This document shows positions 1 to 64,000 of a DNA stretch of 64,000 nucleotides, piece by piece (the first letter of the stretch is position 1; each line of letters opens with the position of its first letter). Both the position numbers and the translations under genes were made by a program. The notes under the pieces were generated by a model. The model was given only the letters and a program-made list of their open reading frames with translations, ran no database searches and was not told the DNA's origin. The stretch covers positions 20,127-84,126 of the forward strand of contig CAZROP010000001.1 in assembly GCA_964601935.1 (NCBI GenBank), read 5' to 3'. The stretch comes from an uncultured Candidatus Saccharibacteria bacterium (GTDB taxonomy: Bacteria; Patescibacteriota; Minisyncoccia; Phycocordibacterales; UBA1006).

Positions 1-46
1 CCTTTTATCGAATGTTTCTAGGGCTTTATTCATAATCCATCAGAGT

Positions 47-2041
47 TTACTGCAAACTTTCCATCAGAGCAACTGTCTTTGGACCTACAACACCGTCTAC
101 TCGCAGTTTGTGTACCTTTTGGAACATACGTACCACCTGATCTGTCTTGGGTCCGAATCCACCATCATCGAGCATTGGTTTTGGGGTAAGTTTTTGTGTA
201 TTCAAAAATTGCTGCAATGCCCGGACATGTTTTCCTTCCTGTCCTTTTCTCGTTACGCGATTGCGCAGGAGTGAAAAATCAATTGACTCTGACTTGGCAA
301 CTTCTTTTATCAGAGATAGTGCCTTGCTTTTGGTATCTAAAGGAGTAGTTTTCGCCGCAACAACAGAGGGATTGTACGCCCCTCCGCCTCCACCACCTGA
401 CCCTCCAGTATTTGCCTGTGCGCTGACAGTTGCAGTACGTACTACCTGAGCTGCATTATTCCCTGCCGCATCAGCAACATTATATGTTATGGTATATGCA
501 CCAGGTGCGGCAGTATTTATAGAATTCACCACAACAATATCACTCGTGATAGTACCGTCAATATTATCTACTGCTGTCGCACCCTCATTTGTATAGTTGT
601 CGCCAACATTCATTGTCAAATGTGGAGAGCCAAGCAAGGTAATCACAGGAACTGTACGATCGATAATAATACCGCTAGTCCCTGTACCCGCGAGTAAACT
701 GCCATAACTATCCTGATACTGCAACTCTACGGAATATGTTCCCTCTGCCAATGTTGATACACCTCCCACATAGCTGGTAACCGCGGGGCTGCTCGCTATC
801 AGACCGGCGCTATTAGTGGTAAGGGTAAACGTATGATTACCCGCTGCGACATCAGCCAACGTTGCCGTAACAGTAGAAGGTCCTGTAAAAACAAGCTTGA
901 TAGACCCTGCAAGAGGTGTCTCAGGAAGAGCGTAGTTAACGGCGATACTCGTACTGTAGTTGCCTGCAGCAGGGGTAGTTAATGTTGCAAACTCGGTGAT
1001 GTCAGCATACGCGAGCTCTGGATACGTCGAGGTCATATGCCAAACACCAGGGAAACTCCAGGCAGATAATGGCGCATTCCCCTGAACATAGAAGTGAGAA
1101 GTACTATTATTAATAACAGTACACCCTGTACTACCCGTCTGATAGCACTGCGCAGGGTTATCAGGCCTATTGTTCCAGTACACATTAGTAGGAGCAAACA
1201 CTGACCCGCTCCCCGTATTAATCTCTCCCGTCAAACCAAAGTTTGAAGCATTCGCATTAACACTCGTATCCGAAAAGGCATTGTTCACAATAACATCATG
1301 GTCACCTGTAATAATGCCGAACAAGCCACCACTATTACCTCCTCCGCTTATACTACCCGTACTGTATACATTGGTGTACGTACTCGTACCCGATGTCCAG
1401 AAATCTTCTCCTGCAATCCCTGCAACATTTCCTCCTGCACTAGATGAAGCATTAATATTACGCGCATAGCTATTTGTAATTAGACCACTCACGTTACTCA
1501 CAATACCAAACAAGCCTCCAACAACACCATTGGTTCCGCTGATTGTGAGATCATCTACAAATGATGCCGATACATTGGTGTTAGTAATATTACCAATCAG
1601 GCCTCCCACAAAACTATCACCGCTAATAGTACTGTTGCGGAGACCGACTCCCGAGATAGTGCTGTTGTCAGCTGTTCCTATGAGGCCCACATTCTGACTA
1701 CCCGTAATAGTAATATTATCGAATATCACATCCTGAATAGTTGCTCCATTGATATATCCGAATACACCCAGCCATGACGTTCCTGGCTGTGAAATAGTAA
1801 TATTATAAATCTTATGACCATTACCATCGAATGTTCCCGTGAATTTTGCACCAGGATTACCGATGCGTGTGAACGCGCCCGAACAGGTGATGTCGTTCGA
1901 TAATTCGTAACTGAGACCAAGCCCAGAATTTATATTTTGGAATCCTGCACAGTCAGTAATAGCTACTGCAAATGCACTGTGACTAACGCCAAAAAATGCT
2001 GTGATGAAAATAATGCCAAAAAGATAGTGTTTGATATTCAT
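47..2041 (-). CDS. Secreted right-handed beta-helix repeat protein with an Ig-like (HYR/DUF5011-like) module and a C-terminal PG_binding_1 domain
   Basis: N-terminal signal peptide (MNIKHYLFGIIFITAFFGVSHSAFA). Many GGLIG/GGLFG beta-helix-like repeats. A 'DNIDGTITSDIVVVNS...AAGN' Ig-like segment. The C-terminus 'LQQFLNTQ...DGGFGPKTDQVVRMFQ...VDGVVGPKTVALM' matches the PG_binding_1 consensus. Start placed at the third in-frame Met, just before the signal peptide. Confidence 0.6.
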   Translation of the reverse strand: MNIKHYLFGIIFITAFFGVSHSAFAVAITDCAGFQNINSGLGLSYELSNDITCSGAFTRIGNPGAKFTGTFDGNGHKIYNITISQPGTSWLGVFGYINGATIQDVIFDNITITGSQNVGLIGTADNSTISGVGLRNSTISGDSFVGGLIGNITNTNVSASFVDDLTISGTNGVVGGLFGIVSNVSGLITNSYARNINASSSAGGNVAGIAGEDFWTSGTSTYTNVYSTGSISGGGNSGGLFGIITGDHDVIVNNAFSDTSVNANASNFGLTGEINTGSGSVFAPTNVYWNNRPDNPAQCYQTGSTGCTVINNSTSHFYVQGNAPLSAWSFPGVWHMTSTYPELAYADITEFATLTTPAAGNYSTSIAVNYALPETPLAGSIKLVFTGPSTVTATLADVAAGNHTFTLTTNSAGLIASSPAVTSYVGGVSTLAEGTYSVELQYQDSYGSLLAGTGTSGIIIDRTVPVITLLGSPHLTMNVGDNYTNEGATAVDNIDGTITSDIVVVNSINTAAPGAYTITYNVADAAGNNAAQVVRTATVSAQANTGGSGGGGGGAYNPSVVAAKTTPLDTKSKALSLIKEVAKSESIDFSLLRNRVTRKGQEGKHVRALQQFLNTQKLTPKPMLDDGGFGPKTDQVVRMFQKVHKLRVDGVVGPKTVALMESLQ

Positions 2042-2391
2042 ATATTTAAAACGAGGAAGTAGATTCATATAGCTATATAGTACCAAACAAAATTAGGTAT
2101 GTATGCAGAGGAATCCACTTTTTAAAGAGACTGTCGCAGAACTGATAAACGATGTGTGCATTTCTATCAGAAAAGTTTGAGCCTCACTTTTCGAAGCCTA
2201 ACCGATTGGAGTCGCTTCATGGAAAAACATCTGCCAACCCCCACCAGTCTTTCTCCAATGAGAACTTCTCTGAGAAATAACCTTATCTTTGCCATCAGTA
2301 ATTCTTTCTGTCTTGAATGTCGCGATCGCAATATCATTAGATAGAATATTTACCGCAAAATCACTCATTTGCATTTTGTCGTTTACTTTTT

Positions 2392-2841
2392 TCATCGCGT
2401 TACGAGATAATAGACCGAAAGTGCCAATCCACCCCACCAGCCCAGATCAGAAAAAATAAGACTTACCATGATTTTATTCTGCCAAAATTGTGGTAGAAGC
2501 TCTCCGGCCTTGCCCTCCCTTTCTTTTTGCAAAAGATATGGACTTACACAAAAAGAAAGAAACAAACCATTTAAAATAAGTACACCTGCGATAATAGAAA
2601 GAAACAGAGGTATACCAATAAACGATTCATCCCTGAAAAATATAAATCCACCGAGTATCGCAAGAATGATACCAACCCAAATCAAAGGCTTGGTTACTTT
2701 ATGGGTGCGAGTGGTAGCTTCACTCCAATAATTTGATTTTCGTCCTAAAAACCCATGTATATCAATCACCGTCACAGCTCCGAGACCAATAATAAATCCG
2801 GTAATAAAAATAAATAATCCAATAAAGTCTAAATTAATCAT
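2392..2841 (-). CDS. Hypothetical polytopic membrane protein
   Basis: 149 aa with four hydrophobic helices; no recognisable motif. Confidence 0.4.
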   Translation of the reverse strand: MINLDFIGLFIFITGFIIGLGAVTVIDIHGFLGRKSNYWSEATTRTHKVTKPLIWVGIILAILGGFIFFRDESFIGIPLFLSIIAGVLILNGLFLSFCVSPYLLQKEREGKAGELLPQFWQNKIMVSLIFSDLGWWGGLALSVYYLVTR

Positions 2842-3608
2842 ACATTATTTCTGGGCAAAGGAATAAATACACTGGTTTTTTTCTTATATTCAGCAAATTC
2901 TGGGTTCTCTTCCATCTCTTTTTCAAGCATCGGGATGCCAGATACTTTCAAAATTAAGAAGGTTATAGTGATCGGTCCAATAATTCCGAGCCAACCGTTT
3001 GGCACTGACAAAGCGACGAGCCATAGACCCCACCACTGTGTGACCTCTCCAAAATAATTCGGGTGACGAGTATACGCCCAAAGCCCGCTTTGCATAACCT
3101 TGCCCTTGTTATACGGATTTCTAATAAATCGCGCGAGTTGTGCGTCGCCAACAGCTTCAAAATAAAAACCAACAAGCCAAACAGCTACACCGATAGCATC
3201 GAGTATGCCGAACTCAGCTCCTGCACTTTTATTAACAAGCAACACCGGCGTAACAATCAAAAATAAAAACAGACCTTGCAAAAGATATACTTGAAAATAA
3301 GAACGAATGTAAAACCACTTGCCCCATTCTTTGCGCCATGCGAGATAGCGATAATCTTCTGCCCTACCTTTATTCCGTCCATGAATATGCCATGCCAGAC
3401 GCAATCCCCAAATACTCACTAAAGTTCCAACCAACAACCCTCGCACCCCAGAATCATCGGAAATAAAATAAGATACCCAAGCCATAAGTACAAAGCCCAA
3501 TCCCCACGCCACATCGGCAACGTCGTTCCTTTTTTTAAGCAAAGAAACTACAAACCACAGACTCATGTATGCAAACAGTAGTAAAGTAAGAGTTAGATAA
3601 TAACTCAT
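2838..3608 (-). CDS. Membrane methyltransferase-like protein of the DUF1295 / ICMT / steroid-5-alpha-reductase superfamily
   Basis: Multi-TM protein with the C-terminal motif 'WAYTRHPNYFGEVTQWWGLWL' characteristic of the DUF1295/ICMT-like family. Overlaps neighbouring genes by 4 bp, which suggests an operon. Confidence 0.55.
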   Translation of the reverse strand: MSYYLTLTLLLFAYMSLWFVVSLLKKRNDVADVAWGLGFVLMAWVSYFISDDSGVRGLLVGTLVSIWGLRLAWHIHGRNKGRAEDYRYLAWRKEWGKWFYIRSYFQVYLLQGLFLFLIVTPVLLVNKSAGAEFGILDAIGVAVWLVGFYFEAVGDAQLARFIRNPYNKGKVMQSGLWAYTRHPNYFGEVTQWWGLWLVALSVPNGWLGIIGPITITFLILKVSGIPMLEKEMEENPEFAEYKKKTSVFIPLPRNNV

Positions 3609-4003
3609 AAACCGATTTTAGTTGCGATGAAATAAGCAATAATTGATACAGAACCCGCAATTACTGCGCCCCAAGCCAGGTCAACAATAGTTACCAAAAG
3701 CGGCCAATCCTTTGCAACAGCCAGATTGGTCAGGTCATAGGTCGCATAGCAAACAAAGCCAAACAGCGCCCCAAAAAGAAGGGCATGTGTCCACGATCCT
3801 TTTTCCATAGCCGGCGAGATCACAAATACCACAAGACCTGCAATAAATATCAAATAGAAAATAATAGCTGCGGTCCAGTTCACATCACTCTTCATAAGTG
3901 TGCCAATCTGCCCACGGTAAAAATCATTGGCTACAAGCCCGAGCCATACCATGTCTATGGCAAAGAAAACTGGAAGTGCGATTGCATAAAGTTTTATAAA
4001 CAT
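3605..4003 (-). CDS. DUF2177-like small membrane protein
   Basis: 132 aa, 4 TM. The N-terminal 'PVFFAIDMVWLGLVANDFY' resembles DUF2177. Confidence 0.4.
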   Translation of the reverse strand: MFIKLYAIALPVFFAIDMVWLGLVANDFYRGQIGTLMKSDVNWTAAIIFYLIFIAGLVVFVISPAMEKGSWTHALLFGALFGFVCYATYDLTNLAVAKDWPLLVTIVDLAWGAVIAGSVSIIAYFIATKIGL

Positions 4004-4004
4004 A

Positions 4005-4337
4005 TTATTTATTGAGATACGTAATTGTTAATTGAAGACACATCGCAAATGTTCCCCAGAGAAGATATGGAATGTTGGCGTAAACGACCCAACGGAGTTC
4101 GGGCACACTGTTCCACACTGCAGAGAGTGCCCAGATGAGTGTTCCGACGACGAGCACGATGTCTACTGCAGCGAGAAGATTATTTTTCAAACCAAATTGA
4201 ATTGGAGTGAAAGCGAAGTTGAAAATTAGGTTGAGAATAAAAGGCAAAGCCACCACCCACGAAATCTCTTTGGTGAAAACCTTGTAAAAAACAGTGCCGA
4301 AAGACACGGCAATAATCGCATACAACACCGTCCACAC
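4005..4337 (-). CDS. TspO/MBR-like tryptophan-rich membrane protein, possibly N-terminally truncated
   Basis: Trp-rich TM helices ('WALSAVWNSVPELRWVVYANIPYLLWGTFA') resemble the C-terminal three helices of TspO. Only 110 aa against about 150-160 aa for typical TspO. Confidence 0.35.
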   Translation of the reverse strand: MWTVLYAIIAVSFGTVFYKVFTKEISWVVALPFILNLIFNFAFTPIQFGLKNNLLAAVDIVLVVGTLIWALSAVWNSVPELRWVVYANIPYLLWGTFAMCLQLTITYLNK

Positions 4338-4661
4338 CGGCCCAAAAAGCCAGCTCGGTGGCGCTCATGTTGGTTTAATTAATTGTGAATACCAGTTGTA
4401 TGTATTCATATATTTATCTTAACACTTTTCTAACAAAAATATTCCTACCCCTTATTCCCTTAAGGGGAAACGCAGGTAAAGTACTGCCCTTGTTAGGCAG
4501 GTGAATTGATTCCGATACTAAATTGTCTCTGCGGAGGATCTGGGTTAAGTGCCCACAGGTAAATCCTTGTAAGGGTATTCTAGCACCTTTTGGTTGGATC
4601 AATTTAGGTAAGTGGGTCAGGGGTAGTAAATCCAGCTATTTTCATTATTATAGATAATATT

Positions 4662-5873
4662 ATGGATACTCAACAGCTAGAAAGCAATAATTACTCAAAG
4701 AATAAATCAACAGAAAAGACATACGTTGGTAAGGAGCTCAGAGTAAAAAATGCAGATGGCTCTACTTCAGAAAAGAGATATGTGACAAAAGTATTTGATA
4801 TCGAGGATTTTCAAGAATACTATAAAGATTTAAAAAACAAAGGAATCTTAAAAGTTTTGAGAGAGGGAGAAAGACAAGAAGTTGTAGCAATTGTAGATAA
4901 AGAAGAGAGAAGTTTTTCTTTACGAATTCAGAGGTTTACAAAGGAAACTGGTATGCCTCACTCCCAATCATTTAGTTTCCATAGCGGAGCACTTATAAAA
5001 CTTATTGAGTTTATTGATTCACTTGGCTTTATTGATTTCAGCAACAAAAGCTATTTCAGTTTACATGACACAGAGATTAAGAAACAAAAACAATTCTGGC
5101 TAAATAATACAGAGGTGCTCCAATACATTGAAAGATTCGATTCAAGTTTGTTGAAAAAGATCTTTGAAAAGATTCAAGATGAAAAAAAGCTGAAAATAAT
5201 CCTTGATTCTCTTTCTAGTGTTGAAATTGAACATCTTGAAGCATCAATAAAGCAAGCAGCGTATAAAACAGCCCTTGAAGATCTAAAGAGCATGATTAGT
5301 TTTGAGCAGGATAAAACAAAGAGTATTGTTGAAGAAGTAAAAAAAGATGAACGACTTAATAAATATTCTGCAGGTCAACCAGAAAAAATTTTTCAGAATT
5401 GGATTGAAGCCAATTTATGGATATTTGGGATTGAATACTATAAAAAGCACAATTGGAGAATTATTGATTCAACTCCTAATGAAAATTCTGAGGCTGACTT
5501 AGTAATGGAGACAATGGATGGATACGTTGACCTAATAGAACTAAAACGGCCAAGGACAAAATCAGACAAAATATTATCTTATGACATTGATCATAAAAGT
5601 TTTTTCCCAGCCAGAGATCTTTCTTTAGCATTAGGTCAGTGTTTACATTATTTAAAAAAACTAGATGAGCAAAAAGTCACAATCGAAAAGAAAAATAGTA
5701 CGAAAGTGCTACGACCACGAGTAAAGTTAATAATTGGAAGAAGTGCTGATTTTGACTCAGATGAATATGATGCTTTGAGAATGATTAATTCAAATTTGAG
5801 TCATGTCCAAATTATTACTTACGATGACTTGGTAAAGAACGGGGAATTGATTCTTTCTTATTATAGAAAATAA
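4662..5873 (+). CDS. Shedu-like (DUF4263 / SduA family) candidate anti-phage nuclease: Lys/Glu-rich N-terminal region plus C-terminal RecB-like PD-(D/E)xK nuclease domain
   Basis: The C-terminal ~170 aa contain 'EADLVMETMDGYVDLIELKRP' (the D...ExK of PD-(D/E)xK). Downstream 'LALGQCLHY' gives the RecB-family QxxxY motif. The tail 'VQIITYDDLV' is typical of DUF4263. Protein is ~400 aa, Shedu-sized. An AT-rich -10-like element (tagataatat) lies just upstream. A tRNA-Ser gene is adjacent. Confidence 0.5.
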   Translation: MDTQQLESNNYSKNKSTEKTYVGKELRVKNADGSTSEKRYVTKVFDIEDFQEYYKDLKNKGILKVLREGERQEVVAIVDKEERSFSLRIQRFTKETGMPHSQSFSFHSGALIKLIEFIDSLGFIDFSNKSYFSLHDTEIKKQKQFWLNNTEVLQYIERFDSSLLKKIFEKIQDEKKLKIILDSLSSVEIEHLEASIKQAAYKTALEDLKSMISFEQDKTKSIVEEVKKDERLNKYSAGQPEKIFQNWIEANLWIFGIEYYKKHNWRIIDSTPNENSEADLVMETMDGYVDLIELKRPRTKSDKILSYDIDHKSFFPARDLSLALGQCLHYLKKLDEQKVTIEKKNSTKVLRPRVKLIIGRSADFDSDEYDALRMINSNLSHVQIITYDDLVKNGELILSYYRK

Positions 5874-5969
5874 GTCACGTCTTCAATCGCTGTTTTAAAA
5901 TTACAAAAACACGCAGAATGGAGCCGCGTGTTTTTGTAGTATTCGGGTCACTCCGATACTTAGCTCTAT

Positions 5970-6057
5970 TGGCGGAGACGATGGGATTCGAACCCATGGG
6001 GCTGTTACGCCCACCTCCTTAGCAAGGAGGCACAATCGGCCACTCTGACACGTCTCC
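5970..6057 (-). tRNA. tRNA-Ser (anticodon GCT)
   Basis: Reverse complement folds as a cloverleaf: GGAGACG acceptor, long variable arm, anticodon loop TTGCTAA, T-loop GGTTCGAATCC, 3' GCCA. Confidence 0.85.
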
Positions 6058-6145
6058 GTATACCCATCAGTATACATAATTTTGCCCAACCTGCACGCAG
6101 CCAGGCGCTACTAAAAATACTTACGAGGGGTATCTGGATGTAGGA

Positions 6146-6604
6146 TTATACTGCTGATTCTGCGAGGTCCTTTAGCTTCTGCAGAGCACGTGGCCACATT
6201 TCGCTGAACATAACGGAGTATTCTTCGTTGGAATCCATGTCTATGCGCACCTCTGTTGTGTCACCGTTATTGACGAAGGTATAATTCTCGAAAGCTGGTG
6301 TCCACTTTTTGACTTCATCACTGGTGGTGTCTTCGACCCCGTTTGCTATCATACCTAGATGTTCGATAGAGATAAATTCATACTGTCGGTTATCAGCGAT
6401 CCTGGCCACCATGCCACCTTCACCACTACCATCAGGATTAGGTCCGAGAAACAAAATCTTTGATCCCGGGCTCCAATCACCCTGATAATATGATCCTTCG
6501 TTAAAGGGTACAGTCCATTGTCGATACGTCTCGTCACCCAACATAGTGTTCCATACTGTCTCGACAGGCGCATCTATAGTAATTGTAAAATGTAGTTTTT
6601 CCAT
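6146..6604 (-). CDS. SRPBCC / AHSA1-like (Activator of Hsp90 ATPase homolog, START-like) domain protein
   Basis: 152 aa. The N-terminal 'HFTITIDAPVETVWNTM' pattern is typical of AHSA1/polyketide-cyclase-like SRPBCC proteins. Confidence 0.5.
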   Translation of the reverse strand: MEKLHFTITIDAPVETVWNTMLGDETYRQWTVPFNEGSYYQGDWSPGSKILFLGPNPDGSGEGGMVARIADNRQYEFISIEHLGMIANGVEDTTSDEVKKWTPAFENYTFVNNGDTTEVRIDMDSNEEYSVMFSEMWPRALQKLKDLAESAV

Positions 6605-6672
6605 ATAAATTTAGCGTTACAAGTAATATAGATCTAGTATATCATTACTCATCTCAAATTACCCGATTACCT

Positions 6673-7137
6673 CTAGAGAATCTCAGACCTTATGTGCTTC
6701 ATCTTTTTCCAATCAATCTCCTCTGTATTTCCTTGTGCATCAACGAAGAATAGATAAAGGTTTAGTTTATCCATTACATCAAAAGGTAACTTCTTAATAA
6801 TCATTTTTCTAAAAGACACCGGAAAGGCAATTCCATATTTGTAACCATACTTGTACGCTCGCTTGCCTTTGCGATGCATTCTGGTAATTATTTGACCAAG
6901 TGCAGAATTAAAACTACTACTTCTGCTACCCCCAGGACTTTTCACAATAGCAGAAGGATCTCCTTTTGCTTCTATTAACCAGTAACGAGAAAACTTATTA
7001 TTCCTTACTTTAATGTCAACGCCATGCTCCCACAATTCGGCACTCTGCAAAGATTTACTCCAGCCTTGTGCTTCGAGATACTGCACTACACACCTTTGCA
7101 CGAAGTCCTCTTTGATAATTTTAGCGGATTCTGACAT
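6673..7137 (-). CDS. Small PD-(D/E)xK nuclease-like hypothetical protein
   Basis: 154 aa. 'HGVDIKVRNNKFSRYWLIEAKGD' gives a D-x17-E-A-K restriction-endonuclease-like motif. No further family recognised. Confidence 0.35.
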   Translation of the reverse strand: MSESAKIIKEDFVQRCVVQYLEAQGWSKSLQSAELWEHGVDIKVRNNKFSRYWLIEAKGDPSAIVKSPGGSRSSSFNSALGQIITRMHRKGKRAYKYGYKYGIAFPVSFRKMIIKKLPFDVMDKLNLYLFFVDAQGNTEEIDWKKMKHIRSEIL

Positions 7138-7175
7138 GTGTTATCGAGTGATATATCTAAAACACTAAATCATGT

Positions 7176-7263
7176 TGGCGGAGGGAGCGAGATTCGAACT
7201 CGCGAAGAGTTTCCCCTTGCCGGTTTTCAAGACCGGTGCCTTCAACCACTCGGCCATCCCTCC
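7176..7263 (-). tRNA. tRNA-Ser (anticodon TGA)
   Basis: Reverse complement: GGAGGGA acceptor, D-loop AGTGGTTGA, anticodon loop CTTGAAA, long variable arm, T-loop GTTCGAATC, 3' GCCA. Confidence 0.85.
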
Positions 7264-7328
7264 ATCTGTGCCGTATTCGACAACGCAAAAAGTATACCAG
7301 ATTTTCCGAAATACGCTATACTAAAAAT

Positions 7329-8459
7329 ATGCGTATTATTGCTATTATATTTGCCCTGGCCCTCATAACTACGCCCTGCCTGACCTCTGCATCAGCTAAT
7401 ATAGAATATTTACGGGGTGTTATTATTTCAACTCAAGAAGACGTCAACGAACAGTCTATTAATGGAGATACTATATATCGTGCGCAGATCCAAACGCAAT
7501 CAGGAGTCATCGAGGCAGAAAACGAGCTCGGGATTCTGGAACCTGGAGACAGGGTCATCGTTAGAACAGAACAAGTCCCTAATTATGATGACGAGACTGC
7601 CGGAAGCTCGGAAACTGTTTACAGCATTTACGAACGTGACCGAATAATTCCGCTCATCGCGCTCGCTCTCGTGTTTGCAGGTGCGGTTATCAGCCTGGGC
7701 GTACGTCAGGGTCTGCGCGCACTATCTGCGCTGGCTGGTACATTATTCGTAATATTTGGTATATATATCCCCTCACTATTAGCTGGCTTCTCGCCTCTGA
7801 CCACCAGTATTATCATGGGGCTTCTGATTGCAGGGTGTGCTGTATTTATCACCCATGGATTCAAACGATCTTCTGCTGTTGCCTATGGTAGTACGGTACT
7901 GTCTGTTATCGTTGCTGTTATTATTGCAATGATTGCTATTCACGCATCAGGACTGACAGGTGCTACCAGTGACGAGGTTACATTTTTGGCTGCGACGAGC
8001 GTGCGCGCATTTGATTTTATCGGCATTATGATTGGTGGCGTTATCATTGCGATGCTCGGCGTACTAGATGATATCGCAATTACGCAGGTTGCGGTAGTGG
8101 AAGAATTAAAGCGATCAAAGCCTAACTCAACATTCACGGAATTGTATCGTGCTGCGCTACGGGTAGGGCGTGATCATGCAGGCGCGTTGGTGAATACATT
8201 AGTGCTGGCATATGCAGGAACATCTCTACCGCTGCTGTTATTGTTACAGTCTCAGAACCTGGATACATTCGTTGTGATTAACCAAGAACAATTTGCATTC
8301 GAGATCATCAGATCGCTATCGGGCAGTATCGGGCTCGTTGCATGTGTGCCTATCGCTACCCTACTGGCAATATACCTTACCAGACCCTGTGACCATAACC
8401 ACACGACTGATGGATGTCCACACTGTATGACAAAACTATCTAGCACAAACCAGAGTTAA
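7329..8459 (+). CDS. YibE/F-family membrane protein
   Basis: Signal/TM N-terminus, soluble N-terminal domain, then ~8 TM helices with Gly/Ala-rich helices (YibE/F-like). Start moved to the ATG at 7329 because the longer ORF runs into the tRNA. Confidence 0.5.
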   Translation: MRIIAIIFALALITTPCLTSASANIEYLRGVIISTQEDVNEQSINGDTIYRAQIQTQSGVIEAENELGILEPGDRVIVRTEQVPNYDDETAGSSETVYSIYERDRIIPLIALALVFAGAVISLGVRQGLRALSALAGTLFVIFGIYIPSLLAGFSPLTTSIIMGLLIAGCAVFITHGFKRSSAVAYGSTVLSVIVAVIIAMIAIHASGLTGATSDEVTFLAATSVRAFDFIGIMIGGVIIAMLGVLDDIAITQVAVVEELKRSKPNSTFTELYRAALRVGRDHAGALVNTLVLAYAGTSLPLLLLLQSQNLDTFVVINQEQFAFEIIRSLSGSIGLVACVPIATLLAIYLTRPCDHNHTTDGCPHCMTKLSSTNQS

Positions 8460-8501
8460 CACATATCCTCCGTAAATATAAAAATGAAAAACACAAATAG
8501 A

Positions 8502-9014
8502 TTATGGCGAGACTCCGAACAACTGAAGCAGTGGGATAGCTATTGGGTCAGCTGCTGCTCCATAAACCATCACGCCCCCGAATACACCTGTAACAACAAG
8601 AGCCACTAGACCTAGTACCGACAGTAGAACAGTAATAATTCTAGTGTCGACAAATGCTGCAATCATATACAATAATCGAATCACCGTATAGCGGTTCAAA
8701 TTAGAGTATCTCCTGTGTATATACTCAACAATTACAGAACCTAGTAGTATTCCATAAAATAACTGAACGAGGGAGGCGAACGTTTCGTGGAGCTCCAGCA
8801 GATCGTGCTGAGGATTATTTAAACCAGCAGCAACCTCGCCAGTAACCGCGCCGGCTAAAGAACCTAGAAAACCTATACATAATAGTAATGTTTTTATTTG
8901 TGTCCATGCAATCTTTGGAAACCACCTGTGTAGCGGAAGTATTTGCAGCAAAGAGTAAATACACAATAGAGCAACTGGAAAATGGACCACTAGAGGGTGA
9001 AAGTCATATGTCAT
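8502..9014 (-). CDS. DUF2231-like membrane protein
   Basis: The N-terminal 'HPLVVHFPVALL' motif is typical of DUF2231. 4-5 TM helices. Confidence 0.45.
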   Translation of the reverse strand: MTYDFHPLVVHFPVALLCIYSLLQILPLHRWFPKIAWTQIKTLLLCIGFLGSLAGAVTGEVAAGLNNPQHDLLELHETFASLVQLFYGILLGSVIVEYIHRRYSNLNRYTVIRLLYMIAAFVDTRIITVLLSVLGLVALVVTGVFGGVMVYGAAADPIAIPLLQLFGVSP

Positions 9015-9048
9015 ATACTCCTTAGTGTACTCCTATTCCCCTATATAG

Positions 9049-9082
9049 CAAAACCGCCTCTGGCATAGAGACGGTTTTGCTA
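9049..9082. terminator. Intrinsic-terminator-like hairpin after rplE
   Basis: GCAAAACCGCCTCTGGCATAGAGACGGTTTTGC is a perfect 12-bp stem. It lies between the convergent end of rplE and the upstream side of the DUF2231 gene. Confidence 0.55.
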
Positions 9083-9100
9083 TAACCAAACAAATACTTG

Positions 9101-9637
9101 TTACTTTTTGAACGGTACTCCGATATGATCGAAAAATGCCATTGCTTCATCACGATTGCGTGCGGTTGTAACCACATTGATCGCGAGTCCGAATATATCT
9201 TTCAGATCTTCTTCTGCACATTCTGGAAAAATAGAATGCTCTCGGATACCGATAGTGAGGTTACCCATACTATCTACCGCTGTACGGTTCAGTCCACGGA
9301 AGTCCTTTGTACGAGGTAATGTGATGTGGATGAGCTTCTCTAGGAACTCCTGCATCTTTTTACCACGTAGTGTTACTACCTGACCTACTTCATCACCCTG
9401 ACGGATTTTGAATCCTGCAATTGATTTCTTTGCAGTACGGGGAGAGGGCTTCTGTCCTGTAATACGCGCCAAACGATCTGCAACCAATGTATGAACTGTT
9501 TTATCGAAACGTGCACGCTTGCCTGTTCCAACTGATATCAGTATCTTTGTTATTTTTGGTGCAGCTAGCTTGTTCGTGTATCCGAACTTACCCCTCAAAG
9601 CTTCGTATGCCGAATTAATTTTGTCTGAGACTATCAT
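9101..9637 (-). CDS. rplE: 50S ribosomal protein L5
   Basis: Strong similarity pattern to L5 (KLAAPKITKILISVGTG...), expected length, and position after L24. Confidence 0.9.
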   Translation of the reverse strand: MIVSDKINSAYEALRGKFGYTNKLAAPKITKILISVGTGKRARFDKTVHTLVADRLARITGQKPSPRTAKKSIAGFKIRQGDEVGQVVTLRGKKMQEFLEKLIHITLPRTKDFRGLNRTAVDSMGNLTIGIREHSIFPECAEEDLKDIFGLAINVVTTARNRDEAMAFFDHIGVPFKK

Positions 9638-9640
9638 ATA

Positions 9641-9943
9641 TTATTTTATGACTTGTCCGCTTGCTTTCGCTACGCGGACTTTTTTGCCACTCTCGACCAA
9701 AAATCCTACACGTGTCGGCTTGCCAGACTTTGGATCTTTCAATGCCACATTTGATACATGGACAGGATATTCACGAGCAACGAGCTTTTTCTCATTTCCT
9801 ACGCGTCGTACTGCATGCTTGATATTAATGCCCGAAACTACAACACGATCTGCAGTAGGTAATACCTGGAGTACTTCGCCTGTTTGTTTTTTCTGTGACC
9901 CAGTCAGTATTACTACTGTGTCTCCTTTTTTGATTTTGTTCAT
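9641..9943 (-). CDS. rplX: 50S ribosomal protein L24
   Basis: KOW-motif protein 'MNKIKKGDTVVILTGSQKK'. Start taken at the internal Met, giving ~100 aa; the listed ORF is extended upstream. Confidence 0.85.
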   Translation of the reverse strand: MNKIKKGDTVVILTGSQKKQTGEVLQVLPTADRVVVSGINIKHAVRRVGNEKKLVAREYPVHVSNVALKDPKSGKPTRVGFLVESGKKVRVAKASGQVIK

Positions 9944-9959
9944 ATAGATTATATTTGGA

Positions 9960-10337
9960 CTACAGGACTTCAGGTGCCAATGACGCAATCTTGTTATAGC
10001 CTCGCTCCGACACTTCACGAGGAATAGGACCGAATACACGGGTACCACGAGGGTCACCCTTTCCATCAATGAGAACGATTGCGTTTTCATCGAATCGGAT
10101 ATAGGACCCATCAGGACGACGGAAGCTCGCCTTTTGGCGAACTACTACGCCTTTGTGTACTGTTCCTTTTTTAACTTGCTTGTTAGGTTCTGCGGTTTTA
10201 ATTGCAACAATTACCACATCCCCAATGTATGCATAGCGGCGTTTCGATGCACCTGGTACTTTGAATACCTGTGCTGTCGATCCACCACTGTTGTCAGCGA
10301 TGACAACTTTTGATCCGGCTTGCAACATATTAGACAA
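9960..10337 (-). CDS. rplN: 50S ribosomal protein L14
   Basis: 'MLQAGSKVVIADNSGG...' is typical of L14 (~122 aa). Confidence 0.9.
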   Translation of the reverse strand: MSNMLQAGSKVVIADNSGGSTAQVFKVPGASKRRYAYIGDVVIVAIKTAEPNKQVKKGTVHKGVVVRQKASFRRPDGSYIRFDENAIVLIDGKGDPRGTRVFGPIPREVSERGYNKIASLAPEVL

Positions 10338-10584
10338 CTACGCGGAAGGCAACTGTTTTTGCTACAGGTGCACATTCCTCGATTACTACTTTGCTGCCGA
10401 CCTTTGGCATTTCGCCTGCAACATGGGCTTTGTATTTCTTTGATACAGTATAGAACTTTCCGTACTTTGGATGTTTAACGAAGCGGTCAACTTTGACCAC
10501 TACCGTACTCATCATTTTGTCCGAAACCACTACACCTTCAAAACGTTTTTTATTTATTACTTTATCCATATTATTTTGCACCAA
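10330..10584 (-). CDS. rpsQ: 30S ribosomal protein S17
   Basis: 84 aa with 'FEGVVVSDKMMSTVVVKVDRFVKHPKYGK', the typical S17 OB fold. Confidence 0.85.
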   Translation of the reverse strand: MVQNNMDKVINKKRFEGVVVSDKMMSTVVVKVDRFVKHPKYGKFYTVSKKYKAHVAGEMPKVGSKVVIEECAPVAKTVAFRVVV

Positions 10585-10759
10585 GTGCGGTCAATGCTCG
10601 AGCAACACTTCGACGAAGCATGCGCTTTTCTGCTGGGTTCTTGCTAGATAAGGACAATGACAATGTTTCCAGTTTCTTGCGAGAATCAGTGACAAACTTT
10701 TGCAACTCGTCTGCTGATTGTGCTGTGAAATCTTCTTTCTTTGATGTTTTCTTTGACAT
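10571..10759 (-). CDS. rpmC: 50S ribosomal protein L29
   Basis: Start taken at the internal Met (MSKKTSKK...) to give ~62 aa. Helical, Lys-rich, and in the expected position between L16 and S17. Confidence 0.7.
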   Translation of the reverse strand: MSKKTSKKEDFTAQSADELQKFVTDSRKKLETLSLSLSSKNPAEKRMLRRSVARALTALGAK

Positions 10760-10898
10760 AATTGTTTTTACTTGAGGGGTTTCAAATTTGGATGAAGATT
10801 GAAGTGAATTATGTGTGGGCGGGAGGATTGCATACATAGCGTACGATGACGACCCAAGCACATTAATTCACGAAAAGATTCACCAAATTTGGAAGCCC

Positions 10899-11333
10899 TT
10901 AGACGAGTGTATGTTTGTCGACGATCTTAACCTTAACTGGTAATTTTGCCCCTGCCTTGCGTAGAGCTTCGCGAGCAACTGCCTCGGAAACATTATCCAC
11001 CTCGAACAGAATGCGTCCTGGCTCTACTTCTACGCAGTAACCGTCCAAGCCTCCCTTACCCTTTCCCATTGGGACTTCTGCAGCCTTTTTGGTGATAGGG
11101 CGATCGGGGAATACGCGGATCCAGTACTTGCCCAATTTTCCGACAGTACGAGACACAACCTTACGAGCTGATTCGATCTGACGTGATGTGATGCGAGCTG
11201 GAGTGATTGCTTTTACAGCGTATGATCCAAACTGCAATTCTGTGCCACGTGTTGCAACGCGATTTGCGAGAACATCTGCATTACGGCGCCCCACCTGCCA
11301 GCGTCGGTATTTTACTTTTTTAGGAAACAACAT
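10899..11333 (-). CDS. rplP: 50S ribosomal protein L16
   Basis: 'MLFPKKVKYRRWQVGRR...' is the canonical L16 N-terminus; 144 aa. Confidence 0.9.
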   Translation of the reverse strand: MLFPKKVKYRRWQVGRRNADVLANRVATRGTELQFGSYAVKAITPARITSRQIESARKVVSRTVGKLGKYWIRVFPDRPITKKAAEVPMGKGKGGLDGYCVEVEPGRILFEVDNVSEAVAREALRKAGAKLPVKVKIVDKHTLV

Positions 11334-11339
11334 AATTTA

Positions 11340-12041
11340 TTATGCATTTCTGCGAGCTGGCTGATTGTTCGACTCTGCGTTTGCATTCTCTAGACTGTCT
11401 CCACGGTTAATCCATACCTTGATACCGATAACACCGTAGGTCATCTTTGCGCGCTCACGAGCGTAATCGATATCAGCACGAATAAACTGTAGTGGAATTG
11501 ATCCCAGTTTTACCTCTTCTTTACGAGACATATCTGCGCCACCCAATCGTCCAGACAGAACGATACGGACACCTTTTACGCCACGTGACTGCATAACCTT
11601 TTCTGCGTTCATTTTCATGGTGCGCTTGAACTGGATACGCTTTTCTAGTTCCTGAACAATCTGTAGTGCAACAATCTTTGCATCAGATTCAGGATTAGTA
11701 ATTTCTGAAATATCGATCTTTACATCCTTTGGAATGTTCAGCTTTCGCTTTGCAGCAAATGCCAAAACGTCTTTACGGATATTAGTGATACCTTCACCTG
11801 ACCGTCCTATGACCAATCCCGGACGTGATGTCGCGATTGTTATCTTCATAGTTGAATGATCACGTTCGATAACAATATTGGAAACGAATTGAGTACGAAG
11901 CTTCTTTTCCAAGTACTCACGAACCAATACATCACCCTGCAGATAATTACGATACTCGCGTTTGGATCCTCCAACCCAGCGTGATAGCCATGGGCGTATG
12001 GTAACCAAACGTAGTGAATATGGATGAACTACTTTTGACAT
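11340..12041 (-). CDS. rpsC: 30S ribosomal protein S3
   Basis: KH domain plus S3 C-terminal domain; 'GIKVWINRG' is a conserved S3 motif. Confidence 0.9.
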   Translation of the reverse strand: MSKVVHPYSLRLVTIRPWLSRWVGGSKREYRNYLQGDVLVREYLEKKLRTQFVSNIVIERDHSTMKITIATSRPGLVIGRSGEGITNIRKDVLAFAAKRKLNIPKDVKIDISEITNPESDAKIVALQIVQELEKRIQFKRTMKMNAEKVMQSRGVKGVRIVLSGRLGGADMSRKEEVKLGSIPLQFIRADIDYARERAKMTYGVIGIKVWINRGDSLENANAESNNQPARRNA

Positions 12042-12045
12042 ACAA

Positions 12046-12372
12046 TTATTTTACAGCTAACACTACTGACACGTTACTCGTGTGTTTGTGGATTGGGTTC
12101 ACCATACCGCGCGACCTGGGCATGGATCGTTTTAACACGATACCTTTGTTTACAGTGATAGAATCTACTACCAATGTATTAGGGTCTACCTTGTAATTGT
12201 GTTCCGCATTTGATGCTGCTGACGTGATCACATTTGCGATCTGTCGGCTGGCGCGTTTTGGAGTGAATGCCAAAATAGCCAATGCCTCTGGAACACTTTT
12301 GCCTTTTACTGCGTCGGTAACGAGACGCACCTTACGAGGCGACTGACGATAGTTTTTGAGATACGCTTTCAT
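12046..12372 (-). CDS. rplV: 50S ribosomal protein L22
   Basis: 108 aa; 'RQSPRKVRLV...' L22 pattern, and positional order. Confidence 0.85.
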   Translation of the reverse strand: MKAYLKNYRQSPRKVRLVTDAVKGKSVPEALAILAFTPKRASRQIANVITSAASNAEHNYKVDPNTLVVDSITVNKGIVLKRSMPRSRGMVNPIHKHTSNVSVVLAVK

Positions 12373-12381
12373 ATTCTATCT

Positions 12382-12732
12382 TTATTTTTTCTTTACTGGT
12401 GATGCCGAAGAAGTTTTGGCTGCCTTTGCTGCTGCTATTTCAGCCTCTTTGCGCTTTGCATCCAATTCTTTCTGCATCTTACCACCGTGACGATGGAATG
12501 TTTTCGACGGAGCGAATTCCCCCAACCTATGTCCGATCATATCCTCGGTTACCAATACAGGGATATGCTTGCGGCCATTGTGCACAGCAAAAGTGAACCC
12601 TACGAATTCCGGTGCAATCTGGCTGGCACGTGACCAGGTTTTGATTGGTGGAGTTTGCATGGGCTCTTTGCCTGCGATTTTTTTGAAGAGCTTCCAATAA
12701 ATGAAAGGTCCCTTTTTGATGGATCGTGTCAT
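12382..12732 (-). CDS. rpsS: 30S ribosomal protein S19 with a Lys/Ala-rich C-terminal extension
   Basis: 'GPFIYWKLF...[30 protein letters not shown]' is the S19 core. An extra ~25-aa [13 protein letters not shown] tail follows. Confidence 0.85.
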
Positions 12733-12963
12733 GTTGTGACGAGAATACTCTTTCGAGTACTCTTAAATTATGGCACTAAACTATTCCTAGACTACTCAGA
12801 CAGAGGTCTGCAAGCCCGGGTTAGTGTAAAGACTAGATTCTATTAAAATGAGTTTTTGGCAATGAAATGAAGCACCCTAGTCTATAGCACAACCAACAAA
12901 TGCCGAACCCGAGCTGATATACAGCACGATAGTAATACTACTGAAAAGTGTCAATATTGCAAG

Positions 12964-13257
12964 CTATTTATCGCTTCCCCGGAAATAGTGCCCCAAGACA
13001 AAACCTATTATAGCATTAGGAATACTTGAGATCTTCAAAACGGTATCAGCAAGATCCAGCTGGGCTTTCGCAATCATATTATAAACAACAAAAACAACTA
13101 TGGAGCCACACACTATTGCAAAATATCCCTTTACAACAATCTTGGCGAGTATTGATCGAGTTTGATTATTATCCTTCACAGGGTTGTAATCGTCACTTCC
13201 CTCTATCTTTTGTGCCAATTCTGCCAACTTTGCCTCTGCGTCGCTGATTCTAGACAT
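12964..13257 (-). CDS. Hypothetical small membrane protein
   Basis: 97 aa, one or two TM helices; no recognisable domain. Confidence 0.3.
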   Translation of the reverse strand: MSRISDAEAKLAELAQKIEGSDDYNPVKDNNQTRSILAKIVVKGYFAIVCGSIVVFVVYNMIAKAQLDLADTVLKISSIPNAIIGFVLGHYFRGSDK

Positions 13258-13271
13258 AGTATTTCTGGTCT

Positions 13272-13535
13272 TTAACTATTATTTTGCGAGTCAACTATGT
13301 GCTCATACGCAGAGAACAGCTTCTCCGTATTTTCTACTAGGTTTGTTATAGATTCTTCAATCTTAGAAATCTGAATTTGCAAAAGCTGCTTAGTTTCATC
13401 CGGGATCGAAACAGCAGCAGAGTCAGAAACAAGTTTTCTTAACTCTTCGGATTGACTGAGTAGCATTCTTATTGTCCTTACATTGGTCATGATGGCCTCT
13501 CTAATATTCTTATACTGCTGCTTAAGGTCTTTCAT
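13272..13535 (-). CDS. Hypothetical coiled-coil protein
   Basis: 87 aa, helical with heptad-like pattern; no recognisable domain. Confidence 0.3.
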   Translation of the reverse strand: MKDLKQQYKNIREAIMTNVRTIRMLLSQSEELRKLVSDSAAVSIPDETKQLLQIQISKIEESITNLVENTEKLFSAYEHIVDSQNNS

Positions 13536-13587
13536 ACAACAAAAGTATACATCATTATAGGTACAACAACAATCTACTTCCTAGAAA

Positions 13588-14952
13588 CTATACCCTCGGC
13601 AATTCGTATGCCTGCGCTCGTTCTGGCACAAATGCGTCATATCCATGTGTGTCACGAATAGACTGTGCCAGAGTTGCTGATGATCCCGCCTCGCCTAGTA
13701 CACAGAATACTCTCTTGCTGCGTTCGCCTATCTGACCCACAAAGTCCAGCAAATGCTGTGCATCCTTGTGCCCTGAGTACCCCATGATCATCTCTATTTT
13801 ACAGCGTACATCTACTGGCTTGCCGAATATATAGACCGGACTGACGCCTTCTTTGATCTTGCGACCCAGTGTCCCAGGCGCCTGATATCCGACGAATAGC
13901 AATGTCGTAGATTTTTCTGGCAGGTAATCCTGATGATGGAACATAATACGCCCCCCGGCCGACATACCGCTGCTGGCGATAACTACCTTTGGAGCCTGAA
14001 CTGCTCGGATTGATTTGGATTCTTCGGCCGTGCGAGTAAACCGCAGCCCCTTGAAACTGAATACATCATCATCCATCATTTCATTCTGAACATCTGTTTT
14101 CATGTACTCAGGATACTTGCGGAATACCTCAGTAACCTTGATCCCTAGTGGCGAGTCAACAAATACCGGAACTACCGGCACTTCTTTTGATTCTATCAGG
14201 TGATCGAGTTCTATCAGTAGTTCCTGAGTACGCTCTACCGAAAAAGCTGGAATCAACAGTACTCCATGATTTTTTATATTCTGCAGATATACGTCTTTCA
14301 ATTGCTGCGTGCGACCTTCTCTATCTTCATGATTGCGGTCACCATATACACTTTCGGTGACAATATAGTGTGGACGAGGAGTCTCGTTCGTGTCCGAGAG
14401 TAGTACCGATGGAGAATTACCCAGATCTCCCGTGAACAGAGTCTGAGTTCCTGCATCATCAATCAGTATCATCGATGAGCCCAGAATGTGCCCTGCATCA
14501 TACAAAGTGAATGCTACATCATCAGATAGCCTGATAGTATCCTGATAGGTTGCAGGATGCCACATTTTCATCGCCTGCGTAATATCTACTTCGGTGAATA
14601 GTGGTTCGATGCCTTCGTCTTCGAATTTGTGATACATCAAATTCAGTTCGTCCATGAGCATATGGTACCCGATATCTCTCGTTGGTTCGCTGGAATAAAT
14701 CTTGCCACGGAATCCATGTCGTACCAGTTTTGGTACACGCCCAATGTGATCCATATGTGAGTGTGTTACGAACAAGATATCTATCGACGCAGGATCGTAG
14801 GGGAAGGGTTCATAATTCCATTTTTCCTGTTCTTTTGTCCCCTGAATTAACCCGCAGTCAATCATAATACGTAACCCATTGGTTTCGTATACGAATTCTG
14901 CTCCTGCCACCAATTCTGTTCCGTTGAAAAAAGTAACCGTTGGGTTATTCAT
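13588..14952 (-). CDS. Metallo-beta-lactamase-fold beta-CASP ribonuclease (RNase J / CPSF-like)
   Basis: The 'VTHSHMDHIGRVPKL' HxHxDH motif, with downstream Asp/His motifs and a C-terminal beta-CASP-like region. Start placed at the internal Met (MNNPTVTFF). Confidence 0.65.
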   Translation of the reverse strand: MNNPTVTFFNGTELVAGAEFVYETNGLRIMIDCGLIQGTKEQEKWNYEPFPYDPASIDILFVTHSHMDHIGRVPKLVRHGFRGKIYSSEPTRDIGYHMLMDELNLMYHKFEDEGIEPLFTEVDITQAMKMWHPATYQDTIRLSDDVAFTLYDAGHILGSSMILIDDAGTQTLFTGDLGNSPSVLLSDTNETPRPHYIVTESVYGDRNHEDREGRTQQLKDVYLQNIKNHGVLLIPAFSVERTQELLIELDHLIESKEVPVVPVFVDSPLGIKVTEVFRKYPEYMKTDVQNEMMDDDVFSFKGLRFTRTAEESKSIRAVQAPKVVIASSGMSAGGRIMFHHQDYLPEKSTTLLFVGYQAPGTLGRKIKEGVSPVYIFGKPVDVRCKIEMIMGYSGHKDAQHLLDFVGQIGERSKRVFCVLGEAGSSATLAQSIRDTHGYDAFVPERAQAYELPRV

Positions 14953-14966
14953 AGTAAAAAATATAA

Positions 14967-15386
14967 TTATTTTGATACAGGCTGTCGATAAAACAGCACG
15001 TACCAATTAAAAGCAACAAGTGCACCTAAAGAATCGTTAATAATATCGTGGAACATATCAATGGTATCCCATCGGTATACCGGAATTAAATTATGTATGA
15101 CAATTTCATACACTTCCCACCCAATGAACGCTGCACATGCAGCTGCTCCCCATATATGCCACCAGGCATGGTGATTTACCAACTGAATGCGAGCGCCTAA
15201 ATACAGCACAAAGAACCCTATGAATATACCACCTAAAAAGTGTGTCATAACATCCCACCACCAAATTATTGAGTACAGGTGATACGAAACGCCTATCCAG
15301 TTTAGTACGAACAAAGGCACCATAACAGCCAACGCACGTTTTATGCTCCAGTCAGACAAAGGGTTCATACGATGTAAGTGTACCAT
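14967..15386 (-). CDS. Hypothetical membrane protein (Trp/His-rich)
   Basis: 139 aa, 4 TM; no family assigned. Confidence 0.35.
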   Translation of the reverse strand: MVHLHRMNPLSDWSIKRALAVMVPLFVLNWIGVSYHLYSIIWWWDVMTHFLGGIFIGFFVLYLGARIQLVNHHAWWHIWGAAACAAFIGWEVYEIVIHNLIPVYRWDTIDMFHDIINDSLGALVAFNWYVLFYRQPVSK

Positions 15387-15753
15387 ATATCACAAAAGCA
15401 ATCTGTACATAACCGAAAAGTATTCAGGTATTTACTTCTTGAGTACAAAAAAAGCACTCGTGTGTGCTGTTTTTGTCATCTTCCTTCTAAGACAAAGAGT
15501 GTGAGATTTAGCTCACGTGGGCACCTGATCTGACATGGCCACAGCCACGAGATACTTGTTGGTTCCCTATAAAATTGTGTTCTCAAAACTTTGTCTAGTA
15601 GGAAGACTAATTCATTATATCATACTTCTTTTTGCGTCATCAACATTTTGTGACCCTGACGGATTTTTACCCATTAAGGTCCCGAAAAATCCTATCCTCG
15701 TCCACCAGAAACACCCAAAATATACTTATACCTGCAATGCATGCATTATTTTG

Positions 15754-15825
15754 TGCCCCCGGTAGGACTCGAACCTACAACCGTCTCCTTAAGAGGGAGC
15801 TGCTCTACCATTGAGCTACAAGGGC
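15754..15825 (-). tRNA. tRNA-Lys (anticodon CTT)
   Basis: Reverse complement GCCCTTGTAGCTCAATGGTAGAGC...CTCTTAA...GGTTCGAGTCCTACCGGGGGCA is a cloverleaf with anticodon loop CTCTTAA. Confidence 0.8.
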
Positions 15826-15876
15826 AATAGGTAAAAGTATACACAAAAATATCTACAATTCCAGTTCTCAATCACT

Positions 15877-16458
15877 ATGGTACAATCTATCTATATGTTG
15901 GAGTTTTTTGCCGAATATCGATCTGTATTCATTATTGTACATGCTTTCTCTGCAGCAATAGGAATAGGCGCCACTCTGACGACCGATTTTCTATTTTTCC
16001 AGTTCTTGCGTGACTATCGGATTTCACGTATAGAATCGAAGTTATTCAGAACAGTCTCTCGTGCCTTTCCCGTATTTTTGACCATTATTATACTTTCAGG
16101 AGTGGCACTCTATTTATCCGACCCAGCAAAATATATTGAAAGCTCCAAGTTTATGACAAAAATGCTAGCAGTATTCATCATACTGTGGAATGGTGTATTC
16201 CTGCATTATTATGTATCCCCACGACTGCAGCGTCTAGATTTTCGTACTTCCAAATTTGCATCGACAAAGCGCATCGCATTTGCAAGCGGCGCGATATCAA
16301 TGACCTCTTGGATATCATCATATCTATTGGGACTATTATCGAAAATCCCATTTACCATAACAGACGGAATCATACTCTATTTCTGCCTGCTGGGAATCGG
16401 TGTCTGCGGGAGCCAAATCATATATGCACGTACCCAGAAACGAGCGCAGCAGAAATAA
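15877..16458 (+). CDS. Hypothetical membrane protein
   Basis: 193 aa, ~5 TM helices. Confidence 0.35.
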   Translation: MVQSIYMLEFFAEYRSVFIIVHAFSAAIGIGATLTTDFLFFQFLRDYRISRIESKLFRTVSRAFPVFLTIIILSGVALYLSDPAKYIESSKFMTKMLAVFIILWNGVFLHYYVSPRLQRLDFRTSKFASTKRIAFASGAISMTSWISSYLLGLLSKIPFTITDGIILYFCLLGIGVCGSQIIYARTQKRAQQK

Positions 16459-16497
16459 AACTAAATTTTATTTCTAACTAAATATCTTTCATAAAAA

Positions 16498-17502
16498 CTA
16501 AATATTCTGTAATTTTTCCAAAACGCGCTCAACTATTGAATCTCGGTCTAGCCCGTACTCCCGATAGAGTTCTGTCATGGTACCTGACTGGCCAAAACGA
16601 TCTTGGATACCAATACGCAACATAGGAATAGGTCGTGTTTCTGATAGATACTCCGCAATAGCACTACCGAGCCCACCTGCAACCTGGTGCTCCTCGACTG
16701 ATACAATCAATGACGCACGAGATACAACATCATCCAACATTTGGGTATCAATAGGCTTCACGGTGTGCATATTCCATACCTCTACAGAATGACCTGATTC
16801 ATCCAACTGGTGTGCAGCATAGAGAGCCTCTGCCAAAATTGGTCCACAACCAATAAATACGATATGAGGTGATTCGCTGTTGTCGCCTGCATTATCCGAA
16901 GAATAGAGTTGATATGACTTCCCTATTTGAAATGGTGTTTCCAGAGTTGTCATTACCGGGGATTTTTCACGCGCGAGCCGCAAGTAGGCTGGTGTGCGGC
17001 ACAATGATGAATCGGCGAGCGCGATAGTTGCCTTTTTCGCCTCGATTGCATCACACGGCACCACCACAGCCATGTTAGGCAGCACACGCATGAGCGCGAT
17101 GTCCTCTATAGCCTGATGGGTTCCGCCATCAGGACCAACCGACACGCCTGCATGGCTGCCAACAATTATTACTTTTCTATCGTTATAGGCAATCGTGGTT
17201 CTGATTTGCTCCCAGTTACGCCCAGGACTGAACATGGCATAGGACGAACAAAAGGGAATCTTGCCCATAGCTGCCATACCACTGGCAACAGTGACTAGAT
17301 TTTGTTCTGCAACACCAACCTGCACAAATCGCTCTGGAAATTGTTCTGCGAACAGATTCATCTGTGTAGATTCGGTCAAATCTGCACATAGTGCAACTAC
17401 CTGTGTATTTGCCTGACCTACTACCAACAAACCCTCACCGAAACCTTTTCGATTTGCAGTCATTGTGGGTTCTTCTGTAAAAAAAAGTGGATCTAGATTC
17501 AT
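16498..17502 (-). CDS. Transketolase, C-terminal (pyrimidine-binding) subunit
   Basis: Split-transketolase C-terminal section: pyrimidine-binding plus transketolase C-terminal domain, 334 aa. Confidence 0.8.
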   Translation of the reverse strand: MNLDPLFFTEEPTMTANRKGFGEGLLVVGQANTQVVALCADLTESTQMNLFAEQFPERFVQVGVAEQNLVTVASGMAAMGKIPFCSSYAMFSPGRNWEQIRTTIAYNDRKVIIVGSHAGVSVGPDGGTHQAIEDIALMRVLPNMAVVVPCDAIEAKKATIALADSSLCRTPAYLRLAREKSPVMTTLETPFQIGKSYQLYSSDNAGDNSESPHIVFIGCGPILAEALYAAHQLDESGHSVEVWNMHTVKPIDTQMLDDVVSRASLIVSVEEHQVAGGLGSAIAEYLSETRPIPMLRIGIQDRFGQSGTMTELYREYGLDRDSIVERVLEKLQNI

Positions 17503-17516
17503 ATAATATTATCAGA

Positions 17517-18350
17517 CTATGCGAAGAGCTTTTTTAATTCGTTGATCCATGATATTTCCTGTTCTTTGTTGGGTGGTTTGCCATGCCAGTGATAATCCCG
17601 TTCTATTTCTGAAATACCTTTTCCTGCAATAGTGTGTGCAATAATAACGCTTGGTCTATTAGTGATAGTCTTTGCAAGATTCACCGCATTTATAATGGAC
17701 TGAATATTATGCCCATCAATTTCTATTACATGCCAGTTGAAGGCCTCCCACTTTGCGACTAGATTCTCCAATGGCATGACGTCTTCGGTATTACCATCTA
17801 TCTGAATATTATTTCTATCAACAATTACGATCAGGTTACCAATGCGCTCTTTTGCTGCCAACATAATAGCCTCCCAGTTATTCCCTTCGTTTAACTCTCC
17901 ATCCCCCATTAAACAATAGAACCATTTTTTTGTTCGTAGATTATCTATTCGATCTGCCAACGCCATACCGACAGCCTGCGACAGCCCGCTGCCCAGCGGA
18001 CCTGATGAAGTCTCCACACACGACAGAAACTCACGATGTGGGTGACCCTGTAGTCGTGATCCGAATTTCCGCAATGTGCGCAATTCCTCTACTGGAAAGT
18101 AACCCGTGTGTGCCAAGGTTGCGTAATACACCGGACATATATGACCATTAGACAATACAAGTCTATCTCTATCAGCCCAGTCAGGATTATTCGGTTTGTG
18201 ATTCAGTATATTGAAGTACAACGCAGTAAATACATCCGCCATATCGAGTGGCCCCGAAGTGTGCCCACTTCCGGCATCTTCTAACATATCAATGATGCTG
18301 ATTCGGATTTCTTGTGCCTTTATTCGCAGTTCATCAATGGAATAGTTCAT
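17517..18350 (-). CDS. Transketolase, N-terminal (TPP-binding) subunit
   Basis: 'GSGHTSGPL...GHPH...' thiamine-diphosphate-binding motifs; 277 aa; adjacent to the C-terminal subunit. Confidence 0.8.
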   Translation of the reverse strand: MNYSIDELRIKAQEIRISIIDMLEDAGSGHTSGPLDMADVFTALYFNILNHKPNNPDWADRDRLVLSNGHICPVYYATLAHTGYFPVEELRTLRKFGSRLQGHPHREFLSCVETSSGPLGSGLSQAVGMALADRIDNLRTKKWFYCLMGDGELNEGNNWEAIMLAAKERIGNLIVIVDRNNIQIDGNTEDVMPLENLVAKWEAFNWHVIEIDGHNIQSIINAVNLAKTITNRPSVIIAHTIAGKGISEIERDYHWHGKPPNKEQEISWINELKKLFA

Positions 18351-18427
18351 ATAGATAGTATAGCGTATGTGGTCTTAAAAATGAAGAAAATCCAGTACTC
18401 TAGACTGGATTTTCTTTTTGTGACAAG

Positions 18428-21400
18428 TTACTTGGGGCACCCAACCATCACCTTAATCTTAGCGCTCAGTGTAGGGGTATATGCTCCTGTCTCAGCCATA
18501 TTGAACCTCTTCTGCAACAAACGTACATACGCCTTGGACGACCTCCCATACACTCCGTCTATGACTACTTCACCTCTGAGGACATAGGCTATGAATCTCT
18601 GAAGATTAGTGATTGATGTCTTTGAGCTTGAGGACGATATGGTAGTGGCTGGTAATGCTGCACAGGCTTGTGCCAGTACTGCAGGCGGTAGTTTCTGTAT
18701 ATGGCAGAGCATATCAGAATGGAGAGGCAGTGTAGGTTCGGTGTCGAATACATTCGAGAAACCCCGCAGGTCTATTCCTGCTCCTGTGAGTATTGATACA
18801 CCAGGTGTTGTAGCATAGAGATCTCTTTGTGTAGGAGTGAGTTGTGAGTCTATAACCTTGTAGGCAGAGGTACAAGTAGGCAATACTTCTCCTCCTGATG
18901 CATAGGTTGTAGGCTTCTTAGTCTTCTTTGCATTATAGAGCTCTATCAGTTTTGTCATGAATGGATTACTGAGGATATTTGTTTCTACAGGTATATTGTT
19001 CTTCTTATGGAGATCAGTGATTGCTTTGGTTGTTGTTGTGTTTTGTCTTCCTGTGATAGTTGTTTTGTAACCTAGAGTACGAAGCATGGATTGGATGGAT
19101 TTCCAGTCTACTTTTCCGGTGGGGGTGGTGGTTGAGATGGGTGTAGTAGTAATTGCTGGAGGTAAAATTGTTGAGGTTGGTGTCTTTATGCAGCCCGTTG
19201 GAGTGAGGATGTGTGTTGAGGGGCAGCTGGGGGTGGAGGGTCCTCCTCCTCCTGAAGAAACAGAAGGTGCTGGGGTATAGACAATCAAAGCTTTATTTGC
19301 GCTCAAACTACCAGCTACACCAGGCGATGGAAGCAACAAACGTACCGGAGCCGTTTGTGCAGTGGTTGTTATGTTGCCTCCATTCAGATTGAGGGCACCT
19401 ACTGATGCGTAATCGAGATCAGAAGAAGTATCGCTTGGTCCCACAGTATAATTAAACGTTAGTGTATCAGTACCCGATCCCGAAATATAATTAGCCACTG
19501 CATCAGTCGCACCAGTCTCTAGTGTCAACTGCGGTGTTCCTGTGACGGTTACTGATTCACTGAATTGAATCAGAATATTAATGGTACCACCGTTCGTGTA
19601 CGAGCCATCCGAATTACCGGAAGCAACGTTGAGAATGGTAGGGACACTTATATCGAAAATCATAGTGCGATTCGCCGGCTCATCAGATACATAAAGCCTC
19701 TTATTTTGAGAATCTATCATGAGGTCAATAGGGTCTACGATACTGGATTGCGTGACAGCGGTACTATAGTTCAAAAAATTAGGTTGTCCGAGCACATTGA
19801 TAGCTGACTCTCCATTGGTGATATCTGCCACGTCAAATACAAGAACACGGGCAGCCGAGTAATCTGCGACAAACAATCTACTGTACACCTCATCATAGCT
19901 TAGCCCATTCGGCTCGCCACCAAAACCAGCTTGACCTCCGTTAGCGTTTGCTGTAACAAAATCAGGTTGTCCGAGCACATTGATAGCTGACTCTCCATTG
20001 GTGATATCTGCCACGTCAAATACAAGAACACGGGCATTACCACCATCTGAAACAAATAACCTTCGCTGAATAGCGTCATACGTAACCCCTGTAGCTTCGT
20101 CCATCTTACTCTGTGTCGTACCGACAGTGCAGGTAACAAAGTCAGGTTGTCCGAGCACATTGATAGCTGACTCTCCATTGGTGATACCTGCTATATCAAA
20201 AACAACAATACGGCGGTTGCTCCGATCTGAAACAAACAATCTATTTCCCGTCGGATCGAGCGATAAATAGCTAGGATTATTTAATCTTGAAGCTGAACAA
20301 GCACTTGTAATATTGCTGAAATTTGCTTGCCCCAAAACATTTACAGGAGCATCTCCGTTCTCTATAGTGGAAACATTCCATACGAGAACACGCTGCTTGT
20401 CCGCATCTGCCACAAACAGCCTGTTCTGCCCTGAATCATAAACGAGACCTGCAGCATAAGAAAATCCGTAGAACCCCCCCGAGGACGTATCCCAGAAATT
20501 CTGCTGCCCTAATACATAATCAGGTGTTTTGTCTACCAAGATATTTGATGAATTTAAGTTAAATACTAAAATACGAGAACCATCTGCCAAAAAAAGTCTA
20601 TGATTAGTATAATCAATCGCAAGACCTGCAGGCTGACTCAACCCATAAGGATTTATCTGCGTACCGTCGTTACTATCTTGTGTATAATAATCTACTTCTA
20701 GCCCATCATTATAAGTCGACTGCCCTACAGCGTCAATCGCATCTTCTCCATCAGTAATAGCTGTAGTATCAAATATCATTATACGGTTACTGCCAGTGTC
20801 TGATACATAGGTTCGATTATTGGTAGAGTCATAATATACTCCTTCTGGGGAACTAGTAACCCCTGTGTCCGCAAATCCAGATCCTGACTCAAAATCAGGC
20901 TGACCTAAAATATTAACCGCAGGCTCACCATTGGTAATAGTTGCTATATTAAACACTTTTACACCACTGCCCCCGCTCTCTGCAACATACAATCTATTAT
21001 TTGCTGCATCGTGGGCGATCGCATTGGGCTGATTCATGCCATCTTGGGTAATATTGTCACTAGCACTGACAAAATCAGGTTGACCTAGCACATTGATAGC
21101 GTTTTCTCCATCAGTAATAACTGTAGTGTCAAATACGAGAACTCGATGATTTGCGGTATCTGCAACATAGGCACGAGTTCCTGATGTATTGATCCCTATA
21201 CCCTGCGGGGCGAACATCCTGTTCTGTGAGGCGAGAGCTGAGCTTGTTGTAAAATTAGCTTGCCCGAGTACATTAGCTGCAGCCTGGCCATTAACAATAG
21301 AAGTAGTGTTATATATCACAGCACGATTATTACCTGTATCTGCAACGTATAAACGAGCATTGACACTATCGTATGCCAGTCTATACGGAATATTCAGACG

Positions 21401-21979
21401 CCCTGCAGCGAGCGTGCCTGTACCGCTAGTGAAATCTGCCTGCCCTAAAACATTAACAGCGCTCTCGCCATTGGTAATAGATGTAACATCAAATACTAGT
21501 ATTCGGTTATTAGAGGTGTCAGCGACAAACAATCTATTATTACCACTATCATGTGCTATTCCCTGCGGACCCTTCAACATCGTTTGTGTAGTACCCTCTA
21601 CGCGCAAGTAAAAACCCTGTTGACCCAATACAAAATCTGGAGTTTTGTCTACAAGCTGATTCGAGACATTGAGATTGAATACCAGCACCCTATTATTACC
21701 TGAATCAATGACAAACAAACGATGATTGCTGGCATCTAAGGTGGCTTGAGCGGGCCCATTCAATCCGTACGGCGTCATATCACCAGCGCCACCATTCTCG
21801 CTACTGCTAGTATAGCTCACTTCACCCCCCTCACGATTGACATACTGGCCAATAGCATCTATAGCATTCGCGCCATTCACAATAGCAGCATATGAATACA
21901 GCGGTATAGCACTTAGCACGGCTAGTGCAACGAACCCAATATATCGATAGACAGTATTCATGGTAATAGGTGATTTCAT
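18428..21979 (-). CDS. Giant secreted NHL-repeat beta-propeller protein (1183 aa) with C-terminal tandem PG_binding_1-like domains
   Basis: Signal peptide. More than 15 NHL-type repeats ('NNRVLVFD', 'NHRLFVAD', 'ITNGESAINVLGQPDF'). The C-terminal ~250 aa is shared with the 2116-aa protein and carries two peptidoglycan-binding-like repeats (LRTLGYKTTITG...; DGVYGRSSKAYVRLLQ). Confidence 0.7.
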   Translation of the reverse strand: MKSPITMNTVYRYIGFVALAVLSAIPLYSYAAIVNGANAIDAIGQYVNREGGEVSYTSSSENGGAGDMTPYGLNGPAQATLDASNHRLFVIDSGNNRVLVFNLNVSNQLVDKTPDFVLGQQGFYLRVEGTTQTMLKGPQGIAHDSGNNRLFVADTSNNRILVFDVTSITNGESAVNVLGQADFTSGTGTLAAGRLNIPYRLAYDSVNARLYVADTGNNRAVIYNTTSIVNGQAAANVLGQANFTTSSALASQNRMFAPQGIGINTSGTRAYVADTANHRVLVFDTTVITDGENAINVLGQPDFVSASDNITQDGMNQPNAIAHDAANNRLYVAESGGSGVKVFNIATITNGEPAVNILGQPDFESGSGFADTGVTSSPEGVYYDSTNNRTYVSDTGSNRIMIFDTTAITDGEDAIDAVGQSTYNDGLEVDYYTQDSNDGTQINPYGLSQPAGLAIDYTNHRLFLADGSRILVFNLNSSNILVDKTPDYVLGQQNFWDTSSGGFYGFSYAAGLVYDSGQNRLFVADADKQRVLVWNVSTIENGDAPVNVLGQANFSNITSACSASRLNNPSYLSLDPTGNRLFVSDRSNRRIVVFDIAGITNGESAINVLGQPDFVTCTVGTTQSKMDEATGVTYDAIQRRLFVSDGGNARVLVFDVADITNGESAINVLGQPDFVTANANGGQAGFGGEPNGLSYDEVYSRLFVADYSAARVLVFDVADITNGESAINVLGQPNFLNYSTAVTQSSIVDPIDLMIDSQNKRLYVSDEPANRTMIFDISVPTILNVASGNSDGSYTNGGTINILIQFSESVTVTGTPQLTLETGATDAVANYISGSGTDTLTFNYTVGPSDTSSDLDYASVGALNLNGGNITTTAQTAPVRLLLPSPGVAGSLSANKALIVYTPAPSVSSGGGGPSTPSCPSTHILTPTGCIKTPTSTILPPAITTTPISTTTPTGKVDWKSIQSMLRTLGYKTTITGRQNTTTTKAITDLHKKNNIPVETNILSNPFMTKLIELYNAKKTKKPTTYASGGEVLPTCTSAYKVIDSQLTPTQRDLYATTPGVSILTGAGIDLRGFSNVFDTEPTLPLHSDMLCHIQKLPPAVLAQACAALPATTISSSSSKTSITNLQRFIAYVLRGEVVIDGVYGRSSKAYVRLLQKRFNMAETGAYTPTLSAKIKVMVGCPK

Positions 21980-22113
21980 ATTATTATATTAAGCGTAAGT
22001 AGTGAGGATAAACTAAACAGGTTATCGAATAGAGATTCAGTCATGAGGCTCTTCCCAACTCTAGTATACCCACAATCAGAAATACACACAAACGGCATTG
22101 TGTGTACAAGAAA

Positions 22114-22926
22114 TTACTCTGAATGCACGCGCTCCAAGATATGTGGATTCACGATATTTTTGACGTCTGGCCACGGGATCATAATTTCAGGCTGTCCTGC
22201 TGCATAAGGTGCAATTTGGTACGCGCCAAATATAATACGTATTCCTGGATGTTCTAGCATAAAATTAACAAAATTTTCAGACTTGGGTTCGGTACCTGTC
22301 AGTACATAGCTATTGCTAAACATTTCAGGATTTTCTTTTGCCACTGCAGATAGTTCTGCATTAGCAAACGTGCCCGAAGCAATCAGCGCACGCGAAGTAC
22401 GCGACAGAGTGGTCAGATAGTCGGGATGATTAGCGAATACTTCAGACAGCTCTACCTGACGACCATCCTCGTCAAATACGAGGGCAATTACAGCAGGATT
22501 ACCGTGTGCTCCCCCGGTATATTCGTACGCATCAATACGATAGTTGATATATTTCCCTGCACGACTCATTACCGCCCCTTTCCAGTCTGCCTGCCACTTA
22601 TTACCACTCGGCTGTAGTTCTGCGATTGATTCATTTTTGAATTTACTAGAATCATACTCCTGCTCAAATACTACAATTGATTGCTCGACCATCTGACGAA
22701 TCATAGCATCAGCGGTAGTATTACCTGACGTATTCAAATCAGCACTGAGAATATACAGATCTGTCTCCTTGTGAACCTCGAGCACCTTGCCGACAGGACC
22801 ATTATCTGTGACTTCGTTAGGAATACCAAAGAATGGAATATCATTGGTTCGAGACCGCATATACCAATACCCGCCAGCTAGTACTGCCAGAATTACCAGA
22901 ATAATTATAATTCGCCGCGTATTCAT
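22114..22926 (-). CDS. DUF3298/DUF4163 (RsiV-like) domain membrane-anchored protein
   Basis: N-terminal TM helix. 'YEYTGGAHGN' is the hallmark DUF3298 motif. Confidence 0.55.
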   Translation of the reverse strand: MNTRRIIIILVILAVLAGGYWYMRSRTNDIPFFGIPNEVTDNGPVGKVLEVHKETDLYILSADLNTSGNTTADAMIRQMVEQSIVVFEQEYDSSKFKNESIAELQPSGNKWQADWKGAVMSRAGKYINYRIDAYEYTGGAHGNPAVIALVFDEDGRQVELSEVFANHPDYLTTLSRTSRALIASGTFANAELSAVAKENPEMFSNSYVLTGTEPKSENFVNFMLEHPGIRIIFGAYQIAPYAAGQPEIMIPWPDVKNIVNPHILERVHSE

Positions 22927-22957
22927 GTATATAGTCTATCACAAAGATGCAGGGACA

Positions 22958-23653
22958 TTACTGAACCTGACCCTGTAACTGTTCAAAAGAATTTCGTGGA
23001 TTCTCACTCCCAAAAATCGCCGAACCACACACAACTGATGTAGCACCTGCATCTCGCAAAGCGAGAATATTAAACTCTGAAACACCCCCGTCGATCTGTA
23101 TAGGCAATTCCGGATCAAATTGCTGAATTCGTGCTATAACATCGAACACACGAGTAGAGAAAGACTGCCCTTGTACCCCAATACGCTCTATTCCCATTAT
23201 CTGAACGAAGTGTACTCTTTTTAAAAGCTTTTGGTATATCGAAAAATCATCATTCACTGTCACCGCAATACCATATTCAAATTTTGGATAATCCTGTGAA
23301 TACCCGTGCAAAATTGCAAAACAATATGACAAATCTTCTGCACTACCAACATGCAAGACAACTCGACGAGGATTCGCGGACAACCACCTAATCAGTGATT
23401 CCTGTGGATTTTTGATCATTAGATCAAACTCAACGACGATATTTTGTTTGCGTAATATTTCCAGAGCAGCGACACAGTCTGCATCTTCTACAATCTGCCC
23501 CGCAGTATTATACGGCCATGTACTTGATTCTACATACTCCCCATCACAAATATCTATCTGCACCAGTGTAGCAGAGTCTTTGTTGGCGCAGAGCACTGCC
23601 TTGTGCTCTATTTCTTGCCAGTTTGATTCGAGTATTCCTGGGGTAACCTTCAT
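22958..23653 (-). CDS. rpe: Ribulose-phosphate 3-epimerase-like TIM-barrel protein
   Basis: 'MKVTPGIL...' start, 'IDICDG' and C-terminal 'IQIDGGVS...GATSVVCGSAIFG', typical of Rpe. Adjacent to rpiB. Confidence 0.6.
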   Translation of the reverse strand: MKVTPGILESNWQEIEHKAVLCANKDSATLVQIDICDGEYVESSTWPYNTAGQIVEDADCVAALEILRKQNIVVEFDLMIKNPQESLIRWLSANPRRVVLHVGSAEDLSYCFAILHGYSQDYPKFEYGIAVTVNDDFSIYQKLLKRVHFVQIMGIERIGVQGQSFSTRVFDVIARIQQFDPELPIQIDGGVSEFNILALRDAGATSVVCGSAIFGSENPRNSFEQLQGQVQ

Positions 23654-23656
23654 ATC

Positions 23657-24121
23657 TTATGCGTGTACGATTTCAATCATATTAATACGTCTCTGATGCC
23701 TAACTCCATCGAATGGCGTATCTAAGAATAATTGCACGCCAGCCCACAACTGATCTTGTGATACGAATCGCGCACCGACAGATAATACATTGGCGTTGTT
23801 GTGCGCACGACCCAGACGGATTACTTCGACATCCTGGCCATTATAGACAACAGCACGAATTCCAGAATACCTATTCATAACAATAGCCTCGCCAGTACCT
23901 GACCCGCCCAGCACAATAACGCAAAGTTCCAGGAATTCAGTATCACGCGCATAAAGCTGCAATTGCTCTGCTGCTTTATGCATATAGACAGGATAATCAT
24001 CGTCTGACACCAGGGTATACGCGCCGCAGTCTTCTACAGCGTGCCCCTGTCCTAGCAGCCAAACCTTGAGCTGCTCCTTCATTTCAAAACCTGCATGATC
24101 TGCAGCAAGTATAATATTCAT
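23657..24121 (-). CDS. rpiB: Ribose-5-phosphate isomerase B (RpiB/LacAB family)
   Basis: 'MNIILAADHAGFEMKEQL...' is the canonical RpiB N-terminus; 154 aa. Confidence 0.8.
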   Translation of the reverse strand: MNIILAADHAGFEMKEQLKVWLLGQGHAVEDCGAYTLVSDDDYPVYMHKAAEQLQLYARDTEFLELCVIVLGGSGTGEAIVMNRYSGIRAVVYNGQDVEVIRLGRAHNNANVLSVGARFVSQDQLWAGVQLFLDTPFDGVRHQRRINMIEIVHA

Positions 24122-24382
24122 ATATACCTACTATATCAGGGTTTTCAGATATTTCATCATCCAGTGACCTACCAATTAGATTGCTATTTCCAAAAAGGCT
24201 TCCAATAAAAATCATACTGCGTACCGCTGGATGTACACAACGGACCTGGTGAATCTAAATTACATTCAGGATCGACATATACCTGCTCCTGATGAACAAA
24301 TGATGTGATTAAAAAAACTATCAGTGCGACAAAAAATAAAAGTTTGAACATATACTATATTGTACACTATCTCGGTGAAATA

Positions 24383-25414
24383 CTAACTAAGATTACTCAC
24401 CACCTCTTCGACATGTCTCACCAATGTGTGGGTATACCCATACTCGTTATCGTACCAGGCGAGCACCTTTACTAAATTACCGTTCACTACGCGGACCATT
24501 TCTGCGTCGACAATACAAGGCACAGTTCGCCCTACTATATCCGACGAAACCAGAGGCTCGTGCGATACCTCCAGAATTCCCTGCCAACGGTCAGATGTGG
24601 CTGCCTGCTCTAATAGTTTTACCACCTCTTCTGCTGTTGTAGATTTTTTGGAAATGAATGTTACATCCACAATAGAGCCTGCAGGAACAGGCACCCGCAA
24701 ACTAATACCGTCGAATTTGCCTTCTAATTCCGGATATGCCACAGTCACCGCCTTTGCAGCACCCGTCGACGATGGCACAATATTCTGTGCTGCTGCACGT
24801 CCTTCACGCAAATCCTTTTTACTGGGGCCATCTACTAGCGCCTGGGTTGCCGTATATCCATGAGTTGTCGATAGTATTGCAGACTCTATTCCCAGTGTTT
24901 CGTTCAATACTGCAATCAATGGTGATGCTGCATTGGTAGTACATGATGCGTTTGATGTTATCGCGGTTTTTCCAAATTTATCATTGTTAATTCCTATCAG
25001 AATAGTCTCTCCAGGAATTACTCCAGATGGATCCTGTTTTGCAGGAGCACTAATGACTACACTGCGGGCACCTGCAACAATATGTGCATGCGCCTTGTCA
25101 TACTGAGTAAAAAATCCTGTTGATTCAAGAACGCAATCAATATTCATATCTGCCCAAGGCAATAATGCAGGATCTTTTTCGTGAATGACGGCGATCTTTT
25201 TGCCACTTACTTTAAGAGCACTCTCACTCTCAGCCTCTACAGCAAAGTTTGCCTTGCCATATACTGTGTCGTACTGGAGTAAGTATGCAAGTGATTCGAT
25301 TGTCCCTAAATCGTTGATTGCAACCACTTCTATATGCTCATTATTTATAGTCTGCCGAAAGAATGCTCGCCCAATACGTCCAAATCCATTGATTGCAATT
25401 CGTTTTTTTGTCAT
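24383..25414 (-). CDS. gap: Glyceraldehyde-3-phosphate dehydrogenase, type I
   Basis: 'INGFGRIGR' NAD-binding motif, 'SCTTN' catalytic Cys region, ~343 aa. Confidence 0.9.
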   Translation of the reverse strand: MTKKRIAINGFGRIGRAFFRQTINNEHIEVVAINDLGTIESLAYLLQYDTVYGKANFAVEAESESALKVSGKKIAVIHEKDPALLPWADMNIDCVLESTGFFTQYDKAHAHIVAGARSVVISAPAKQDPSGVIPGETILIGINNDKFGKTAITSNASCTTNAASPLIAVLNETLGIESAILSTTHGYTATQALVDGPSKKDLREGRAAAQNIVPSSTGAAKAVTVAYPELEGKFDGISLRVPVPAGSIVDVTFISKKSTTAEEVVKLLEQAATSDRWQGILEVSHEPLVSSDIVGRTVPCIVDAEMVRVVNGNLVKVLAWYDNEYGYTHTLVRHVEEVVSNLS

Positions 25415-25497
25415 ATACACGAATTATACCATTCAAATGCTCTAAAACAAAAAACACCCTATGGGGTGTTTTTATAGTGTACGGTACAGCAATTATG

Positions 25498-26061
25498 CTA
25501 TCTCTGCCACGCCTTTAGCTGTTCGATTTCGGCTGACTGTGCACGAATGATACCTGCAGCCATTGCGCGCAATTGATCGTTCGTAACCCCTGATCCTCCT
25601 ACTAGTTTTGTAGACATATCAATCGCACCTTCGTGATGAATAATCATTTGCTCTATAAATTCTTGCTCGAGATCTGATCCTGACAGACTATCCAGTGATG
25701 CCGACATGCCGTGCATCATTTCCTGCATAGACATAGGGTTTTGCATAGTCATTCCACGATGATGTCCACGACTCCAACCCATTAATGACCCGACTATTAA
25801 CCCTATCGCCAAAGCAATAAGAAGCGATACCCAGTGATTCATTTCCATTTTGCGACCTGTAGGCATTGCCTCGTATTTTGCTTTTGCTGTATTTGCTAAT
25901 TCTACCACTTCTTCTTTTGCGTCTTGTGCAAATTCGCGAACGTCGGTAGCCATATCATCTGCTATATCGCTCACCTTGTCACGGACAGTGTCTTTCCAGT
26001 CGTGTTGAGTATTGTTACCATTATTACTATTCCCAGGGTGTGCATTGTTGTTGTTATTCAT
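25498..26061 (-). CDS. DUF305-domain protein with Asn-rich low-complexity N-terminus and a TM helix
   Basis: The C-terminal 'MIIHHEGAIDM...AEIEQLKAW' matches DUF305 (ferritin-like, metal-resistance associated). Confidence 0.5.
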   Translation of the reverse strand: MNNNNNAHPGNSNNGNNTQHDWKDTVRDKVSDIADDMATDVREFAQDAKEEVVELANTAKAKYEAMPTGRKMEMNHWVSLLIALAIGLIVGSLMGWSRGHHRGMTMQNPMSMQEMMHGMSASLDSLSGSDLEQEFIEQMIIHHEGAIDMSTKLVGGSGVTNDQLRAMAAGIIRAQSAEIEQLKAWQR

Positions 26062-26140
26062 ATTAATAGAAAGGTTTATTATTAAATAATACTGACTTTA
26101 GTATTATATCATGCTCTACAGATCTAATTCAACAGGAGCC

Positions 26141-29140
26141 CTATCCATTACGGATTTTATCAACTAATTGTATAAAGTTACATTTTTTCGGATCCGGAGC
26201 GTGCTGCCAGTATTCACCTGACCGGATGTACTGCGCCATATGCTGTAGAAACAGTTCAAGTTCATCAATCTCTGCCTCATCAATTGTAAAGCGCTCTACC
26301 ACAAACTGCCCTGATTCCTTTGGCTCTACAAAATGCAGCACAGCATCATCCAGCTGATACGCACCCTCGCGGAAATAACGCAGCAACAGTTTGTAAAACT
26401 GCAACTGGCGGTAATAATTACCATCACTGGTTTTTGTCGCGCCTATGATATCATTACGACTTTTTGATTTGCCTGTTTTGAAATCAATCACGCGCACCCG
26501 TGAATCTGAATTACCTACAAATTCAAATCGATCAAGCGCACCCGACAGAGTGACATCAGCGCTTGGTAAAACTACTCCATTAATACGAAATTCAGAAAAA
26601 CCGCGTGTCTCCCATATGCCGTCATGCTCCTGGTACCATAATGGCAGCGTGCGCTCTGCCTGGGCACAGAGCCGTAGGTAGTCTGCATCAGCAACCGGCT
26701 CGCGACCTAACCTGGTACGAAATACTTGAACGAATCCTTCACTATTCAAAACCTCGCCTTGCGATGCTGATTTATATAATTGCTCTATCGCATAATGAAC
26801 AGCTGTTCCATACATCAGATTCGCTGATTGTAACTCTGGAATACGGATCAGATTTTTGCAGATATACTCCCAAGGATCTGCTAAAAAGTTATTCAAATGT
26901 GTCGCAGCGATAGGTCGAGACTCAAACAACGACAGTATGTATTCGTGAAATTCTTTTTGGGTATCAGTAGTTATACTAGGCACAGCAAGCTGTCGCTGTA
27001 ATAAATCTGTCTGATATTGCTCAACCAGGTCTGATACATCGACAGAAGTAATATGATTAGCATCCAGTTGCGATATAAACTGTGATGGCACCAATTCTCG
27101 ACCCTCTCCTGATCGTTCTGCATAAGATAGATGTAAGGCACTGCGTGCACGAGTTAGTGCGACAAAGAGCAGACGCCTCTCATCCCCATTTGATTCGTTA
27201 CCAGGAACACCATCGAATACTCTATCCAATATCTTTATGACATCTCTATTGGGGCGATTCCCCCATTTGCCGTCCACCAACATTGGAATATACACATGAT
27301 CGAATTCGAGCCCTTTTGATCGGTGTGCAGTCATGATGCGCACAGACCCAGTTCGTCCTCCCTGGACTGTGAGTTTTAACTTTTTCCCATGCGACTCTAA
27401 TGTGTCCAGATACTCTACGTATTCGCGGAATGTGCCACCCTCGGACGTGTGTACGAATCCAACGACATCATTGAACAATACTTGCAGCGCTGCAATATCC
27501 GAAGCCAGCTGATTGGATTGTAGATAATTAAATATCCCCAATCCATCAATAACAGACTGGAATACCACACTCGCATGATCTATCTGGGCAGATACATGCC
27601 AATTCATAATACGGTCTGCGAATGTCATGCATAGCTTGGGCTTGGTTACGCCAACCTTTTTCAATTCTAGTCCATCGGATAACAGATCTACCATGGTTGT
27701 GGTCTTTTTCTGGCTGGACGACCTGACGATACGCGCTACATCGATCGATGGAATGGTACACCACGGAGTATAGAGCATACGAGACAATGCTACGTTGTTA
27801 TGCGGGTCTTTGATAACCTGGAACGTTGCAATGATATGCCTAATTATTGGCGATTGCAAAATATCAATATCAGACTCTAGGCAATTAGAAATTCCTGCAC
27901 GAGATAACTCTGAAGCAATAATAGCCCCGTCTGTATTAGTACGTGTTAGTACGGCAATTTCTTCTGCAGGAGTTCCAGCCTGTATCAAGCTGGATACCCC
28001 TTGCACCACACCATACAGTTCAGATCCCGTGTCAGGGTATATCGATAGCTGCGCCTGCACAGGCTGACGCTCTGCATATGATTGTAGCTGCACAGGACCA
28101 GGTAGTAACGCATGTGCAATATCGAGAACCGATTGGTTAGAGCGGTAATTACTAGACAGGTGAATAATAGTAGCATTAGGATATTTTGCATGAAATCCAT
28201 AAAAGTATTCTGGTGATGCGCCCTGGAATCGATATACGGATTGTTTGTCATCACCTACTACAAAGATATTGGGGTTATCGTGGAAACTACCTACCAACTC
28301 CACGATACGATTCTGTACATTATTAGTATCCTGATATTCATCTACCAATATGTACTGATATTCCTCCTGAAGCCCTAGTAGAAATTCTGGATCTGATTCA
28401 CATACATTTACCAGCTCTGTAATCATGTCGGTGAAATCATACAGCTTTGCCTCGCGCATTGCAGCATCAAATCGTTCATACAGAGATACTAGTTCTAGGT
28501 TTTTTTCTATTTGTTTTTTCAGGTTAACATAGTCGGACTTCATTTTGCCTTTATGAACACCTTTTTCGTGGTGCAAATCATCGATACGATCAAAATCTGT
28601 CTGCGCATCAGTGACATGTCGCAACAATTGGGCTGGCGATATATGTTCGCGTTTCAGTGTATCAATAGCCGACAAAACACCATCGACATAGGCGGTATAA
28701 CTGTCATACCAGCGGATATAGACACCCATGTGCGAGCGCAACAATGACTCCACAATGCGAAGCTTGTCTACATCAGTAGCGAGTTGTGAACCCATAATAC
28801 GCGGGAATGATTCTGGATGTTCGGTGATAAGTTTCTGTGCTAACCCATGGAATGTATGCACATGTACCTCGTAGGCGTGTGACCCCATCATACGCGCCAA
28901 ACGTTTGCGCATATTACCTGCGGCAGATTCAGTAAACGTCAGCGCCAGAATAGCATCAGCCGGCGTATCAGTTGTGCGTACGATATTGGCGATACGCAAT
29001 GACAGAATTTGTGTTTTGCCAGTACCCGGACCAGCAAACACCATCACAGGACCATCCACTGTATCGACTGCCTGACGCTGTTGCGGGTTCAGCCGACGGT
29101 ACTGTTCATCGAATATACTAGTATCAGAAGTAGTAGGCAT
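26141..29140 (-). CDS. UvrD/PcrA-family superfamily-I helicase fused to a C-terminal PD-(D/E)xK (RecB-like) nuclease domain
   Basis: Walker A 'FAGPGTGKT'. Other helicase motifs: 'VDEYQDTN', 'TAHRSKGLEFD'. C-terminal 'VIDFKTGKSKS...YYRQLQFYKLLL' is nuclease-like (D...K...QxxY). Start set at MPTTSD (29140). An in-frame upstream extension to 29269 would add a Gly/Trp/Arg-rich peptide encoded by a GC-rich tract and is probably not real. Confidence 0.7.
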   Translation of the reverse strand: MPTTSDTSIFDEQYRRLNPQQRQAVDTVDGPVMVFAGPGTGKTQILSLRIANIVRTTDTPADAILALTFTESAAGNMRKRLARMMGSHAYEVHVHTFHGLAQKLITEHPESFPRIMGSQLATDVDKLRIVESLLRSHMGVYIRWYDSYTAYVDGVLSAIDTLKREHISPAQLLRHVTDAQTDFDRIDDLHHEKGVHKGKMKSDYVNLKKQIEKNLELVSLYERFDAAMREAKLYDFTDMITELVNVCESDPEFLLGLQEEYQYILVDEYQDTNNVQNRIVELVGSFHDNPNIFVVGDDKQSVYRFQGASPEYFYGFHAKYPNATIIHLSSNYRSNQSVLDIAHALLPGPVQLQSYAERQPVQAQLSIYPDTGSELYGVVQGVSSLIQAGTPAEEIAVLTRTNTDGAIIASELSRAGISNCLESDIDILQSPIIRHIIATFQVIKDPHNNVALSRMLYTPWCTIPSIDVARIVRSSSQKKTTTMVDLLSDGLELKKVGVTKPKLCMTFADRIMNWHVSAQIDHASVVFQSVIDGLGIFNYLQSNQLASDIAALQVLFNDVVGFVHTSEGGTFREYVEYLDTLESHGKKLKLTVQGGRTGSVRIMTAHRSKGLEFDHVYIPMLVDGKWGNRPNRDVIKILDRVFDGVPGNESNGDERRLLFVALTRARSALHLSYAERSGEGRELVPSQFISQLDANHITSVDVSDLVEQYQTDLLQRQLAVPSITTDTQKEFHEYILSLFESRPIAATHLNNFLADPWEYICKNLIRIPELQSANLMYGTAVHYAIEQLYKSASQGEVLNSEGFVQVFRTRLGREPVADADYLRLCAQAERTLPLWYQEHDGIWETRGFSEFRINGVVLPSADVTLSGALDRFEFVGNSDSRVRVIDFKTGKSKSRNDIIGATKTSDGNYYRQLQFYKLLLRYFREGAYQLDDAVLHFVEPKESGQFVVERFTIDEAEIDELELFLQHMAQYIRSGEYWQHAPDPKKCNFIQLVDKIRNG

Positions 29141-29345
29141 ATGGGAGTAGTGTAGCACGCCGTGCAAAGACACAAACCCCACCCTAACCCTCCCCTTTTC
29201 TAGGGGAGGGAACCTGCAGGAACGGCTGCGAGCCGCCCTCCACCACCCCATTCCCCAACCACTTGACACAGCGCAATTAGTCAGTACTATATAACTTCGT
29301 TTTAGAAACAGTTATTTATTAACCTTATTCAAACATCTTTCGCAT

Positions 29346-29630
29346 ATGGCAAAGATCAAGAATCACAAATCAGGGGCAGCAGCTACAGTAGCCCCAAAAA
29401 CTGCGTTGCAAAGGCTTCAAGAGATGGAAGCTAGTTCGTGTAAAAACATACAGGCGACTTTGCAACTAATCTTGCAGGCTTGCTATTCCGCCAAAAGAAA
29501 CCCTATCCTTAAAAGGGTGGACTTCCAAAAATTGAAAACACATCTCGGTGTTGAAGTATTCAAAAGAGAACAAACTTATATAGCTTCATTTTTTGAAGCC
29601 CTCCACAAACAACACCAGCCAGCGAGTTAA
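29346..29630 (+). CDS. Hypothetical small protein
   Basis: 94-aa ORF followed by a clear hairpin terminator (29649-29682). Confidence 0.3.
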   Translation: MAKIKNHKSGAAATVAPKTALQRLQEMEASSCKNIQATLQLILQACYSAKRNPILKRVDFQKLKTHLGVEVFKREQTYIASFFEALHKQHQPAS

Positions 29631-29777
29631 TTCATAACCTTAACTATTCTAAGCACAAAGAAACTCCAACAGTACTCGCTATTCGTACTGTTGGGGTTTT
29701 AATATTCCGGCGGCGAATGGATGCTGGCGTGCGAGATACTGGTATCTCGCCGCCGGAATCCTCCACAGATCTCTGAG

Positions 29778-30731
29778 CTACTTCTTCAACCTCACCACAT
29801 TTTCTATCACTTGAATCATTCCATCTTTTTCTAATCCCTGTACCGCCTTTGCTATTCTATCGTCCTGCGGATCAATAATACCCACCATATTCGCAATCTC
29901 AGAAACTGCGATAGTATCGTGCTGCAGCAACCACTTCACAATACCCGAACGCACCTGTCGTACCGAACCCTCGAATCGTGACTGACGCGTGTAGTGCTTG
30001 CTTTGTGTATTAGGGTTGGACTTCAAAATCTTGGGCAATGTTGCGCCGTAATCCATCATCGCCCAATAAAACTCTCGTGGTGCGAAGGCTAGCCCTAGGT
30101 CTTTGGGCTTCCCTCTTGTGCCTATAGGATTCGCGAGAGGAGGGTTAGGGAGGAGTCGCTGCATCAGATTATCTACAATCTCTTTCATTTTTTCCAAGAC
30201 CTCTTTATCGCTCACCTCTTCTCTCTCGTTAAAAAAATGATGAATCATCACACGGCGAATATTAGTCTCTACGAATATTTCTGGCTCATTCCATACAAAG
30301 GCTCTCACTGCACCGGCAGTATACGGACCGATACTAGGCAATGATTCGAGCGCTGCACGATCCTGAGGAAATGTGCCATTATATTGGGACACTACTACTC
30401 GTGCCAACTGTCCCAAGCGCAATCCACGATTGTTATAACCTAAACCCTGCCAGGCACGCAGAATGTCTTCGTTGGTAGCTTTTGCGAGAGTCATTACATC
30501 AGGAAATAACTGCATCCACTTTTCAAAGTATCCGATTACTCGCGCAACCTGTGTCTGCTGCAGCATAACTTCTGAAACTACAATGTGGTAGGGTGTCAGA
30601 TATTTCCCCTGTCGCCACGGCAAATCATGGCGACCATTCTGTGCGTAGTAGTTTGCCAAAATATCTAAAAATTCATCCATAAATATCATAGTACACACTA
30701 CGTGTCGAATCTCAAGACGCATATCAATCAC
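29778..30731 (-). CDS. HhH-GPD base-excision DNA glycosylase (MutY/Nth-like), apparently lacking the 4Fe-4S cysteine cluster
   Basis: 'LPWRQ...YHIVVSEVMLQQTQV...GLGYNNRGLRL' are the helix-hairpin-helix GPD motifs of the EndoIII/MutY family. No C-x6-C-x2-C-x5-C cluster is present. Confidence 0.6.
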   Translation of the reverse strand: MIDMRLEIRHVVCTMIFMDEFLDILANYYAQNGRHDLPWRQGKYLTPYHIVVSEVMLQQTQVARVIGYFEKWMQLFPDVMTLAKATNEDILRAWQGLGYNNRGLRLGQLARVVVSQYNGTFPQDRAALESLPSIGPYTAGAVRAFVWNEPEIFVETNIRRVMIHHFFNEREEVSDKEVLEKMKEIVDNLMQRLLPNPPLANPIGTRGKPKDLGLAFAPREFYWAMMDYGATLPKILKSNPNTQSKHYTRQSRFEGSVRQVRSGIVKWLLQHDTIAVSEIANMVGIIDPQDDRIAKAVQGLEKDGMIQVIENVVRLKK

Positions 30732-30793
30732 TGGTTATCCACAAATTATATCCCGAGCCGCAACTTGGCCCCCATACAGACGCTATAATATAT

Positions 30794-31912
30794 TTGTATA
30801 TGAAAACACCCTACCTAGTATCTCTCATTGTATTACTCGCGACCGGCACCTACGCCCTCGCTCAACTCACCCCACCTCTCCAAACACCTACCTGTAGTCC
30901 TACATCAGCAGGGTGTCAGATAGCACCTCCTATCAATGCAGGAACATATTATCAGGAGAAGAAGTCTAATGTGGTGGTACGTTTGCCTGTTGCATCTTCA
31001 AGTATTCTTCCCTTCTTGGATCCTACATGGAATCCTGTACTACAGAACTATCCTGCAGCGACTCCTTCTCATTTTGGGTTTGATACTAACGGTTATGTAC
31101 GTGGACAGGGTGTGATTGCGAATAAAACGTTGAAGGTTGGAAAGGATTGGGTTATTACAACACCGAATACACCTCCTGTGGGCGAGTTGTTTATTCCTTA
31201 TGCGTCGGAACCGCAAACTAGTACCGTCTCAGAGCGACCTCTCTGTGTAGTCAAGGGTACCGGCCTCATAAAAAGGTGTGTATCTGCAACGACTGTAGCA
31301 GAACCATCAGTTAACGTCACGGCATCTACAACAGCACTGGGTAGTGCTGGAGGTAATGTTACCTACACATGGACATCTACGAATACAGACTCCTGTGGAT
31401 TCATAAATGGCCCATCATATATCAGTTATGTGCCCGGAGGAACACCTAGCAATACATCCGGCAGCGTTGCGATGGCATATCCTGCAAACTCTTCAGGAGC
31501 ACATCGGCAGTACAAATTCGGAGTCTATTGTTACAAGGCTGTAACAGGTGGCGCCAACAAAACAGTTATTGATGACGTAGCACTGACTGTATTCGGCAGC
31601 ACTCCACCACCGCCATTACCTACCGTAACGGTTCTAACTCCTATCGAAAGCCATGATCTTGATAACCCAAATACGCCGTTTACTGTGCAGTATGAAGTAG
31701 CCAATGCAACATCATGTGCATACTCATGGAATACTCGACCTGCTAGCAGTACATTTACTCCTGTTAGTCAAACAACACCGACAAATGGTATCTATTCACT
31801 AACTCTAAACCTATTACCTGCGGGTCCTAGTACTCATTACGGGGTGAACATAACCTGTACCAACAGTACAGGTAGTACCACCCAGTGGTATCGAATTTAC
31901 TACGGAATATAG
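30794..31912 (+). CDS. Secreted Thr/Ser-rich protein, paralog A of a tandem pair
   Basis: Signal peptide MKTPYLVSLIVLLATGTYALA. The first 426 nt are identical to the downstream paralog. Divergent Cys-containing Thr/Ser-rich C-terminal half. Confidence 0.55.
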   Translation: MYMKTPYLVSLIVLLATGTYALAQLTPPLQTPTCSPTSAGCQIAPPINAGTYYQEKKSNVVVRLPVASSSILPFLDPTWNPVLQNYPAATPSHFGFDTNGYVRGQGVIANKTLKVGKDWVITTPNTPPVGELFIPYASEPQTSTVSERPLCVVKGTGLIKRCVSATTVAEPSVNVTASTTALGSAGGNVTYTWTSTNTDSCGFINGPSYISYVPGGTPSNTSGSVAMAYPANSSGAHRQYKFGVYCYKAVTGGANKTVIDDVALTVFGSTPPPPLPTVTVLTPIESHDLDNPNTPFTVQYEVANATSCAYSWNTRPASSTFTPVSQTTPTNGIYSLTLNLLPAGPSTHYGVNITCTNSTGSTTQWYRIYYGI

Positions 31913-32097
31913 TAATGGTGAGTAATCTACTCACTGATTCCTTACAAAACAGCCTCAACTTCTGAGGCTGTTTTGTTTGGTATAGAGAAATCTATTATCA
32001 ATAAAGGTTATTACTGTTTCAGTTACAACTTTATCCACAAACAGAGGAATCCTGGAACAACTATTGAGTAATGGAACACGTTATACTGTATCTACCT

Positions 32098-33315
32098 ATG
32101 AAAACACCCTACCTAGTATCTCTCATTGTATTACTCGCGACCGGCACCTACGCCCTCGCTCAACTCACCCCACCTCTCCAAACACCTACCTGTAGTCCTA
32201 CATCAGCAGGGTGTCAGATAGCACCTCCTATCAATGCAGGAACATATTATCAGGAGAAGAAGTCTAATGTGGTGGTACGTTTGCCTGTTGCATCTTCAAG
32301 TATTCTTCCCTTCTTGGATCCTACATGGAATCCTGTACTACAGAACTATCCTGCAGCGACTCCTTCTCATTTTGGGTTTGATACTAACGGTTATGTACGT
32401 GGACAGGGTGTGATTGCGAATAAAACGTTGAAGGTTGGAAAGGATTGGGTTATTACAACACCGAATACACCTCCTGTGGGCGAGTTGTTTATTCCTTATG
32501 CGTCGGATCATCAGACAAACGCAAAGTCAGAAAAGGTTCTCTGCGTCGCAAAGGGAACGGGTCTAATAAAACAGTGTAGCCCTGCAACAGTCCCAACCCA
32601 GGGAACAACTGCCAGCACACCACTGACTGCAACATTAACAGCATCACAATCAACTGTCACAACGACTGTACCCAGCTCTATTTTGACCTGGACATCAACA
32701 GGCGCTACTGAATGTTATCCGGTGAGTGGATGGGGGTTTGATTTTAATACTCGCGCAATATCAGGGACAGAAACAGTGACTCTTACCAACCCCACATCAC
32801 TGTTCGGCGATAACTCGACATTTATTGTAGCCTGTACGAATGCAGCACAGAACGTGGTCTTTGCCTCTACCAAAATTAATGCTGACCTACGTCCTGTTAT
32901 AGGTACATTCTGTGCAACACCGTATAAAAACCTTGGATCAGGTTGGCAGCCTACAGGGGGATGTACCAAAGTCATAAATGGTGCGTACGACAATAACGAA
33001 TACTTTGTTACTCACCTGAACGTGACCAGCCCTAATGGGTCACCAGTACAATGTAAAGCGCGAACAGTTGCTAGTAATATTGCAGGATCTAACACGTGGA
33101 GCTTCCTCGCAAGTGGTGTGTGGACGACATCAAAGACTGTACCAACAGGGGTAATCGTCAGTGGCGGCACACCTAATGCTTGTCTGAATGGCTGTCAGTA
33201 TGATGAAATTGTCTCTGCTCCTTATACTTCTGCACAACTGCAAGTAGAATGCACCAATACTGCAGGAACATCTGGCGATAGCATCATTCTTACCACAGGA
33301 CTATCTACTGATTAG
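32098..33315 (+). CDS. Secreted Thr/Ser-rich protein, paralog B of a tandem pair
   Basis: Same 142-aa N-terminus as paralog A, then an unrelated C-terminal half. Start placed at the Met that begins the identical block. Confidence 0.55.
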   Translation: MKTPYLVSLIVLLATGTYALAQLTPPLQTPTCSPTSAGCQIAPPINAGTYYQEKKSNVVVRLPVASSSILPFLDPTWNPVLQNYPAATPSHFGFDTNGYVRGQGVIANKTLKVGKDWVITTPNTPPVGELFIPYASDHQTNAKSEKVLCVAKGTGLIKQCSPATVPTQGTTASTPLTATLTASQSTVTTTVPSSILTWTSTGATECYPVSGWGFDFNTRAISGTETVTLTNPTSLFGDNSTFIVACTNAAQNVVFASTKINADLRPVIGTFCATPYKNLGSGWQPTGGCTKVINGAYDNNEYFVTHLNVTSPNGSPVQCKARTVASNIAGSNTWSFLASGVWTTSKTVPTGVIVSGGTPNACLNGCQYDEIVSAPYTSAQLQVECTNTAGTSGDSIILTTGLSTD

Positions 33316-33332
33316 GCTCATAATTAAATATA

Positions 33333-33363
33333 AAACCCCTCGCACTTGCGAGGGGTTTTATTT
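33333..33363. terminator. Bidirectional hairpin terminator between paralog B and typA
   Basis: AAACCCCTCGCACTTGCGAGGGGTTTTATTT, a GC stem flanked by A/T runs on both sides. Confidence 0.6.
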
Positions 33364-33396
33364 CATGACTTACAACTTCAAATTAAAGTAACTATA

Positions 33397-35193
33397 TTAC
33401 TTAGATCTTCCACCACGTGCACGCTCTGATTCTGTCAGATACTGCTTGCGCAAACGTACAGATTTTGGTGTGATCTCTAACAACTCATCATCTTTCATAA
33501 CCTCCAAGCCTCGTTCGATACTCAACGTATACGGGGGTACGAGGTTAATCGCCTCGTCGTTACCACTCGAACGAACATTGGACTGGTTCTTACCTTTTAT
33601 AGGGTTTACCGTCATTTCTTCTCCCTTGCTCGTGTTTCCAATAACCATTCCTTCGTATACCGGCTCTGCGTGACCAATATAGAGCAGTCCGCGATCCTGT
33701 AAATTCCACAGGGCATACCCTGCAGCAACTCCTGAAATCATAGAAATCATAGATCCAGCAATATGTTTTTTGATTTCACCTGCATGAGGACGGAATGCCA
33801 AGAAACGAGCAGCAATGATACCGAGCCCCTTTGTCGCAACAACAAACTCTCCACGATAACCAATCAGTCCGCGTGTAGGAATTTCGAATGTAAGACGTGT
33901 TGTTTTATCGCGTTCTTCCATATTCATCAGCATGCCTTTGCGGCGATTCACTGTATCAATAATTCCTCCAGAAAATTCTGTAGGAACATCAATAGTCAAC
34001 TCTTCGTACGGCTCAGTGATACTACCATCTTCCTCTCTCCGTGTTATTGCTTGTGGCTGAGACACTGCCATTTCGAATCCTTCGCGACGCATTTGCTCCA
34101 ACAACACAGCTATATGCAGCTCACCACGTCCACAGAGCAGTGCATTACCGTCCTCGAATGTGATTCTCATACCAACGTTCGTTTCCAATTCTCGTTCTAA
34201 TCGTTCTTTAATCTGGCGCCCTGTTACAAATTTGCCCTCCTTTCCAGCGAACGGAGAGTCATTTGCCATAACCACCACTGATATGGTTGGCTCATCAATA
34301 GCAATAGACGGTAACAAAGGCGTGTCGAGGTCGGTTACGATCGTCTCTCCAATCATTGCGTTAGCATTTCCTGCTATTACTCCAATATCACCTGCTGATA
34401 ATACCGGAACAGCTTCACGCTCAATGCCGCGAAATGAGTAGAGTTTTGTAATACGGAATGTTGTCTTGCTGCCATTCCCATCAACTGAGTGTACCTGAGA
34501 GCCGTCTTTTATAGACCCCTGGTACACGCGCGCTACAGACAAACGACCCAAGAAATTATCATAACCCAGAGAAAAGGTCTGAGCCTGAAATGGTAAGTCA
34601 ACAGTTAGCGCTGCGTTTGAAGTATGCTCCAACACAGTGTCCAGCAATGGTGAAAGATCAACTTTATCATCATTCAGATTCTTCATCGCAACTCCCTCGC
34701 GACCGATTGCATATACGACAGGAAATTCTATTTGATGATCGTCAGCCCCTAATTCCAGGAATAATTCGAGTACAGCATCCAGCGTAGCTGCCGGGTTTGC
34801 TGCTGGCTTGTCAATTTTGTTCAATACCACAATAGGTCGCAATCCTAATTCCAAAGATTTCTTTAACACAAAACGTGTCTGAGGCATGGGGCCTTCCTGG
34901 GCATCTACCAGAAGTAGCACAGTATCAATAGAGCGTAGTACACGCTCTACCTCGGATCCGAAATCAGCGTGACCCGGTGTGTCTACAATATTTATTTTTA
35001 TATCTTTCCATACCAGCGAGGTATTTTTTGCATAAATAGTAATACCTCTCTCCCCTTCCAGCTGATTACTGTCCATGGTACTACCCTCGTTCCATACACC
35101 ACAAAACTGCATTAGCTTGTCAGTAAGCGTGGTCTTGCCGTGGTCAACATGGGCAATAATTGCAATATTTCTAATATCAGAGAATTGTGACAT
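33397..35193 (-). CDS. typA: Translational GTPase TypA/BipA
   Basis: 'IAIIAHVDHGKTTLTD' G1 motif; EF-G-like domain order; 598 aa, typical of BipA. Confidence 0.9.
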   Translation of the reverse strand: MSQFSDIRNIAIIAHVDHGKTTLTDKLMQFCGVWNEGSTMDSNQLEGERGITIYAKNTSLVWKDIKINIVDTPGHADFGSEVERVLRSIDTVLLLVDAQEGPMPQTRFVLKKSLELGLRPIVVLNKIDKPAANPAATLDAVLELFLELGADDHQIEFPVVYAIGREGVAMKNLNDDKVDLSPLLDTVLEHTSNAALTVDLPFQAQTFSLGYDNFLGRLSVARVYQGSIKDGSQVHSVDGNGSKTTFRITKLYSFRGIEREAVPVLSAGDIGVIAGNANAMIGETIVTDLDTPLLPSIAIDEPTISVVVMANDSPFAGKEGKFVTGRQIKERLERELETNVGMRITFEDGNALLCGRGELHIAVLLEQMRREGFEMAVSQPQAITRREEDGSITEPYEELTIDVPTEFSGGIIDTVNRRKGMLMNMEERDKTTRLTFEIPTRGLIGYRGEFVVATKGLGIIAARFLAFRPHAGEIKKHIAGSMISMISGVAAGYALWNLQDRGLLYIGHAEPVYEGMVIGNTSKGEEMTVNPIKGKNQSNVRSSGNDEAINLVPPYTLSIERGLEVMKDDELLEITPKSVRLRKQYLTESERARGGRSK

Positions 35194-35273
35194 AGCTGTT
35201 CTAAACTATCATACACAGGCAGTATTGTCAAAACAGCGAAGGATTACACCCTGCTATCAATAAGGTGTGTTTA

Positions 35274-36155
35274 CTACATCTGGTGTAGCCGTGCTATACG
35301 TTCCTCCACAGGAGGATGTGACGCCAGTAATCGTGCAGGTGCCAGCGAACCGAATGGATTACTAATATACATATGGGCTGTCGCCGTATGAGCATGCTCC
35401 AGAGGATGATCATAACTACTGATTTTACTCAACGCATTCGCCAATCCACGAGGGTTACCGGTGATCAGTGCACCGGTACTATCTGCCAGGTACTCTCGCT
35501 TTCGTGATACTGCAGCTACAATCATTGCTGCGCCTATCTGCGCCAGTATTCCTGACACGATTACTGCAACGAATCCCAGAATTCCGCGACTATCATCATC
35601 TCCTAATAATGCATTTCTACCGAGCATGTCAGCCACAATTGCGACAAACCCTGCAACAATGGTCGCCACCGACATCAATAATATATCTTTGTTTCCAATG
35701 TGCGCCAATTCATGGGCTATTACTCCTGCAAACTCTTCTTGATCCAAACGTTGTATTAAACCTACAGTCACCGCAACAGCGCTATGATCTTTATTACGAC
35801 CCGTTGCAAATGCGTTAGGCGCTTGGTCTGGAATTATGTAGAGGCGCGGCATAGGCAGTTGGGCACGCATGGTTAACTCGCGTACAGTGCGATAATAGTT
35901 GGGATATTCTAATTCTGTAGCCAACTCAGCACCTGCCATTCGTATAGCAATCTTATCAGAAAACCAATATGATACGATATTCATTACTACAGAAAACCCT
36001 ATCATGATATAGAGAAGTGAAGGGTTCTGAAAACGAACTGATAGCCAATAACCAATGGCGATTACGACGACCAGAAACAATCCCATAATTGTATAGGTCT
36101 TTGTCGTAGCTGCAGCCTGGTGGGTAAATAACTTTGACTGTATAAATTGTGCCAT
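35274..36155 (-). CDS. htpX: M48-family zinc metalloprotease HtpX
   Basis: Two N-terminal TM helices, a 'HELAHIGNKD' HExxH motif and downstream Glu; 293 aa. Confidence 0.8.
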   Translation of the reverse strand: MAQFIQSKLFTHQAAATTKTYTIMGLFLVVVIAIGYWLSVRFQNPSLLYIMIGFSVVMNIVSYWFSDKIAIRMAGAELATELEYPNYYRTVRELTMRAQLPMPRLYIIPDQAPNAFATGRNKDHSAVAVTVGLIQRLDQEEFAGVIAHELAHIGNKDILLMSVATIVAGFVAIVADMLGRNALLGDDDSRGILGFVAVIVSGILAQIGAAMIVAAVSRKREYLADSTGALITGNPRGLANALSKISSYDHPLEHAHTATAHMYISNPFGSLAPARLLASHPPVEERIARLHQM

Positions 36156-36283
36156 ATGCCATCATTATACTTGAAAAGCTAGTAAAAAAGAATACACTAG
36201 GCTAGTTCTATACGAATCAGCAATTAGCAGATAATCAACGTTAGATCCTATATCTAGAGAGGATCGACACCTACTACAACCTT

Positions 36284-36883
36284 ATGTCACTACTCGACTA
36301 CAACGAAATTCGCGAAAAGAAGGTAATTATTTATGACGATGAACCGTGCCTGGTAGTATCATCCCACGTCGCACGCACACAAATGCGCAAGCCGACCAAC
36401 CAAACAAAACTGAAATCGCTCATTTCTGGAAAGGTATTCCAGGCAGTATTCCAGGCAAGCGATCGCGCAGAAGAGGCCGACATTGAAAAACGTGTTTCAA
36501 AGTTTCTCTACGCACAGCCACAGAAAAACGAGTGGTGGTTTGCCACTATCGAGGACACCAAGGATAGATTCAAACTAACAAGAGACGAGATTGGTGAAGC
36601 GGCAAAATGGATTCGTGAAGGATCTGACGTTACCATTAAATTCTTTTTGAAAGATGATGACGAAGAAGTAGTGATTGGAGCAGAAACACCTATAAAGGTA
36701 GAGCTGACAGTAAAGGAAGCGCCCCCTAATGTACGTGGTGACACTGCAACAGGCGGGCGCAAGACCGTTCTACTAGAGAACGGAACCGAGTTATCGGGTG
36801 TACCATTATTTATAGAGGCTGGTGATATTATTCGCATCAACACCGAACTAGGTGAATATGTGGAACGTGTAGAAAAACGATAG
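36284..36883 (+). CDS. efp: Elongation factor P
   Basis: KOW-like N-terminus plus two OB domains; ~190 aa; EF-P conserved pattern (GK..A...T). Confidence 0.75.
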   Translation: MSLLDYNEIREKKVIIYDDEPCLVVSSHVARTQMRKPTNQTKLKSLISGKVFQAVFQASDRAEEADIEKRVSKFLYAQPQKNEWWFATIEDTKDRFKLTRDEIGEAAKWIREGSDVTIKFFLKDDDEEVVIGAETPIKVELTVKEAPPNVRGDTATGGRKTVLLENGTELSGVPLFIEAGDIIRINTELGEYVERVEKR

Positions 36884-36886
36884 TGA

Positions 36887-36920
36887 AAAGCCCTCACCTA
36901 GGTGAGGGCTTTTCACTATC
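36887..36920. terminator. Bidirectional hairpin terminator between efp and the giant minus-strand gene
   Basis: GTGAAAAGCCCTCACCTAGGTGAGGGCTTTTCAC is a perfect palindrome. Confidence 0.6.
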
Positions 36921-36923
36921 TAA

Positions 36924-39900
36924 TTATTTGGGGCATTCAGCCAGTGTTTTGAGCTTTGCACCCAACACCGCGGTATATACTCCCGTTTCTGTAAGTCCTA
37001 ATCGGTTTTGTAGCAATCTGATATATGCTTTAGATGACCTCCCATACACTCCGTCTACTACTATTTCTCCTTTCATTACGTACGCTATGAATCTCTGTAA
37101 TGAGGCTACAGATGACTTAGGACTGAGTGAAGATATAGTTGTTAGTGGAAGAGCTGAACAAGCAGTCTCTAATACAACGTCAGGGATACCTGACACATGA
37201 CATTGAATATCACTGTGTAATGGAAGTACGGGGTATGTATCGAACGCACGAGAGAACCCACGCAAATCGATCCCCTTCCCAGTCAAAATGGTAACATTCG
37301 GTAAACTACCATACACAGCTTTCTGGTCAACAGATAACTGTGAATCTATAACCTTGTAGGCAGAGGTACAAGTAGGCAATACTTCTCCTCCTGATGCATA
37401 GGTTGTAGGCTTCTTAGTCTTCTTTGCATTATAGAGCTCTATCAGTTTTGTCATGAATGGATTACTGAGGATATTTGTTTCTACAGGTATATTGTTCTTC
37501 TTATGGAGATCAGTGATTGCTTTGGTTGTTGTTGTGTTTTGTCTTCCTGTGATAGTTGTTTTGTAACCTAGAGTACGAAGCATGGATTGGATGGATTTCC
37601 AGTCTACTTTTCCGGTGGGGGTGGTGGTTGAGATGGGTTGCGTTGAAGAAAGAGTAGGTGTTGGTATATCTGCAGCTTTAGTGACAATCGGAACAGGGAT
37701 GATTGGTATTACTCCACCGCCCCCACCAGAAGAAGACTGTGGTGGAGTAACTATTAGGGGAGAAAACCATCCCGTGGTATTTCCTACGTTAGTGCTGTTG
37801 GCAGGATCTACAGGAGTGGAAAAGACTGATGAATTGTCAGTAATGACACTATCCTTGATCGATAGAAATCCCGAACTTACAAAGGTAGAACTACCAGCCA
37901 TATCTATGGTTGCAGCAGTGTCCGGCATAGAAGAAACTATTGAGAGCCTATCGTTTGCATCTAGACCATTTAGAGTGAGCACTCCTGCTACAGTCTGGGT
38001 ACCACCTGTTGGTAATGTAATGACAGCAGGAGTAGAATTGTTAGAACTATCAGAAAAAGTAAGGTTGTTCCAGGTAGTGGCACCAGTGAGAGCGTGGTCG
38101 TCGCCCGAACTGAATACTACAGTACCGTTGTTATGGTTAAAGGTTCCTGTGTTGGTGAAGGTGCCAGCTATATTAAGAGTGTCTGAAGGGGCGGTGAACG
38201 TTCCTTGGTTAACCATACTACCTGTACCACCACCTGTATTCAGAGTAATTGTCTCTCCCGACGTAAACATAGATCCTGAAGGAATAAAAAATGTACCCGC
38301 CGTTATAAAGACAACTTCGTGAGGTAGAGTGCCCATGAGGCTACTTATGGGTATACTGGGGTCACCACTTTTTGCAAGCACCAGATCTGCGTTGGTCATT
38401 GCTCCATCAGAAATACGTAAAATCTTATCCAGCGCCAGGTGTCCTTCATGGTCGACAAAATCACCACCTACTAACACCTTTCCGCCAGGCTGCACTGCAA
38501 ATGAATACACACTTGCACTAAGCGCTGATGGAATGAACGTAGTATCTCGTGTTCCGTCCGTGTTCAGACGAGTTATTTTATCTAGATTAGATTGACCATT
38601 ATAGTCATTAAAATTTCCACCTACCAGAATCTTTCCATCTGGCTGCAGAGCTAATGTATACACACCTGCCCCAAACCCTGCTGGAACCATGAAACTTGTA
38701 TCTCGTGTTCCGTCCGTGTTCAGACGAGCGATTCTATCCAAATTAGGCTGAGCATCATAATTTTGGAACTCTCCTCCTACAAGTATCTTTCCATCTGGCT
38801 GTATCACAATATTATATACATAATCACTGAGAGCTACCGACGGAACGAATGTTGTATCTCGTGTTCCATCAGCGTTGATACGAGCCAAATAAGCAAGCTC
38901 TGGCAGAGCATCGTAACTCTCGAAGAATCCTCCTACAAGTATCTTTCCATCTGGCTGGATCGCCGCGCTCTGCACGATCTGGCCAAATGCCACCGCAGGA
39001 GCGAACGTTGTATCTCGCGTTCCATCAGTATTCAGACGAGCAATTCCGTCCAGATTGGGCTCCGAATCATAATCTGTAAAACTACCTGCAATTACAATAC
39101 GCTCATCAGCATCTAGATTAATAGAGGATACAGAACCCGTCGAAGCACCGACCGGGATAAAACTAGTGTCACGACTACCGTTCGTATTCAGACGAGCAAT
39201 CCTATCCAGGTTAGCCTGCGCACCATAATCAGTAAAACCACCACCGACCAAAATCTTTCCATCTGACTGTAAAGCCAATGAATTTATACTTGCGTTAAAC
39301 GCGGCAAAAATAGAGAAGCCTGTATCTCGTGTTCCGTCAGCATTAAGACGAGCAATATAGTCCAGATTAGCTTGACCATCGTAGTCGGTGAAATTTCCAC
39401 CTATAACTATCTTCCCATCAGGCTGAACAACTATTGCATTAACAGTATTATTCAATGATGCGGCTGGAGAAAATGCAGGATCGTTAATTCCACCCCTATC
39501 CAATCCCCACACCGTCACCCTATCAGCATAAATATCCAACCCCGTGAGACTGATACCATCTTTTCTAGCCACAGCCACCCCTGCCTCGTCCTCAATATAC
39601 AGAGTAATGATATCGCCATCGTAAAGCTGTACTCCGCTAAATGAATACGCGCCACCACTAGTTACAGCTGTATTTATAGATACACCATTAACAAACAGTT
39701 GCACCGTAATATTATCCGCCACAGGGGTTATGCCATCATTAGCATATACATTTCCCGATATAGTATACCTAGGAGGAAATGCCATATCCAAAACAGAGAT
39801 AAAAGCATCTGTGCCTCCTGCTAATTCTGCCTGATATACTCCTGCAGTCGTAGGAAACGCCGTACCTGTTTGCCCTGTTAGGTATATATTATTGGTAGAA

Positions 39901-42900
39901 TCGAGAGTTATAGCGTAACCAATATCATTATTGGCTGATCCACCCAGGTATGTACTTGCGATCAAGTTTGTAAGATTACTAGGAAATTGTGATATGAAAG
40001 CATCTTGTGTACCACCAATAACAGTATCATATGCTCCAATCGTTGTAGGAAATCCTGTTCCCCCTACTAACCCTGTTACGTATACGTTATTGGTAGAATC
40101 GATATCTATACTATAGCCACTATCTATATTACCTGTGCCACCGAGGAGTGTGCTGGCGGTAAGACTGGCGAGTGTGCTTGGTAGCTTTGAAATAAAGATA
40201 TCTGCTGCACCGCTCAAACTCGTGTCATAAGCACCAACCGTTGTTGGGAACGCTGTTGCTGCTAAACCTGTGACATAAACATTGTTGCTGGAATCCAGGG
40301 CTATGTCGTAGCCAGTATCATTACCTGTACCACCGAGGAGTGTGCTGGCGGTAAGACTGGCGAGTGTGCTTGGTAGCTTTGAAATAAAAGCGTCGCGCGA
40401 TCCACCGATAACAGTATCATATGCTCCAATTGTTACCGGAAAAGTAGATTCTGCCTGACCTGTCACATAAACATTGTTGCTGGAATCCAGGGTTAGGTTA
40501 TACGCGATGTCTGTATTCGTCCCACCGAGAAATGTACTCGCGGTGAGGGTTGCAAGACTACTAGGAAGTATCGATATAAAAGCATCGCTGCCACCTCCCA
40601 CAGTTGTATCATAAGCACCACCCGTTGTCGGGAACGCTGGCCCAGCACCACCTGCCACATAAACATTGTTGCTGGAATCCAGGGCTATACCGTAACCAGT
40701 ATCAATGCCCGTTCCGCCCAGAAAGGTACTAGCTGTCAGGCTAGTTAGCGTGCTCGGAAGTACTGACACAAAAGCATCAGTAGAGGCACCCCCACTAAGC
40801 GCAGTCTGATATGCTCCGACTGTTGTAGGAAAACCTGTTGCTGCAGAGCCTGTGACATAAACATTGTTGCTGGAATCCAGAACTATATCATATCCAATAT
40901 CAGAACCTGCCCCTCCCAAGTAAGTCGCAGCTGCAAGCGTCGTAAGTCCGTTATTGAATTTATAAATCACTACATCCTCAGCACCACCATATGTAGTATC
41001 ATAAGTTCCTGCGCCAGCTGGCGAGTGACTCCTGGATTGACCAACCATATAAATATTACCAGATGTATCGACTGTAATACCGCGACCTATATCATTACCC
41101 GTTGAACCAATTTGATCGCCTCCATACAATGTGCTGGCGGTCAACGCCGTGAGATTGCTGGACAACTTGGAAATAAAAACATCTTGTGATGCGCCTAGCG
41201 TAGTGTCATAAGCACCACCTGTTGTCGGGAACGCTGTTGCAGCTGTACCAGTTATATACACATTATTAGTGGCATCCAATGCTATATCATTCCCAGCTTC
41301 AGTGCTGGTACCACCTAAAACTGTACTCGCAGTCAATGTAGCGAGAGTACTGGGAAATACGGAGACAAAGGCATCCGTACCGCTCACAGTTGTATCATAA
41401 GCACCACCTGTTGTCGGGAACGCTGTTGCAGCATCGCCTACGACGTACACATTGTTACTAGCGTCTAATATAATTCCTCGCCCTATATCAGTACTACTTC
41501 CACCTAGAAATGTACTCGCGGTGAGGGTTGCAAGATTGCTGGGAAGTATCGATATAAATGCATCAGTACCACTAATAGTGGTATCATATGCGCCCACTGT
41601 TGTAGGAAAACCTGTTGCTGCTTGACCTGTAATATATACATTACTACTGGAATCTACTGCAATATCATTACCTGCATCTGCACCAGATCCGCCAAGATAT
41701 GTGCTAGCATTCAGAGTAGTGAGATCGGCAGGTAACGCAGCAACAAATGCATCCAATGAACTACCTCCATACGAAATATCATACGCCCCGACAGTCGTTG
41801 GAAAACTCCCCGACGTACTACCTGTCAGATACAGCATATTTCCTGTACCCCACACCATACTTACTGCCCTATCGTTGCCCGATCCGCCCAGATATGTGCT
41901 AGCATTCAGAGTAGTGAGATCTGGAGAAAATACGGTTATAAAAGCATCTGTGGTCGAACCCCCATGTGTTATCTGGTAACTTCCAGCTGTTACAGGAAAC
42001 CCCGATGCCGCCTCTCCTGCTATATAAATCGCATTATCAGCACCCACCAGTATGCTGGTACTTCCTTCATTACTCGCGGCACCACCTAGAAATGTGCTAG
42101 CAGTTAAGGTAGACAAATCATTAGTGAGTTTCGAAACGAATACATCAACAGTACCACCACCAAAAGTAGGCTGATAGACACCTGCTGTGGTTGGAAATCC
42201 ACTTGCAGCAGTCCCGACTATATAGACATTGCCTGAACTATCCAGTGCAATATCATTGCCTGTATCTGCACCAGACCCTCCTAAAAATGTTTGCCCCTGC
42301 AAGGTCGTCATTGCATCATCGAACTTTAGCACTAGAATATCACCCAAACCATTCGGTGTCGTATCATAGCCTAGACCTGTTATGGTTGGATCGCCTGTTC
42401 TACCTATTATAAAGACAGAATTATTATGCCATACAATACCGTTGCCTGTTTCGAGCTCTGTATACGACTCACCCCCTACATACGTACTCGCCAACAACGG
42501 ATCAATATATAACATATGTGTTGTATCATATTCTCCAACATCGAATCCGTAGGAGTCATTGTTTTGATAAAGTGTGTACTCTACATCTACGGATACTTTT
42601 TCTCCATTGATGTATTGAAAAGCAACAGGTGCGGTCATACGAACACCTCCTGCCCGGGTATTAATTATCAGTTCTCCTGTATCTTCATCGATAGAGAGGT
42701 CTTCTATACCTTCTATTGCAACCTGAATAGTGTCTGGTGATGACTGCGGTGATACGTTGAATATCTTTTCTATATTCTTTTGATAGGCGCGCAGAGTTAC
42801 ACCTATGCCTGGCCATACTAGTGTAAACTCTAAATCTTTATGAGTGTTCAGGTCAGTTTCCCATTTACTAGAATCATCGCCTATGAATCGTGATACTGTT

Positions 42901-43274
42901 GTTTCTGATTTCTGTGCTGGAACCAGATTATTAGTACTACCTCCAACAAACTGTTCGCGAAATGTAGTATCAGGCAACGCATAGGTAATACCCTCTGATC
43001 CAGCATATACTGTTCCAGCACTAGTAACCGCGTAGTACGGATATTGTTGTGCCTCTCCTAGGTTGCCTGAGTTTTCTATCCAAGGCAACTGTACCCGTGC
43101 CATACTTGCCTGTTGATCTGAAGTGAGGGCGGTTTCTGAACTTTCTATATCGGGCACGAGTGCTGCAGTGTTCGCATAGGAAATATTGGGGAGCATGAGT
43201 GTACTGCAGAATATTATGAGAAGGGTGGATGTTGCTATTTTTTTAAAAGATTGAAGGGTTTTTTTTGTTGGCAT
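36924..43274 (-). CDS. Giant secreted surface protein (2116 aa): SBBP beta-propeller repeats plus delta-60 repeats plus C-terminal PG_binding_1-like anchoring module
   Basis: Signal peptide. About 18 'LGGSGxDxGxxIALDSSNNVYVTGxAxxxFPTTxGAYDTT' repeats of the SBBP / beta-propeller type. About 8 'DGKILVGGNFTDYDGQANLDxIARLNxDGTRDTxF' repeats of the delta-60 type. C-terminal 250 aa homologous to the end of the NHL protein. Confidence 0.7.
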   Translation of the reverse strand: MPTKKTLQSFKKIATSTLLIIFCSTLMLPNISYANTAALVPDIESSETALTSDQQASMARVQLPWIENSGNLGEAQQYPYYAVTSAGTVYAGSEGITYALPDTTFREQFVGGSTNNLVPAQKSETTVSRFIGDDSSKWETDLNTHKDLEFTLVWPGIGVTLRAYQKNIEKIFNVSPQSSPDTIQVAIEGIEDLSIDEDTGELIINTRAGGVRMTAPVAFQYINGEKVSVDVEYTLYQNNDSYGFDVGEYDTTHMLYIDPLLASTYVGGESYTELETGNGIVWHNNSVFIIGRTGDPTITGLGYDTTPNGLGDILVLKFDDAMTTLQGQTFLGGSGADTGNDIALDSSGNVYIVGTAASGFPTTAGVYQPTFGGGTVDVFVSKLTNDLSTLTASTFLGGAASNEGSTSILVGADNAIYIAGEAASGFPVTAGSYQITHGGSTTDAFITVFSPDLTTLNASTYLGGSGNDRAVSMVWGTGNMLYLTGSTSGSFPTTVGAYDISYGGSSLDAFVAALPADLTTLNASTYLGGSGADAGNDIAVDSSSNVYITGQAATGFPTTVGAYDTTISGTDAFISILPSNLATLTASTFLGGSSTDIGRGIILDASNNVYVVGDAATAFPTTGGAYDTTVSGTDAFVSVFPSTLATLTASTVLGGTSTEAGNDIALDATNNVYITGTAATAFPTTGGAYDTTLGASQDVFISKLSSNLTALTASTLYGGDQIGSTGNDIGRGITVDTSGNIYMVGQSRSHSPAGAGTYDTTYGGAEDVVIYKFNNGLTTLAAATYLGGAGSDIGYDIVLDSSNNVYVTGSAATGFPTTVGAYQTALSGGASTDAFVSVLPSTLTSLTASTFLGGTGIDTGYGIALDSSNNVYVAGGAGPAFPTTGGAYDTTVGGGSDAFISILPSSLATLTASTFLGGTNTDIAYNLTLDSSNNVYVTGQAESTFPVTIGAYDTVIGGSRDAFISKLPSTLASLTASTLLGGTGNDTGYDIALDSSNNVYVTGLAATAFPTTVGAYDTSLSGAADIFISKLPSTLASLTASTLLGGTGNIDSGYSIDIDSTNNVYVTGLVGGTGFPTTIGAYDTVIGGTQDAFISQFPSNLTNLIASTYLGGSANNDIGYAITLDSTNNIYLTGQTGTAFPTTAGVYQAELAGGTDAFISVLDMAFPPRYTISGNVYANDGITPVADNITVQLFVNGVSINTAVTSGGAYSFSGVQLYDGDIITLYIEDEAGVAVARKDGISLTGLDIYADRVTVWGLDRGGINDPAFSPAASLNNTVNAIVVQPDGKIVIGGNFTDYDGQANLDYIARLNADGTRDTGFSIFAAFNASINSLALQSDGKILVGGGFTDYGAQANLDRIARLNTNGSRDTSFIPVGASTGSVSSINLDADERIVIAGSFTDYDSEPNLDGIARLNTDGTRDTTFAPAVAFGQIVQSAAIQPDGKILVGGFFESYDALPELAYLARINADGTRDTTFVPSVALSDYVYNIVIQPDGKILVGGEFQNYDAQPNLDRIARLNTDGTRDTSFMVPAGFGAGVYTLALQPDGKILVGGNFNDYNGQSNLDKITRLNTDGTRDTTFIPSALSASVYSFAVQPGGKVLVGGDFVDHEGHLALDKILRISDGAMTNADLVLAKSGDPSIPISSLMGTLPHEVVFITAGTFFIPSGSMFTSGETITLNTGGGTGSMVNQGTFTAPSDTLNIAGTFTNTGTFNHNNGTVVFSSGDDHALTGATTWNNLTFSDSSNNSTPAVITLPTGGTQTVAGVLTLNGLDANDRLSIVSSMPDTAATIDMAGSSTFVSSGFLSIKDSVITDNSSVFSTPVDPANSTNVGNTTGWFSPLIVTPPQSSSGGGGGVIPIIPVPIVTKAADIPTPTLSSTQPISTTTPTGKVDWKSIQSMLRTLGYKTTITGRQNTTTTKAITDLHKKNNIPVETNILSNPFMTKLIELYNAKKTKKPTTYASGGEVLPTCTSAYKVIDSQLSVDQKAVYGSLPNVTILTGKGIDLRGFSRAFDTYPVLPLHSDIQCHVSGIPDVVLETACSALPLTTISSLSPKSSVASLQRFIAYVMKGEIVVDGVYGRSSKAYIRLLQNRLGLTETGVYTAVLGAKLKTLAECPK

Positions 43275-43532
43275 ATTGTTTGACTGGGGGGGGCACTTAA
43301 CTGCTTTTTAAAATGATGCCAGCGATCTCATCTACCATAGCGGTATTCTTGTCCTCGAATGGCTTACTATATCTAATAACACCTCTCTAGTGTAGCAGGT
43401 ATACTGTATTTTTGTAGCTTATAACTATATAATATAGTGTGAAAAACGAGTAGGTTGCAGTGTTTTGACAAAAACATATTCCTCTCGTGTACAAACATCA
43501 GCTTTCACAAGAAATGATATACTATATCTCCT

Positions 43533-44297
43533 ATGCATAATCTGCCTATAAAACCCGTATACCGTCCCAAACATATGACACTAGAAGAAATACGTGATGG
43601 ATGTATCACACTCACCAATGGGGATAACATTGAAACACGGGTGTGTATCGCTCAAGAAGAACTCCGCCAAGGCATCGACATGGTTGCACGTTATCCACGA
43701 TCGGTAACAATGTATGGATCCGCACGAATCACCGAGGACCATCCTGACTACCAGCGAGCACAGCGCATCGCACGACGTGTTGTCGCAGAACTAGGTTATG
43801 CAGTTGTTACCGGGGGAGGTCCTGGAATAATGGAGGCTGCTAACCGTGGTGCGACAGAAGCAGGTGGTGTATCCATAGGTCTCACTATTCGACTACCTCA
43901 CGAGCAGTACACTAATCCATATGTAAACGTAGAGGTTCCTTTTTATTACTTCTTCACACGAAAAACTACCCTATCGTTTTCGTCAGAGGCATACCTAGCA
44001 TTTACGGGAGGATTTGGAACATTCGATGAAATATTTGAAATAATCACCCTGATGCAAACAGGTAAAATACCCCGCGTCCCTGTTCTGTTGGTAGGATCAG
44101 CGTTCTGGACACCTTTGATTAACGCTACGCGTCATACATTACTGGATACATATCACACTATTTCCTCATCTGATATGGACTTATTTACAATAACCGACGA
44201 TGAAGATTTTATAGTCGAAACAATCCGAAAAGCACCAGCACGAGATACCGCCATTACAGAAGATCCTTCTATCGACTCTGTCGCATACGCTGAATAA
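43533..44297 (+). CDS. LOG-family protein (TIGR00730; cytokinin riboside 5'-monophosphate phosphoribohydrolase-like)
   Basis: 'MYGSARI...AVVTGGGPGIMEAANRGA' and 'PGGFGTFDE' are hallmark LOG motifs. Confidence 0.75.
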   Translation: MHNLPIKPVYRPKHMTLEEIRDGCITLTNGDNIETRVCIAQEELRQGIDMVARYPRSVTMYGSARITEDHPDYQRAQRIARRVVAELGYAVVTGGGPGIMEAANRGATEAGGVSIGLTIRLPHEQYTNPYVNVEVPFYYFFTRKTTLSFSSEAYLAFTGGFGTFDEIFEIITLMQTGKIPRVPVLLVGSAFWTPLINATRHTLLDTYHTISSSDMDLFTITDDEDFIVETIRKAPARDTAITEDPSIDSVAYAE

Positions 44298-44553
44298 TAC
44301 GCAATGCCTGTGCAGGATCCTTTTTCAGAATATTGGACATACGTGTCACAGTCGCGATAGACACCCTCAGACGATCTGCTATTGTGCGGTGTGACTCGCG
44401 GCCCTCCTCTACTGCGCGAAGTATCTCCAGCCTGCGGGCGATACCATCATACTCTTTATCAGTCAGTAGCAGCTCGAAAACAGAGTGCAGGGTACGCTTG
44501 TCAGACGAAAAAGCCTTTATAGTAGCCAATAATTGTTCATGATGCCAATCCAT
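44269..44553 (-). CDS. TrpR-like / YerC-YecD family small DNA-binding protein
   Basis: 94 aa. The helix-turn-helix 'RLEILRAVEEGRESHRTIADRLRVSIATVTRMSN' resembles the Trp-repressor-like YerC family. Confidence 0.5.
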   Translation of the reverse strand: MDWHHEQLLATIKAFSSDKRTLHSVFELLLTDKEYDGIARRLEILRAVEEGRESHRTIADRLRVSIATVTRMSNILKKDPAQALRIIQRMRQSR

Positions 44554-44628
44554 ATACTTTCTATACTAGCTGAAAGCAGCCCACTGTCTAGCGTACTAGT
44601 ACGCTAGAGCTATTTTTGACATATCTGT

Positions 44629-46443
44629 CTAGTCGTGGTATGCACTTGCTTGGGCTGTATAGAGCTGGTGATATCTTCCCTGTTTGCTGATGAGTTCTGA
44701 GTGACTACCCTGCTCTTGCACCTCTCCATGTTCGAGTACTACAATAATGTCTGACTGGCGAACAGTTGAAAATCTATGCGAAATTGTCAGCAGTGTTTTG
44801 TGGGCTGAATTTTTGTACAGACTCTCGAATATTTCTTGTTCTGCGATAGCATCTACTGCACTCGTAGGCTCATCCAGAATAATCATTTGAGCATCACGGT
44901 ACATAACACGTGCTATTGCCATACGCTGTCGCTCTCCACCCGATAACTCTTTTCCGTCGAATTCACGCCCGACCTGTGAATCGTAGCTATCCGTCCAGTT
45001 TTCTATAAAACTATATGCATGAGATGCCCTTGCGGCTTGCAACATTCTTTTTTCATCATAGGGATTATTAGTGTCACCCAGCGCAATTATTTCTTTTGCT
45101 TTTAGTTTGAAATTAGCGAACTCTTGCATCAAAACAGCTGCATTATGATAGAAGGTATCCAAATCAATATCCTTGATATCAATCCCGTTTATATAAATTG
45201 CACCCTCATCAGGATCATAAACCCGCAACAGTAAATGTACAAATGTTGTTTTTCCAGCACCATTATGACCTACCAAGGCAACCTTCTGACCTCTACCTAT
45301 GGTCAGGTTTAAGTTTTTGAACACATAATTATCGCCACCAGGATATTTGAACCATACATTTCTGAATTCTATTTCAATGCCTGACGAATAGTCTACATAC
45401 GCAGGATTTGTAGGAACCACTAACACATTCTCAATCTCCATTACTTTTACTAATTCATGTGAGTAGCGCACATCTTTACTGAATTTGCCAATTAGGTTAA
45501 ACATCCTTCCCAAGTCGCCTTGTAATTTAGAAAACGCACCCAGAGCAACGGTAAATTGCCCCACACTCATTATTCGGGCAACAATCTTTTCAGTAATCAG
45601 GTAGATTGCACCAGCAAATGCACTGATATAAATAAATGATCCTATGAATTCGTCACCCAAACGCTGCTTGTCAGTCTTTTGCATCTTTGACTGAAATGAT
45701 TCCATGTATCCGACTATTCGATTCAAGAAATATTTAATGTTCTGGAATAATCTTATTTCGATCAGAGATATCTTGTTATGTAACAGGTTTTTGTTCTCGT
45801 CGAGCTGGCGACGCTCATATGTGTCCTCGTCCCATACTCCGTACACACGCTGACCATGGAAATACTCCACTAGAAATACTGGCACAGATGCCAGGACCCC
45901 CAGCACCGCGAATCTCCAATCCAGCGTACCCAAGTACCCAATTGCCAAGAATATACTGATAACGCGTGCAAACATTAGGCTGACATTTTCTGCGGTGCCG
46001 TACACGCGCCATACGCCTTGCTCTCGGGCTTTTGCCCTACGATTCTGATATTCAGAACTTTCGATTATTTGAATATCACGTGTTGCCGTATGCTCTATAA
46101 ACTTTACGATAAGCGCATCAGAAAACTCTCTGAAAAATCGTGTTGCCAGGTAATTATGTAGGTAACCAATAATACTCGGTAACACCAGGGCGCCTGAATA
46201 CACCAAAATATAGGTGTAAAGATACGTATACGTAGTAGTGGCTCCTGCAATAACAGAAACTAATTCATCCAGGATAAATCCCAATGCAAAAATCTCGACG
46301 TACCCAATTACTGCCTGTACGATTTCGATGGCGATCATCAGTGAGTACGTGTAGGGTTTATATCGAAATGCCAATTTCACACATGCCCATCCTGTCCGCA
46401 GAGATTCTGCCAGGGTTAATGTTTCTTTTTGTTTTATATTCAT
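44629..46443 (-). CDS. ABC exporter, fused permease and ATPase (MdlB/MsbA-like)
   Basis: 6-TM N-terminal domain; Walker A 'GHNGAGKTT'; signature 'LSGGERQR'; Walker B 'ILDEPTSAVD'. Confidence 0.8.
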   Translation of the reverse strand: MNIKQKETLTLAESLRTGWACVKLAFRYKPYTYSLMIAIEIVQAVIGYVEIFALGFILDELVSVIAGATTTYTYLYTYILVYSGALVLPSIIGYLHNYLATRFFREFSDALIVKFIEHTATRDIQIIESSEYQNRRAKAREQGVWRVYGTAENVSLMFARVISIFLAIGYLGTLDWRFAVLGVLASVPVFLVEYFHGQRVYGVWDEDTYERRQLDENKNLLHNKISLIEIRLFQNIKYFLNRIVGYMESFQSKMQKTDKQRLGDEFIGSFIYISAFAGAIYLITEKIVARIMSVGQFTVALGAFSKLQGDLGRMFNLIGKFSKDVRYSHELVKVMEIENVLVVPTNPAYVDYSSGIEIEFRNVWFKYPGGDNYVFKNLNLTIGRGQKVALVGHNGAGKTTFVHLLLRVYDPDEGAIYINGIDIKDIDLDTFYHNAAVLMQEFANFKLKAKEIIALGDTNNPYDEKRMLQAARASHAYSFIENWTDSYDSQVGREFDGKELSGGERQRMAIARVMYRDAQMIILDEPTSAVDAIAEQEIFESLYKNSAHKTLLTISHRFSTVRQSDIIVVLEHGEVQEQGSHSELISKQGRYHQLYTAQASAYHD

Positions 46444-46452
46444 ATATTATAT

Positions 46453-47592
46453 CTATAAACTTGAACCAAAGTAATCTATTTTCATAGCACTACGCACTAC
46501 CTGCATTGTTTCTGCTGCCAGTTTGCGCGCTGTAGCAGTGCCATCTTGCAAACTTCTCTCGATTGCGGGAATGTCCTGTTCGAGCTCTGAGCGACGCTGA
46601 CGAATGGGTGCAATCAAAGTGTCGAGTATATCAACCAACCTATCTTTTCCTTCCATATCACCAACCTGGCCCGTCATATAACGCTGTTTCAGATCGGCAA
46701 CATACGCGATATCAGTATCGAATACATCAAGATATTGGAACACGACATTGCCCGCTAATTCTTCTGCGGTTACTGTATCGGTGACACGGACCTTAGAAGG
46801 ACATGTGTATGTGCTCTTTATCTGCTTAATAATTTGATCACGGGTATCTGATAGATAAATAGTGTTACCCAGAGACTTTGACATTTTTGCATTGCCATCT
46901 ATTCCTACTAACCGTGCTGTTTCTCCTACTAGAATATCTACACAAGGAAAGAGATCTGTGCCGTATATTCTATTAAAAGACTTTGCTATTTTATTAGCCT
47001 GCTCTATCATGGGTCGCTGATCTGCGCCAACCGGAACTAGATTTGCCCGGGCGAACAGTATATCGGCAGCCTGCGATACAGGGTAATTTAAAAATCCCAT
47101 TGGAATACCCCTACTAAATAATACATTTCCTCCCTCCGGTGAATTAGACTCATCGACCCTCTCCATAGTATCTCTGAACATGTCTTGTGCGAGGCCGTCG
47201 TTTAGTTTGGAATCTAAACTATACCCTTTTTCTTTTGCCTCTGTTTTTATCGTTGGATTATGAGATAACTGTTGTAGGGTAACCAAATTCATAAACAATA
47301 CCGTCAATTCCGCAATCTCTGGAACCATTGATTGGATAAACATCGTAGTTCGCGTAGGATCCACCCCACATGCCATATTATCAATTACTACCTGCAGCAT
47401 ATTCTCACGCACCTTGGTAGGATTATCGTAATTGTCAGTCAGCGCCTGAATATCGGCGACCATATACAGACGCGTCGAAATACTGTCATCCGCCTGTAAT
47501 TTCAATCTATTCTGAATAGACCCCACATAGTGCCCCAAATGCAGTCTGCCGGTCGGCCTATCCCCTGTTAATACACGCTTTTCATGATTCAT
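46453..47592 (-). CDS. trpS: Tryptophanyl-tRNA synthetase
   Basis: Class I HIGH motif 'GRLHLGHY', 'KMSKS' present, TrpRS-like length. tRNA-Trp and a TrpR-like gene lie nearby. Confidence 0.75.
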   Translation of the reverse strand: MNHEKRVLTGDRPTGRLHLGHYVGSIQNRLKLQADDSISTRLYMVADIQALTDNYDNPTKVRENMLQVVIDNMACGVDPTRTTMFIQSMVPEIAELTVLFMNLVTLQQLSHNPTIKTEAKEKGYSLDSKLNDGLAQDMFRDTMERVDESNSPEGGNVLFSRGIPMGFLNYPVSQAADILFARANLVPVGADQRPMIEQANKIAKSFNRIYGTDLFPCVDILVGETARLVGIDGNAKMSKSLGNTIYLSDTRDQIIKQIKSTYTCPSKVRVTDTVTAEELAGNVVFQYLDVFDTDIAYVADLKQRYMTGQVGDMEGKDRLVDILDTLIAPIRQRRSELEQDIPAIERSLQDGTATARKLAAETMQVVRSAMKIDYFGSSL

Positions 47593-47743
47593 AATAGAAC
47601 CATCCTACCATAATTATAAGGATAACAAAAAGCCTGCGACAGCTCGGATACACACACATCTGGAAAATGTAACCGCGGCGCAGGACTTATCTCAGTTAGT
47701 ATACTTCTAAAAAGCAAAGACTTCCAGACATTTATCTCGAAAA

Positions 47744-49174
47744 CTACCAGGATAATTCTACCTTAAGTAACTCAGTCAACTTTGCAGGATTCGCAGCGCC
47801 TTTTGATGCCTTCATCGCCTGTCCAACCAGGAACATAATGACGGATTCTTTTCCACTGCGATATTCGTCTGCCACCTTCGGATTATTAGCGATAGCTTCG
47901 CGTATAAATACCAGAATTGCTTCATCGTCGTTTTTTTGTATCAGCCCGTGCTTCTCGGCTAACGATTGTGGGTTACCACCCTCCGTTATTATCAAACGCA
48001 AAATATCTTTTGCAGCACGTGATGATAATTCGCCCGCATGAATCATTGCAACCAATTGCGCCATATCAGATATCTCTACCGCAGAGAATACTTTATCTTC
48101 GCCGAATTCCGTAGATAACCCCACCATATCTGACAGAATATAATTGGATACCAACTGCGCTAATGATATATTGTTGTGTAATTCTAAAACTACATTTTCA
48201 AAGTATGTAGCCCACGGAGGGTTCACTATCAGAACATCAATATCATCAGATTTGATACCATACTGCTCTACATAACGTGCGCGCTTTTCATGTGGCAATT
48301 CAGGAAGCTCTTGTCGCAATGTATCTATATCGAAGAGCTCATGGAGCATAAACTTTGATATATCAGGATCAGGGAAATACCGATAATCCTCGCTATTTTC
48401 TTTTAATCTCTGAGATTTCGTCACACCACGCGCGTCATCCCATCCACGTGTCTCCTGTACTATTTCTGACTCCCGACCCTGTTCATATAGTTCTTCCATG
48501 CGCTTTAATTCATAATCAATCGCTTTACCAACTACACTGAACGAGTTTAGGTTTTTTATCTCTACCTTGGTTCCAAATTTGTCTGGGTCAGGTGACAACG
48601 AAATATTTGCCTCCACACGCATCTGGCCCATTTCCATGTTCGCCTCAGAAATACCCAAATAGCGTAATAACAATTGTAGCTCTTTTCCAAACTGCATTGC
48701 CTGCTCTGCGCTATGAATTACAGGCTCTGTCACTAACTCCATCAAAGGTACTCCTGCACGATTAAAATCTACCAGCGTACCATCACTACTGTGCTCACTA
48801 GTTGCTGTGTCTTCTTCTAAATGCACACGGGTGATGGCAACCCCTGCGACAGACCCGCCCGATACTATAGGGTATTTGTACTGGCTAATCTGATAGCCTT
48901 TTGGCATATCAGGATAAAAGTAATTTTTGCGGTCAAACTCGGTAAAATTTGTAATGGTTCCATTGACTGCCAATCCCATCATAATTACCGATCGTATGGC
49001 AGCAGTATTGGGTACTGGGATAGCCCCTGGATGTGCCATACATACAGGACAAATATGAACATTTGGTCCAGACGCATGAAATGGATCGTTCACGCAACTA
49101 CAGAACATTTTTGACTGAGTATTCAGTTCTGCATGGATTTCCAGACCAATGGTTGGATAATAGGTTCGTGACAT
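47744..49174 (-). CDS. gatB: Asp-tRNA(Asn)/Glu-tRNA(Gln) amidotransferase subunit B
   Basis: 'YYPTIGLEIHAELNTQSKMFCSC' is the canonical GatB N-terminus; a C-terminal YqeY-like domain is present. Confidence 0.85.
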   Translation of the reverse strand: MSRTYYPTIGLEIHAELNTQSKMFCSCVNDPFHASGPNVHICPVCMAHPGAIPVPNTAAIRSVIMMGLAVNGTITNFTEFDRKNYFYPDMPKGYQISQYKYPIVSGGSVAGVAITRVHLEEDTATSEHSSDGTLVDFNRAGVPLMELVTEPVIHSAEQAMQFGKELQLLLRYLGISEANMEMGQMRVEANISLSPDPDKFGTKVEIKNLNSFSVVGKAIDYELKRMEELYEQGRESEIVQETRGWDDARGVTKSQRLKENSEDYRYFPDPDISKFMLHELFDIDTLRQELPELPHEKRARYVEQYGIKSDDIDVLIVNPPWATYFENVVLELHNNISLAQLVSNYILSDMVGLSTEFGEDKVFSAVEISDMAQLVAMIHAGELSSRAAKDILRLIITEGGNPQSLAEKHGLIQKNDDEAILVFIREAIANNPKVADEYRSGKESVIMFLVGQAMKASKGAANPAKLTELLKVELSW

Positions 49175-49227
49175 ATGCGACCAGTCTACCAGACTATGGC
49201 AAAAATCCAAAGCTGGCACCCAATCTA

Positions 49228-50196
49228 TTACCGCCCCAGCGTTTCTCCTATAACGCGTGCTAATTTCTGTAAAGACTCGTCATCGAACACACTCACGGGA
49301 TATACCGGCACTCCGATTGCCTGCGACAGGTGTGCCACTATTTCATCTGCATTTTGAACTTCATCTGACTGCGATAATACTACGATCTCTTGTTTTTCTA
49401 TCAGACTGGTATCGAACTTTTCAAGTTCTTTGCGAATAGCACGATAAGATTCTACAGGATCAGGATTGATTGCAGCGACCAGATGCACTAATACTCGTGT
49501 ACGCTTGATATGACGTAGGAACTTTATACCCAACCCCTTTCCTTCGCTCGCCCCTTCGATCAATCCTGGAATATCAGCAATAATAGCTCCACTGGGCAAT
49601 ACGCCTAAATGTGGCTCTAGGGTAGTAAAATGATACGCGGCTACTTTTGACTTTGCATTTGTGAACGCATTCAACAGTGATGATTTACCTGCACTCGGCA
49701 AACCAATCAGACCAATATCCGCAACCATGCGCAGCTCTATATCAAATGTACCCGACTCGCCTTCGGCGCCAGGAGTACATTCTATAGGGCTCGTATTGCG
49801 AGAAGATTTGAACCATTCATTACCCAGCCCGCCACGACCACCGGCTAATAATTGTTCCTTCTGACCAATCTGGGTCAACTCCCATTCGAAACCGCTCTCG
49901 CGCTGACGTATTACCGTACCCACTGGAAACTTCAAAACCAGATCATCGCCTGACGCACCCTGCTTCCCGAAGTTTTCTCCATCACCGCCACGAGCAGCAG
50001 AAAAGGAATTTTTGAACTGATAATTCGATAAATATCCCAGATCTGAAACCGCCTCTACCCATACATCGCCACCCTTGCCACCGTTACCACCACCAGGACC
50101 TGAAAGAGGTTTGAACTTTTCTGTTCTCCAGCGCACAACACCATCGCCACCGCGACCTGCCTGTATTTGTAAAGTGAGTTCATCAACGAATGCCAT
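49228..50196 (-). CDS. obg: GTPase Obg/CgtA
   Basis: Gly-rich Obg fold ('GGDGVVRW...GGGNGGKGG') then G domain ('GLPSAGKSSLL', 'DIPGLIEGA'). Start set at MAFVDE; the listed longer ORF overlaps a tRNA. Confidence 0.85.
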   Translation of the reverse strand: MAFVDELTLQIQAGRGGDGVVRWRTEKFKPLSGPGGGNGGKGGDVWVEAVSDLGYLSNYQFKNSFSAARGGDGENFGKQGASGDDLVLKFPVGTVIRQRESGFEWELTQIGQKEQLLAGGRGGLGNEWFKSSRNTSPIECTPGAEGESGTFDIELRMVADIGLIGLPSAGKSSLLNAFTNAKSKVAAYHFTTLEPHLGVLPSGAIIADIPGLIEGASEGKGLGIKFLRHIKRTRVLVHLVAAINPDPVESYRAIRKELEKFDTSLIEKQEIVVLSQSDEVQNADEIVAHLSQAIGVPVYPVSVFDDESLQKLARVIGETLGR

Positions 50197-50373
50197 ATGA
50201 TTTTTTTTGATTATATTATTTGAGGATTCGGTCACAAAACATGCGTTCTCAGTACTCGTGCTCTGCACTCGTATTCGAACACTGTTTCGCGACCCCTGTT
50301 CGAATCCTCGTGGGTCGCGTAGCAATACAATCAAAATGCTTCTGAGGTCGCATGTTTGATTGTTTGCTAATTG

Positions 50374-50444
50374 CGGGCCCACGAGGATTCGAACCTCGGT
50401 CAACGGTTTTGGAGACCGCTATTCTACCACTGAACTATAAGCCC
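50374..50444 (-). tRNA. tRNA-Trp (anticodon CCA)
   Basis: Reverse complement GGGCTTATAGTTCAGTGGTAGAAT...CTCCAAA...GGTTCGAATCCTCGTGGGCCCG; cloverleaf with anticodon loop CTCCAAA. Confidence 0.8.
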
Positions 50445-50553
50445 GATCGAGAAGGCGAACCTAGCTCTTATCTGATATTCTACACTTTTTTCTGAAAAAA
50501 TGAACCCCAACTATGCAATCGGCCGTTCGCACAGCGAACGGCCGACCACTCAA

Positions 50554-50715
50554 TTATTTCTTCGCCAGAGAAAACTCTACATGAGTACGAGTTTTCGGGT
50601 CGTACTTTTTGAGCTTTAACTTGAAATTCTTATTACCCAACTTTTTCTTGTTAAAGGTTGTATGAATAACGGTTCCTGATTTTGACTTTATTTTGACAAG
50701 TTTTTCCTGTGACAT
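50554..50715 (-). CDS. rpmG: 50S ribosomal protein L33
   Basis: 'KLKLKKYDPKTRTHVEFSLAKK' matches the L33 C-terminal consensus; ~54 aa from the internal Met. Synteny with tRNA-Trp is a conserved bacterial arrangement. Confidence 0.65.
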   Translation of the reverse strand: MSQEKLVKIKSKSGTVIHTTFNKKKLGNKNFKLKLKKYDPKTRTHVEFSLAKK

Positions 50716-50853
50716 AGAGTACTCGTATAGTATCAAAGATTGACATTTTTGCAAGACACCCTGCGCAAAACGTGACCCATTGACCAAAAGTAAAAACAGC
50801 CTTCCTATTGACAGACTATCATATTTAAGATATCATACGTAAAACTACTGATA

Positions 50854-51591
50854 ATGAAGAAGTTAATAATCATTCTGCTGCTAGCGCATAGCTGCATCGC
50901 CTCGGCGCAACAGGACACCTTGACGGTTATATCCTGGAATATTGGGATGTTGTTTCCCAAAAAATACAATGATGATGTGACCACAAAGTACTACCGTGGA
51001 GGATTCACAGATATCGCCTTGCCTGGTGAAGTCTACGTTCTAACTGAGGTATACCCGGGGAACGAGAGCGTACACAATGACAGGTGTTACTGTTACGAAA
51101 GGCACACCCATATGCTTACGAGTCTCAACTGTGTAACATGGGGTTCAAACTTTCAAACCCCGGTTGTCGTGCTCGATACTAGCGTAATAAACCACCGAAT
51201 CCAGGCACTGGACTTCGGTACATTTATTATCGTACCAGCACATTTACACACCTACTTGGGGAAGCGACGATTTGCCGTAATGAAAGCTATCGTGGAGTGG
51301 GCACAGACAGTAAACAAACCGGTAATCATCGCGGGTGATTACAATACCCGGGGGACCCACTGGAAAGGCAAGTTAATTGTAAACAACTGGGATAAAAAAC
51401 TATTCCAGTTGTTGCGCGATGCCGGCTTCATGGATGCCGGGTTTGAACAAAACACGTACCGATTCGCACCCGCGCGAATCGACTGGATCTTTGCAAGAGG
51501 AATGAATGAGTATTCTGCAATAAAAACGAAAGGTGTCTCTCCTTTCGACCATATCCCAATTATGACAAAGCTCATACTCAAAACTGAATAG
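50854..51591 (+). CDS. Secreted endonuclease/exonuclease/phosphatase (EEP) family protein
   Basis: Signal peptide; 'ITWNIG' start; the C-terminal 'SPFDHIPIMTKL' catalytic His/Asp motif is typical of the EEP fold. Confidence 0.6.
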   Translation: MKKLIIILLLAHSCIASAQQDTLTVISWNIGMLFPKKYNDDVTTKYYRGGFTDIALPGEVYVLTEVYPGNESVHNDRCYCYERHTHMLTSLNCVTWGSNFQTPVVVLDTSVINHRIQALDFGTFIIVPAHLHTYLGKRRFAVMKAIVEWAQTVNKPVIIAGDYNTRGTHWKGKLIVNNWDKKLFQLLRDAGFMDAGFEQNTYRFAPARIDWIFARGMNEYSAIKTKGVSPFDHIPIMTKLILKTE

Positions 51592-51614
51592 CCTCAGTAG
51601 GAGCAATATCAACA

Positions 51615-51653
51615 AGCTTGAATTAGTTACCTAATTCAAGCTTTTTTAACTGA
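51615..51653 (+). terminator. Rho-independent terminator of the EEP gene
   Basis: AAGCTTGAATTAGTTACCTAATTCAAGCTT followed by TTTTTT. Confidence 0.7.
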
Positions 51654-51837
51654 TAAAATAGATCACCGACCAACCGCCCTTTGAAACAAAATTCAAGCCT
51701 AATTCTTTTAGGCAGTTGGCAGCATATGATATCCTCAATCTGCCGATGTGACTTCACTCCTTTACAATCTGGGAAAATACATTAGTATACTAGACATATA
51801 GAGGTGGATTGCTGCCTGTATATAATCCAATATATTT

Positions 51838-51910
51838 GGGCCCTTAGCTCACTTGGTAGAGCGCCGGTTTTGCACTCCGGAGGCAAGCAGTTCGAATCTG
51901 CTAGGGTCCA
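51838..51910 (+). tRNA. tRNA-Ala (anticodon TGC)
   Basis: GGGCCCTTAGCTCACTTGGTAGAGC...TTTTGCAC...GTTCGAATC...GGGTCCA with the G3:U70 Ala identity pair. A TATAAT-like box lies ~12 bp upstream. Confidence 0.85.
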
Positions 51911-52174
51911 CAGTAATAAATAAAAACAGGCGAGTATGCCTCTTTTACTAAAAAACAAGCTATCTATTGATTCATGTTTTCTGGTATACTAGCTGAGTAC
52001 CTAGTTACAGCAGGCTAAGGCTTTGTGTCTTTCCTGATCGAGTGTAGAAACAGCATCATCAGTGGGCACGATTAGGGTCTTCGGGTTTTCTGTAAGTGGG
52101 TACAACTGTCTATCTAGTGGTACCTTTTATTAGCATACCCCTAACTTATTCGTAATAAAGTAAATTAATTTTTT

Positions 52175-52879
52175 ATGAAAGAACTATTTAAAACATATAT
52201 TTTAATAATGACTCTATTCAGCATACTTGTTATGCCTTCAGGCGTACATGCTGTCACAAACGCAAGCTATGTAAAACTTCAAAAAGAAAATAAATTACTT
52301 AAAGCTCAACTCGCACAACTAAAAGAACAAACCCTATCTTGCAAGACAGATAAACTGGGCCAAACCAGCTCTACCACACCACTTAATGAGAAAAAGGTGC
52401 TAGTCAGCGTTAAGTGGGTGAACACTTTTAGCCCCGATATAGGTATAAATCAAACACCTGCTTTCGTTGCTTACAAAATTGAAAATACTTCTAATGTCGA
52501 CATTCCCATAGACAGTATTACTTTTAGCGTAGAAACAAAAGGACAAGAGTATTCTATAGGTTATCGCGAAACTCTATACTCTTTTTCTACAAAAGAGCGT
52601 AATAAAAATAATGCATTCTATCTTCCTGTTGACAATGTGACTAATCCTGTCACACACGAATTTGAAGAATCTATAATTATCCCAGCAAATAGTACTAAAG
52701 TACTTTACTTAAACATGTGGGGCTTTTCAGGAGGGCTTGCGGCTCTAAGATTCGGTGGCGCAGGAAGTACGGTTATTACATTGCACTCGCTCAAGTCCTT
52801 AAAACAAGGTACTGTATTTGACTTAGGAGCAGATGGAAAACTGATAGCCATTGACTACCACAAACAAGGATCGCTTTAG
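52175..52879 (+). CDS. Hypothetical secreted protein with an N-terminal coiled coil
   Basis: Signal peptide, 'LQKENKLLKAQLAQLKEQ' coiled coil, beta-rich C-terminal part; no family assigned. Confidence 0.35.
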   Translation: MKELFKTYILIMTLFSILVMPSGVHAVTNASYVKLQKENKLLKAQLAQLKEQTLSCKTDKLGQTSSTTPLNEKKVLVSVKWVNTFSPDIGINQTPAFVAYKIENTSNVDIPIDSITFSVETKGQEYSIGYRETLYSFSTKERNKNNAFYLPVDNVTNPVTHEFEESIIIPANSTKVLYLNMWGFSGGLAALRFGGAGSTVITLHSLKSLKQGTVFDLGADGKLIAIDYHKQGSL

Positions 52880-52961
52880 AAAAGCTTTTAACAAAAATGA
52901 TTTCAAAAAAACCGTTGTTGCAAATAATGCAACAACGGTTTTTGGTTGAGTAGATCTGTAC

Positions 52962-53357
52962 TTACAGCATCATCGAATGCAGCGCTATTCGATTACCTTC
53001 CGAATCTTCTATGCTCGCGATGTGTCCATTCTCGCCGATTTCTATACCTGACTTTAACACGTGTATACCCAGCTCCTTTGCACGCGCGAGTGCGCCACTA
53101 ATGCTCGCAACCGAGAAATATACCAACACCCCTTCCAATGACGGCTTCATATGCGGACCTTTGACCAACTGCCCTGCTGCGCCATACATAGTCATAGTAT
53201 CGGGACCCATCGGGAACCAACTGGTTTCTACTCCGTCTTTTTCGGGCTGACGGATACATTCAAAATCCAGGAATTCTTTATAAAATTTTTCTGCACGACC
53301 CATGTCCGTCACAGGAATATCGAACCATCCAATTGGGTTACCTTTTTCTTTTTCCAT
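52962..53357 (-). CDS. VOC-family (glyoxalase/bleomycin-resistance fold) protein
   Basis: 131 aa; 'IGWFDIPVTDMGRAEKFYKEFLDFE' is the typical VOC beta-alpha-beta-beta-beta N-terminus. Confidence 0.6.
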   Translation of the reverse strand: MEKEKGNPIGWFDIPVTDMGRAEKFYKEFLDFECIRQPEKDGVETSWFPMGPDTMTMYGAAGQLVKGPHMKPSLEGVLVYFSVASISGALARAKELGIHVLKSGIEIGENGHIASIEDSEGNRIALHSMML

Positions 53358-53475
53358 ATACTGCTTAGTGATTATCTAGTAGTAGGCTCAGTATAGCATT
53401 GCCGTTGACAAAATATTAACTCAAAAAAACAAACCCTGACAATAACCATTGTCAGGGGGTTTTAGTATGAATTTT

Positions 53476-54744
53476 TCATGTAATCACCTCGTTGCTAGGA
53501 GGAACGATATGGATTCCTCCACTTTTGATTATTGTACCCTCTGCAAGCAGATGTGCATTTACGAGCGTAGCCCCAACATGTGCGGGCCGGTGATCCCACT
53601 CACCTTTTTCATTTTTGTAACGAACAATACGTACATGCTGGCGGCGATAGTGGGGCTGCACCGTATACCCTCCGGCTCTTTTTACAACAATATGAGAAGA
53701 ATTTGCACGGAGGCGACCGATTTCAATCGTTTGACTAATGTCTACAACATGCCATGACTGTTGGTACCTTGGTGATAGTGCTACTTGGTGCAGCATTTCA
53801 GTACCTATTTCAACAAACGGACTATTCACATGCGCCTCAGCACAAATCCTACAGATTCTGTTAACGATCTCTACAACACCTACTAGAGTTTTTCCATCCT
53901 CCATTGTATAGATTGATGCTGTTAGCGGTTTGAAATCGCTACTGTATGCACGACCAATCCCTCCAGGTGAAATTGATGCAAACCCGCAAAAACCTTTACC
54001 CATAGAGTCGACAGTAGCCTGTAACTTCTGCGCCAGCTTCTGAAATAGCTTAACTTTTGAACTACGTACAGCTGCGGTGGCATCTCTGAAATCCTTTTCT
54101 TGTTCCGGTGACATAAGACAATGTTCCACCTCATCAGACCAAACCATAATATGAGTTTGGCCATTCTCCCCCGCTACCACTAAAATATTATTCATATCCC
54201 AACCCTCAGCAGGCATATTGTGAGACGTGGCGTGGCCGACATGTAGGCTATTGTCTATACGATATTCATTTTCGTAGCGGATGTATAAGGCTGGATACGG
54301 TAACGCATCCAGCCAGTACTCTGTGCGTAAGTCCAGCGGCTGAATGACCCCTGACTCTACAGTAATCGCTCTGCGTACTCCTCCCCATTTCTGTACCATG
54401 TATGGAATCATTAACTGGTTTGGCACGTTATAGGACCTAACGATATCGAACTGCGAAACCTTTCCTAAAAGATCTTTAGGAACACGCGGTAGAAACTGAT
54501 ATGGCGATTCCACAGACACAGCAGTAGGATCCTCTAACCACTTCCGCAAGTTCTGGTATTCTTTTATACTCCGTACCAAGCCCCAAGAGGGACCCAGTTC
54601 AGACCCAGCCCTTGGAGCTACTTTCCGAGCATCTGCTCCATGCTTTGATCCAGTGCGAAATATTTCGAACATCCCTCCCGCAACCAACTGGTAGTCTTCC
54701 CAATGGCGGAGCAAATTATCTAAGTGTGTCCCTAATAGTTTCAT
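53476..54744 (-). CDS. Orphan 422-aa soluble protein of unknown function
   Basis: Long ORF with no TM helix or signal peptide. No motif I can assign; a weak 'GENGQTHIMVW' primase-like sGxGxH resemblance was not accepted. Divergently paired with the HExxH gene. Confidence 0.4.
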   Translation of the reverse strand: MKLLGTHLDNLLRHWEDYQLVAGGMFEIFRTGSKHGADARKVAPRAGSELGPSWGLVRSIKEYQNLRKWLEDPTAVSVESPYQFLPRVPKDLLGKVSQFDIVRSYNVPNQLMIPYMVQKWGGVRRAITVESGVIQPLDLRTEYWLDALPYPALYIRYENEYRIDNSLHVGHATSHNMPAEGWDMNNILVVAGENGQTHIMVWSDEVEHCLMSPEQEKDFRDATAAVRSSKVKLFQKLAQKLQATVDSMGKGFCGFASISPGGIGRAYSSDFKPLTASIYTMEDGKTLVGVVEIVNRICRICAEAHVNSPFVEIGTEMLHQVALSPRYQQSWHVVDISQTIEIGRLRANSSHIVVKRAGGYTVQPHYRRQHVRIVRYKNEKGEWDHRPAHVGATLVNAHLLAEGTIIKSGGIHIVPPSNEVIT

Positions 54745-54769
54745 TCGTTTCAGTTTTAGATGAAGAAAT

Positions 54770-55318
54770 TTGAGGCTCTTTATACCACAAGTGGGTCATA
54801 AGGTCAATGACTTACTCACCGTAGAGACACCAGGATATATCTCACACAGGGCTAAACAGTGTATACTAGAATCTATGCAAGAGGAGTACTGCCTGATCAA
54901 ACGAATACCAACATTCTGGAATTACATTCCACTCTTGGGAACTGACATGGCTATGACTGCTTTTGGTGTTATATACTTTCCTCCTGACCAGTATGACGAT
55001 CTGCATTCTGACAATCCCAGCACTTGGATTCAATCTGTACTGATTCACGAAAAAGTGCACGCGCATCGACAGGCAAAAATGGGCGGCACGCAGTGGGGTC
55101 TGCGCTATATAGTATCCCGCAAGTTTCGACTGAATGAAGAACTGCTCGCGATCAGAGAACAGATGCTGTTTCTTAAAAAACATAATGGGTCTTATGATAT
55201 AGAACGTAAAGCGCGGCAGTTCGCTGGCGCTGCATACCTATGGGTTTTGCCCTACCAACAAGCAATCACGGTACTTAACAACCTATGGAATTCTTGCAAT
55301 ACACAAGAAGTCCGATAA
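54770..55318 (+). CDS. Putative HExxH zinc-metallopeptidase-like protein
   Basis: 'VLIHEKVHAHRQ' gives HExxHxH, possibly SprT/ImmA/MtfA-like. 182 aa. Only 25 bp from the divergent 422-aa gene. Confidence 0.35.
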   Translation: MRLFIPQVGHKVNDLLTVETPGYISHRAKQCILESMQEEYCLIKRIPTFWNYIPLLGTDMAMTAFGVIYFPPDQYDDLHSDNPSTWIQSVLIHEKVHAHRQAKMGGTQWGLRYIVSRKFRLNEELLAIREQMLFLKKHNGSYDIERKARQFAGAAYLWVLPYQQAITVLNNLWNSCNTQEVR

Positions 55319-55350
55319 AAGTATCAAAATACTGACAAATATGGGTCTCT

Positions 55351-56880
55351 GTGGTATGGTGCGTCTATATGATGACGCTGAAAAATATCGCATTCTGGTA
55401 TGACGAGGATCACCCACTGTTCGAAGAGGTGTCGTTCAAGATTATAAAGAATGACCGCTTGGTTATTGTAGGAGAAAATGGCGCAGGTAAATCCACTCTG
55501 CTACAGATTATTGCAGGACTGATCGAGCCCGAAGAAGGAAATGTACATACTGATCCAGGTGTTCGTATGCTGTACGTGTTCCAGGAATTTGATGGGCACA
55601 ACGAGCTCATCCGTGACTACATAATAAAGCGTACAAAAAATGTCGGCGCAGCCATGGCATGCGCTGCGCAATTCGGATTCGATGCGAACAAATATCCTGT
55701 AGACTCTACGTTCTGCAAAAACCTATCAGGAGGACAACAAAAGGCATTGCAATTGTCATGTGCATTCGTAGAAGAGCCATCAATACTGTTATTGGATGAG
55801 CCAGAAAACCACTTGGATATTATCGCCCGCAAGCATCTGATAGAAAAGATCCGATCATTCCCTGGTGCAGTCGTTCTGATTTCCCACGACCAGACGACGC
55901 TATCAACTGTAGTGAATCGCACCATAGAAATCATCGACCAGCAAATGTTCCTCACCAATGGTGGCTACGAGGAATATAAGATTGCTCGACAGCGACGTGT
56001 AGAAGCAGCCGTTAGAGATAAAAAGTCTATGGTCAAAAAAGCATCGGAAATGCAGGACGCACTCGTCATCATGCATCAAAAGGCATTCCGCGGAAAGTCC
56101 ACAGGCGACTACCGCGCCCGCAAGGCAGAACTCGCAGAACTAAAAGAAACTTTGAAAAATACCAAACCACCGAGCGGCGACCAGGCAAAAAAACTGGGCG
56201 GCAAAATAACAGCAGAAGACCGCAGCGAAGGCAGGTTCATTTGGGAGTCTGACGAATTACGTTATCGATATGACGGCAGTAATGCAGATGCGTTTCGTAG
56301 TGACGAGTTATCAATACGATTCGGAGATAGAATTGGATTGGTTGGACGTAATGGTGCTGGCAAATCAACCCTGGTGAATACCCTCACCAACAAACTAACA
56401 CCAACACATGGAACAGTACGATGGGCACCCGATATTAGTTACGAAATGTTCAATCAGCATATGCATTTGCCCGAAGACCAAAATACCGTACAGGTAGTAC
56501 GCGACGAACGCAACTGCAGCGAAGAAGAGGCATTCCGTATTCTGGGACAGGCAAAGCTATCGAATAAAATATTATCGAAATTAAAGGTTCGCGATCTATC
56601 TGGCGGACAGCGTATGCGATTACGATTTGCATTAGCATTTTCGCGACCGCTCGACCTGATCATTCTGGACGAACCGACGAATAATCTGGACGAATCAACA
56701 CTAGAGATTCTGAAAAACCTTATTAATGATTTCCCTGGTGCGGTACTGATCATTACCCATGATCGCGCATTCATGGAACAACTGGATCTGCACAAATTCT
56801 GGTATATTACTGGTAATACTGTACACGAAACCTATAAAGACTTATCAGATATTCTGAAAGAAATGGAAAAATCCCGCTAG
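55351..56880 (+). CDS. ABC-F family ATPase with two ABC domains and no TM domain
   Basis: Two Walker A motifs ('GENGAGKST', 'GRNGAGKST'), two signatures ('LSGGQQ', 'LSGGQRMR'), Walker B motifs, and a Lys/Arg-rich linker. Confidence 0.8.
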   Translation: MVWCVYMMTLKNIAFWYDEDHPLFEEVSFKIIKNDRLVIVGENGAGKSTLLQIIAGLIEPEEGNVHTDPGVRMLYVFQEFDGHNELIRDYIIKRTKNVGAAMACAAQFGFDANKYPVDSTFCKNLSGGQQKALQLSCAFVEEPSILLLDEPENHLDIIARKHLIEKIRSFPGAVVLISHDQTTLSTVVNRTIEIIDQQMFLTNGGYEEYKIARQRRVEAAVRDKKSMVKKASEMQDALVIMHQKAFRGKSTGDYRARKAELAELKETLKNTKPPSGDQAKKLGGKITAEDRSEGRFIWESDELRYRYDGSNADAFRSDELSIRFGDRIGLVGRNGAGKSTLVNTLTNKLTPTHGTVRWAPDISYEMFNQHMHLPEDQNTVQVVRDERNCSEEEAFRILGQAKLSNKILSKLKVRDLSGGQRMRLRFALAFSRPLDLIILDEPTNNLDESTLEILKNLINDFPGAVLIITHDRAFMEQLDLHKFWYITGNTVHETYKDLSDILKEMEKSR

Positions 56881-56908
56881 TGCGGGATTTTTTATAGTAG
56901 AAATCTCT

Positions 56909-57288
56909 CTACTGCCGACTTTCTCGACGCTCCTCAAAAATCGCATTCTTAAATTTACGCGAGGACGTTATACTCATAAAGTCTAGGATTTCTGACTCCA
57001 GCTTATTTTCTAACTCTTTATAATGAGGAGATGTTTCTCCCAATCTTGCCATTTCAGCTCTTATTTCTTCGGTCTTCTGTTTTAATTCCCGTAATTTCTG
57101 ATTGTATATTTCTATTTCTTCCTCTGAAGGTTTGCCATTACGCCGCTCGTGGAGGCGAGGTCTTTTTATTTTCTCAGGAAGAGTTGCTTTTTTATGCGTA
57201 GTATTATCCGGCGCAGCAGAGCCTCCATCTGTATTAATAGACCCCCAGCTATTCTGCATTCCTTCCAATCCTCCACCAAAGCTTGCCA
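56909..57288 (-). CDS. Hypothetical charged coiled-coil protein
   Basis: 126 aa from MASFGG; Lys/Glu-rich helical C-terminus. It overlaps the alternative plus-strand ORF 57102..57695; the minus-strand reading is retained up to 57288. Confidence 0.3.
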
Positions 57289-57339
57289 TATACCAGAAGT
57301 ATATCATTATTTTCCACAATGCGATATACTATAGTCATA

Positions 57340-57695
57340 TGGAAAAGCTCAACCTCATCAAAAACATTTATATCTACGCCTTATCAGGCATCACTCTCAT
57401 CATATTTTTAGTATCAATTACTAATATGCTGACAAAAATCCCAGACGTGCTCTACCCTACCACCTACACCCAGACATTCCCGGAATATAAACAAATGTTA
57501 CCGGCAAATGACACTCGTCCACCAGAACAGATCCGTGCAGAGCTCGACGAGCGCAATCAAAAGATGATAGAGCAGGAACAATTGAATCAGAAAAAACAAT
57601 TATTCAACAATGGAATCTGGGCATTGGTATCTGCAGTTGCTTTCGGGTATTTCCATCGCGAGCGAAAAGAAATCGACAAACAGAATAAGAAATAG
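57340..57695 (+). CDS. Hypothetical small membrane protein
   Basis: Start at MEKLNLIKN avoids the antisense overlap. One TM helix near each end. Confidence 0.3.
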
Positions 57696-57746
57696 AAAAA
57701 TCAAACTCTCCGAGACATACAATATATCTCGGAGAGTTTTTAAAAA

Positions 57747-58982
57747 CTATTTTTTCTTGTCAATAAAATTCTTATCTCTCGTTTTTTTGTGAAATTCTAA
57801 TGCATAACGATGTGCCTCTGAATTGGCCAGCAGTATTGCCTGTCGCCATGAGTCAATAATACGTGCATCGCCCAGAATATCTCGCGGCTGGTGTCGTTCG
57901 TCCTTTACCACGCTGACAACTGCAGTGTCTACACGAAATGTGTTTTTTGCTGATTCGCCTATGCCACGCTGAACCTCGTTACCGTCACACACCATAATAT
58001 TTGGGAATCTCCATTCACGATGACGGAATCTACGCACCAGGATTTGTGCCAATGCGGCTGGATCGTTCGATGATTCAATACCTCTGATATGGAATTTCCT
58101 ATACTCGGATTTCTGGGGTTCACCATTTTCTAATACGACCATCACGCCTACCATAGATTTTCCCCCTATATGCGCCACATCGTATGCTTCGATACGTACT
58201 GATCGAATGGATGATTCGTGTCGATCAGATTTTATCAGAGTAACATCACGTATATGCTCCAATGCCCATATTGTGTTGCGCAGATGTGTTGCGGATTCAA
58301 AGTCTTCCTGCTCTACTGCCGCCTGCATACGGTGTGACAAATCATCAATTAACCCACGCCAGTCCCCCGACAATACTCTACAGAAATCATCGATCATTTG
58401 ATGATACTGCGTTACCATATCAGCATCGGCTCGTGCTGCCAATCCTAGAGATTCATAGAATCTATCCCTGTGCTTGTTTATAGTTTTTCCTGAACGAAAC
58501 GGGAAAATGCGACGGAGCAATCGTAATGCCTCCCGAATCACCGGACCATTAGGGAATGGCCCGAATGTACGTAGCGTACCGTACTTTGTAACTGACGTGT
58601 CCTCATTTTGCTCCAACACTCTGCCCCGTTCTAGGAATACTCTGGGATACTCCTCGTCAGTTACTACGACATAGTAATAACTTTTATTATCTTTTTCTTT
58701 TGTATTGTAGTAGGGCTGGAACTTCTTTATCAGATTTGCTTCTAGTATCACCGCTTCCAATACATTCTTTGTTTCCGTCCAATCTATATGATCTGCGCGC
58801 ACCACCATGTCCACGAATGCTACACCTCTATCGTGCATCAAATCTTTACCGAAATAACTTCGCACACGATCACGCAAACTAGTCGCGCGCCCTACATACA
58901 AAATAACCCCATCAGAATCGATGAATCTATATACACCAGGCGCATCAGGTAGTGCTGCCTGTTTTAGCTGCTCATTCGTCAT
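57747..58982 (-). CDS. UvrC-like excinuclease homolog (GIY-YIG N-terminus), shorter than canonical UvrC
   Basis: 'GVYRFIDSDGVILYVGRATSLRDRVRSYF' is a textbook GIY-YIG motif. 411 aa against ~600 for UvrC. No recognisable C-terminal (HhH)2. Confidence 0.55.
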   Translation of the reverse strand: MTNEQLKQAALPDAPGVYRFIDSDGVILYVGRATSLRDRVRSYFGKDLMHDRGVAFVDMVVRADHIDWTETKNVLEAVILEANLIKKFQPYYNTKEKDNKSYYYVVVTDEEYPRVFLERGRVLEQNEDTSVTKYGTLRTFGPFPNGPVIREALRLLRRIFPFRSGKTINKHRDRFYESLGLAARADADMVTQYHQMIDDFCRVLSGDWRGLIDDLSHRMQAAVEQEDFESATHLRNTIWALEHIRDVTLIKSDRHESSIRSVRIEAYDVAHIGGKSMVGVMVVLENGEPQKSEYRKFHIRGIESSNDPAALAQILVRRFRHREWRFPNIMVCDGNEVQRGIGESAKNTFRVDTAVVSVVKDERHQPRDILGDARIIDSWRQAILLANSEAHRYALEFHKKTRDKNFIDKKK

Positions 58983-59770
58983 TACAACAGTTTACCAATA
59001 TCTGAAATAGATACAATAACCATCAATAATATTAGTGCAGCGAAACCTGTCATGTTTATAATACCCTGAACTCGTGACGGAATAGGCCGCCCAATGACAC
59101 GCTCTACCAATACAACGATAATCTGTCCGCCATCCAGAGCAGGAAATGGAATGAGGTTCATAATACCCAAATTGATAGACAATATCGCTGACAAAAATGC
59201 AACCTGCCCAAACCCTGCATGTGCAGCGTTCCCCAGTATGCCTGCGATACCCACTGGCCCTGACACATCACCCAGCCCATTGCCAGAAAATATTCCCGAG
59301 AAAAATTGCCCCAACCCCATCATAACTTCTCCTGTAATATTCATATACAGCGCCCAGCCTGATGCAAAACCTGACCAGCCGAATTTGACCAACGACAGAA
59401 TCACCAGTACCAAAATGGCGAATATAAAATTAAACACCACGCCTGCTGACAGGATACAGAGTTTCTGCCACCACGGCTTTGCAGACATAAACTGATCGCG
59501 AGAAAACTCACGATCATCCTCTATATCATCACCAAATTCACCGAGAAGCGACACATAGCCACCCATGGGGATTGCATTGATTTTGTAGGTGGTTTGTCCA
59601 ATCTTGCGAGACCATAGTGTAGGCTGGAAACCTATCGCGAATGACCGCACTCCGACATTAAAAATCCTTGCTGCAACAAAATGACCCAACTCGTGCACAA
59701 ATACCAGAATACTAATAACTGCAAGAAAGATGAGAGTAGCTATCATAATTACCAGATTACTATACCACAT
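58982..59770 (-). CDS. M50-family site-2 protease (RseP-like) zinc metalloprotease
   Basis: 'FVHELGHFVAARIF' HExxH inside TM1; multiple TM helices; C-terminal 'NLIPFPALDGG' (LDG motif). Confidence 0.75.
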   Translation of the reverse strand: MWYSNLVIMIATLIFLAVISILVFVHELGHFVAARIFNVGVRSFAIGFQPTLWSRKIGQTTYKINAIPMGGYVSLLGEFGDDIEDDREFSRDQFMSAKPWWQKLCILSAGVVFNFIFAILVLVILSLVKFGWSGFASGWALYMNITGEVMMGLGQFFSGIFSGNGLGDVSGPVGIAGILGNAAHAGFGQVAFLSAILSINLGIMNLIPFPALDGGQIIVVLVERVIGRPIPSRVQGIINMTGFAALILLMVIVSISDIGKLL

Positions 59771-59809
59771 AGATGCGAATTGAGAAAATATGAGTATACT
59801 GTCCCTATT

Positions 59810-59891
59810 GCCCGGGTGGCGAAATTGGTAGACGCGTACGCTTCAGGTGCGTAAGCCGAAAGGTGTGGAGGTTCGAGTCCTCTCCCGGGCA
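59810..59891 (+). tRNA. tRNA-Leu (anticodon CAG)
   Basis: GCCCGGGTGGCGAAATTGGTAGACGC...anticodon loop TTCAGGT...long variable arm...GGTTCGAGTCC...CCCGGGCA. Confidence 0.8.
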
Positions 59892-60084
59892 CAAAACAAC
59901 GAAAAAACACACTGTGTTTTTGACTATGTTTTTGCCCATAGGGAGAGGTCGAGAACAGTACCGACGGGGACCCTCTGGGGAGTTCGGTACGTCAGGGGTC
60001 GCGAAACAATAATTATGAGAGCGTTAAGCGAAGAATAATTATATGTTTTGTGACCGAGTCCTAAAACCAAATCAGTATCTACCT

Positions 60085-60861
60085 ATGCAGACTCCCTCCA
60101 TAATCATCATCTGCGGACAAACCGCTACAGGCAAATCAGATCTCGCTGTACAGTATGCGCTTGCTCATAATGGCGAGATAGTGTCTGCTGATTCCCGACA
60201 AATATATCGCGGACTGAATGTAGGCTCTAATAAAATAACTCCACCAGAAATGGAAGGTGTGCCTCACCAGGGTATCGACATAGCGGACCCCGAAACACGA
60301 TTTACTGCTGCAGACTTTCAATCGTATGCTCGAAATATAATTACTGATATTTTGTCGCGAGGGAAAACACCTATACTAGTCGGAGGTACGGGGTTTTATA
60401 TTGATGCAACATTATTTGCAGATTTTGATTTTGAAGAAAGAAAGGGTTCGATCAACTATAATTCGGCTTCGTACTTTTTTGATATACCACATCAGTGGAT
60501 AGGACTCTGTGCTTCGCGTGAATATCTCGTAGATCGTATCTGTGCTCGTGCAGAGCGCGCAATGACTGCCGTCACTACAGAAATTCAACAACTACAGAGC
60601 CAGGGTACTGGTCGTGACTGGCTCCATGGTCTCGGCCTAGAATATCGTTACGGAACAGAATTATTAGAAGGTACTATTTCAGAACTAGAATACACAGAAA
60701 CTATAACAACAAAAACCTGGCAGTACGCACGTCGCCAGATGACCTGGTTCAAACGAAACCCTCATATTAATTGGTTTGATATCGCGGAATCTAAACCTAT
60801 TCTGTCAGCGACTGATACACTAACGCAAGCACTCCCTCCCGACTCTCCGCAACAGCCATAA
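60085..60861 (+). CDS. miaA: tRNA dimethylallyltransferase
   Basis: P-loop 'GQTATGKSDLAV', 'SADSRQIYRGLNVGSNKIT', typical of MiaA. Confidence 0.75.
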   Translation: MQTPSIIIICGQTATGKSDLAVQYALAHNGEIVSADSRQIYRGLNVGSNKITPPEMEGVPHQGIDIADPETRFTAADFQSYARNIITDILSRGKTPILVGGTGFYIDATLFADFDFEERKGSINYNSASYFFDIPHQWIGLCASREYLVDRICARAERAMTAVTTEIQQLQSQGTGRDWLHGLGLEYRYGTELLEGTISELEYTETITTKTWQYARRQMTWFKRNPHINWFDIAESKPILSATDTLTQALPPDSPQQP

Positions 60862-61723
60862 ATCCTGAACGATGCACCATACGCGCGTCAGAAACACCTA
60901 CCACCTGTTGTAGTTCAGCATCTTTTTTGCCGCGCCAATTGGTTGGAAAATCTTTACGGATTTCAAAGCTCGTGTGTCCGTTTACACGTACACCTTTTGC
61001 GCCCCAAGAACCATCAGAACGCTGATATACAAAATAGATCGGCTCTGGGTATTTTGATAGTACTTCTACCCATGCCGGATATTCAAAATCCGCGACAACG
61101 ATGCGTTTGTCCGCCGCAGAATCATACGCCTCTACCACTTTGCGCTCTGCCTCTATATAATCAGTTGCGTGTAGTATTGCGCGACGCATTGTTTTCTTTG
61201 CGTAATCATACACGTCCCAAAATCCCTGGTTCATAGCCGTTACAGGTTGTAACTGCTCTTCGCGCCATGTAGGCCGAGATAGCCCGACCAGATCACCCAC
61301 GCTCGCCTGCCGTACTCCGCTGACATGAGTAGCCGCCGTCAGCGTGACACCTACATCCAACGCATCAATACCTGCTATCAATGTATCATCAACTATTTGC
61401 CATGCCCGCTGGTTTTCTTCGCACAAGAGCATTCCATAATGACGCCATGCCAAACCTGCCGACGCATACGGAATACCATTATCACGCACCTCTGCAAAAT
61501 CTGACTGATGATGATCCAGTCGATGATGAACAGGATCATATACTCCACCTACGTCTAACACCACCTGGCACTCTGCCAGTTCAGATTCAGTGCGGGTACG
61601 CACCATCGTACAATCATAACCGCGATGCTGCGCCCACAATACCGAAATAGCCAATGCGAACACGTCATCTGTATGATAGGTGCCATTGTGTACCGCTATT
61701 CGAATACTGTCACGCTCTGCCAT
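60797..61723 (-). CDS. MYG1/UPF0160-family metal-dependent hydrolase
   Basis: 'VHNGTYHTDDVFALAISVL' matches the MYG1 HxGxFHxDE motif; 308 aa. Its 3' end overlaps the 3' end of miaA by 65 bp (convergent). Confidence 0.55.
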   Translation of the reverse strand: MAERDSIRIAVHNGTYHTDDVFALAISVLWAQHRGYDCTMVRTRTESELAECQVVLDVGGVYDPVHHRLDHHQSDFAEVRDNGIPYASAGLAWRHYGMLLCEENQRAWQIVDDTLIAGIDALDVGVTLTAATHVSGVRQASVGDLVGLSRPTWREEQLQPVTAMNQGFWDVYDYAKKTMRRAILHATDYIEAERKVVEAYDSAADKRIVVADFEYPAWVEVLSKYPEPIYFVYQRSDGSWGAKGVRVNGHTSFEIRKDFPTNWRGKKDAELQQVVGVSDARMVHRSGFMAVAESREGVLALVYQSLTE

Positions 61724-61729
61724 ACTTGA

Positions 61730-62077
61730 TTAATCGTCTTTATCGAGAAGCAAAGAAATAATCCAAACACCGAACATAGCGATAATACCTCCTATGATAG
61801 CAGCCTGCACACCCACAACATCGAATCCATTCACCAAATATCCAACAAACCAAAAAAGCGCCGTATTAATAACGAATGAAAACAGCCCCAATGTTACTAA
61901 ATTTATAGGAAGCGTTAGAATCTTTATCACAGGCTTTATCACTGTATTCACAAAGAAAAATACCACACCTGCAATCACTACTGTTGGCCATACTACATCG
62001 ATAGTTACTCCTGGTACAAACCATGTGATGCCGTAAATCAGCAAACAGTATAGCAATAATTTAATAATAGTTGTCAT
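61730..62077 (-). CDS. Phage-holin-family-4-like (DUF360) small membrane protein
   Basis: 115 aa, 4 TM; pattern similar to Phage_holin_4_2/DUF360. Confidence 0.4.
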   Translation of the reverse strand: MTTIIKLLLYCLLIYGITWFVPGVTIDVVWPTVVIAGVVFFFVNTVIKPVIKILTLPINLVTLGLFSFVINTALFWFVGYLVNGFDVVGVQAAIIGGIIAMFGVWIISLLLDKDD

Positions 62078-62091
62078 ACAGTCAGAGTTAA

Positions 62092-62544
62092 TTAGCCCAG
62101 TAATTCATCGACAATCATTTTCACATCAGTACCGTCAGCCTTACCCGCCAAATCCTTCATCAATGCACCGACCAACTTGCCTGCTCCTGATTTGTCAGAT
62201 ACTTCTAGCTCTGTAATTTTTGCCTGAACGATAGGTCGTATTTCATCCAAACTCATGAGAGCTGGTAGAAACTTTTCTATAACCGCTAATTCTGCCTTGC
62301 TCTCTTCGGCTAGGTCGTCGCGACCTCCTTCGATAAACTGCTGGATAGAATCTTTTAGACGCTTTACTTCACGGCGCATGAGTCCTTCTAATTCTGCCTC
62401 GGTTAATTCACCCTGTGGACCACGACCCAGATTCACTAATTCATTCGTACATGCAGCCAATACATTACGAATAGTAGTCAGCGCGACACTATCCTTTGCA
62501 CGCATTGCGTTTTTCATTTCTTCTTTCAATTCTAATTGTGTCAT
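62092..62544 (-). CDS. GatB/YqeY-domain protein
   Basis: 150 aa helical protein; 'LKEEMKNAMRAKDSVALTTIRNVLAA' is typical of YqeY. Confidence 0.65.
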   Translation of the reverse strand: MTQLELKEEMKNAMRAKDSVALTTIRNVLAACTNELVNLGRGPQGELTEAELEGLMRREVKRLKDSIQQFIEGGRDDLAEESKAELAVIEKFLPALMSLDEIRPIVQAKITELEVSDKSGAGKLVGALMKDLAGKADGTDVKMIVDELLG

Positions 62545-62599
62545 ATATGTAGTATAGATATTAGGTCAATAATAATGAATTATTCCTTTTCACCTATCC

Positions 62600-63388
62600 A
62601 TGATACCATGGAACAATATGAAATACACGCTCGCATTTCTCGATACAGAAACAACTGGCAATACCCCACCAGATAGGCTATGTCAATTATGTATGCGCCT
62701 ATGGCGCGACCAAGCACTGGAACGCGAGATCAACGATCTCTACACCCCTACGCATCCTATCAGCATAGGATCCATGGCAATACATCACATCACGCCCAAA
62801 ATGGTTGCAGGCAAACCTGAGTTCCAGCAATCGGAAACATACAGATTCGTAAAATCAACATTGGAAGATCCAAGTACTGTCATGATCGCACATAATGCGC
62901 CGTTCGATCGTACGATGCTCGTACACGAAGGCATCGAACCACCCTGTGTTATAGATACACTGAAACTCATCCGACACAGCGATCCCAATATGGAAATAGA
63001 GCGACATAACCTGCAGTATATTCGCTACTACTGGGAATTGGACGAAAGCCTGCCCGAGGGAACAGTTATCAATCCGCATGATGCCCTATCAGATGTTATT
63101 ATCCTTGAACAAGCATTCTGGCATCTATTCAAACTCGCACAGACAACTGGCAAATTCTCAGACGATGACGCCATAATTGAATACATGATAAAGAGGTCGA
63201 GCGAGCCTGCTCTTATTGGTAAATTCACATTCGGTAAACACGAAGGCAAAACCGTATCAGAGGTAGCACGTGTTGATAAAAATTATCTAGAATGGCTGCT
63301 GCGACAAAAACAGGAACAACAGGAAAAGGGAGAAAACGAAGAAGACTGGATTTATACACTCGAGAAAGCACTTGGTTTGTTAAAGTAA
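62600..63388 (+). CDS. DEDD-family 3'-5' exonuclease (DnaQ/PolIII-epsilon-like) with a C-terminal extension
   Basis: Exo I 'FLDTETTG', Exo II 'HNAPFDRTML', Exo III 'HDALSDVI'. Confidence 0.7.
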   Translation: MIPWNNMKYTLAFLDTETTGNTPPDRLCQLCMRLWRDQALEREINDLYTPTHPISIGSMAIHHITPKMVAGKPEFQQSETYRFVKSTLEDPSTVMIAHNAPFDRTMLVHEGIEPPCVIDTLKLIRHSDPNMEIERHNLQYIRYYWELDESLPEGTVINPHDALSDVIILEQAFWHLFKLAQTTGKFSDDDAIIEYMIKRSSEPALIGKFTFGKHEGKTVSEVARVDKNYLEWLLRQKQEQQEKGENEEDWIYTLEKALGLLK

Positions 63389-63449
63389 CTTTTCAGGAGA
63401 GGGGGAACCGAAATCCCGGGCTCTGCTCGCTGTGATATACTAAGCCCCT

Positions 63450-64000
63450 ATGTCTACAATCGTTATTATATTGCTCATTATTTGTTTTTTAGTTGTTGCG
63501 ACTTTTTTGTATCTTATTTTTCGCAAGATTTCTCAACCTATGGCAGTGCCTGACAACTCGTCACAGGTAATCCAATCGATGAATGCATCGATGCAAATGC
63601 TGCAGAATAATCTGCACAAAATAGAAGAAGTCGTCCACAATAGATTGCAATCATCCGAAGACCGCCTGAACGAAAACTTCCGCCATCAAACCACTACATT
63701 CCGCGAACAAACACAGTCATCTCTGGCTGCACTGTCACAGATCACCGAACGATTGGGACGCCTGGACGAAACGAACAAGCAGGTCATGTCATTCACCGAC
63801 CAGCTGCGCAGTTTTCAAGATATCTTGAAAAATCCAAAACAGCGCGGGACTATCGTAGGTGAATACTATCTGGAAACAATTCTATCCAAAGTCCTCCCAC
63901 CAGGCACCTACGAAACGCAGTACCGATTCCCCAGCGGGGATATTGTGGATGCGGTTATTTTTGCCAATGGACAAATCATTCCTATAGATAGCAAATTCAG
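63450..64000 (+). CDS. rmuC: DNA recombination protein RmuC (N-terminal part; continues past the window end)
   Basis: N-terminal TM helix, long coiled coil, then 'GEYYLETILSKVLPPGTYETQYRF...DAVIFANGQIIPIDSKF', the RmuC consensus. No stop codon inside the window. Confidence 0.7.
   Translation, partial: MSTIVIILLIICFLVVATFLYLIFRKISQPMAVPDNSSQVIQSMNASMQMLQNNLHKIEEVVHNRLQSSEDRLNENFRHQTTTFREQTQSSLAALSQITERLGRLDETNKQVMSFTDQLRSFQDILKNPKQRGTIVGEYYLETILSKVLPPGTYETQYRFPSGDIVDAVIFANGQIIPIDSKF

Follow-up and report, generated by a model that had tools for sequence, protein, structure and literature searches.

Two adjacent genes, pA and pB, on the + strand of the analysed stretch of DNA (64 kb, here called the window) are probably old tandem paralogs whose 5' coding tract has been kept identical by gene conversion. 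pA (P0001; 30800-31912) encodes a protein of 370 amino acids with 8 cysteines, and pB (P0002; 32098-33315) a protein of 405 amino acids with 12 cysteines; the database model of pB, P0002, has its start 9 codons earlier, at 32071. An ungapped comparison reveals that 30799-31209 and 32097-32507, both on the + strand like the features of pA and pB located below, form a perfect direct repeat of 411 nt with an offset of 1298. Each copy lies at the 5' end of its gene and is made up of 1 nt 5' of the ATG, 136 codons and 2 nt of codon 137, so that identity stops at the second base of that codon (GAA in pA, GAT in pB; E versus D). The tract thus covers the first 37% of the gene. According to the sequence-only reading, the two genes share 426 identical bp, with 30794-31219 equal to 32098-32523. 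A long perfect repeat at the 5' ends of tandem genes does exist there, but it is 411 nt long and has the borders given above, and 136 identical codons were counted instead of about 142. The start at 30794 turned out to be an upstream TTG from a mechanical ORF call, the shared start being the ATG at 30800 and 32098. The diverging endings reported at that time, YASEPQTS and YASDHQTN, are correct.

The change from identity to divergence is abrupt. In codons 1-136 none of the 103 synonymous and none of the 305 non-synonymous sites is changed between pA and pB (Nei-Gojobori). Codons 137-165 (31208-31294 in pA, 32506-32592 in pB), which form the 3' border of the putative conversion tract, can be aligned without gaps, and here 51 of 87 nucleotides and 17 of 29 amino acids (59%) are identical. 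The corresponding values of pS and pN are 0.80 and 0.28 (Nei-Gojobori), i.e., the synonymous sites are saturated, and the loop LCVxKGTGLIKxC is kept in both genes. Judged by this alignment, the segment is homologous and anciently diverged. Since 0/103 synonymous changes stand beside saturated synonymous divergence, gene conversion best explains the identity of the tract, as had been proposed before. Upstream of the genes, global alignment is no better than that of shuffled sequences (p 0.13), the exceptions being a -10-like hexamer at equal distance and a common 11-mer. The earlier statement that the upstream region is not part of the identity is confirmed, the repeat beginning 1 nt before the ATG.

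Divergence beyond the tract is not complete, contrary to what had been claimed. In the 5' to 3' direction, the identity of pA and pB falls stepwise from 100 to 59, to about 30 and to about 20-29%, the last step not being significant. Over the corresponding segments pA is 42, 37, 30 and 31% identical to P0003, a full-length metagenomic homologue (35% identical; phmmer E 1.8e-25). The domain that follows the linker, domain 1, is homologous in pA and pB (hhalign E 2.9e-5 over 72 columns), and the relationship is also found via domain 1 of P0003 (Smith-Waterman shuffles, z 8.3 for pA and 9.4 for pB). The tails, earlier called otherwise unrelated, thus have a homologous linker, Cys-loop and domain 1, and just the last domains are without demonstrable relation (Smith-Waterman z 3.1, hhalign E 0.65).

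The homologue P0003 also bears on the age of the pair. It is encoded on a contig of 1551 nt, L001, where the 3' end of another gene lies directly upstream. The product of this neighbour is 39-44% identical to the last domain of pB (tblastn E 2.6e-7; Smith-Waterman z 15.9); the evidence comes from this one contig and from 90 amino acids of the pB-like neighbour. The gene order on L001, B-like and then A-like, is reversed with respect to pA-pB. In domain 1, pA and pB are at the same distance from P0003, and orthology was therefore assigned on the last domain only. Both tail types being adjacent in a 35-44%-identical relative, the pair is probably old, and we infer that the duplication would be older than the split of the two organisms. 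The presence of a pB-type tail gene beside P0003 further suggests that the identity of the tract is due to conversion that is recent or ongoing.

The search for further copies of the shared module gave little else. Only two were found in the 64-kb window by tblastn and low-stringency blastn. Weak tblastn matches at 12589-12663 and 6482-6520 are located in genes of ribosomal proteins or show no relationship otherwise. No further copies were found among 5.8 billion protein clusters in a word-indexed search with pA and P0003 as queries, and full phmmer on 1.84 billion representatives returned none besides pA, pB and P0003. Scans with back-translated patterns revealed no further copies in GTDB representative genomes, in metagenome contigs (two pattern sets) or in viral contigs. 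Apart from pA and pB, all searches together yielded just P0003 and the partial gene that precedes it. The secreted family thus appears to be nearly unique: of about 15 billion predicted proteins, three or four belong to it. Synteny was of no help: none of 80 typA loci, the closest of which belong to Patescibacteria MAGs with 60-63% TypA identity, has a homologue beside typA. A motif of CPR surface proteins, PxNxGxxxQxKxGxL, matched by regex only pA, pB and P0003 (window and 84 loci), and no link was made.

Both products appear to be Sec-exported, disulfide-rich proteins of one layout. In pA, a Sec signal peptide (aa 1-22, cleavage at ALA↓Q) is followed by an N-terminal domain (about aa 23-136), a linker with a Cys-loop (137-165), Ig-like domain 1 (166-266) and an A-type C-terminal Ig-like domain (267-370). 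pB has the signal peptide and the N-terminal domain of pA, a diverged linker with the Cys-loop, domain 1 (166-262) and a B-type last domain (263-405), which has 8 cysteines and is larger than the A-type one. The shared N-terminus, MKTPYLVSLIVLLATGTYALA↓QLTPP, is an ordinary AxA Sec/SPase I signal peptide. Threonine makes up 14-15% and serine 9-10% of the residues, and the numbers of cysteines, 8 and 12, are even. The signal peptide, the Thr/Ser-rich tails and the general picture of secreted paralogs with a constant N-terminal part, all noted before, are hence confirmed. The N-terminal domain of about 140 amino acids has no match in Pfam, NCBIfam, PHROGs and PDB, searched with the single sequence and with a profile, and AF2 models of aa 1-165 have pLDDT <50 in both runs (single sequence and 3-sequence alignment). 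It seems to be restricted to this lineage, with no recognisable fold or described family.

The C-terminal half of pA is predicted to consist of two Ig-like domains. The AF2 model of aa 166-370 is all-beta, with two beta-sandwiches and pLDDT of about 60-80 (moderate confidence). Foldseek retrieved 39 PDB matches with E <= 1e-3 for this tail model, the best ones being tandem Ig modules with E of about 6e-5; no Pfam Ig family matched the pA tail. Domain 1 of pA (31295-31597), one of the two modelled sandwiches, has the pattern TWTSTNxxxC ... C. The A-type domain (31598-31909), the other one, has 2 cysteines and is common to pA and P0003 (second domain, Smith-Waterman z 4.5). In pB, domain 1 occupies 32593-32883 and the B-type domain 32884-33312; the latter shares 44% identity with the 3' end of the upstream neighbour of P0003 on L001. 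On the homology of domain 1 only, the pB tail may also be beta-rich or Ig-like.

As to the mechanism, RecA-type non-reciprocal recombination (gene conversion, concerted evolution) would keep the 5' tract identical, and the convertible region would have shrunk over time. Its present 5' end would be the point at which detectable homology stops, at the ATG, and its 3' end would be the start of the linker, variable and prone to indels, that follows the invariant IPYAS motif. The consequences for function are more tentative. The constant N-terminal domain might serve a function common to both proteins, e.g., docking to one and the same envelope or partner structure. The organism probably lives in attachment to other cells, and on its surface the divergent C-terminal domains might confer two distinct binding specificities. 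Recombination between the 411-nt direct repeats would remove the pA tail and fuse the pA promoter to the pB tail, or, as the other outcome, would produce an amplified unit. A bolder proposal, which we regard as unlikely, combines these elements. The N-terminal domain would be an undescribed module of the lineage that docks both proteins onto one envelope or host-contact structure, and continuous conversion would maintain compatibility with the partner while the tails explore ligands. The repeats would act as a recombinational switch, with pop-out eliminating pA and bringing the pB tail under control of the pA promoter, and with unequal exchange leading to amplification. If true, this would offer cheap surface variation to an episymbiont with a minimal genome.

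Several other explanations of the locus have to be weighed against gene conversion. The contig is metagenome-assembled and 411 nt of identity is too long for short reads to span, so one gene with two strain alleles differing at the 3' end might have been stitched into a false tandem. We consider such an artefact extremely improbable in view of the independent Logan assembly (k=31) of SRR13208906, the reads of which are possibly those behind the deposited genome. Three Logan contigs, each 100% identical to the window and each recorded in 2 samples, correspond to the part up to 30828, to 31180-32126 and to 32478-36908, and each ends precisely 30 nt within a repeat border. The middle one, of 947 nt, runs from the unique pA tail across a unique 185-nt spacer, which contains a terminator and a promoter of its own, into the beginning of the repeat; of the other two, one connects the mutY-like gene with the repeat start, and one leads from the end of the repeat into the pB tail and typA. 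The sole linear path through all three runs from the mutY-like gene through the repeat, the pA tail, the spacer, the repeat again and the pB tail to typA. With two alleles, a simple bubble closing again downstream would be expected, and no loop leading back to where the repeat begins. This topology forces the tandem order and thereby settles the earlier worry about an assembly duplication; more than two copies of the repeat, or a mixed population, are possible. A real but different history would be a recent tandem duplication of the whole gene, after which the 3' two-thirds of one copy were replaced by homologous recombination from a diverged allele or homologue of another strain or species. 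An imported divergent allele would account for the very sharp border and for the adjoining 29 codons, homologous yet synonymously saturated, and the lack of significant upstream similarity also speaks for it. It is nevertheless quite unlikely. Both tail types are already in tandem in the distant relative, and neither tail departs in GC or GC3 from the surrounding genes and the host genome. A recent whole-gene duplication should have copied the promoter and terminator too, but the identical tract reaches only 1 nt beyond the ATG on the upstream side. None of the collections searched yielded a donor.

Systems of programmed variation or delivery, i.e., antigenic-variation cassettes, a polymorphic toxin, a DGR target or pilin subunits, would suit secreted proteins with a constant N-terminus and a variable C-terminus. 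They would also suit Patescibacteria, which rely on surface contacts with hosts, as passages of one study (PMC12206443) indicate and as is generally known. For this locus, however, they appear very unlikely. There are just two copies, both of them full genes with promoter-like and terminator elements, and no silent cassettes or template repeats were detected in the 64 kb by low-stringency blastn. A silent-cassette system of the pilE/pilS or vlsE type was rejected because both copies are complete and have a -10 box and a terminator. The idea of a variable-tail family with swapped C-terminal cassettes is not borne out: the two complete genes are the only copies in the window, nothing further was found in the collections searched, and the pairing of both tail types in a distant relative makes them old residents, not swapped-in cassettes. 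Regarding a DGR, the repeat is 100% identical and the window has no significant reverse transcriptase motif; the only ORF with Y.DD is an Exo_endo_phos protein. A polymorphic toxin-like architecture (CdiA/Rhs/MafB-like), also suggested earlier, was rejected. Neither Pfam nor NCBIfam gave a toxin match in pA or pB, no immunity ORF was found, nor is there room for one 3' of pA (185 nt with a terminator) or of pB (81 nt), and the pA tail is predicted to be Ig-like. The pilin-like option fails as well: the signal peptide is of the Sec/SPase I type and not class III (G↓F/M-xxx-E), which disfavours a type IV pilin, and a regex found no LPXTG of a sortase-anchored pilin or adhesin. The proteins end in ...WYRIYYGI and ...LTTGLSTD.

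Gene conversion, the preferred reading, has well-known counterparts. The tufA and tufB genes of Salmonella undergo concerted evolution by RecA-dependent gene conversion, and gene conversion in duplicated bacterial genes was reportedly reviewed by Santoyo and Romero in 2005. Concerted evolution of the tuf type resembles the case of pA and pB in identity that includes synonymous sites, in a sharp-bordered tract and in paralogs older than the tract. The tuf genes are homogenised over their whole length and their products are functionally equivalent, whereas in pA and pB only the first 37% is homogenised and the remainder ends in a different domain type. In Neisseria pilE/pilS and Borrelia vlsE, a single expression site draws on a large set of silent cassettes without promoters, and it is the variable part that conversion diversifies. 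These systems share with pA/pB the action of gene conversion on surface-protein genes with constant and variable parts; unlike them, pA and pB are two complete, expressed-looking genes, in which conversion would homogenise the constant part. The paralogous surface genes babA/babB(/babC) of H. pylori are near-identical over a portion of their coding sequence to which the 5' end belongs, their chimeras arise through intragenomic gene conversion, and the divergent segment carries the binding specificity (PMC4552749). The combination of a near-identical 5' coding part and a divergent segment in surface-protein paralogs is common to bab and pA/pB. The Bab proteins, however, are outer-membrane beta-barrels encoded at dispersed loci, identical at both ends with a divergent middle, and subject to CT-repeat phase variation; pA and pB are adjacent, identical at the 5' end only, without sequence relationship to Bab and without a simple-sequence repeat. 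The pA tail domains also match P0004 in its repeats (6 stretches, phmmer E 3.3e-6). P0004 is a giant wall-anchored surface protein of the Patescibacteria type, with 2180 amino acids, PG_binding_1 domains and Ig-like LTWxSxNAxxC...C repeats. The W...C...C pattern and the predicted beta-sandwich are common to these repeats and the pA tail, but pA and pB, with 370 and 405 amino acids, are small proteins that lack the PG_binding_1 anchor and have a unique N-terminal domain, absent from P0004.

The phenomenon is familiar from Helicobacter, Neisseria, the tuf genes and other cases, and what is seen here is clean but ordinary concerted evolution that needs no new mechanism. The locus provides a very clear example of its partial form, passing from zero to saturated divergence at a single nucleotide within one gene. 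The setting is a reduced genome of the CPR/Patescibacteria type, for which surface variation driven by recombination is hardly documented. The locus would qualify as a candidate for determinants of host range if its proteins mediate attachment to host cells.

The genes appear to be separate transcription units, each with its own -10 box and hairpin terminator. The sequence TATAAT (30784-30789) stands 10 nt before the ATG of pA, with no Shine-Dalgarno sequence, and is a probable short-leader or leaderless promoter; a literature search on leaderless translation in Patescibacteria gave nothing. In pB, TATACT (32082-32087) is likewise 10 nt before the ATG, and P0003 is preceded by a -10-like layout as in pA. 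A terminator-like hairpin 3' of pA (31944-31976; 14-bp stem, -27.4 kcal/mol, z -6.5) parts the two units within the 185 nt between them. Another hairpin (33330-33361, not assigned to a strand; 14-bp stem, -23.4 kcal/mol), in the 81 nt between the convergent pB and typA, is probably a bidirectional terminator. The neighbours are housekeeping genes (mutY-like, a UvrD/PD-(D/E)XK helicase-nuclease at 26141-29269, typA, htpX and efp) with no mobile element among them, and no RecA motif was found in the 64-kb window. The 11-mer common to both upstream regions, TTATCCACAAA, is located at 30735-30745, 65 nt upstream of the pA ATG, and at 32031-32041, 67 nt upstream of the pB ATG. Sites of the form TTATCCACA occur only at these two places within the window, and at least two were also present in 24 of 100 shuffles; the shared 11-mer may be accidental, a vestige of homology or an operator.

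Mechanical ORF listing together with a search for repeats brings out two same-strand ORFs, 30794/30800-31912 and 32071/32098-33315, that have a long direct repeat in common. The first is the gene of pA (P0001, 370 aa; 30800..31912, + strand) and the second that of pB (405 aa; 32098..33315, + strand). The repeat is real: in an ungapped comparison at an offset of 1298, 30799-31209 and 32097-32507 are 100% identical over 411 nt. The tract opens 1 base 5' of the common ATG, runs through 136 codons and takes in two bases of codon 137, where identity stops at GAA (pA) vs. GAT (pB). The sequence-only reading had placed the identity at 30794-31219 and 32098-32523 (426 bp, ~142 codons); the long 5' identity stands, whereas these coordinates are slightly off, since 30794 is an upstream TTG. 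That reading was right to leave the upstream regions outside the identity, as those of pA and pB are not significantly alike. The ATG at 32098 is the start common to pB, pA and their metagenomic homologue P0003, and sits 10 nt past a -10-like hexamer. The public model of pB (P0002, 414 aa) opens at an ATG nine codons further 5', at 32071. This start is probably mis-set, because the extra residues, MEHVILYLP (32071-32097), come before the -10-like box and disrupt the signal peptide.

According to the Nei-Gojobori method, the tract carries no change at 103 synonymous and 305 non-synonymous sites, vs. pS of 0.80 (saturated) and pN of 0.28 in codons 137-165. The latter nevertheless align without a gap (51/87 nt and 17/29 aa identical) and contain a conserved loop, LCVxKGTGLIKxC, so the divergence 3' of the tract is not complete, in contrast to what had been thought. 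In domain 1, the first domain of the divergent tails (pA 166-266, pB 166-262), the two proteins are barely alike when compared directly (Smith-Waterman z of 1.9), but each clearly resembles domain 1 of P0003 (z of 8.3 and 9.4), and a profile of pA and P0003 matches pB over 72 columns with an hhalign E of 2.9e-5. The view of the C-terminal halves as otherwise unrelated thus fails for codons 137-165 and domain 1 and may hold for the last domains, which show no significant similarity. The A-type last domain of pA has ~104 aa with 2 Cys and the B-type one of pB ~143 aa with 8 Cys, and hhalign relates the two solely through a short xCTNxxG motif (E of 0.65). The identity of pA to pB falls in steps, from 100% (1-136) to 59% (137-165) and ~30% (domain 1), to no significant match in domain 2, vs. 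a flat 42, 37, 30, and 31% for pA and P0003 over the four segments. In codons 137-165, either protein is only 37-41% identical to P0003.

The family is rare. A full phmmer search of 1.84 billion representatives matched only pA, pB, P0003 (355 aa, full-length, E of 1.8e-25) and P0004, a 2180-aa surface protein with peptidoglycan-binding domains that matches only via Ig-like repeats of the form 'LTWTSTNAxSC...C'. No further relatives were found in word-indexed searches of 5.8 billion clusters, nor additional members when GTDB representative genomes, metagenome contigs and viral contigs were scanned for sequence patterns. P0003 is encoded at 472-1539 of L001, a 1551-nt JGI contig. Directly upstream lies the 3' end of another gene (L001:2-271), the last 90 aa of which are 39-44% identical to the B-type domain of pB (tblastn E of 2.6e-7, Smith-Waterman z of 15.9). 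A-type and B-type genes therefore adjoin on L001 also, with proteins only 35-44% identical to pA/pB and in the reverse order (B then A, vs. A then B in the window). The L001 organism may have larger or rearranged arrays.

An assembly artefact as the source of the tandem is largely excluded by an independent assembly (Logan, run SRR13208906, k-1 = 30 nt), whose reads are possibly those of the deposited genome; its contigs were entered through the exact TypA protein encoded beside pB. The contig carrying typA equals window 32478-36908 at 100% and ends within repeat copy 2, exactly 30 nt in from the 3' border. Its other end, 36908, falls in a 30-nt perfect inverted repeat (36891-36920, within 36879-36920), probably a terminator hairpin between efp and the gene of a 2116-aa protein. 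A mutY-like contig stops at 30828, 30 nt inside copy 1. A contig predicted to run from 31180 to ~32127 was looked up via its truncated product and found: its 947 nt (31180-32126) run through the pA tail and a unique 185-nt spacer and then 30 nt into copy 2. Because the collapsed repeat node has these three neighbours, only one linear order uses all contigs (mutY-like, repeat, pA tail, spacer, repeat, pB tail, typA), and the topology forces the tandem. One gene with two alleles is disfavoured, since alleles would not lead back to where the repeat begins, in contrast to these contigs. The repeat may also be present in more copies, or the population may be mixed.

Synonymous difference jumps from zero to saturation at a single nucleotide, within a gene whose two copies are homologous to either side of the border. 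Judged from sequence, such a jump is the hallmark of gene conversion, as proposed earlier, here between old paralogs; purifying selection is insufficient to explain the tract, since it is unable to eliminate differences at synonymous sites. Judging from the tandem A/B pair on L001, the genes were duplicated before the two organisms split. A rival scenario, recent duplication with subsequent import of a diverged tail, is possible though less economical: it has against it that pair, the native composition of both tails (GC and GC3 equal to the neighbours') and the lack of duplicated flanking sequence. Under gene conversion, the domain exchanged would have shrunk over time, a course that predicts the stepwise identity gradient. 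Earlier tracts would have extended further 3', since codons 137-165 are closer between pA and pB than to P0003, and these codons would later have drifted out of the exchange and diverged. At the 5' border, detectable homology ends; the 3' border follows an invariant IPYAS motif, at a variable linker with an insertion of 4 residues in P0003. Both are sites at which one would expect heteroduplex extension to halt. Concerted evolution of bacterial paralogs is known from tufA/tufB, for example. The proposed mechanism is closest to such evolution, as in the bab adhesin genes of H. pylori, which exchange their 5' regions through gene conversion within the genome (PMC4552749).

Both proteins begin with an ordinary Sec signal peptide (MKTPYLVSLIVLLATGTYALA/Q) and have an even number of Cys (8 in pA, 12 in pB), with the pairs C32/C39 and C149/C160 in the common part. 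No part matches Pfam, NCBIfam, PHROGs or PDB sequences, and pA/pB belong to no described family. AlphaFold2 gave no confident model for residues 1-165 (pLDDT below 50, alone and with a 3-sequence alignment). Residues 166-370 of pA, the only tail modelled, form two beta-sandwiches (pLDDT ~60-80) that Foldseek matches to tandem Ig modules in the PDB (E ~6e-5), including the TrkA ectodomain, titin Z1Z2, RPTP Ig1-2, and RbmA. The constant N-terminal domain would serve a role common to both proteins, and the C-terminal domains may differ in what they bind at the surface of the cell, which is probably an episymbiont. Cassette variation, polymorphic toxins, DGR targets, and pilins were considered, and each fails on a defining feature. 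The earlier suggestions of swapped cassettes, toxins, and pilins are unsupported. No toxin domain or class III signal peptide was found in pA/pB, nor an LPXTG motif or C-terminal membrane anchor. Three large (-) strand proteins end in PG_binding_1, combined with Bact_surface_Ig-like (47-2086), NHL beta-propeller repeats (18428-21979) or DUF5122/SBBP beta-propeller repeats and DUF7948 (36924-43274, 2116 aa). All three are surface proteins anchored to the wall; pA/pB have no such anchor. The points of note are the rarity of the family, an N-terminal domain without a recognised fold, and the sharp border of the putative conversion tract within a reduced CPR genome.

The window has a G+C of 43%. 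The best species-representative matches of TypA are Patescibacteria MAGs at only 60-63% identity (labelled Paceibacterota, Nomurabacteria, and Saccharibacteria), none with a pA/pB homologue near typA. The neighbours are housekeeping genes (UvrD/PD-(D/E)XK helicase, HhH-GPD glycosylase, typA, htpX, efp), followed by glycolysis and pentose-phosphate genes; the neighbourhood contains no mobile-element genes. Neither pA nor pB has a Shine-Dalgarno sequence. Each has its own -10-like hexamer (30784-30789 and 32082-32087) ending 10 nt before the ATG and a strong 3' hairpin (31944-31976, -27.4 kcal/mol; 33330-33361, -23.4 kcal/mol), and they are thus separate transcription units. P0003 shows the same promoter layout as the window genes, a hairpin after the upstream gene being followed by a TATAAT box 10 nt before its ATG. 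A TATAAT-like hexamer ends 3-16 nt before the start codon in 18/39 long ORFs (e.g., upstream of 17517-18350, 35274-36155, 43533-44297, and 44629-46443), vs. ~10% at random positions. Together with the near absence of SD-like motifs (1/30 ORFs checked), this suggests leaderless or very short-leader mRNAs genome-wide. An 11-mer, TTATCCACAAA, recurs at 30735-30745 and 32031-32041, 65 nt before the start codon of pA and 67 nt before that of pB, and may be what is left of former homology or serve as an operator. It holds the only two DnaA-box-like TTATCCACA sites in the 64 kb, a count not significant by itself (24/100 shuffles give 2 or more), although the matching positions are curious. Elsewhere, a 403-aa protein (4662-5873, +) carries a Shedu SduA_C nuclease domain of an anti-phage defence family (Pfam E of 4.4e-18), beside two tRNA-Ser genes (5970-6057 and 7176-7263).

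Follow-up and report, generated by a model that had tools for sequence, protein, structure and literature searches.

A putative chromosomal AcrVA2/FinQ-type silencer gene and an unrelated HExxH-protein gene as divergent neighbours in an uncultured Candidatus Saccharibacteria bacterium

A 64,000-nucleotide stretch of DNA from an uncultured Candidatus Saccharibacteria bacterium (contig CAZROP010000001.1; hereafter the window) contains two adjacent genes, transcribed divergently, to which the initial annotation could assign no function. Do these genes form a functional unit, and what does each of them encode? The first (53476..54744, minus strand, ATG start) codes for a 422-amino-acid (aa) protein, P0001. 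The second, which codes for a protein with an HExxH motif, appears in a mechanical reading-frame search as a 182-aa ORF with a TTG start (54770..55318, plus strand). As the initial annotation described, the pair lies between a VOC/glyoxalase gene (52962..53357, minus strand) and an ABC-F ATPase gene (55369..56880, plus strand; two Pfam ABC_tran domains; relevant here as context only), and the ORF coordinates and the Pfam assignments of the flanks agree with this arrangement. Conserved homologues of each ORF elsewhere show that both are real genes; the N-terminus of P0001, for example, is conserved in the full ORF of a relative (contig L001, 203..1459). We report here that the two genes are unrelated neighbours, with no conserved link, and do not constitute a module. 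In the reading that we prefer and consider fairly probable, two unrelated transcription units abut by chance at a synteny breakpoint, and the first of them encodes a putative silencer of the AcrVA2/FinQ superfamily.

AcrVA2 (PDB 7CI1 and 7CI2; phrog_6160) is an anti-CRISPR protein of a Moraxella bovoculi prophage, with roughly 1,800 published orthologues and a peptide-binding pocket at E98/D129/D195. Through AcrVA2 and FinQ, phages and plasmids silence a single, specific gene by acting on its mRNA. AcrVA2 is, to our knowledge, unique among the prokaryotic proteins described in that it recognizes a polypeptide during its synthesis and destroys the corresponding mRNA. It binds Cas12a at the nascent N-terminal peptide, which leads to a translation-dependent loss of cas12a mRNA, while FinQ, a member of the same family, acts as a single gene and lowers the tra transcripts of the F plasmid (bioRxiv 10.1101/2022.11.29.518452). 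The mRNA-decay step of AcrVA2 itself is not understood (PMC13131331). Homologues of AcrVA2 mostly occur without Cas12a (bioRxiv 10.1101/2022.11.29.518452), and the AcrVA2 authors proposed that these numerous homologues act on other targets.

The initial annotation found no detectable family for P0001, and at the level of Pfam, NCBIfam, PADLOC and PHROG models this still holds. None of these models gave a usable match to P0001 or to the HExxH protein, and P0001 itself did not match phrog_6160 even at E <= 1. Likewise, no Pfam or NCBIfam model matched the family members tested, and NCBIfam and PADLOC searches with all 58 members yielded scattered chance matches only. Structure and profile-profile methods, on the other hand, did reveal relatives. 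The overall fold of the P0001 structure model matches that of AcrVA2 (7CI1), and AcrVA2 is also the sole PDB sequence match of the P0001-family profile, at its PHxRRGHW motif. Nine of the 58 family members match phrog_6160, with a best E of 4.3e-7. When the P0001 family was aligned by hhalign with a target alignment of AcrVA2, FinQ and four other homologues, E values of 1.7e-6 (local) and 3e-10 (global) were obtained, and four AcrVA2/P0001 correspondences fell in register, namely W79/W120, D89/E130, the 'LP' of LPDW/P149, and the H-R-H triads. The relationship is remote. P0001 is 7-12% identical to AcrVA2, and profile-to-sequence scores between the two families reach just 10-23 bits, with FinQ being the best scorer among AcrVA2 homologues against the P0001-family HMM (17.5 bits). 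As a positive comparison, a bona fide AcrVA2 homologue matches phrog_6160 at 1e-58 and 7CI1 at 1.5e-72. P0001 is not a housekeeping enzyme; it is best read as a very distant and deeply divergent AcrVA2/FinQ-superfamily protein, chromosomal and stand-alone, and this forms part of the best explanation of the locus. Since its only detectable kin, AcrVA2 and FinQ, are conflict proteins of mobile elements, the mobile or defence-associated flavour of the initial annotation is right for the 422-aa gene, although for a different reason from the metallopeptidase pairing on which it had been based.

The HYRRQH sequence of P0001 (H365-Y-R367-R-Q-H370; codons at 53635..53652, minus strand) was aligned to 'PHIRRGHW' of AcrVA2 by both hmmsearch and hhalign, and is the counterpart of AcrVA2 H286/R288/H291. 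The three columns are nearly invariant in the P0001 family, with H in 57/58, R in 57/58 and H in 55/57 members. In AcrVA2, the substitutions H286A, R288A and H291A abolish down-regulation of Cas12a mRNA while leaving binding intact (bioRxiv 10.1101/2022.11.29.518452). Co-immunoprecipitation of AcrVA2 H286A has been used to capture its target. W120 of P0001 (codon at 54385..54387, minus strand), a Trp in all 58 members, is the probable counterpart of AcrVA2 W79; hhalign placed it against the W of 'GAWRNTLGIYQLD', in that region in global or low-MAC alignments only. W79A impairs AcrVA2 (bioRxiv 10.1101/2022.11.29.518452). The column that pairs E130 with AcrVA2 D89 is acidic in just 26/58 members. 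At a number of near-invariant positions, P0001 itself deviates from the consensus of its clade (G296R, E361T, R396N, D398H and K399L), and its closest relative, P0002 of ERZ27258486, carries a Tyr at the H370 position. An N-terminal 'WED.N' helix was considered as an equivalent of 'AWHLLN' of AcrVA2 and was rejected, the likeness being one seen by eye, with an hhalign probability of 0.1%. The CRIC cysteine pair pointed out in the initial annotation is indeed present, at residues 298-301, but is not conserved (C298 is Cys in 35/58 members, while the C301 position is hydrophobic nearly throughout). Its candidacy as a metal-binding pair was dropped for want of a conserved second Cys among the 58 relatives.

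P0001 thus resembles AcrVA2 in the P-H-x-R-R-x-H motif of its C-terminal beta-domain and, according to the profile alignment, in an 'LP' strand and a 'C..AE' helix that are in register. It differs in being longer (422 versus 322 aa), in having an extra N-terminal helix (~residues 1-48) that lies outside the hhalign alignment and a helical insert at ~residues 213-248, and in its N-terminal and middle (target-binding) regions, which are not conserved with AcrVA2. FinQ, which can be aligned with AcrVA2 homologues, belongs to the same superfamily. However, FinQ is plasmid-borne (IncI-type, fertility inhibition), and its target, the F tra operon, is irrelevant for P0001. With an AcrVA2 homologue as the query, 585 plasmid records were matched, 553 of them conjugative and most annotated as finQ, whereas the P0001 clade has no plasmid match. 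By analogy with AcrVA2 and FinQ, P0001 would recognize one specific target and lower the mRNA of that target. Target binding would be the task of the variable N-terminal and middle domains, and destruction of the mRNA would be performed, or recruited, by the C-terminal H-x-R-x-x-H beta-domain. The best reading of P0001 is that of a stand-alone, chromosomal, divergent AcrVA2/FinQ-type protein, with the silencing of one target's mRNA as its predicted function. All characterized members of the superfamily have a mobile-element context, as opposed to the housekeeping chromosomal context of P0001, and this difference counts against the predicted role.

The P0001 gene is monocistronic. A terminator scan found an intrinsic terminator that begins 19 nt past the stop codon (53424..53457, minus strand) and consists of a 10-bp stem (CCCTGACAAT/ATTGTCAGGG) followed by TTTGTTTTTT; its predicted RNA fold has a free energy of -21.3 kcal/mol (z = -3.7), and 0/200 shuffled sequences were as stable. 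The P0001 clade is represented by lone genes, set among housekeeping genes, on the chromosomes of uncultivated bacteria. At seven loci of the family, the neighbours include ribosomal-protein, RF-1, GuaA, RuvX, MiaA and LeuRS genes, and none recurs except GuaA, in two loci. The context is one of housekeeping genes, and not of a mobile element, in the window and at loci L007, L015, L016 and L017. Searches of genome contigs (alignments A2 and A1) and of metagenome contigs (alignments A4 and A2) found no related locus.

The chromosomal setting raises the alternative that P0001 shares the ancestry and fold of AcrVA2 but is a domesticated host factor rather than a mobile element's anti-defence protein. 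Such a factor could serve in the regulation or quality control of a host mRNA or nascent chain, or could be a host-encoded anti-phage or anti-plasmid silencer that provides a FinQ-like exclusion. We regard this alternative as rather unlikely. It agrees with the chromosomal location of 7/7 family loci among housekeeping genes, with the GC content of the P0001 gene, which is indistinguishable from that of its surroundings, and with the lack of an integrase or an att-like direct repeat of tRNA-Ala or tRNA-Leu around the pair, of a CRISPR array or rRNA in the 64-kb window, and of cas genes among the large ORFs scanned. It also agrees with the lack of any clade member in the phage, plasmid and IMG/VR collections, where tblastn with P0001, P0006 and P0021 against phages and with P0001 against plasmids gave no match, and where alignments A2, A7 and A8 found no related locus on viral contigs; these searches were, however, of limited sensitivity. 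Moreover, housekeeping genes are closely packed in small genomes, and a chromosomal housekeeping context is therefore expected by chance. The sparse and patchy distribution of the family looks accessory rather than core, the P0001 gene is located at a synteny break (see below), and the family member at L017 lies in an apparent 7-kb insertion inside a ribosomal-protein operon, all of which argue against a host factor.

A more specific proposal is that the P0001 clade is a new chromosomal AcrVA2/FinQ-like clade of uncultivated, probably small-genome bacteria that would act as a host nascent-peptide silencer, either against phages and plasmids or as a regulator of host genes. This proposal is tentative, and we judge it rather unlikely. 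If it is true, translation-coupled mRNA destruction of the AcrVA2 type would be a general form of bacterial regulation, and not just a weapon of mobile elements. As for the preferred reading, in which P0001 is a distant AcrVA2/FinQ-superfamily protein, the clade extends the superfamily beyond mobile elements and offers new proteins for target finding and for dissection of the mechanism. A deeply divergent clade that is chromosomal and ~100 aa larger, and nonetheless keeps the H-x-R-x-x-H motif and the Trp, would mark the invariant core of the superfamily.

Homology to AcrVA2 could also mean that P0001 is a true anti-CRISPR or anti-defence protein, the remnant of a decayed mobile element and directed against a host Cas12a or another defence protein. 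The synteny breakpoint would suit such a relic, as would a tRNA-Ala gene (51838-51911) that borders a block of accessory-looking genes. However, the window has no prophage context, no CRISPR array and, among the large ORFs scanned, no cas gene, the pair lacks an integrase and att-like repeats, and the composition of the P0001 gene is native. Furthermore, AcrVA2 homologues are typically found without Cas12a (bioRxiv 10.1101/2022.11.29.518452), and it is the target-binding regions of AcrVA2 that P0001 does not conserve. An anti-defence relic therefore appears very unlikely.

The initial annotation took the two genes for a functional pair of an unknown protein and a metallopeptidase, and the neighbourhoods of their relatives do not bear this out. 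The family of the 422-aa protein was examined at seven independent loci, and none of them has a HExxH, VOC or ABC-F relative. The HExxH protein has relatives on two contigs, adjoining HtrA/FtsH in L002 and a membrane protein, YceI and VKOR in L003, and neither contig contains a relative of the 422-aa gene. L001, the one contig with a close relative of the 422-aa gene, has too short a flank to inform on pairing. No conserved pairing thus exists across the contigs and loci examined, which is the very finding that the initial annotation had set against its own proposal. HtrA/FtsH occupy in L002 the place that the 422-aa gene occupies here, and the pair is therefore at a synteny break; nucleotide similarity of the window to L002 starts at 54896 only. 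As for co-occurrence with the ABC-F gene, also raised by the initial annotation, the adjacency of the HExxH and ABC-F genes recurs in L002, where the ABC-F gene (MMTLKNIAFWYDEDHPLF...) begins 47 nt after the HExxH gene; the seven 422-aa-family loci have no ABC-F relative. In the window, the ABC-F gene follows the HExxH gene after 50 nt, in the same orientation. The terminator scan placed no terminator between the two and one after the ABC-F gene (56867-56892), and the two genes are probably co-transcribed.

The spacer between the divergent genes had been given as 25 bp, a value that hinges on the TTG start of the 182-aa ORF. In alignment A1, this ORF is conserved with P0004 and P0005 from about residue 42 onwards, and the first residue of P0004 corresponds to M36. 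The ATG at 54875 is therefore the likely start; it yields a protein of 147 aa (54875..55318, plus strand) and a spacer of ~130 bp (54745..54874), in which no sigma-70 consensus promoter was found. The public call for this gene, P0003, begins at M60 (123 aa) and is probably too short. A functional module of a toxin or regulator with an ImmA/SprT-type metallopeptidase under a shared divergent control region, for which one could cite the divergent adjacency of the genes, the rarity and lineage restriction of both, and the existence of such two-gene architectures in mobile elements, is largely refuted and very improbable, given the missing pairing, the HExxH-ABC-F pair that L002 keeps with HtrA upstream, the separate terminator of the 422-aa gene, the unmatched ImmA, SprT and MtfA profiles, and the wider spacer. 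With this spurious hypothesis removed, the main unexplained coding content of the window becomes a testable annotation.

The 'IHEKVHAH' signature noted earlier in the second protein was confirmed, with the HEKVH codons at 55046-55060 (plus strand). This protein is lineage-restricted, mostly helical and most likely ~147 aa long. Its assignment to SprT-, ImmA- or MtfA-type metallopeptidases finds no profile match in Pfam, NCBIfam or PADLOC, nor did its model, when searched with Foldseek as had been suggested, retrieve a significant PDB structure match; a putative metallopeptidase-like function is plausible but weak. The class considered was that of the DUF4157/VgrG2b-type gluzincins (MEROPS subclan MA(E)). 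The HExxH motif and a YDIERKARQF block are invariant in the three sequences on which this comparison is built. In the model, HEKVH lies in a helix (residues 50-69) preceded by a strand (32-34, 'VIYF'), and the invariant E110 of the YDIERKARQF block starts another helix (109-118), 48 residues after H62. The protein may thus be a small gluzincin-type zinc hydrolase, in which H58, E59 and H62 would lie on one helix and E110 would serve as the third ligand (147-aa numbering). The best PDB match of the family profile, at a level below significance, is the VgrG2b/DUF4157 gluzincin domain (6H56; 72 residues), and it covers the 'g.iYf' strand and the 'HE..H..Q' helix; PF13699 was not matched. The third ligand of VgrG2b, E983, is at the top of a helix, 44 residues past H939 (PMC6899460), a spacing comparable to the 48 residues in our model, within a match that is itself sub-threshold. 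Unlike VgrG2b, the HExxH protein has no T6SS, signal peptide or downstream immunity-like small ORF, and is followed instead by the ABC-F ATPase. E89 is an alternative candidate for the third zinc ligand.

Two open reading frames (ORFs), lying between a VOC/glyoxalase gene and an ABC-F ATPase gene just as the initial annotation placed them, are the main unexplained genes of the window, and were rightly singled out as such. The larger runs from an ATG start over 53476..54744 on the minus strand and encodes 422 amino acids (aa), while the smaller runs from a TTG start over 54770..55318 on the plus strand and encodes 182 aa, with its translated HEKVH codons at 55046-55060. Neither product had a significant match in Pfam, NCBIfam, PHROGs or PADLOC, or a phmmer match to PDB sequences, and word-indexed searches of 5.8 billion proteins returned only one relative of the 422-aa protein (47% identity, with the N-terminus also kept in the relative's full ORF) and only two of the HExxH protein (60% and 44% identity). 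Because such conserved relatives exist, both ORFs are genuine genes. An exhaustive HMMER search with a two-sequence profile then gave 58 representatives of the 422-aa family (328-467 aa), mostly aligned over their full length.

In the alignment of these 58 members, W120 and W331 are invariant, and the C-terminal region bears a near-invariant signature, G-x-E-K-x-P-H-x-R-R-G-H-x-R ... W ... V-R-x-D-K-L. The "CRIC" cysteine pair previously pointed out (residues 298-301) loses its significance here, as the second Cys is not conserved in the family. The sole PDB sequence match of the family profile was AcrVA2 (7CI1); it is weak (E 0.23), and falls exactly on the C-terminal motif (kspHlRrgHwR versus KRPHIRRGHWH). 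H286, R288 and H291 of AcrVA2 are conserved among orthologues, including FinQ, and are needed for down-regulation of Cas12a mRNA, not for binding (10.1101/2022.11.29.518452); H365, R367 and H370 of the 422-aa protein align to them when a one-residue offset in chain numbering is allowed. The AcrVA2 homologue of Shewanella phage vB_SbaS_Y11 (OQ927986; PMC10846135), used as a reference, matched 7CI1 at 1.5e-72 and phrog_6160 at 1.1e-58, and phrog_6160 therefore represents the AcrVA2 family. It was matched by 9 of the 58 members (best E 4.3e-7), the window protein itself not being among them.

Moreover, the family was compared by hhalign with an alignment of six sequences (AcrVA2, the phage homologue, FinQ, and plasmid homologues from Moraxella, Nitrosomonas and Acinetobacter). 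The two aligned over the C-terminal 66 columns at 89.9% probability (E 1.7e-6) and, in global mode, over 292 columns at 96.9% (E 3e-10). The global alignment pairs W120 with AcrVA2 W79, E130 with D89, P149 with the P of "LPDW", and the "C..AE" helix with "LWLCVAEPD"; the H-R-H triads coincide. Plain profile-to-sequence scores between the two families reached only 10-23 bits. Judged from sequence, the relationship is real, yet lies at the edge of detection, and we regard homology of the 422-aa protein to the AcrVA2/FinQ superfamily as highly probable.

Within that superfamily, the protein represents a variant that is new, divergent and chromosomal. Its clade is ~100 aa longer than AcrVA2/FinQ; relative to AcrVA2, the N-terminal helix (~residues 1-48) is left unaligned by hhalign, and a helical insert occupies ~residues 213-248. 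Together with its closest relative, which has Tyr at the H370 position, it forms a divergent branch without several clade-consensus residues. Every family locus with enough flank has ordinary chromosomal surroundings: MiaA, carotenoid genes, YchF and LeuRS at L007; L31, RF-1, L9, L27 and XseA at L015; GuaA and RuvX at L016; and, at L017, a ribosomal-protein operon, where the gene belongs to an apparent ~7-kb insertion separating L2 from S19. In the window, the surroundings are Obg, L33, tRNAs, UvrC and RseP, the GC content of the gene is native, and no integrase, att repeat or CRISPR, nor any cas gene among the ORFs scanned, was found. Within the sensitivity of those searches, clade members were absent from 50,697 phage records, 72,556 plasmid records and IMG/VR; in contrast, an AcrVA2 homologue as query matched 585 plasmid records, mostly annotated finQ.

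The interruption at L017 (within 2214-10494 of this metagenomic contig) holds genes for a 515-aa protein with a faint BrxR-WHD-like match, a 141-aa ORF, GuaA, a hexapeptide transferase, the AcrVA2-like gene (P0014), a 120-aa ORF and DAGK; in the operon, L15 directly follows S5, with no L30. In the window, an accessory-looking block between housekeeping genes comprises the VOC and AcrVA2-like genes and two genes for secreted proteins on either side of tRNA-Ala (51838-51911), one of the endonuclease/exonuclease/phosphatase (EEP) family (50854-51591) and one of 234 aa with no known function (52175-52879).

The two ORFs had been proposed to form a functional divergent pair across a 25-bp spacer. 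That spacer rests on the TTG at 54770, which is unsupported. Conservation of the HExxH protein begins near residue 42 of the 182-aa ORF, and in its relative P0004 the first residue corresponds to M36; the ATG at 54875 is therefore the likely start, which would give 147 aa and a spacer of ~130 bp. It also fits better than the public call (P0003, 123 aa, start M60), which looks too short, omitting, within window 54770-54946, ~20 residues conserved in both relatives, P0004 and P0005. At the P0004 locus, the same ABC-F gene (MMTLKNIAFWYDEDHPLF...) begins 47 nt downstream, and the genes upstream, in divergent orientation, encode an HtrA-type protease and FtsH, with no relative of the 422-aa gene present; nucleotide similarity to the window begins where the HExxH coding region starts, which makes the spacer a breakpoint of synteny. 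The neighbours of P0005 are a membrane protein, YceI and VKOR. Conversely, tblastn and all-against-all blastp found no HExxH, VOC or ABC-F relative in seven independent loci of the 422-aa family (L001, L005, L006, L007/L008, L015, L016 and L017). With the pairing absent from all these loci, the proposal fails the refutation test, lack of conserved pairing, that the initial annotation itself had set.

The only recurrent neighbour among the seven loci is GuaA (GMP synthase), beside or near the AcrVA2-like gene at L016:46-2911 and L017:5344-9170, loci that otherwise differ. The 422-aa gene is a stand-alone transcription unit, with a strong intrinsic terminator (10-bp stem and T-run, z = -3.7) 19 nt past its stop. 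A terminator scan found none between the HExxH and ABC-F genes, whose adjacency, present for the 60%-identical relative and absent for the 44%-identical one, may simply reflect recent common ancestry. The HExxH protein is an unrelated, lineage-restricted neighbour.

Its three known members share an invariant H-E-x-x-H-x-x-x-Q, an invariant YDIERKARQF block and an "IY(F/L)P" strand upstream of the motif; a transmembrane helix at the N-terminus occurs in P0005 only. The model from AF2 (pLDDT 77.7) is mostly helical. A SprT/ImmA/MtfA-type assignment, suggested earlier, found no support. The best PDB match of the family profile was the VgrG2b effector domain (6H56; E 0.38), over 72 residues that take in the strand and the HExxH helix. 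In VgrG2b, this C-terminal domain belongs to the thermolysin-like gluzincins of DUF4157 type, and its third ligand, E983, lies at the top of a helix 44 residues past H939 (PMC6899460). In the HExxH protein, the invariant E110 begins helix 109-118, 48 residues past H62. Weighing this likeness against the lack of any match in Pfam (DUF4157 included) or Foldseek, we consider a small, putative gluzincin-like hydrolase plausible, at slightly better than an even chance, and family membership tentative.

The 422-aa protein shares its fold with AcrVA2 and conserves H-x-R-x-x-H and the Trp. AcrVA2 recognizes a nascent peptide and causes translation-dependent mRNA loss by a biochemical step that is not understood (PMC13131331), and FinQ lowers F tra transcripts. 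By analogy, the variable N-terminal and middle domains of the 422-aa protein would bind one specific target, and the conserved C-terminal domain would bring about loss of that target's mRNA; such an AcrVA2-like mode of action is possible, if tentative. These findings widen a family of intriguing mechanism and define the residues that make up its invariant core.

Elsewhere in the window, three very large ORFs of 679, 1183 and 2116 aa (47-2086, 18428-21979 and 36924-43274) each have a PG_binding_1 domain at their end, besides NHL, beta-propeller or Ig-like repeats; the longest includes a 192-nt tandem repeat at 40128-40492. The mechanical Obg ORF (391 aa, 49228-50444) overlaps tRNA-Trp (50373-50444, minus strand), and the real start must be further downstream, near "MAFVDELTLQ". 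Between the ABC-F gene and UvrC, two small ORFs without family assignment, both listed among the public gene calls, encode a charged, coiled-coil-like protein of 136 aa (56909-57319, minus strand) and a membrane protein of 118 aa (57339-57695, plus strand). Near-perfect palindromic hairpins between convergent genes, at 52907-52943 and 57703-57739 (self-reverse-complement BLAST matches) and at 56867-56892 (from the terminator scan), look like bidirectional terminators.
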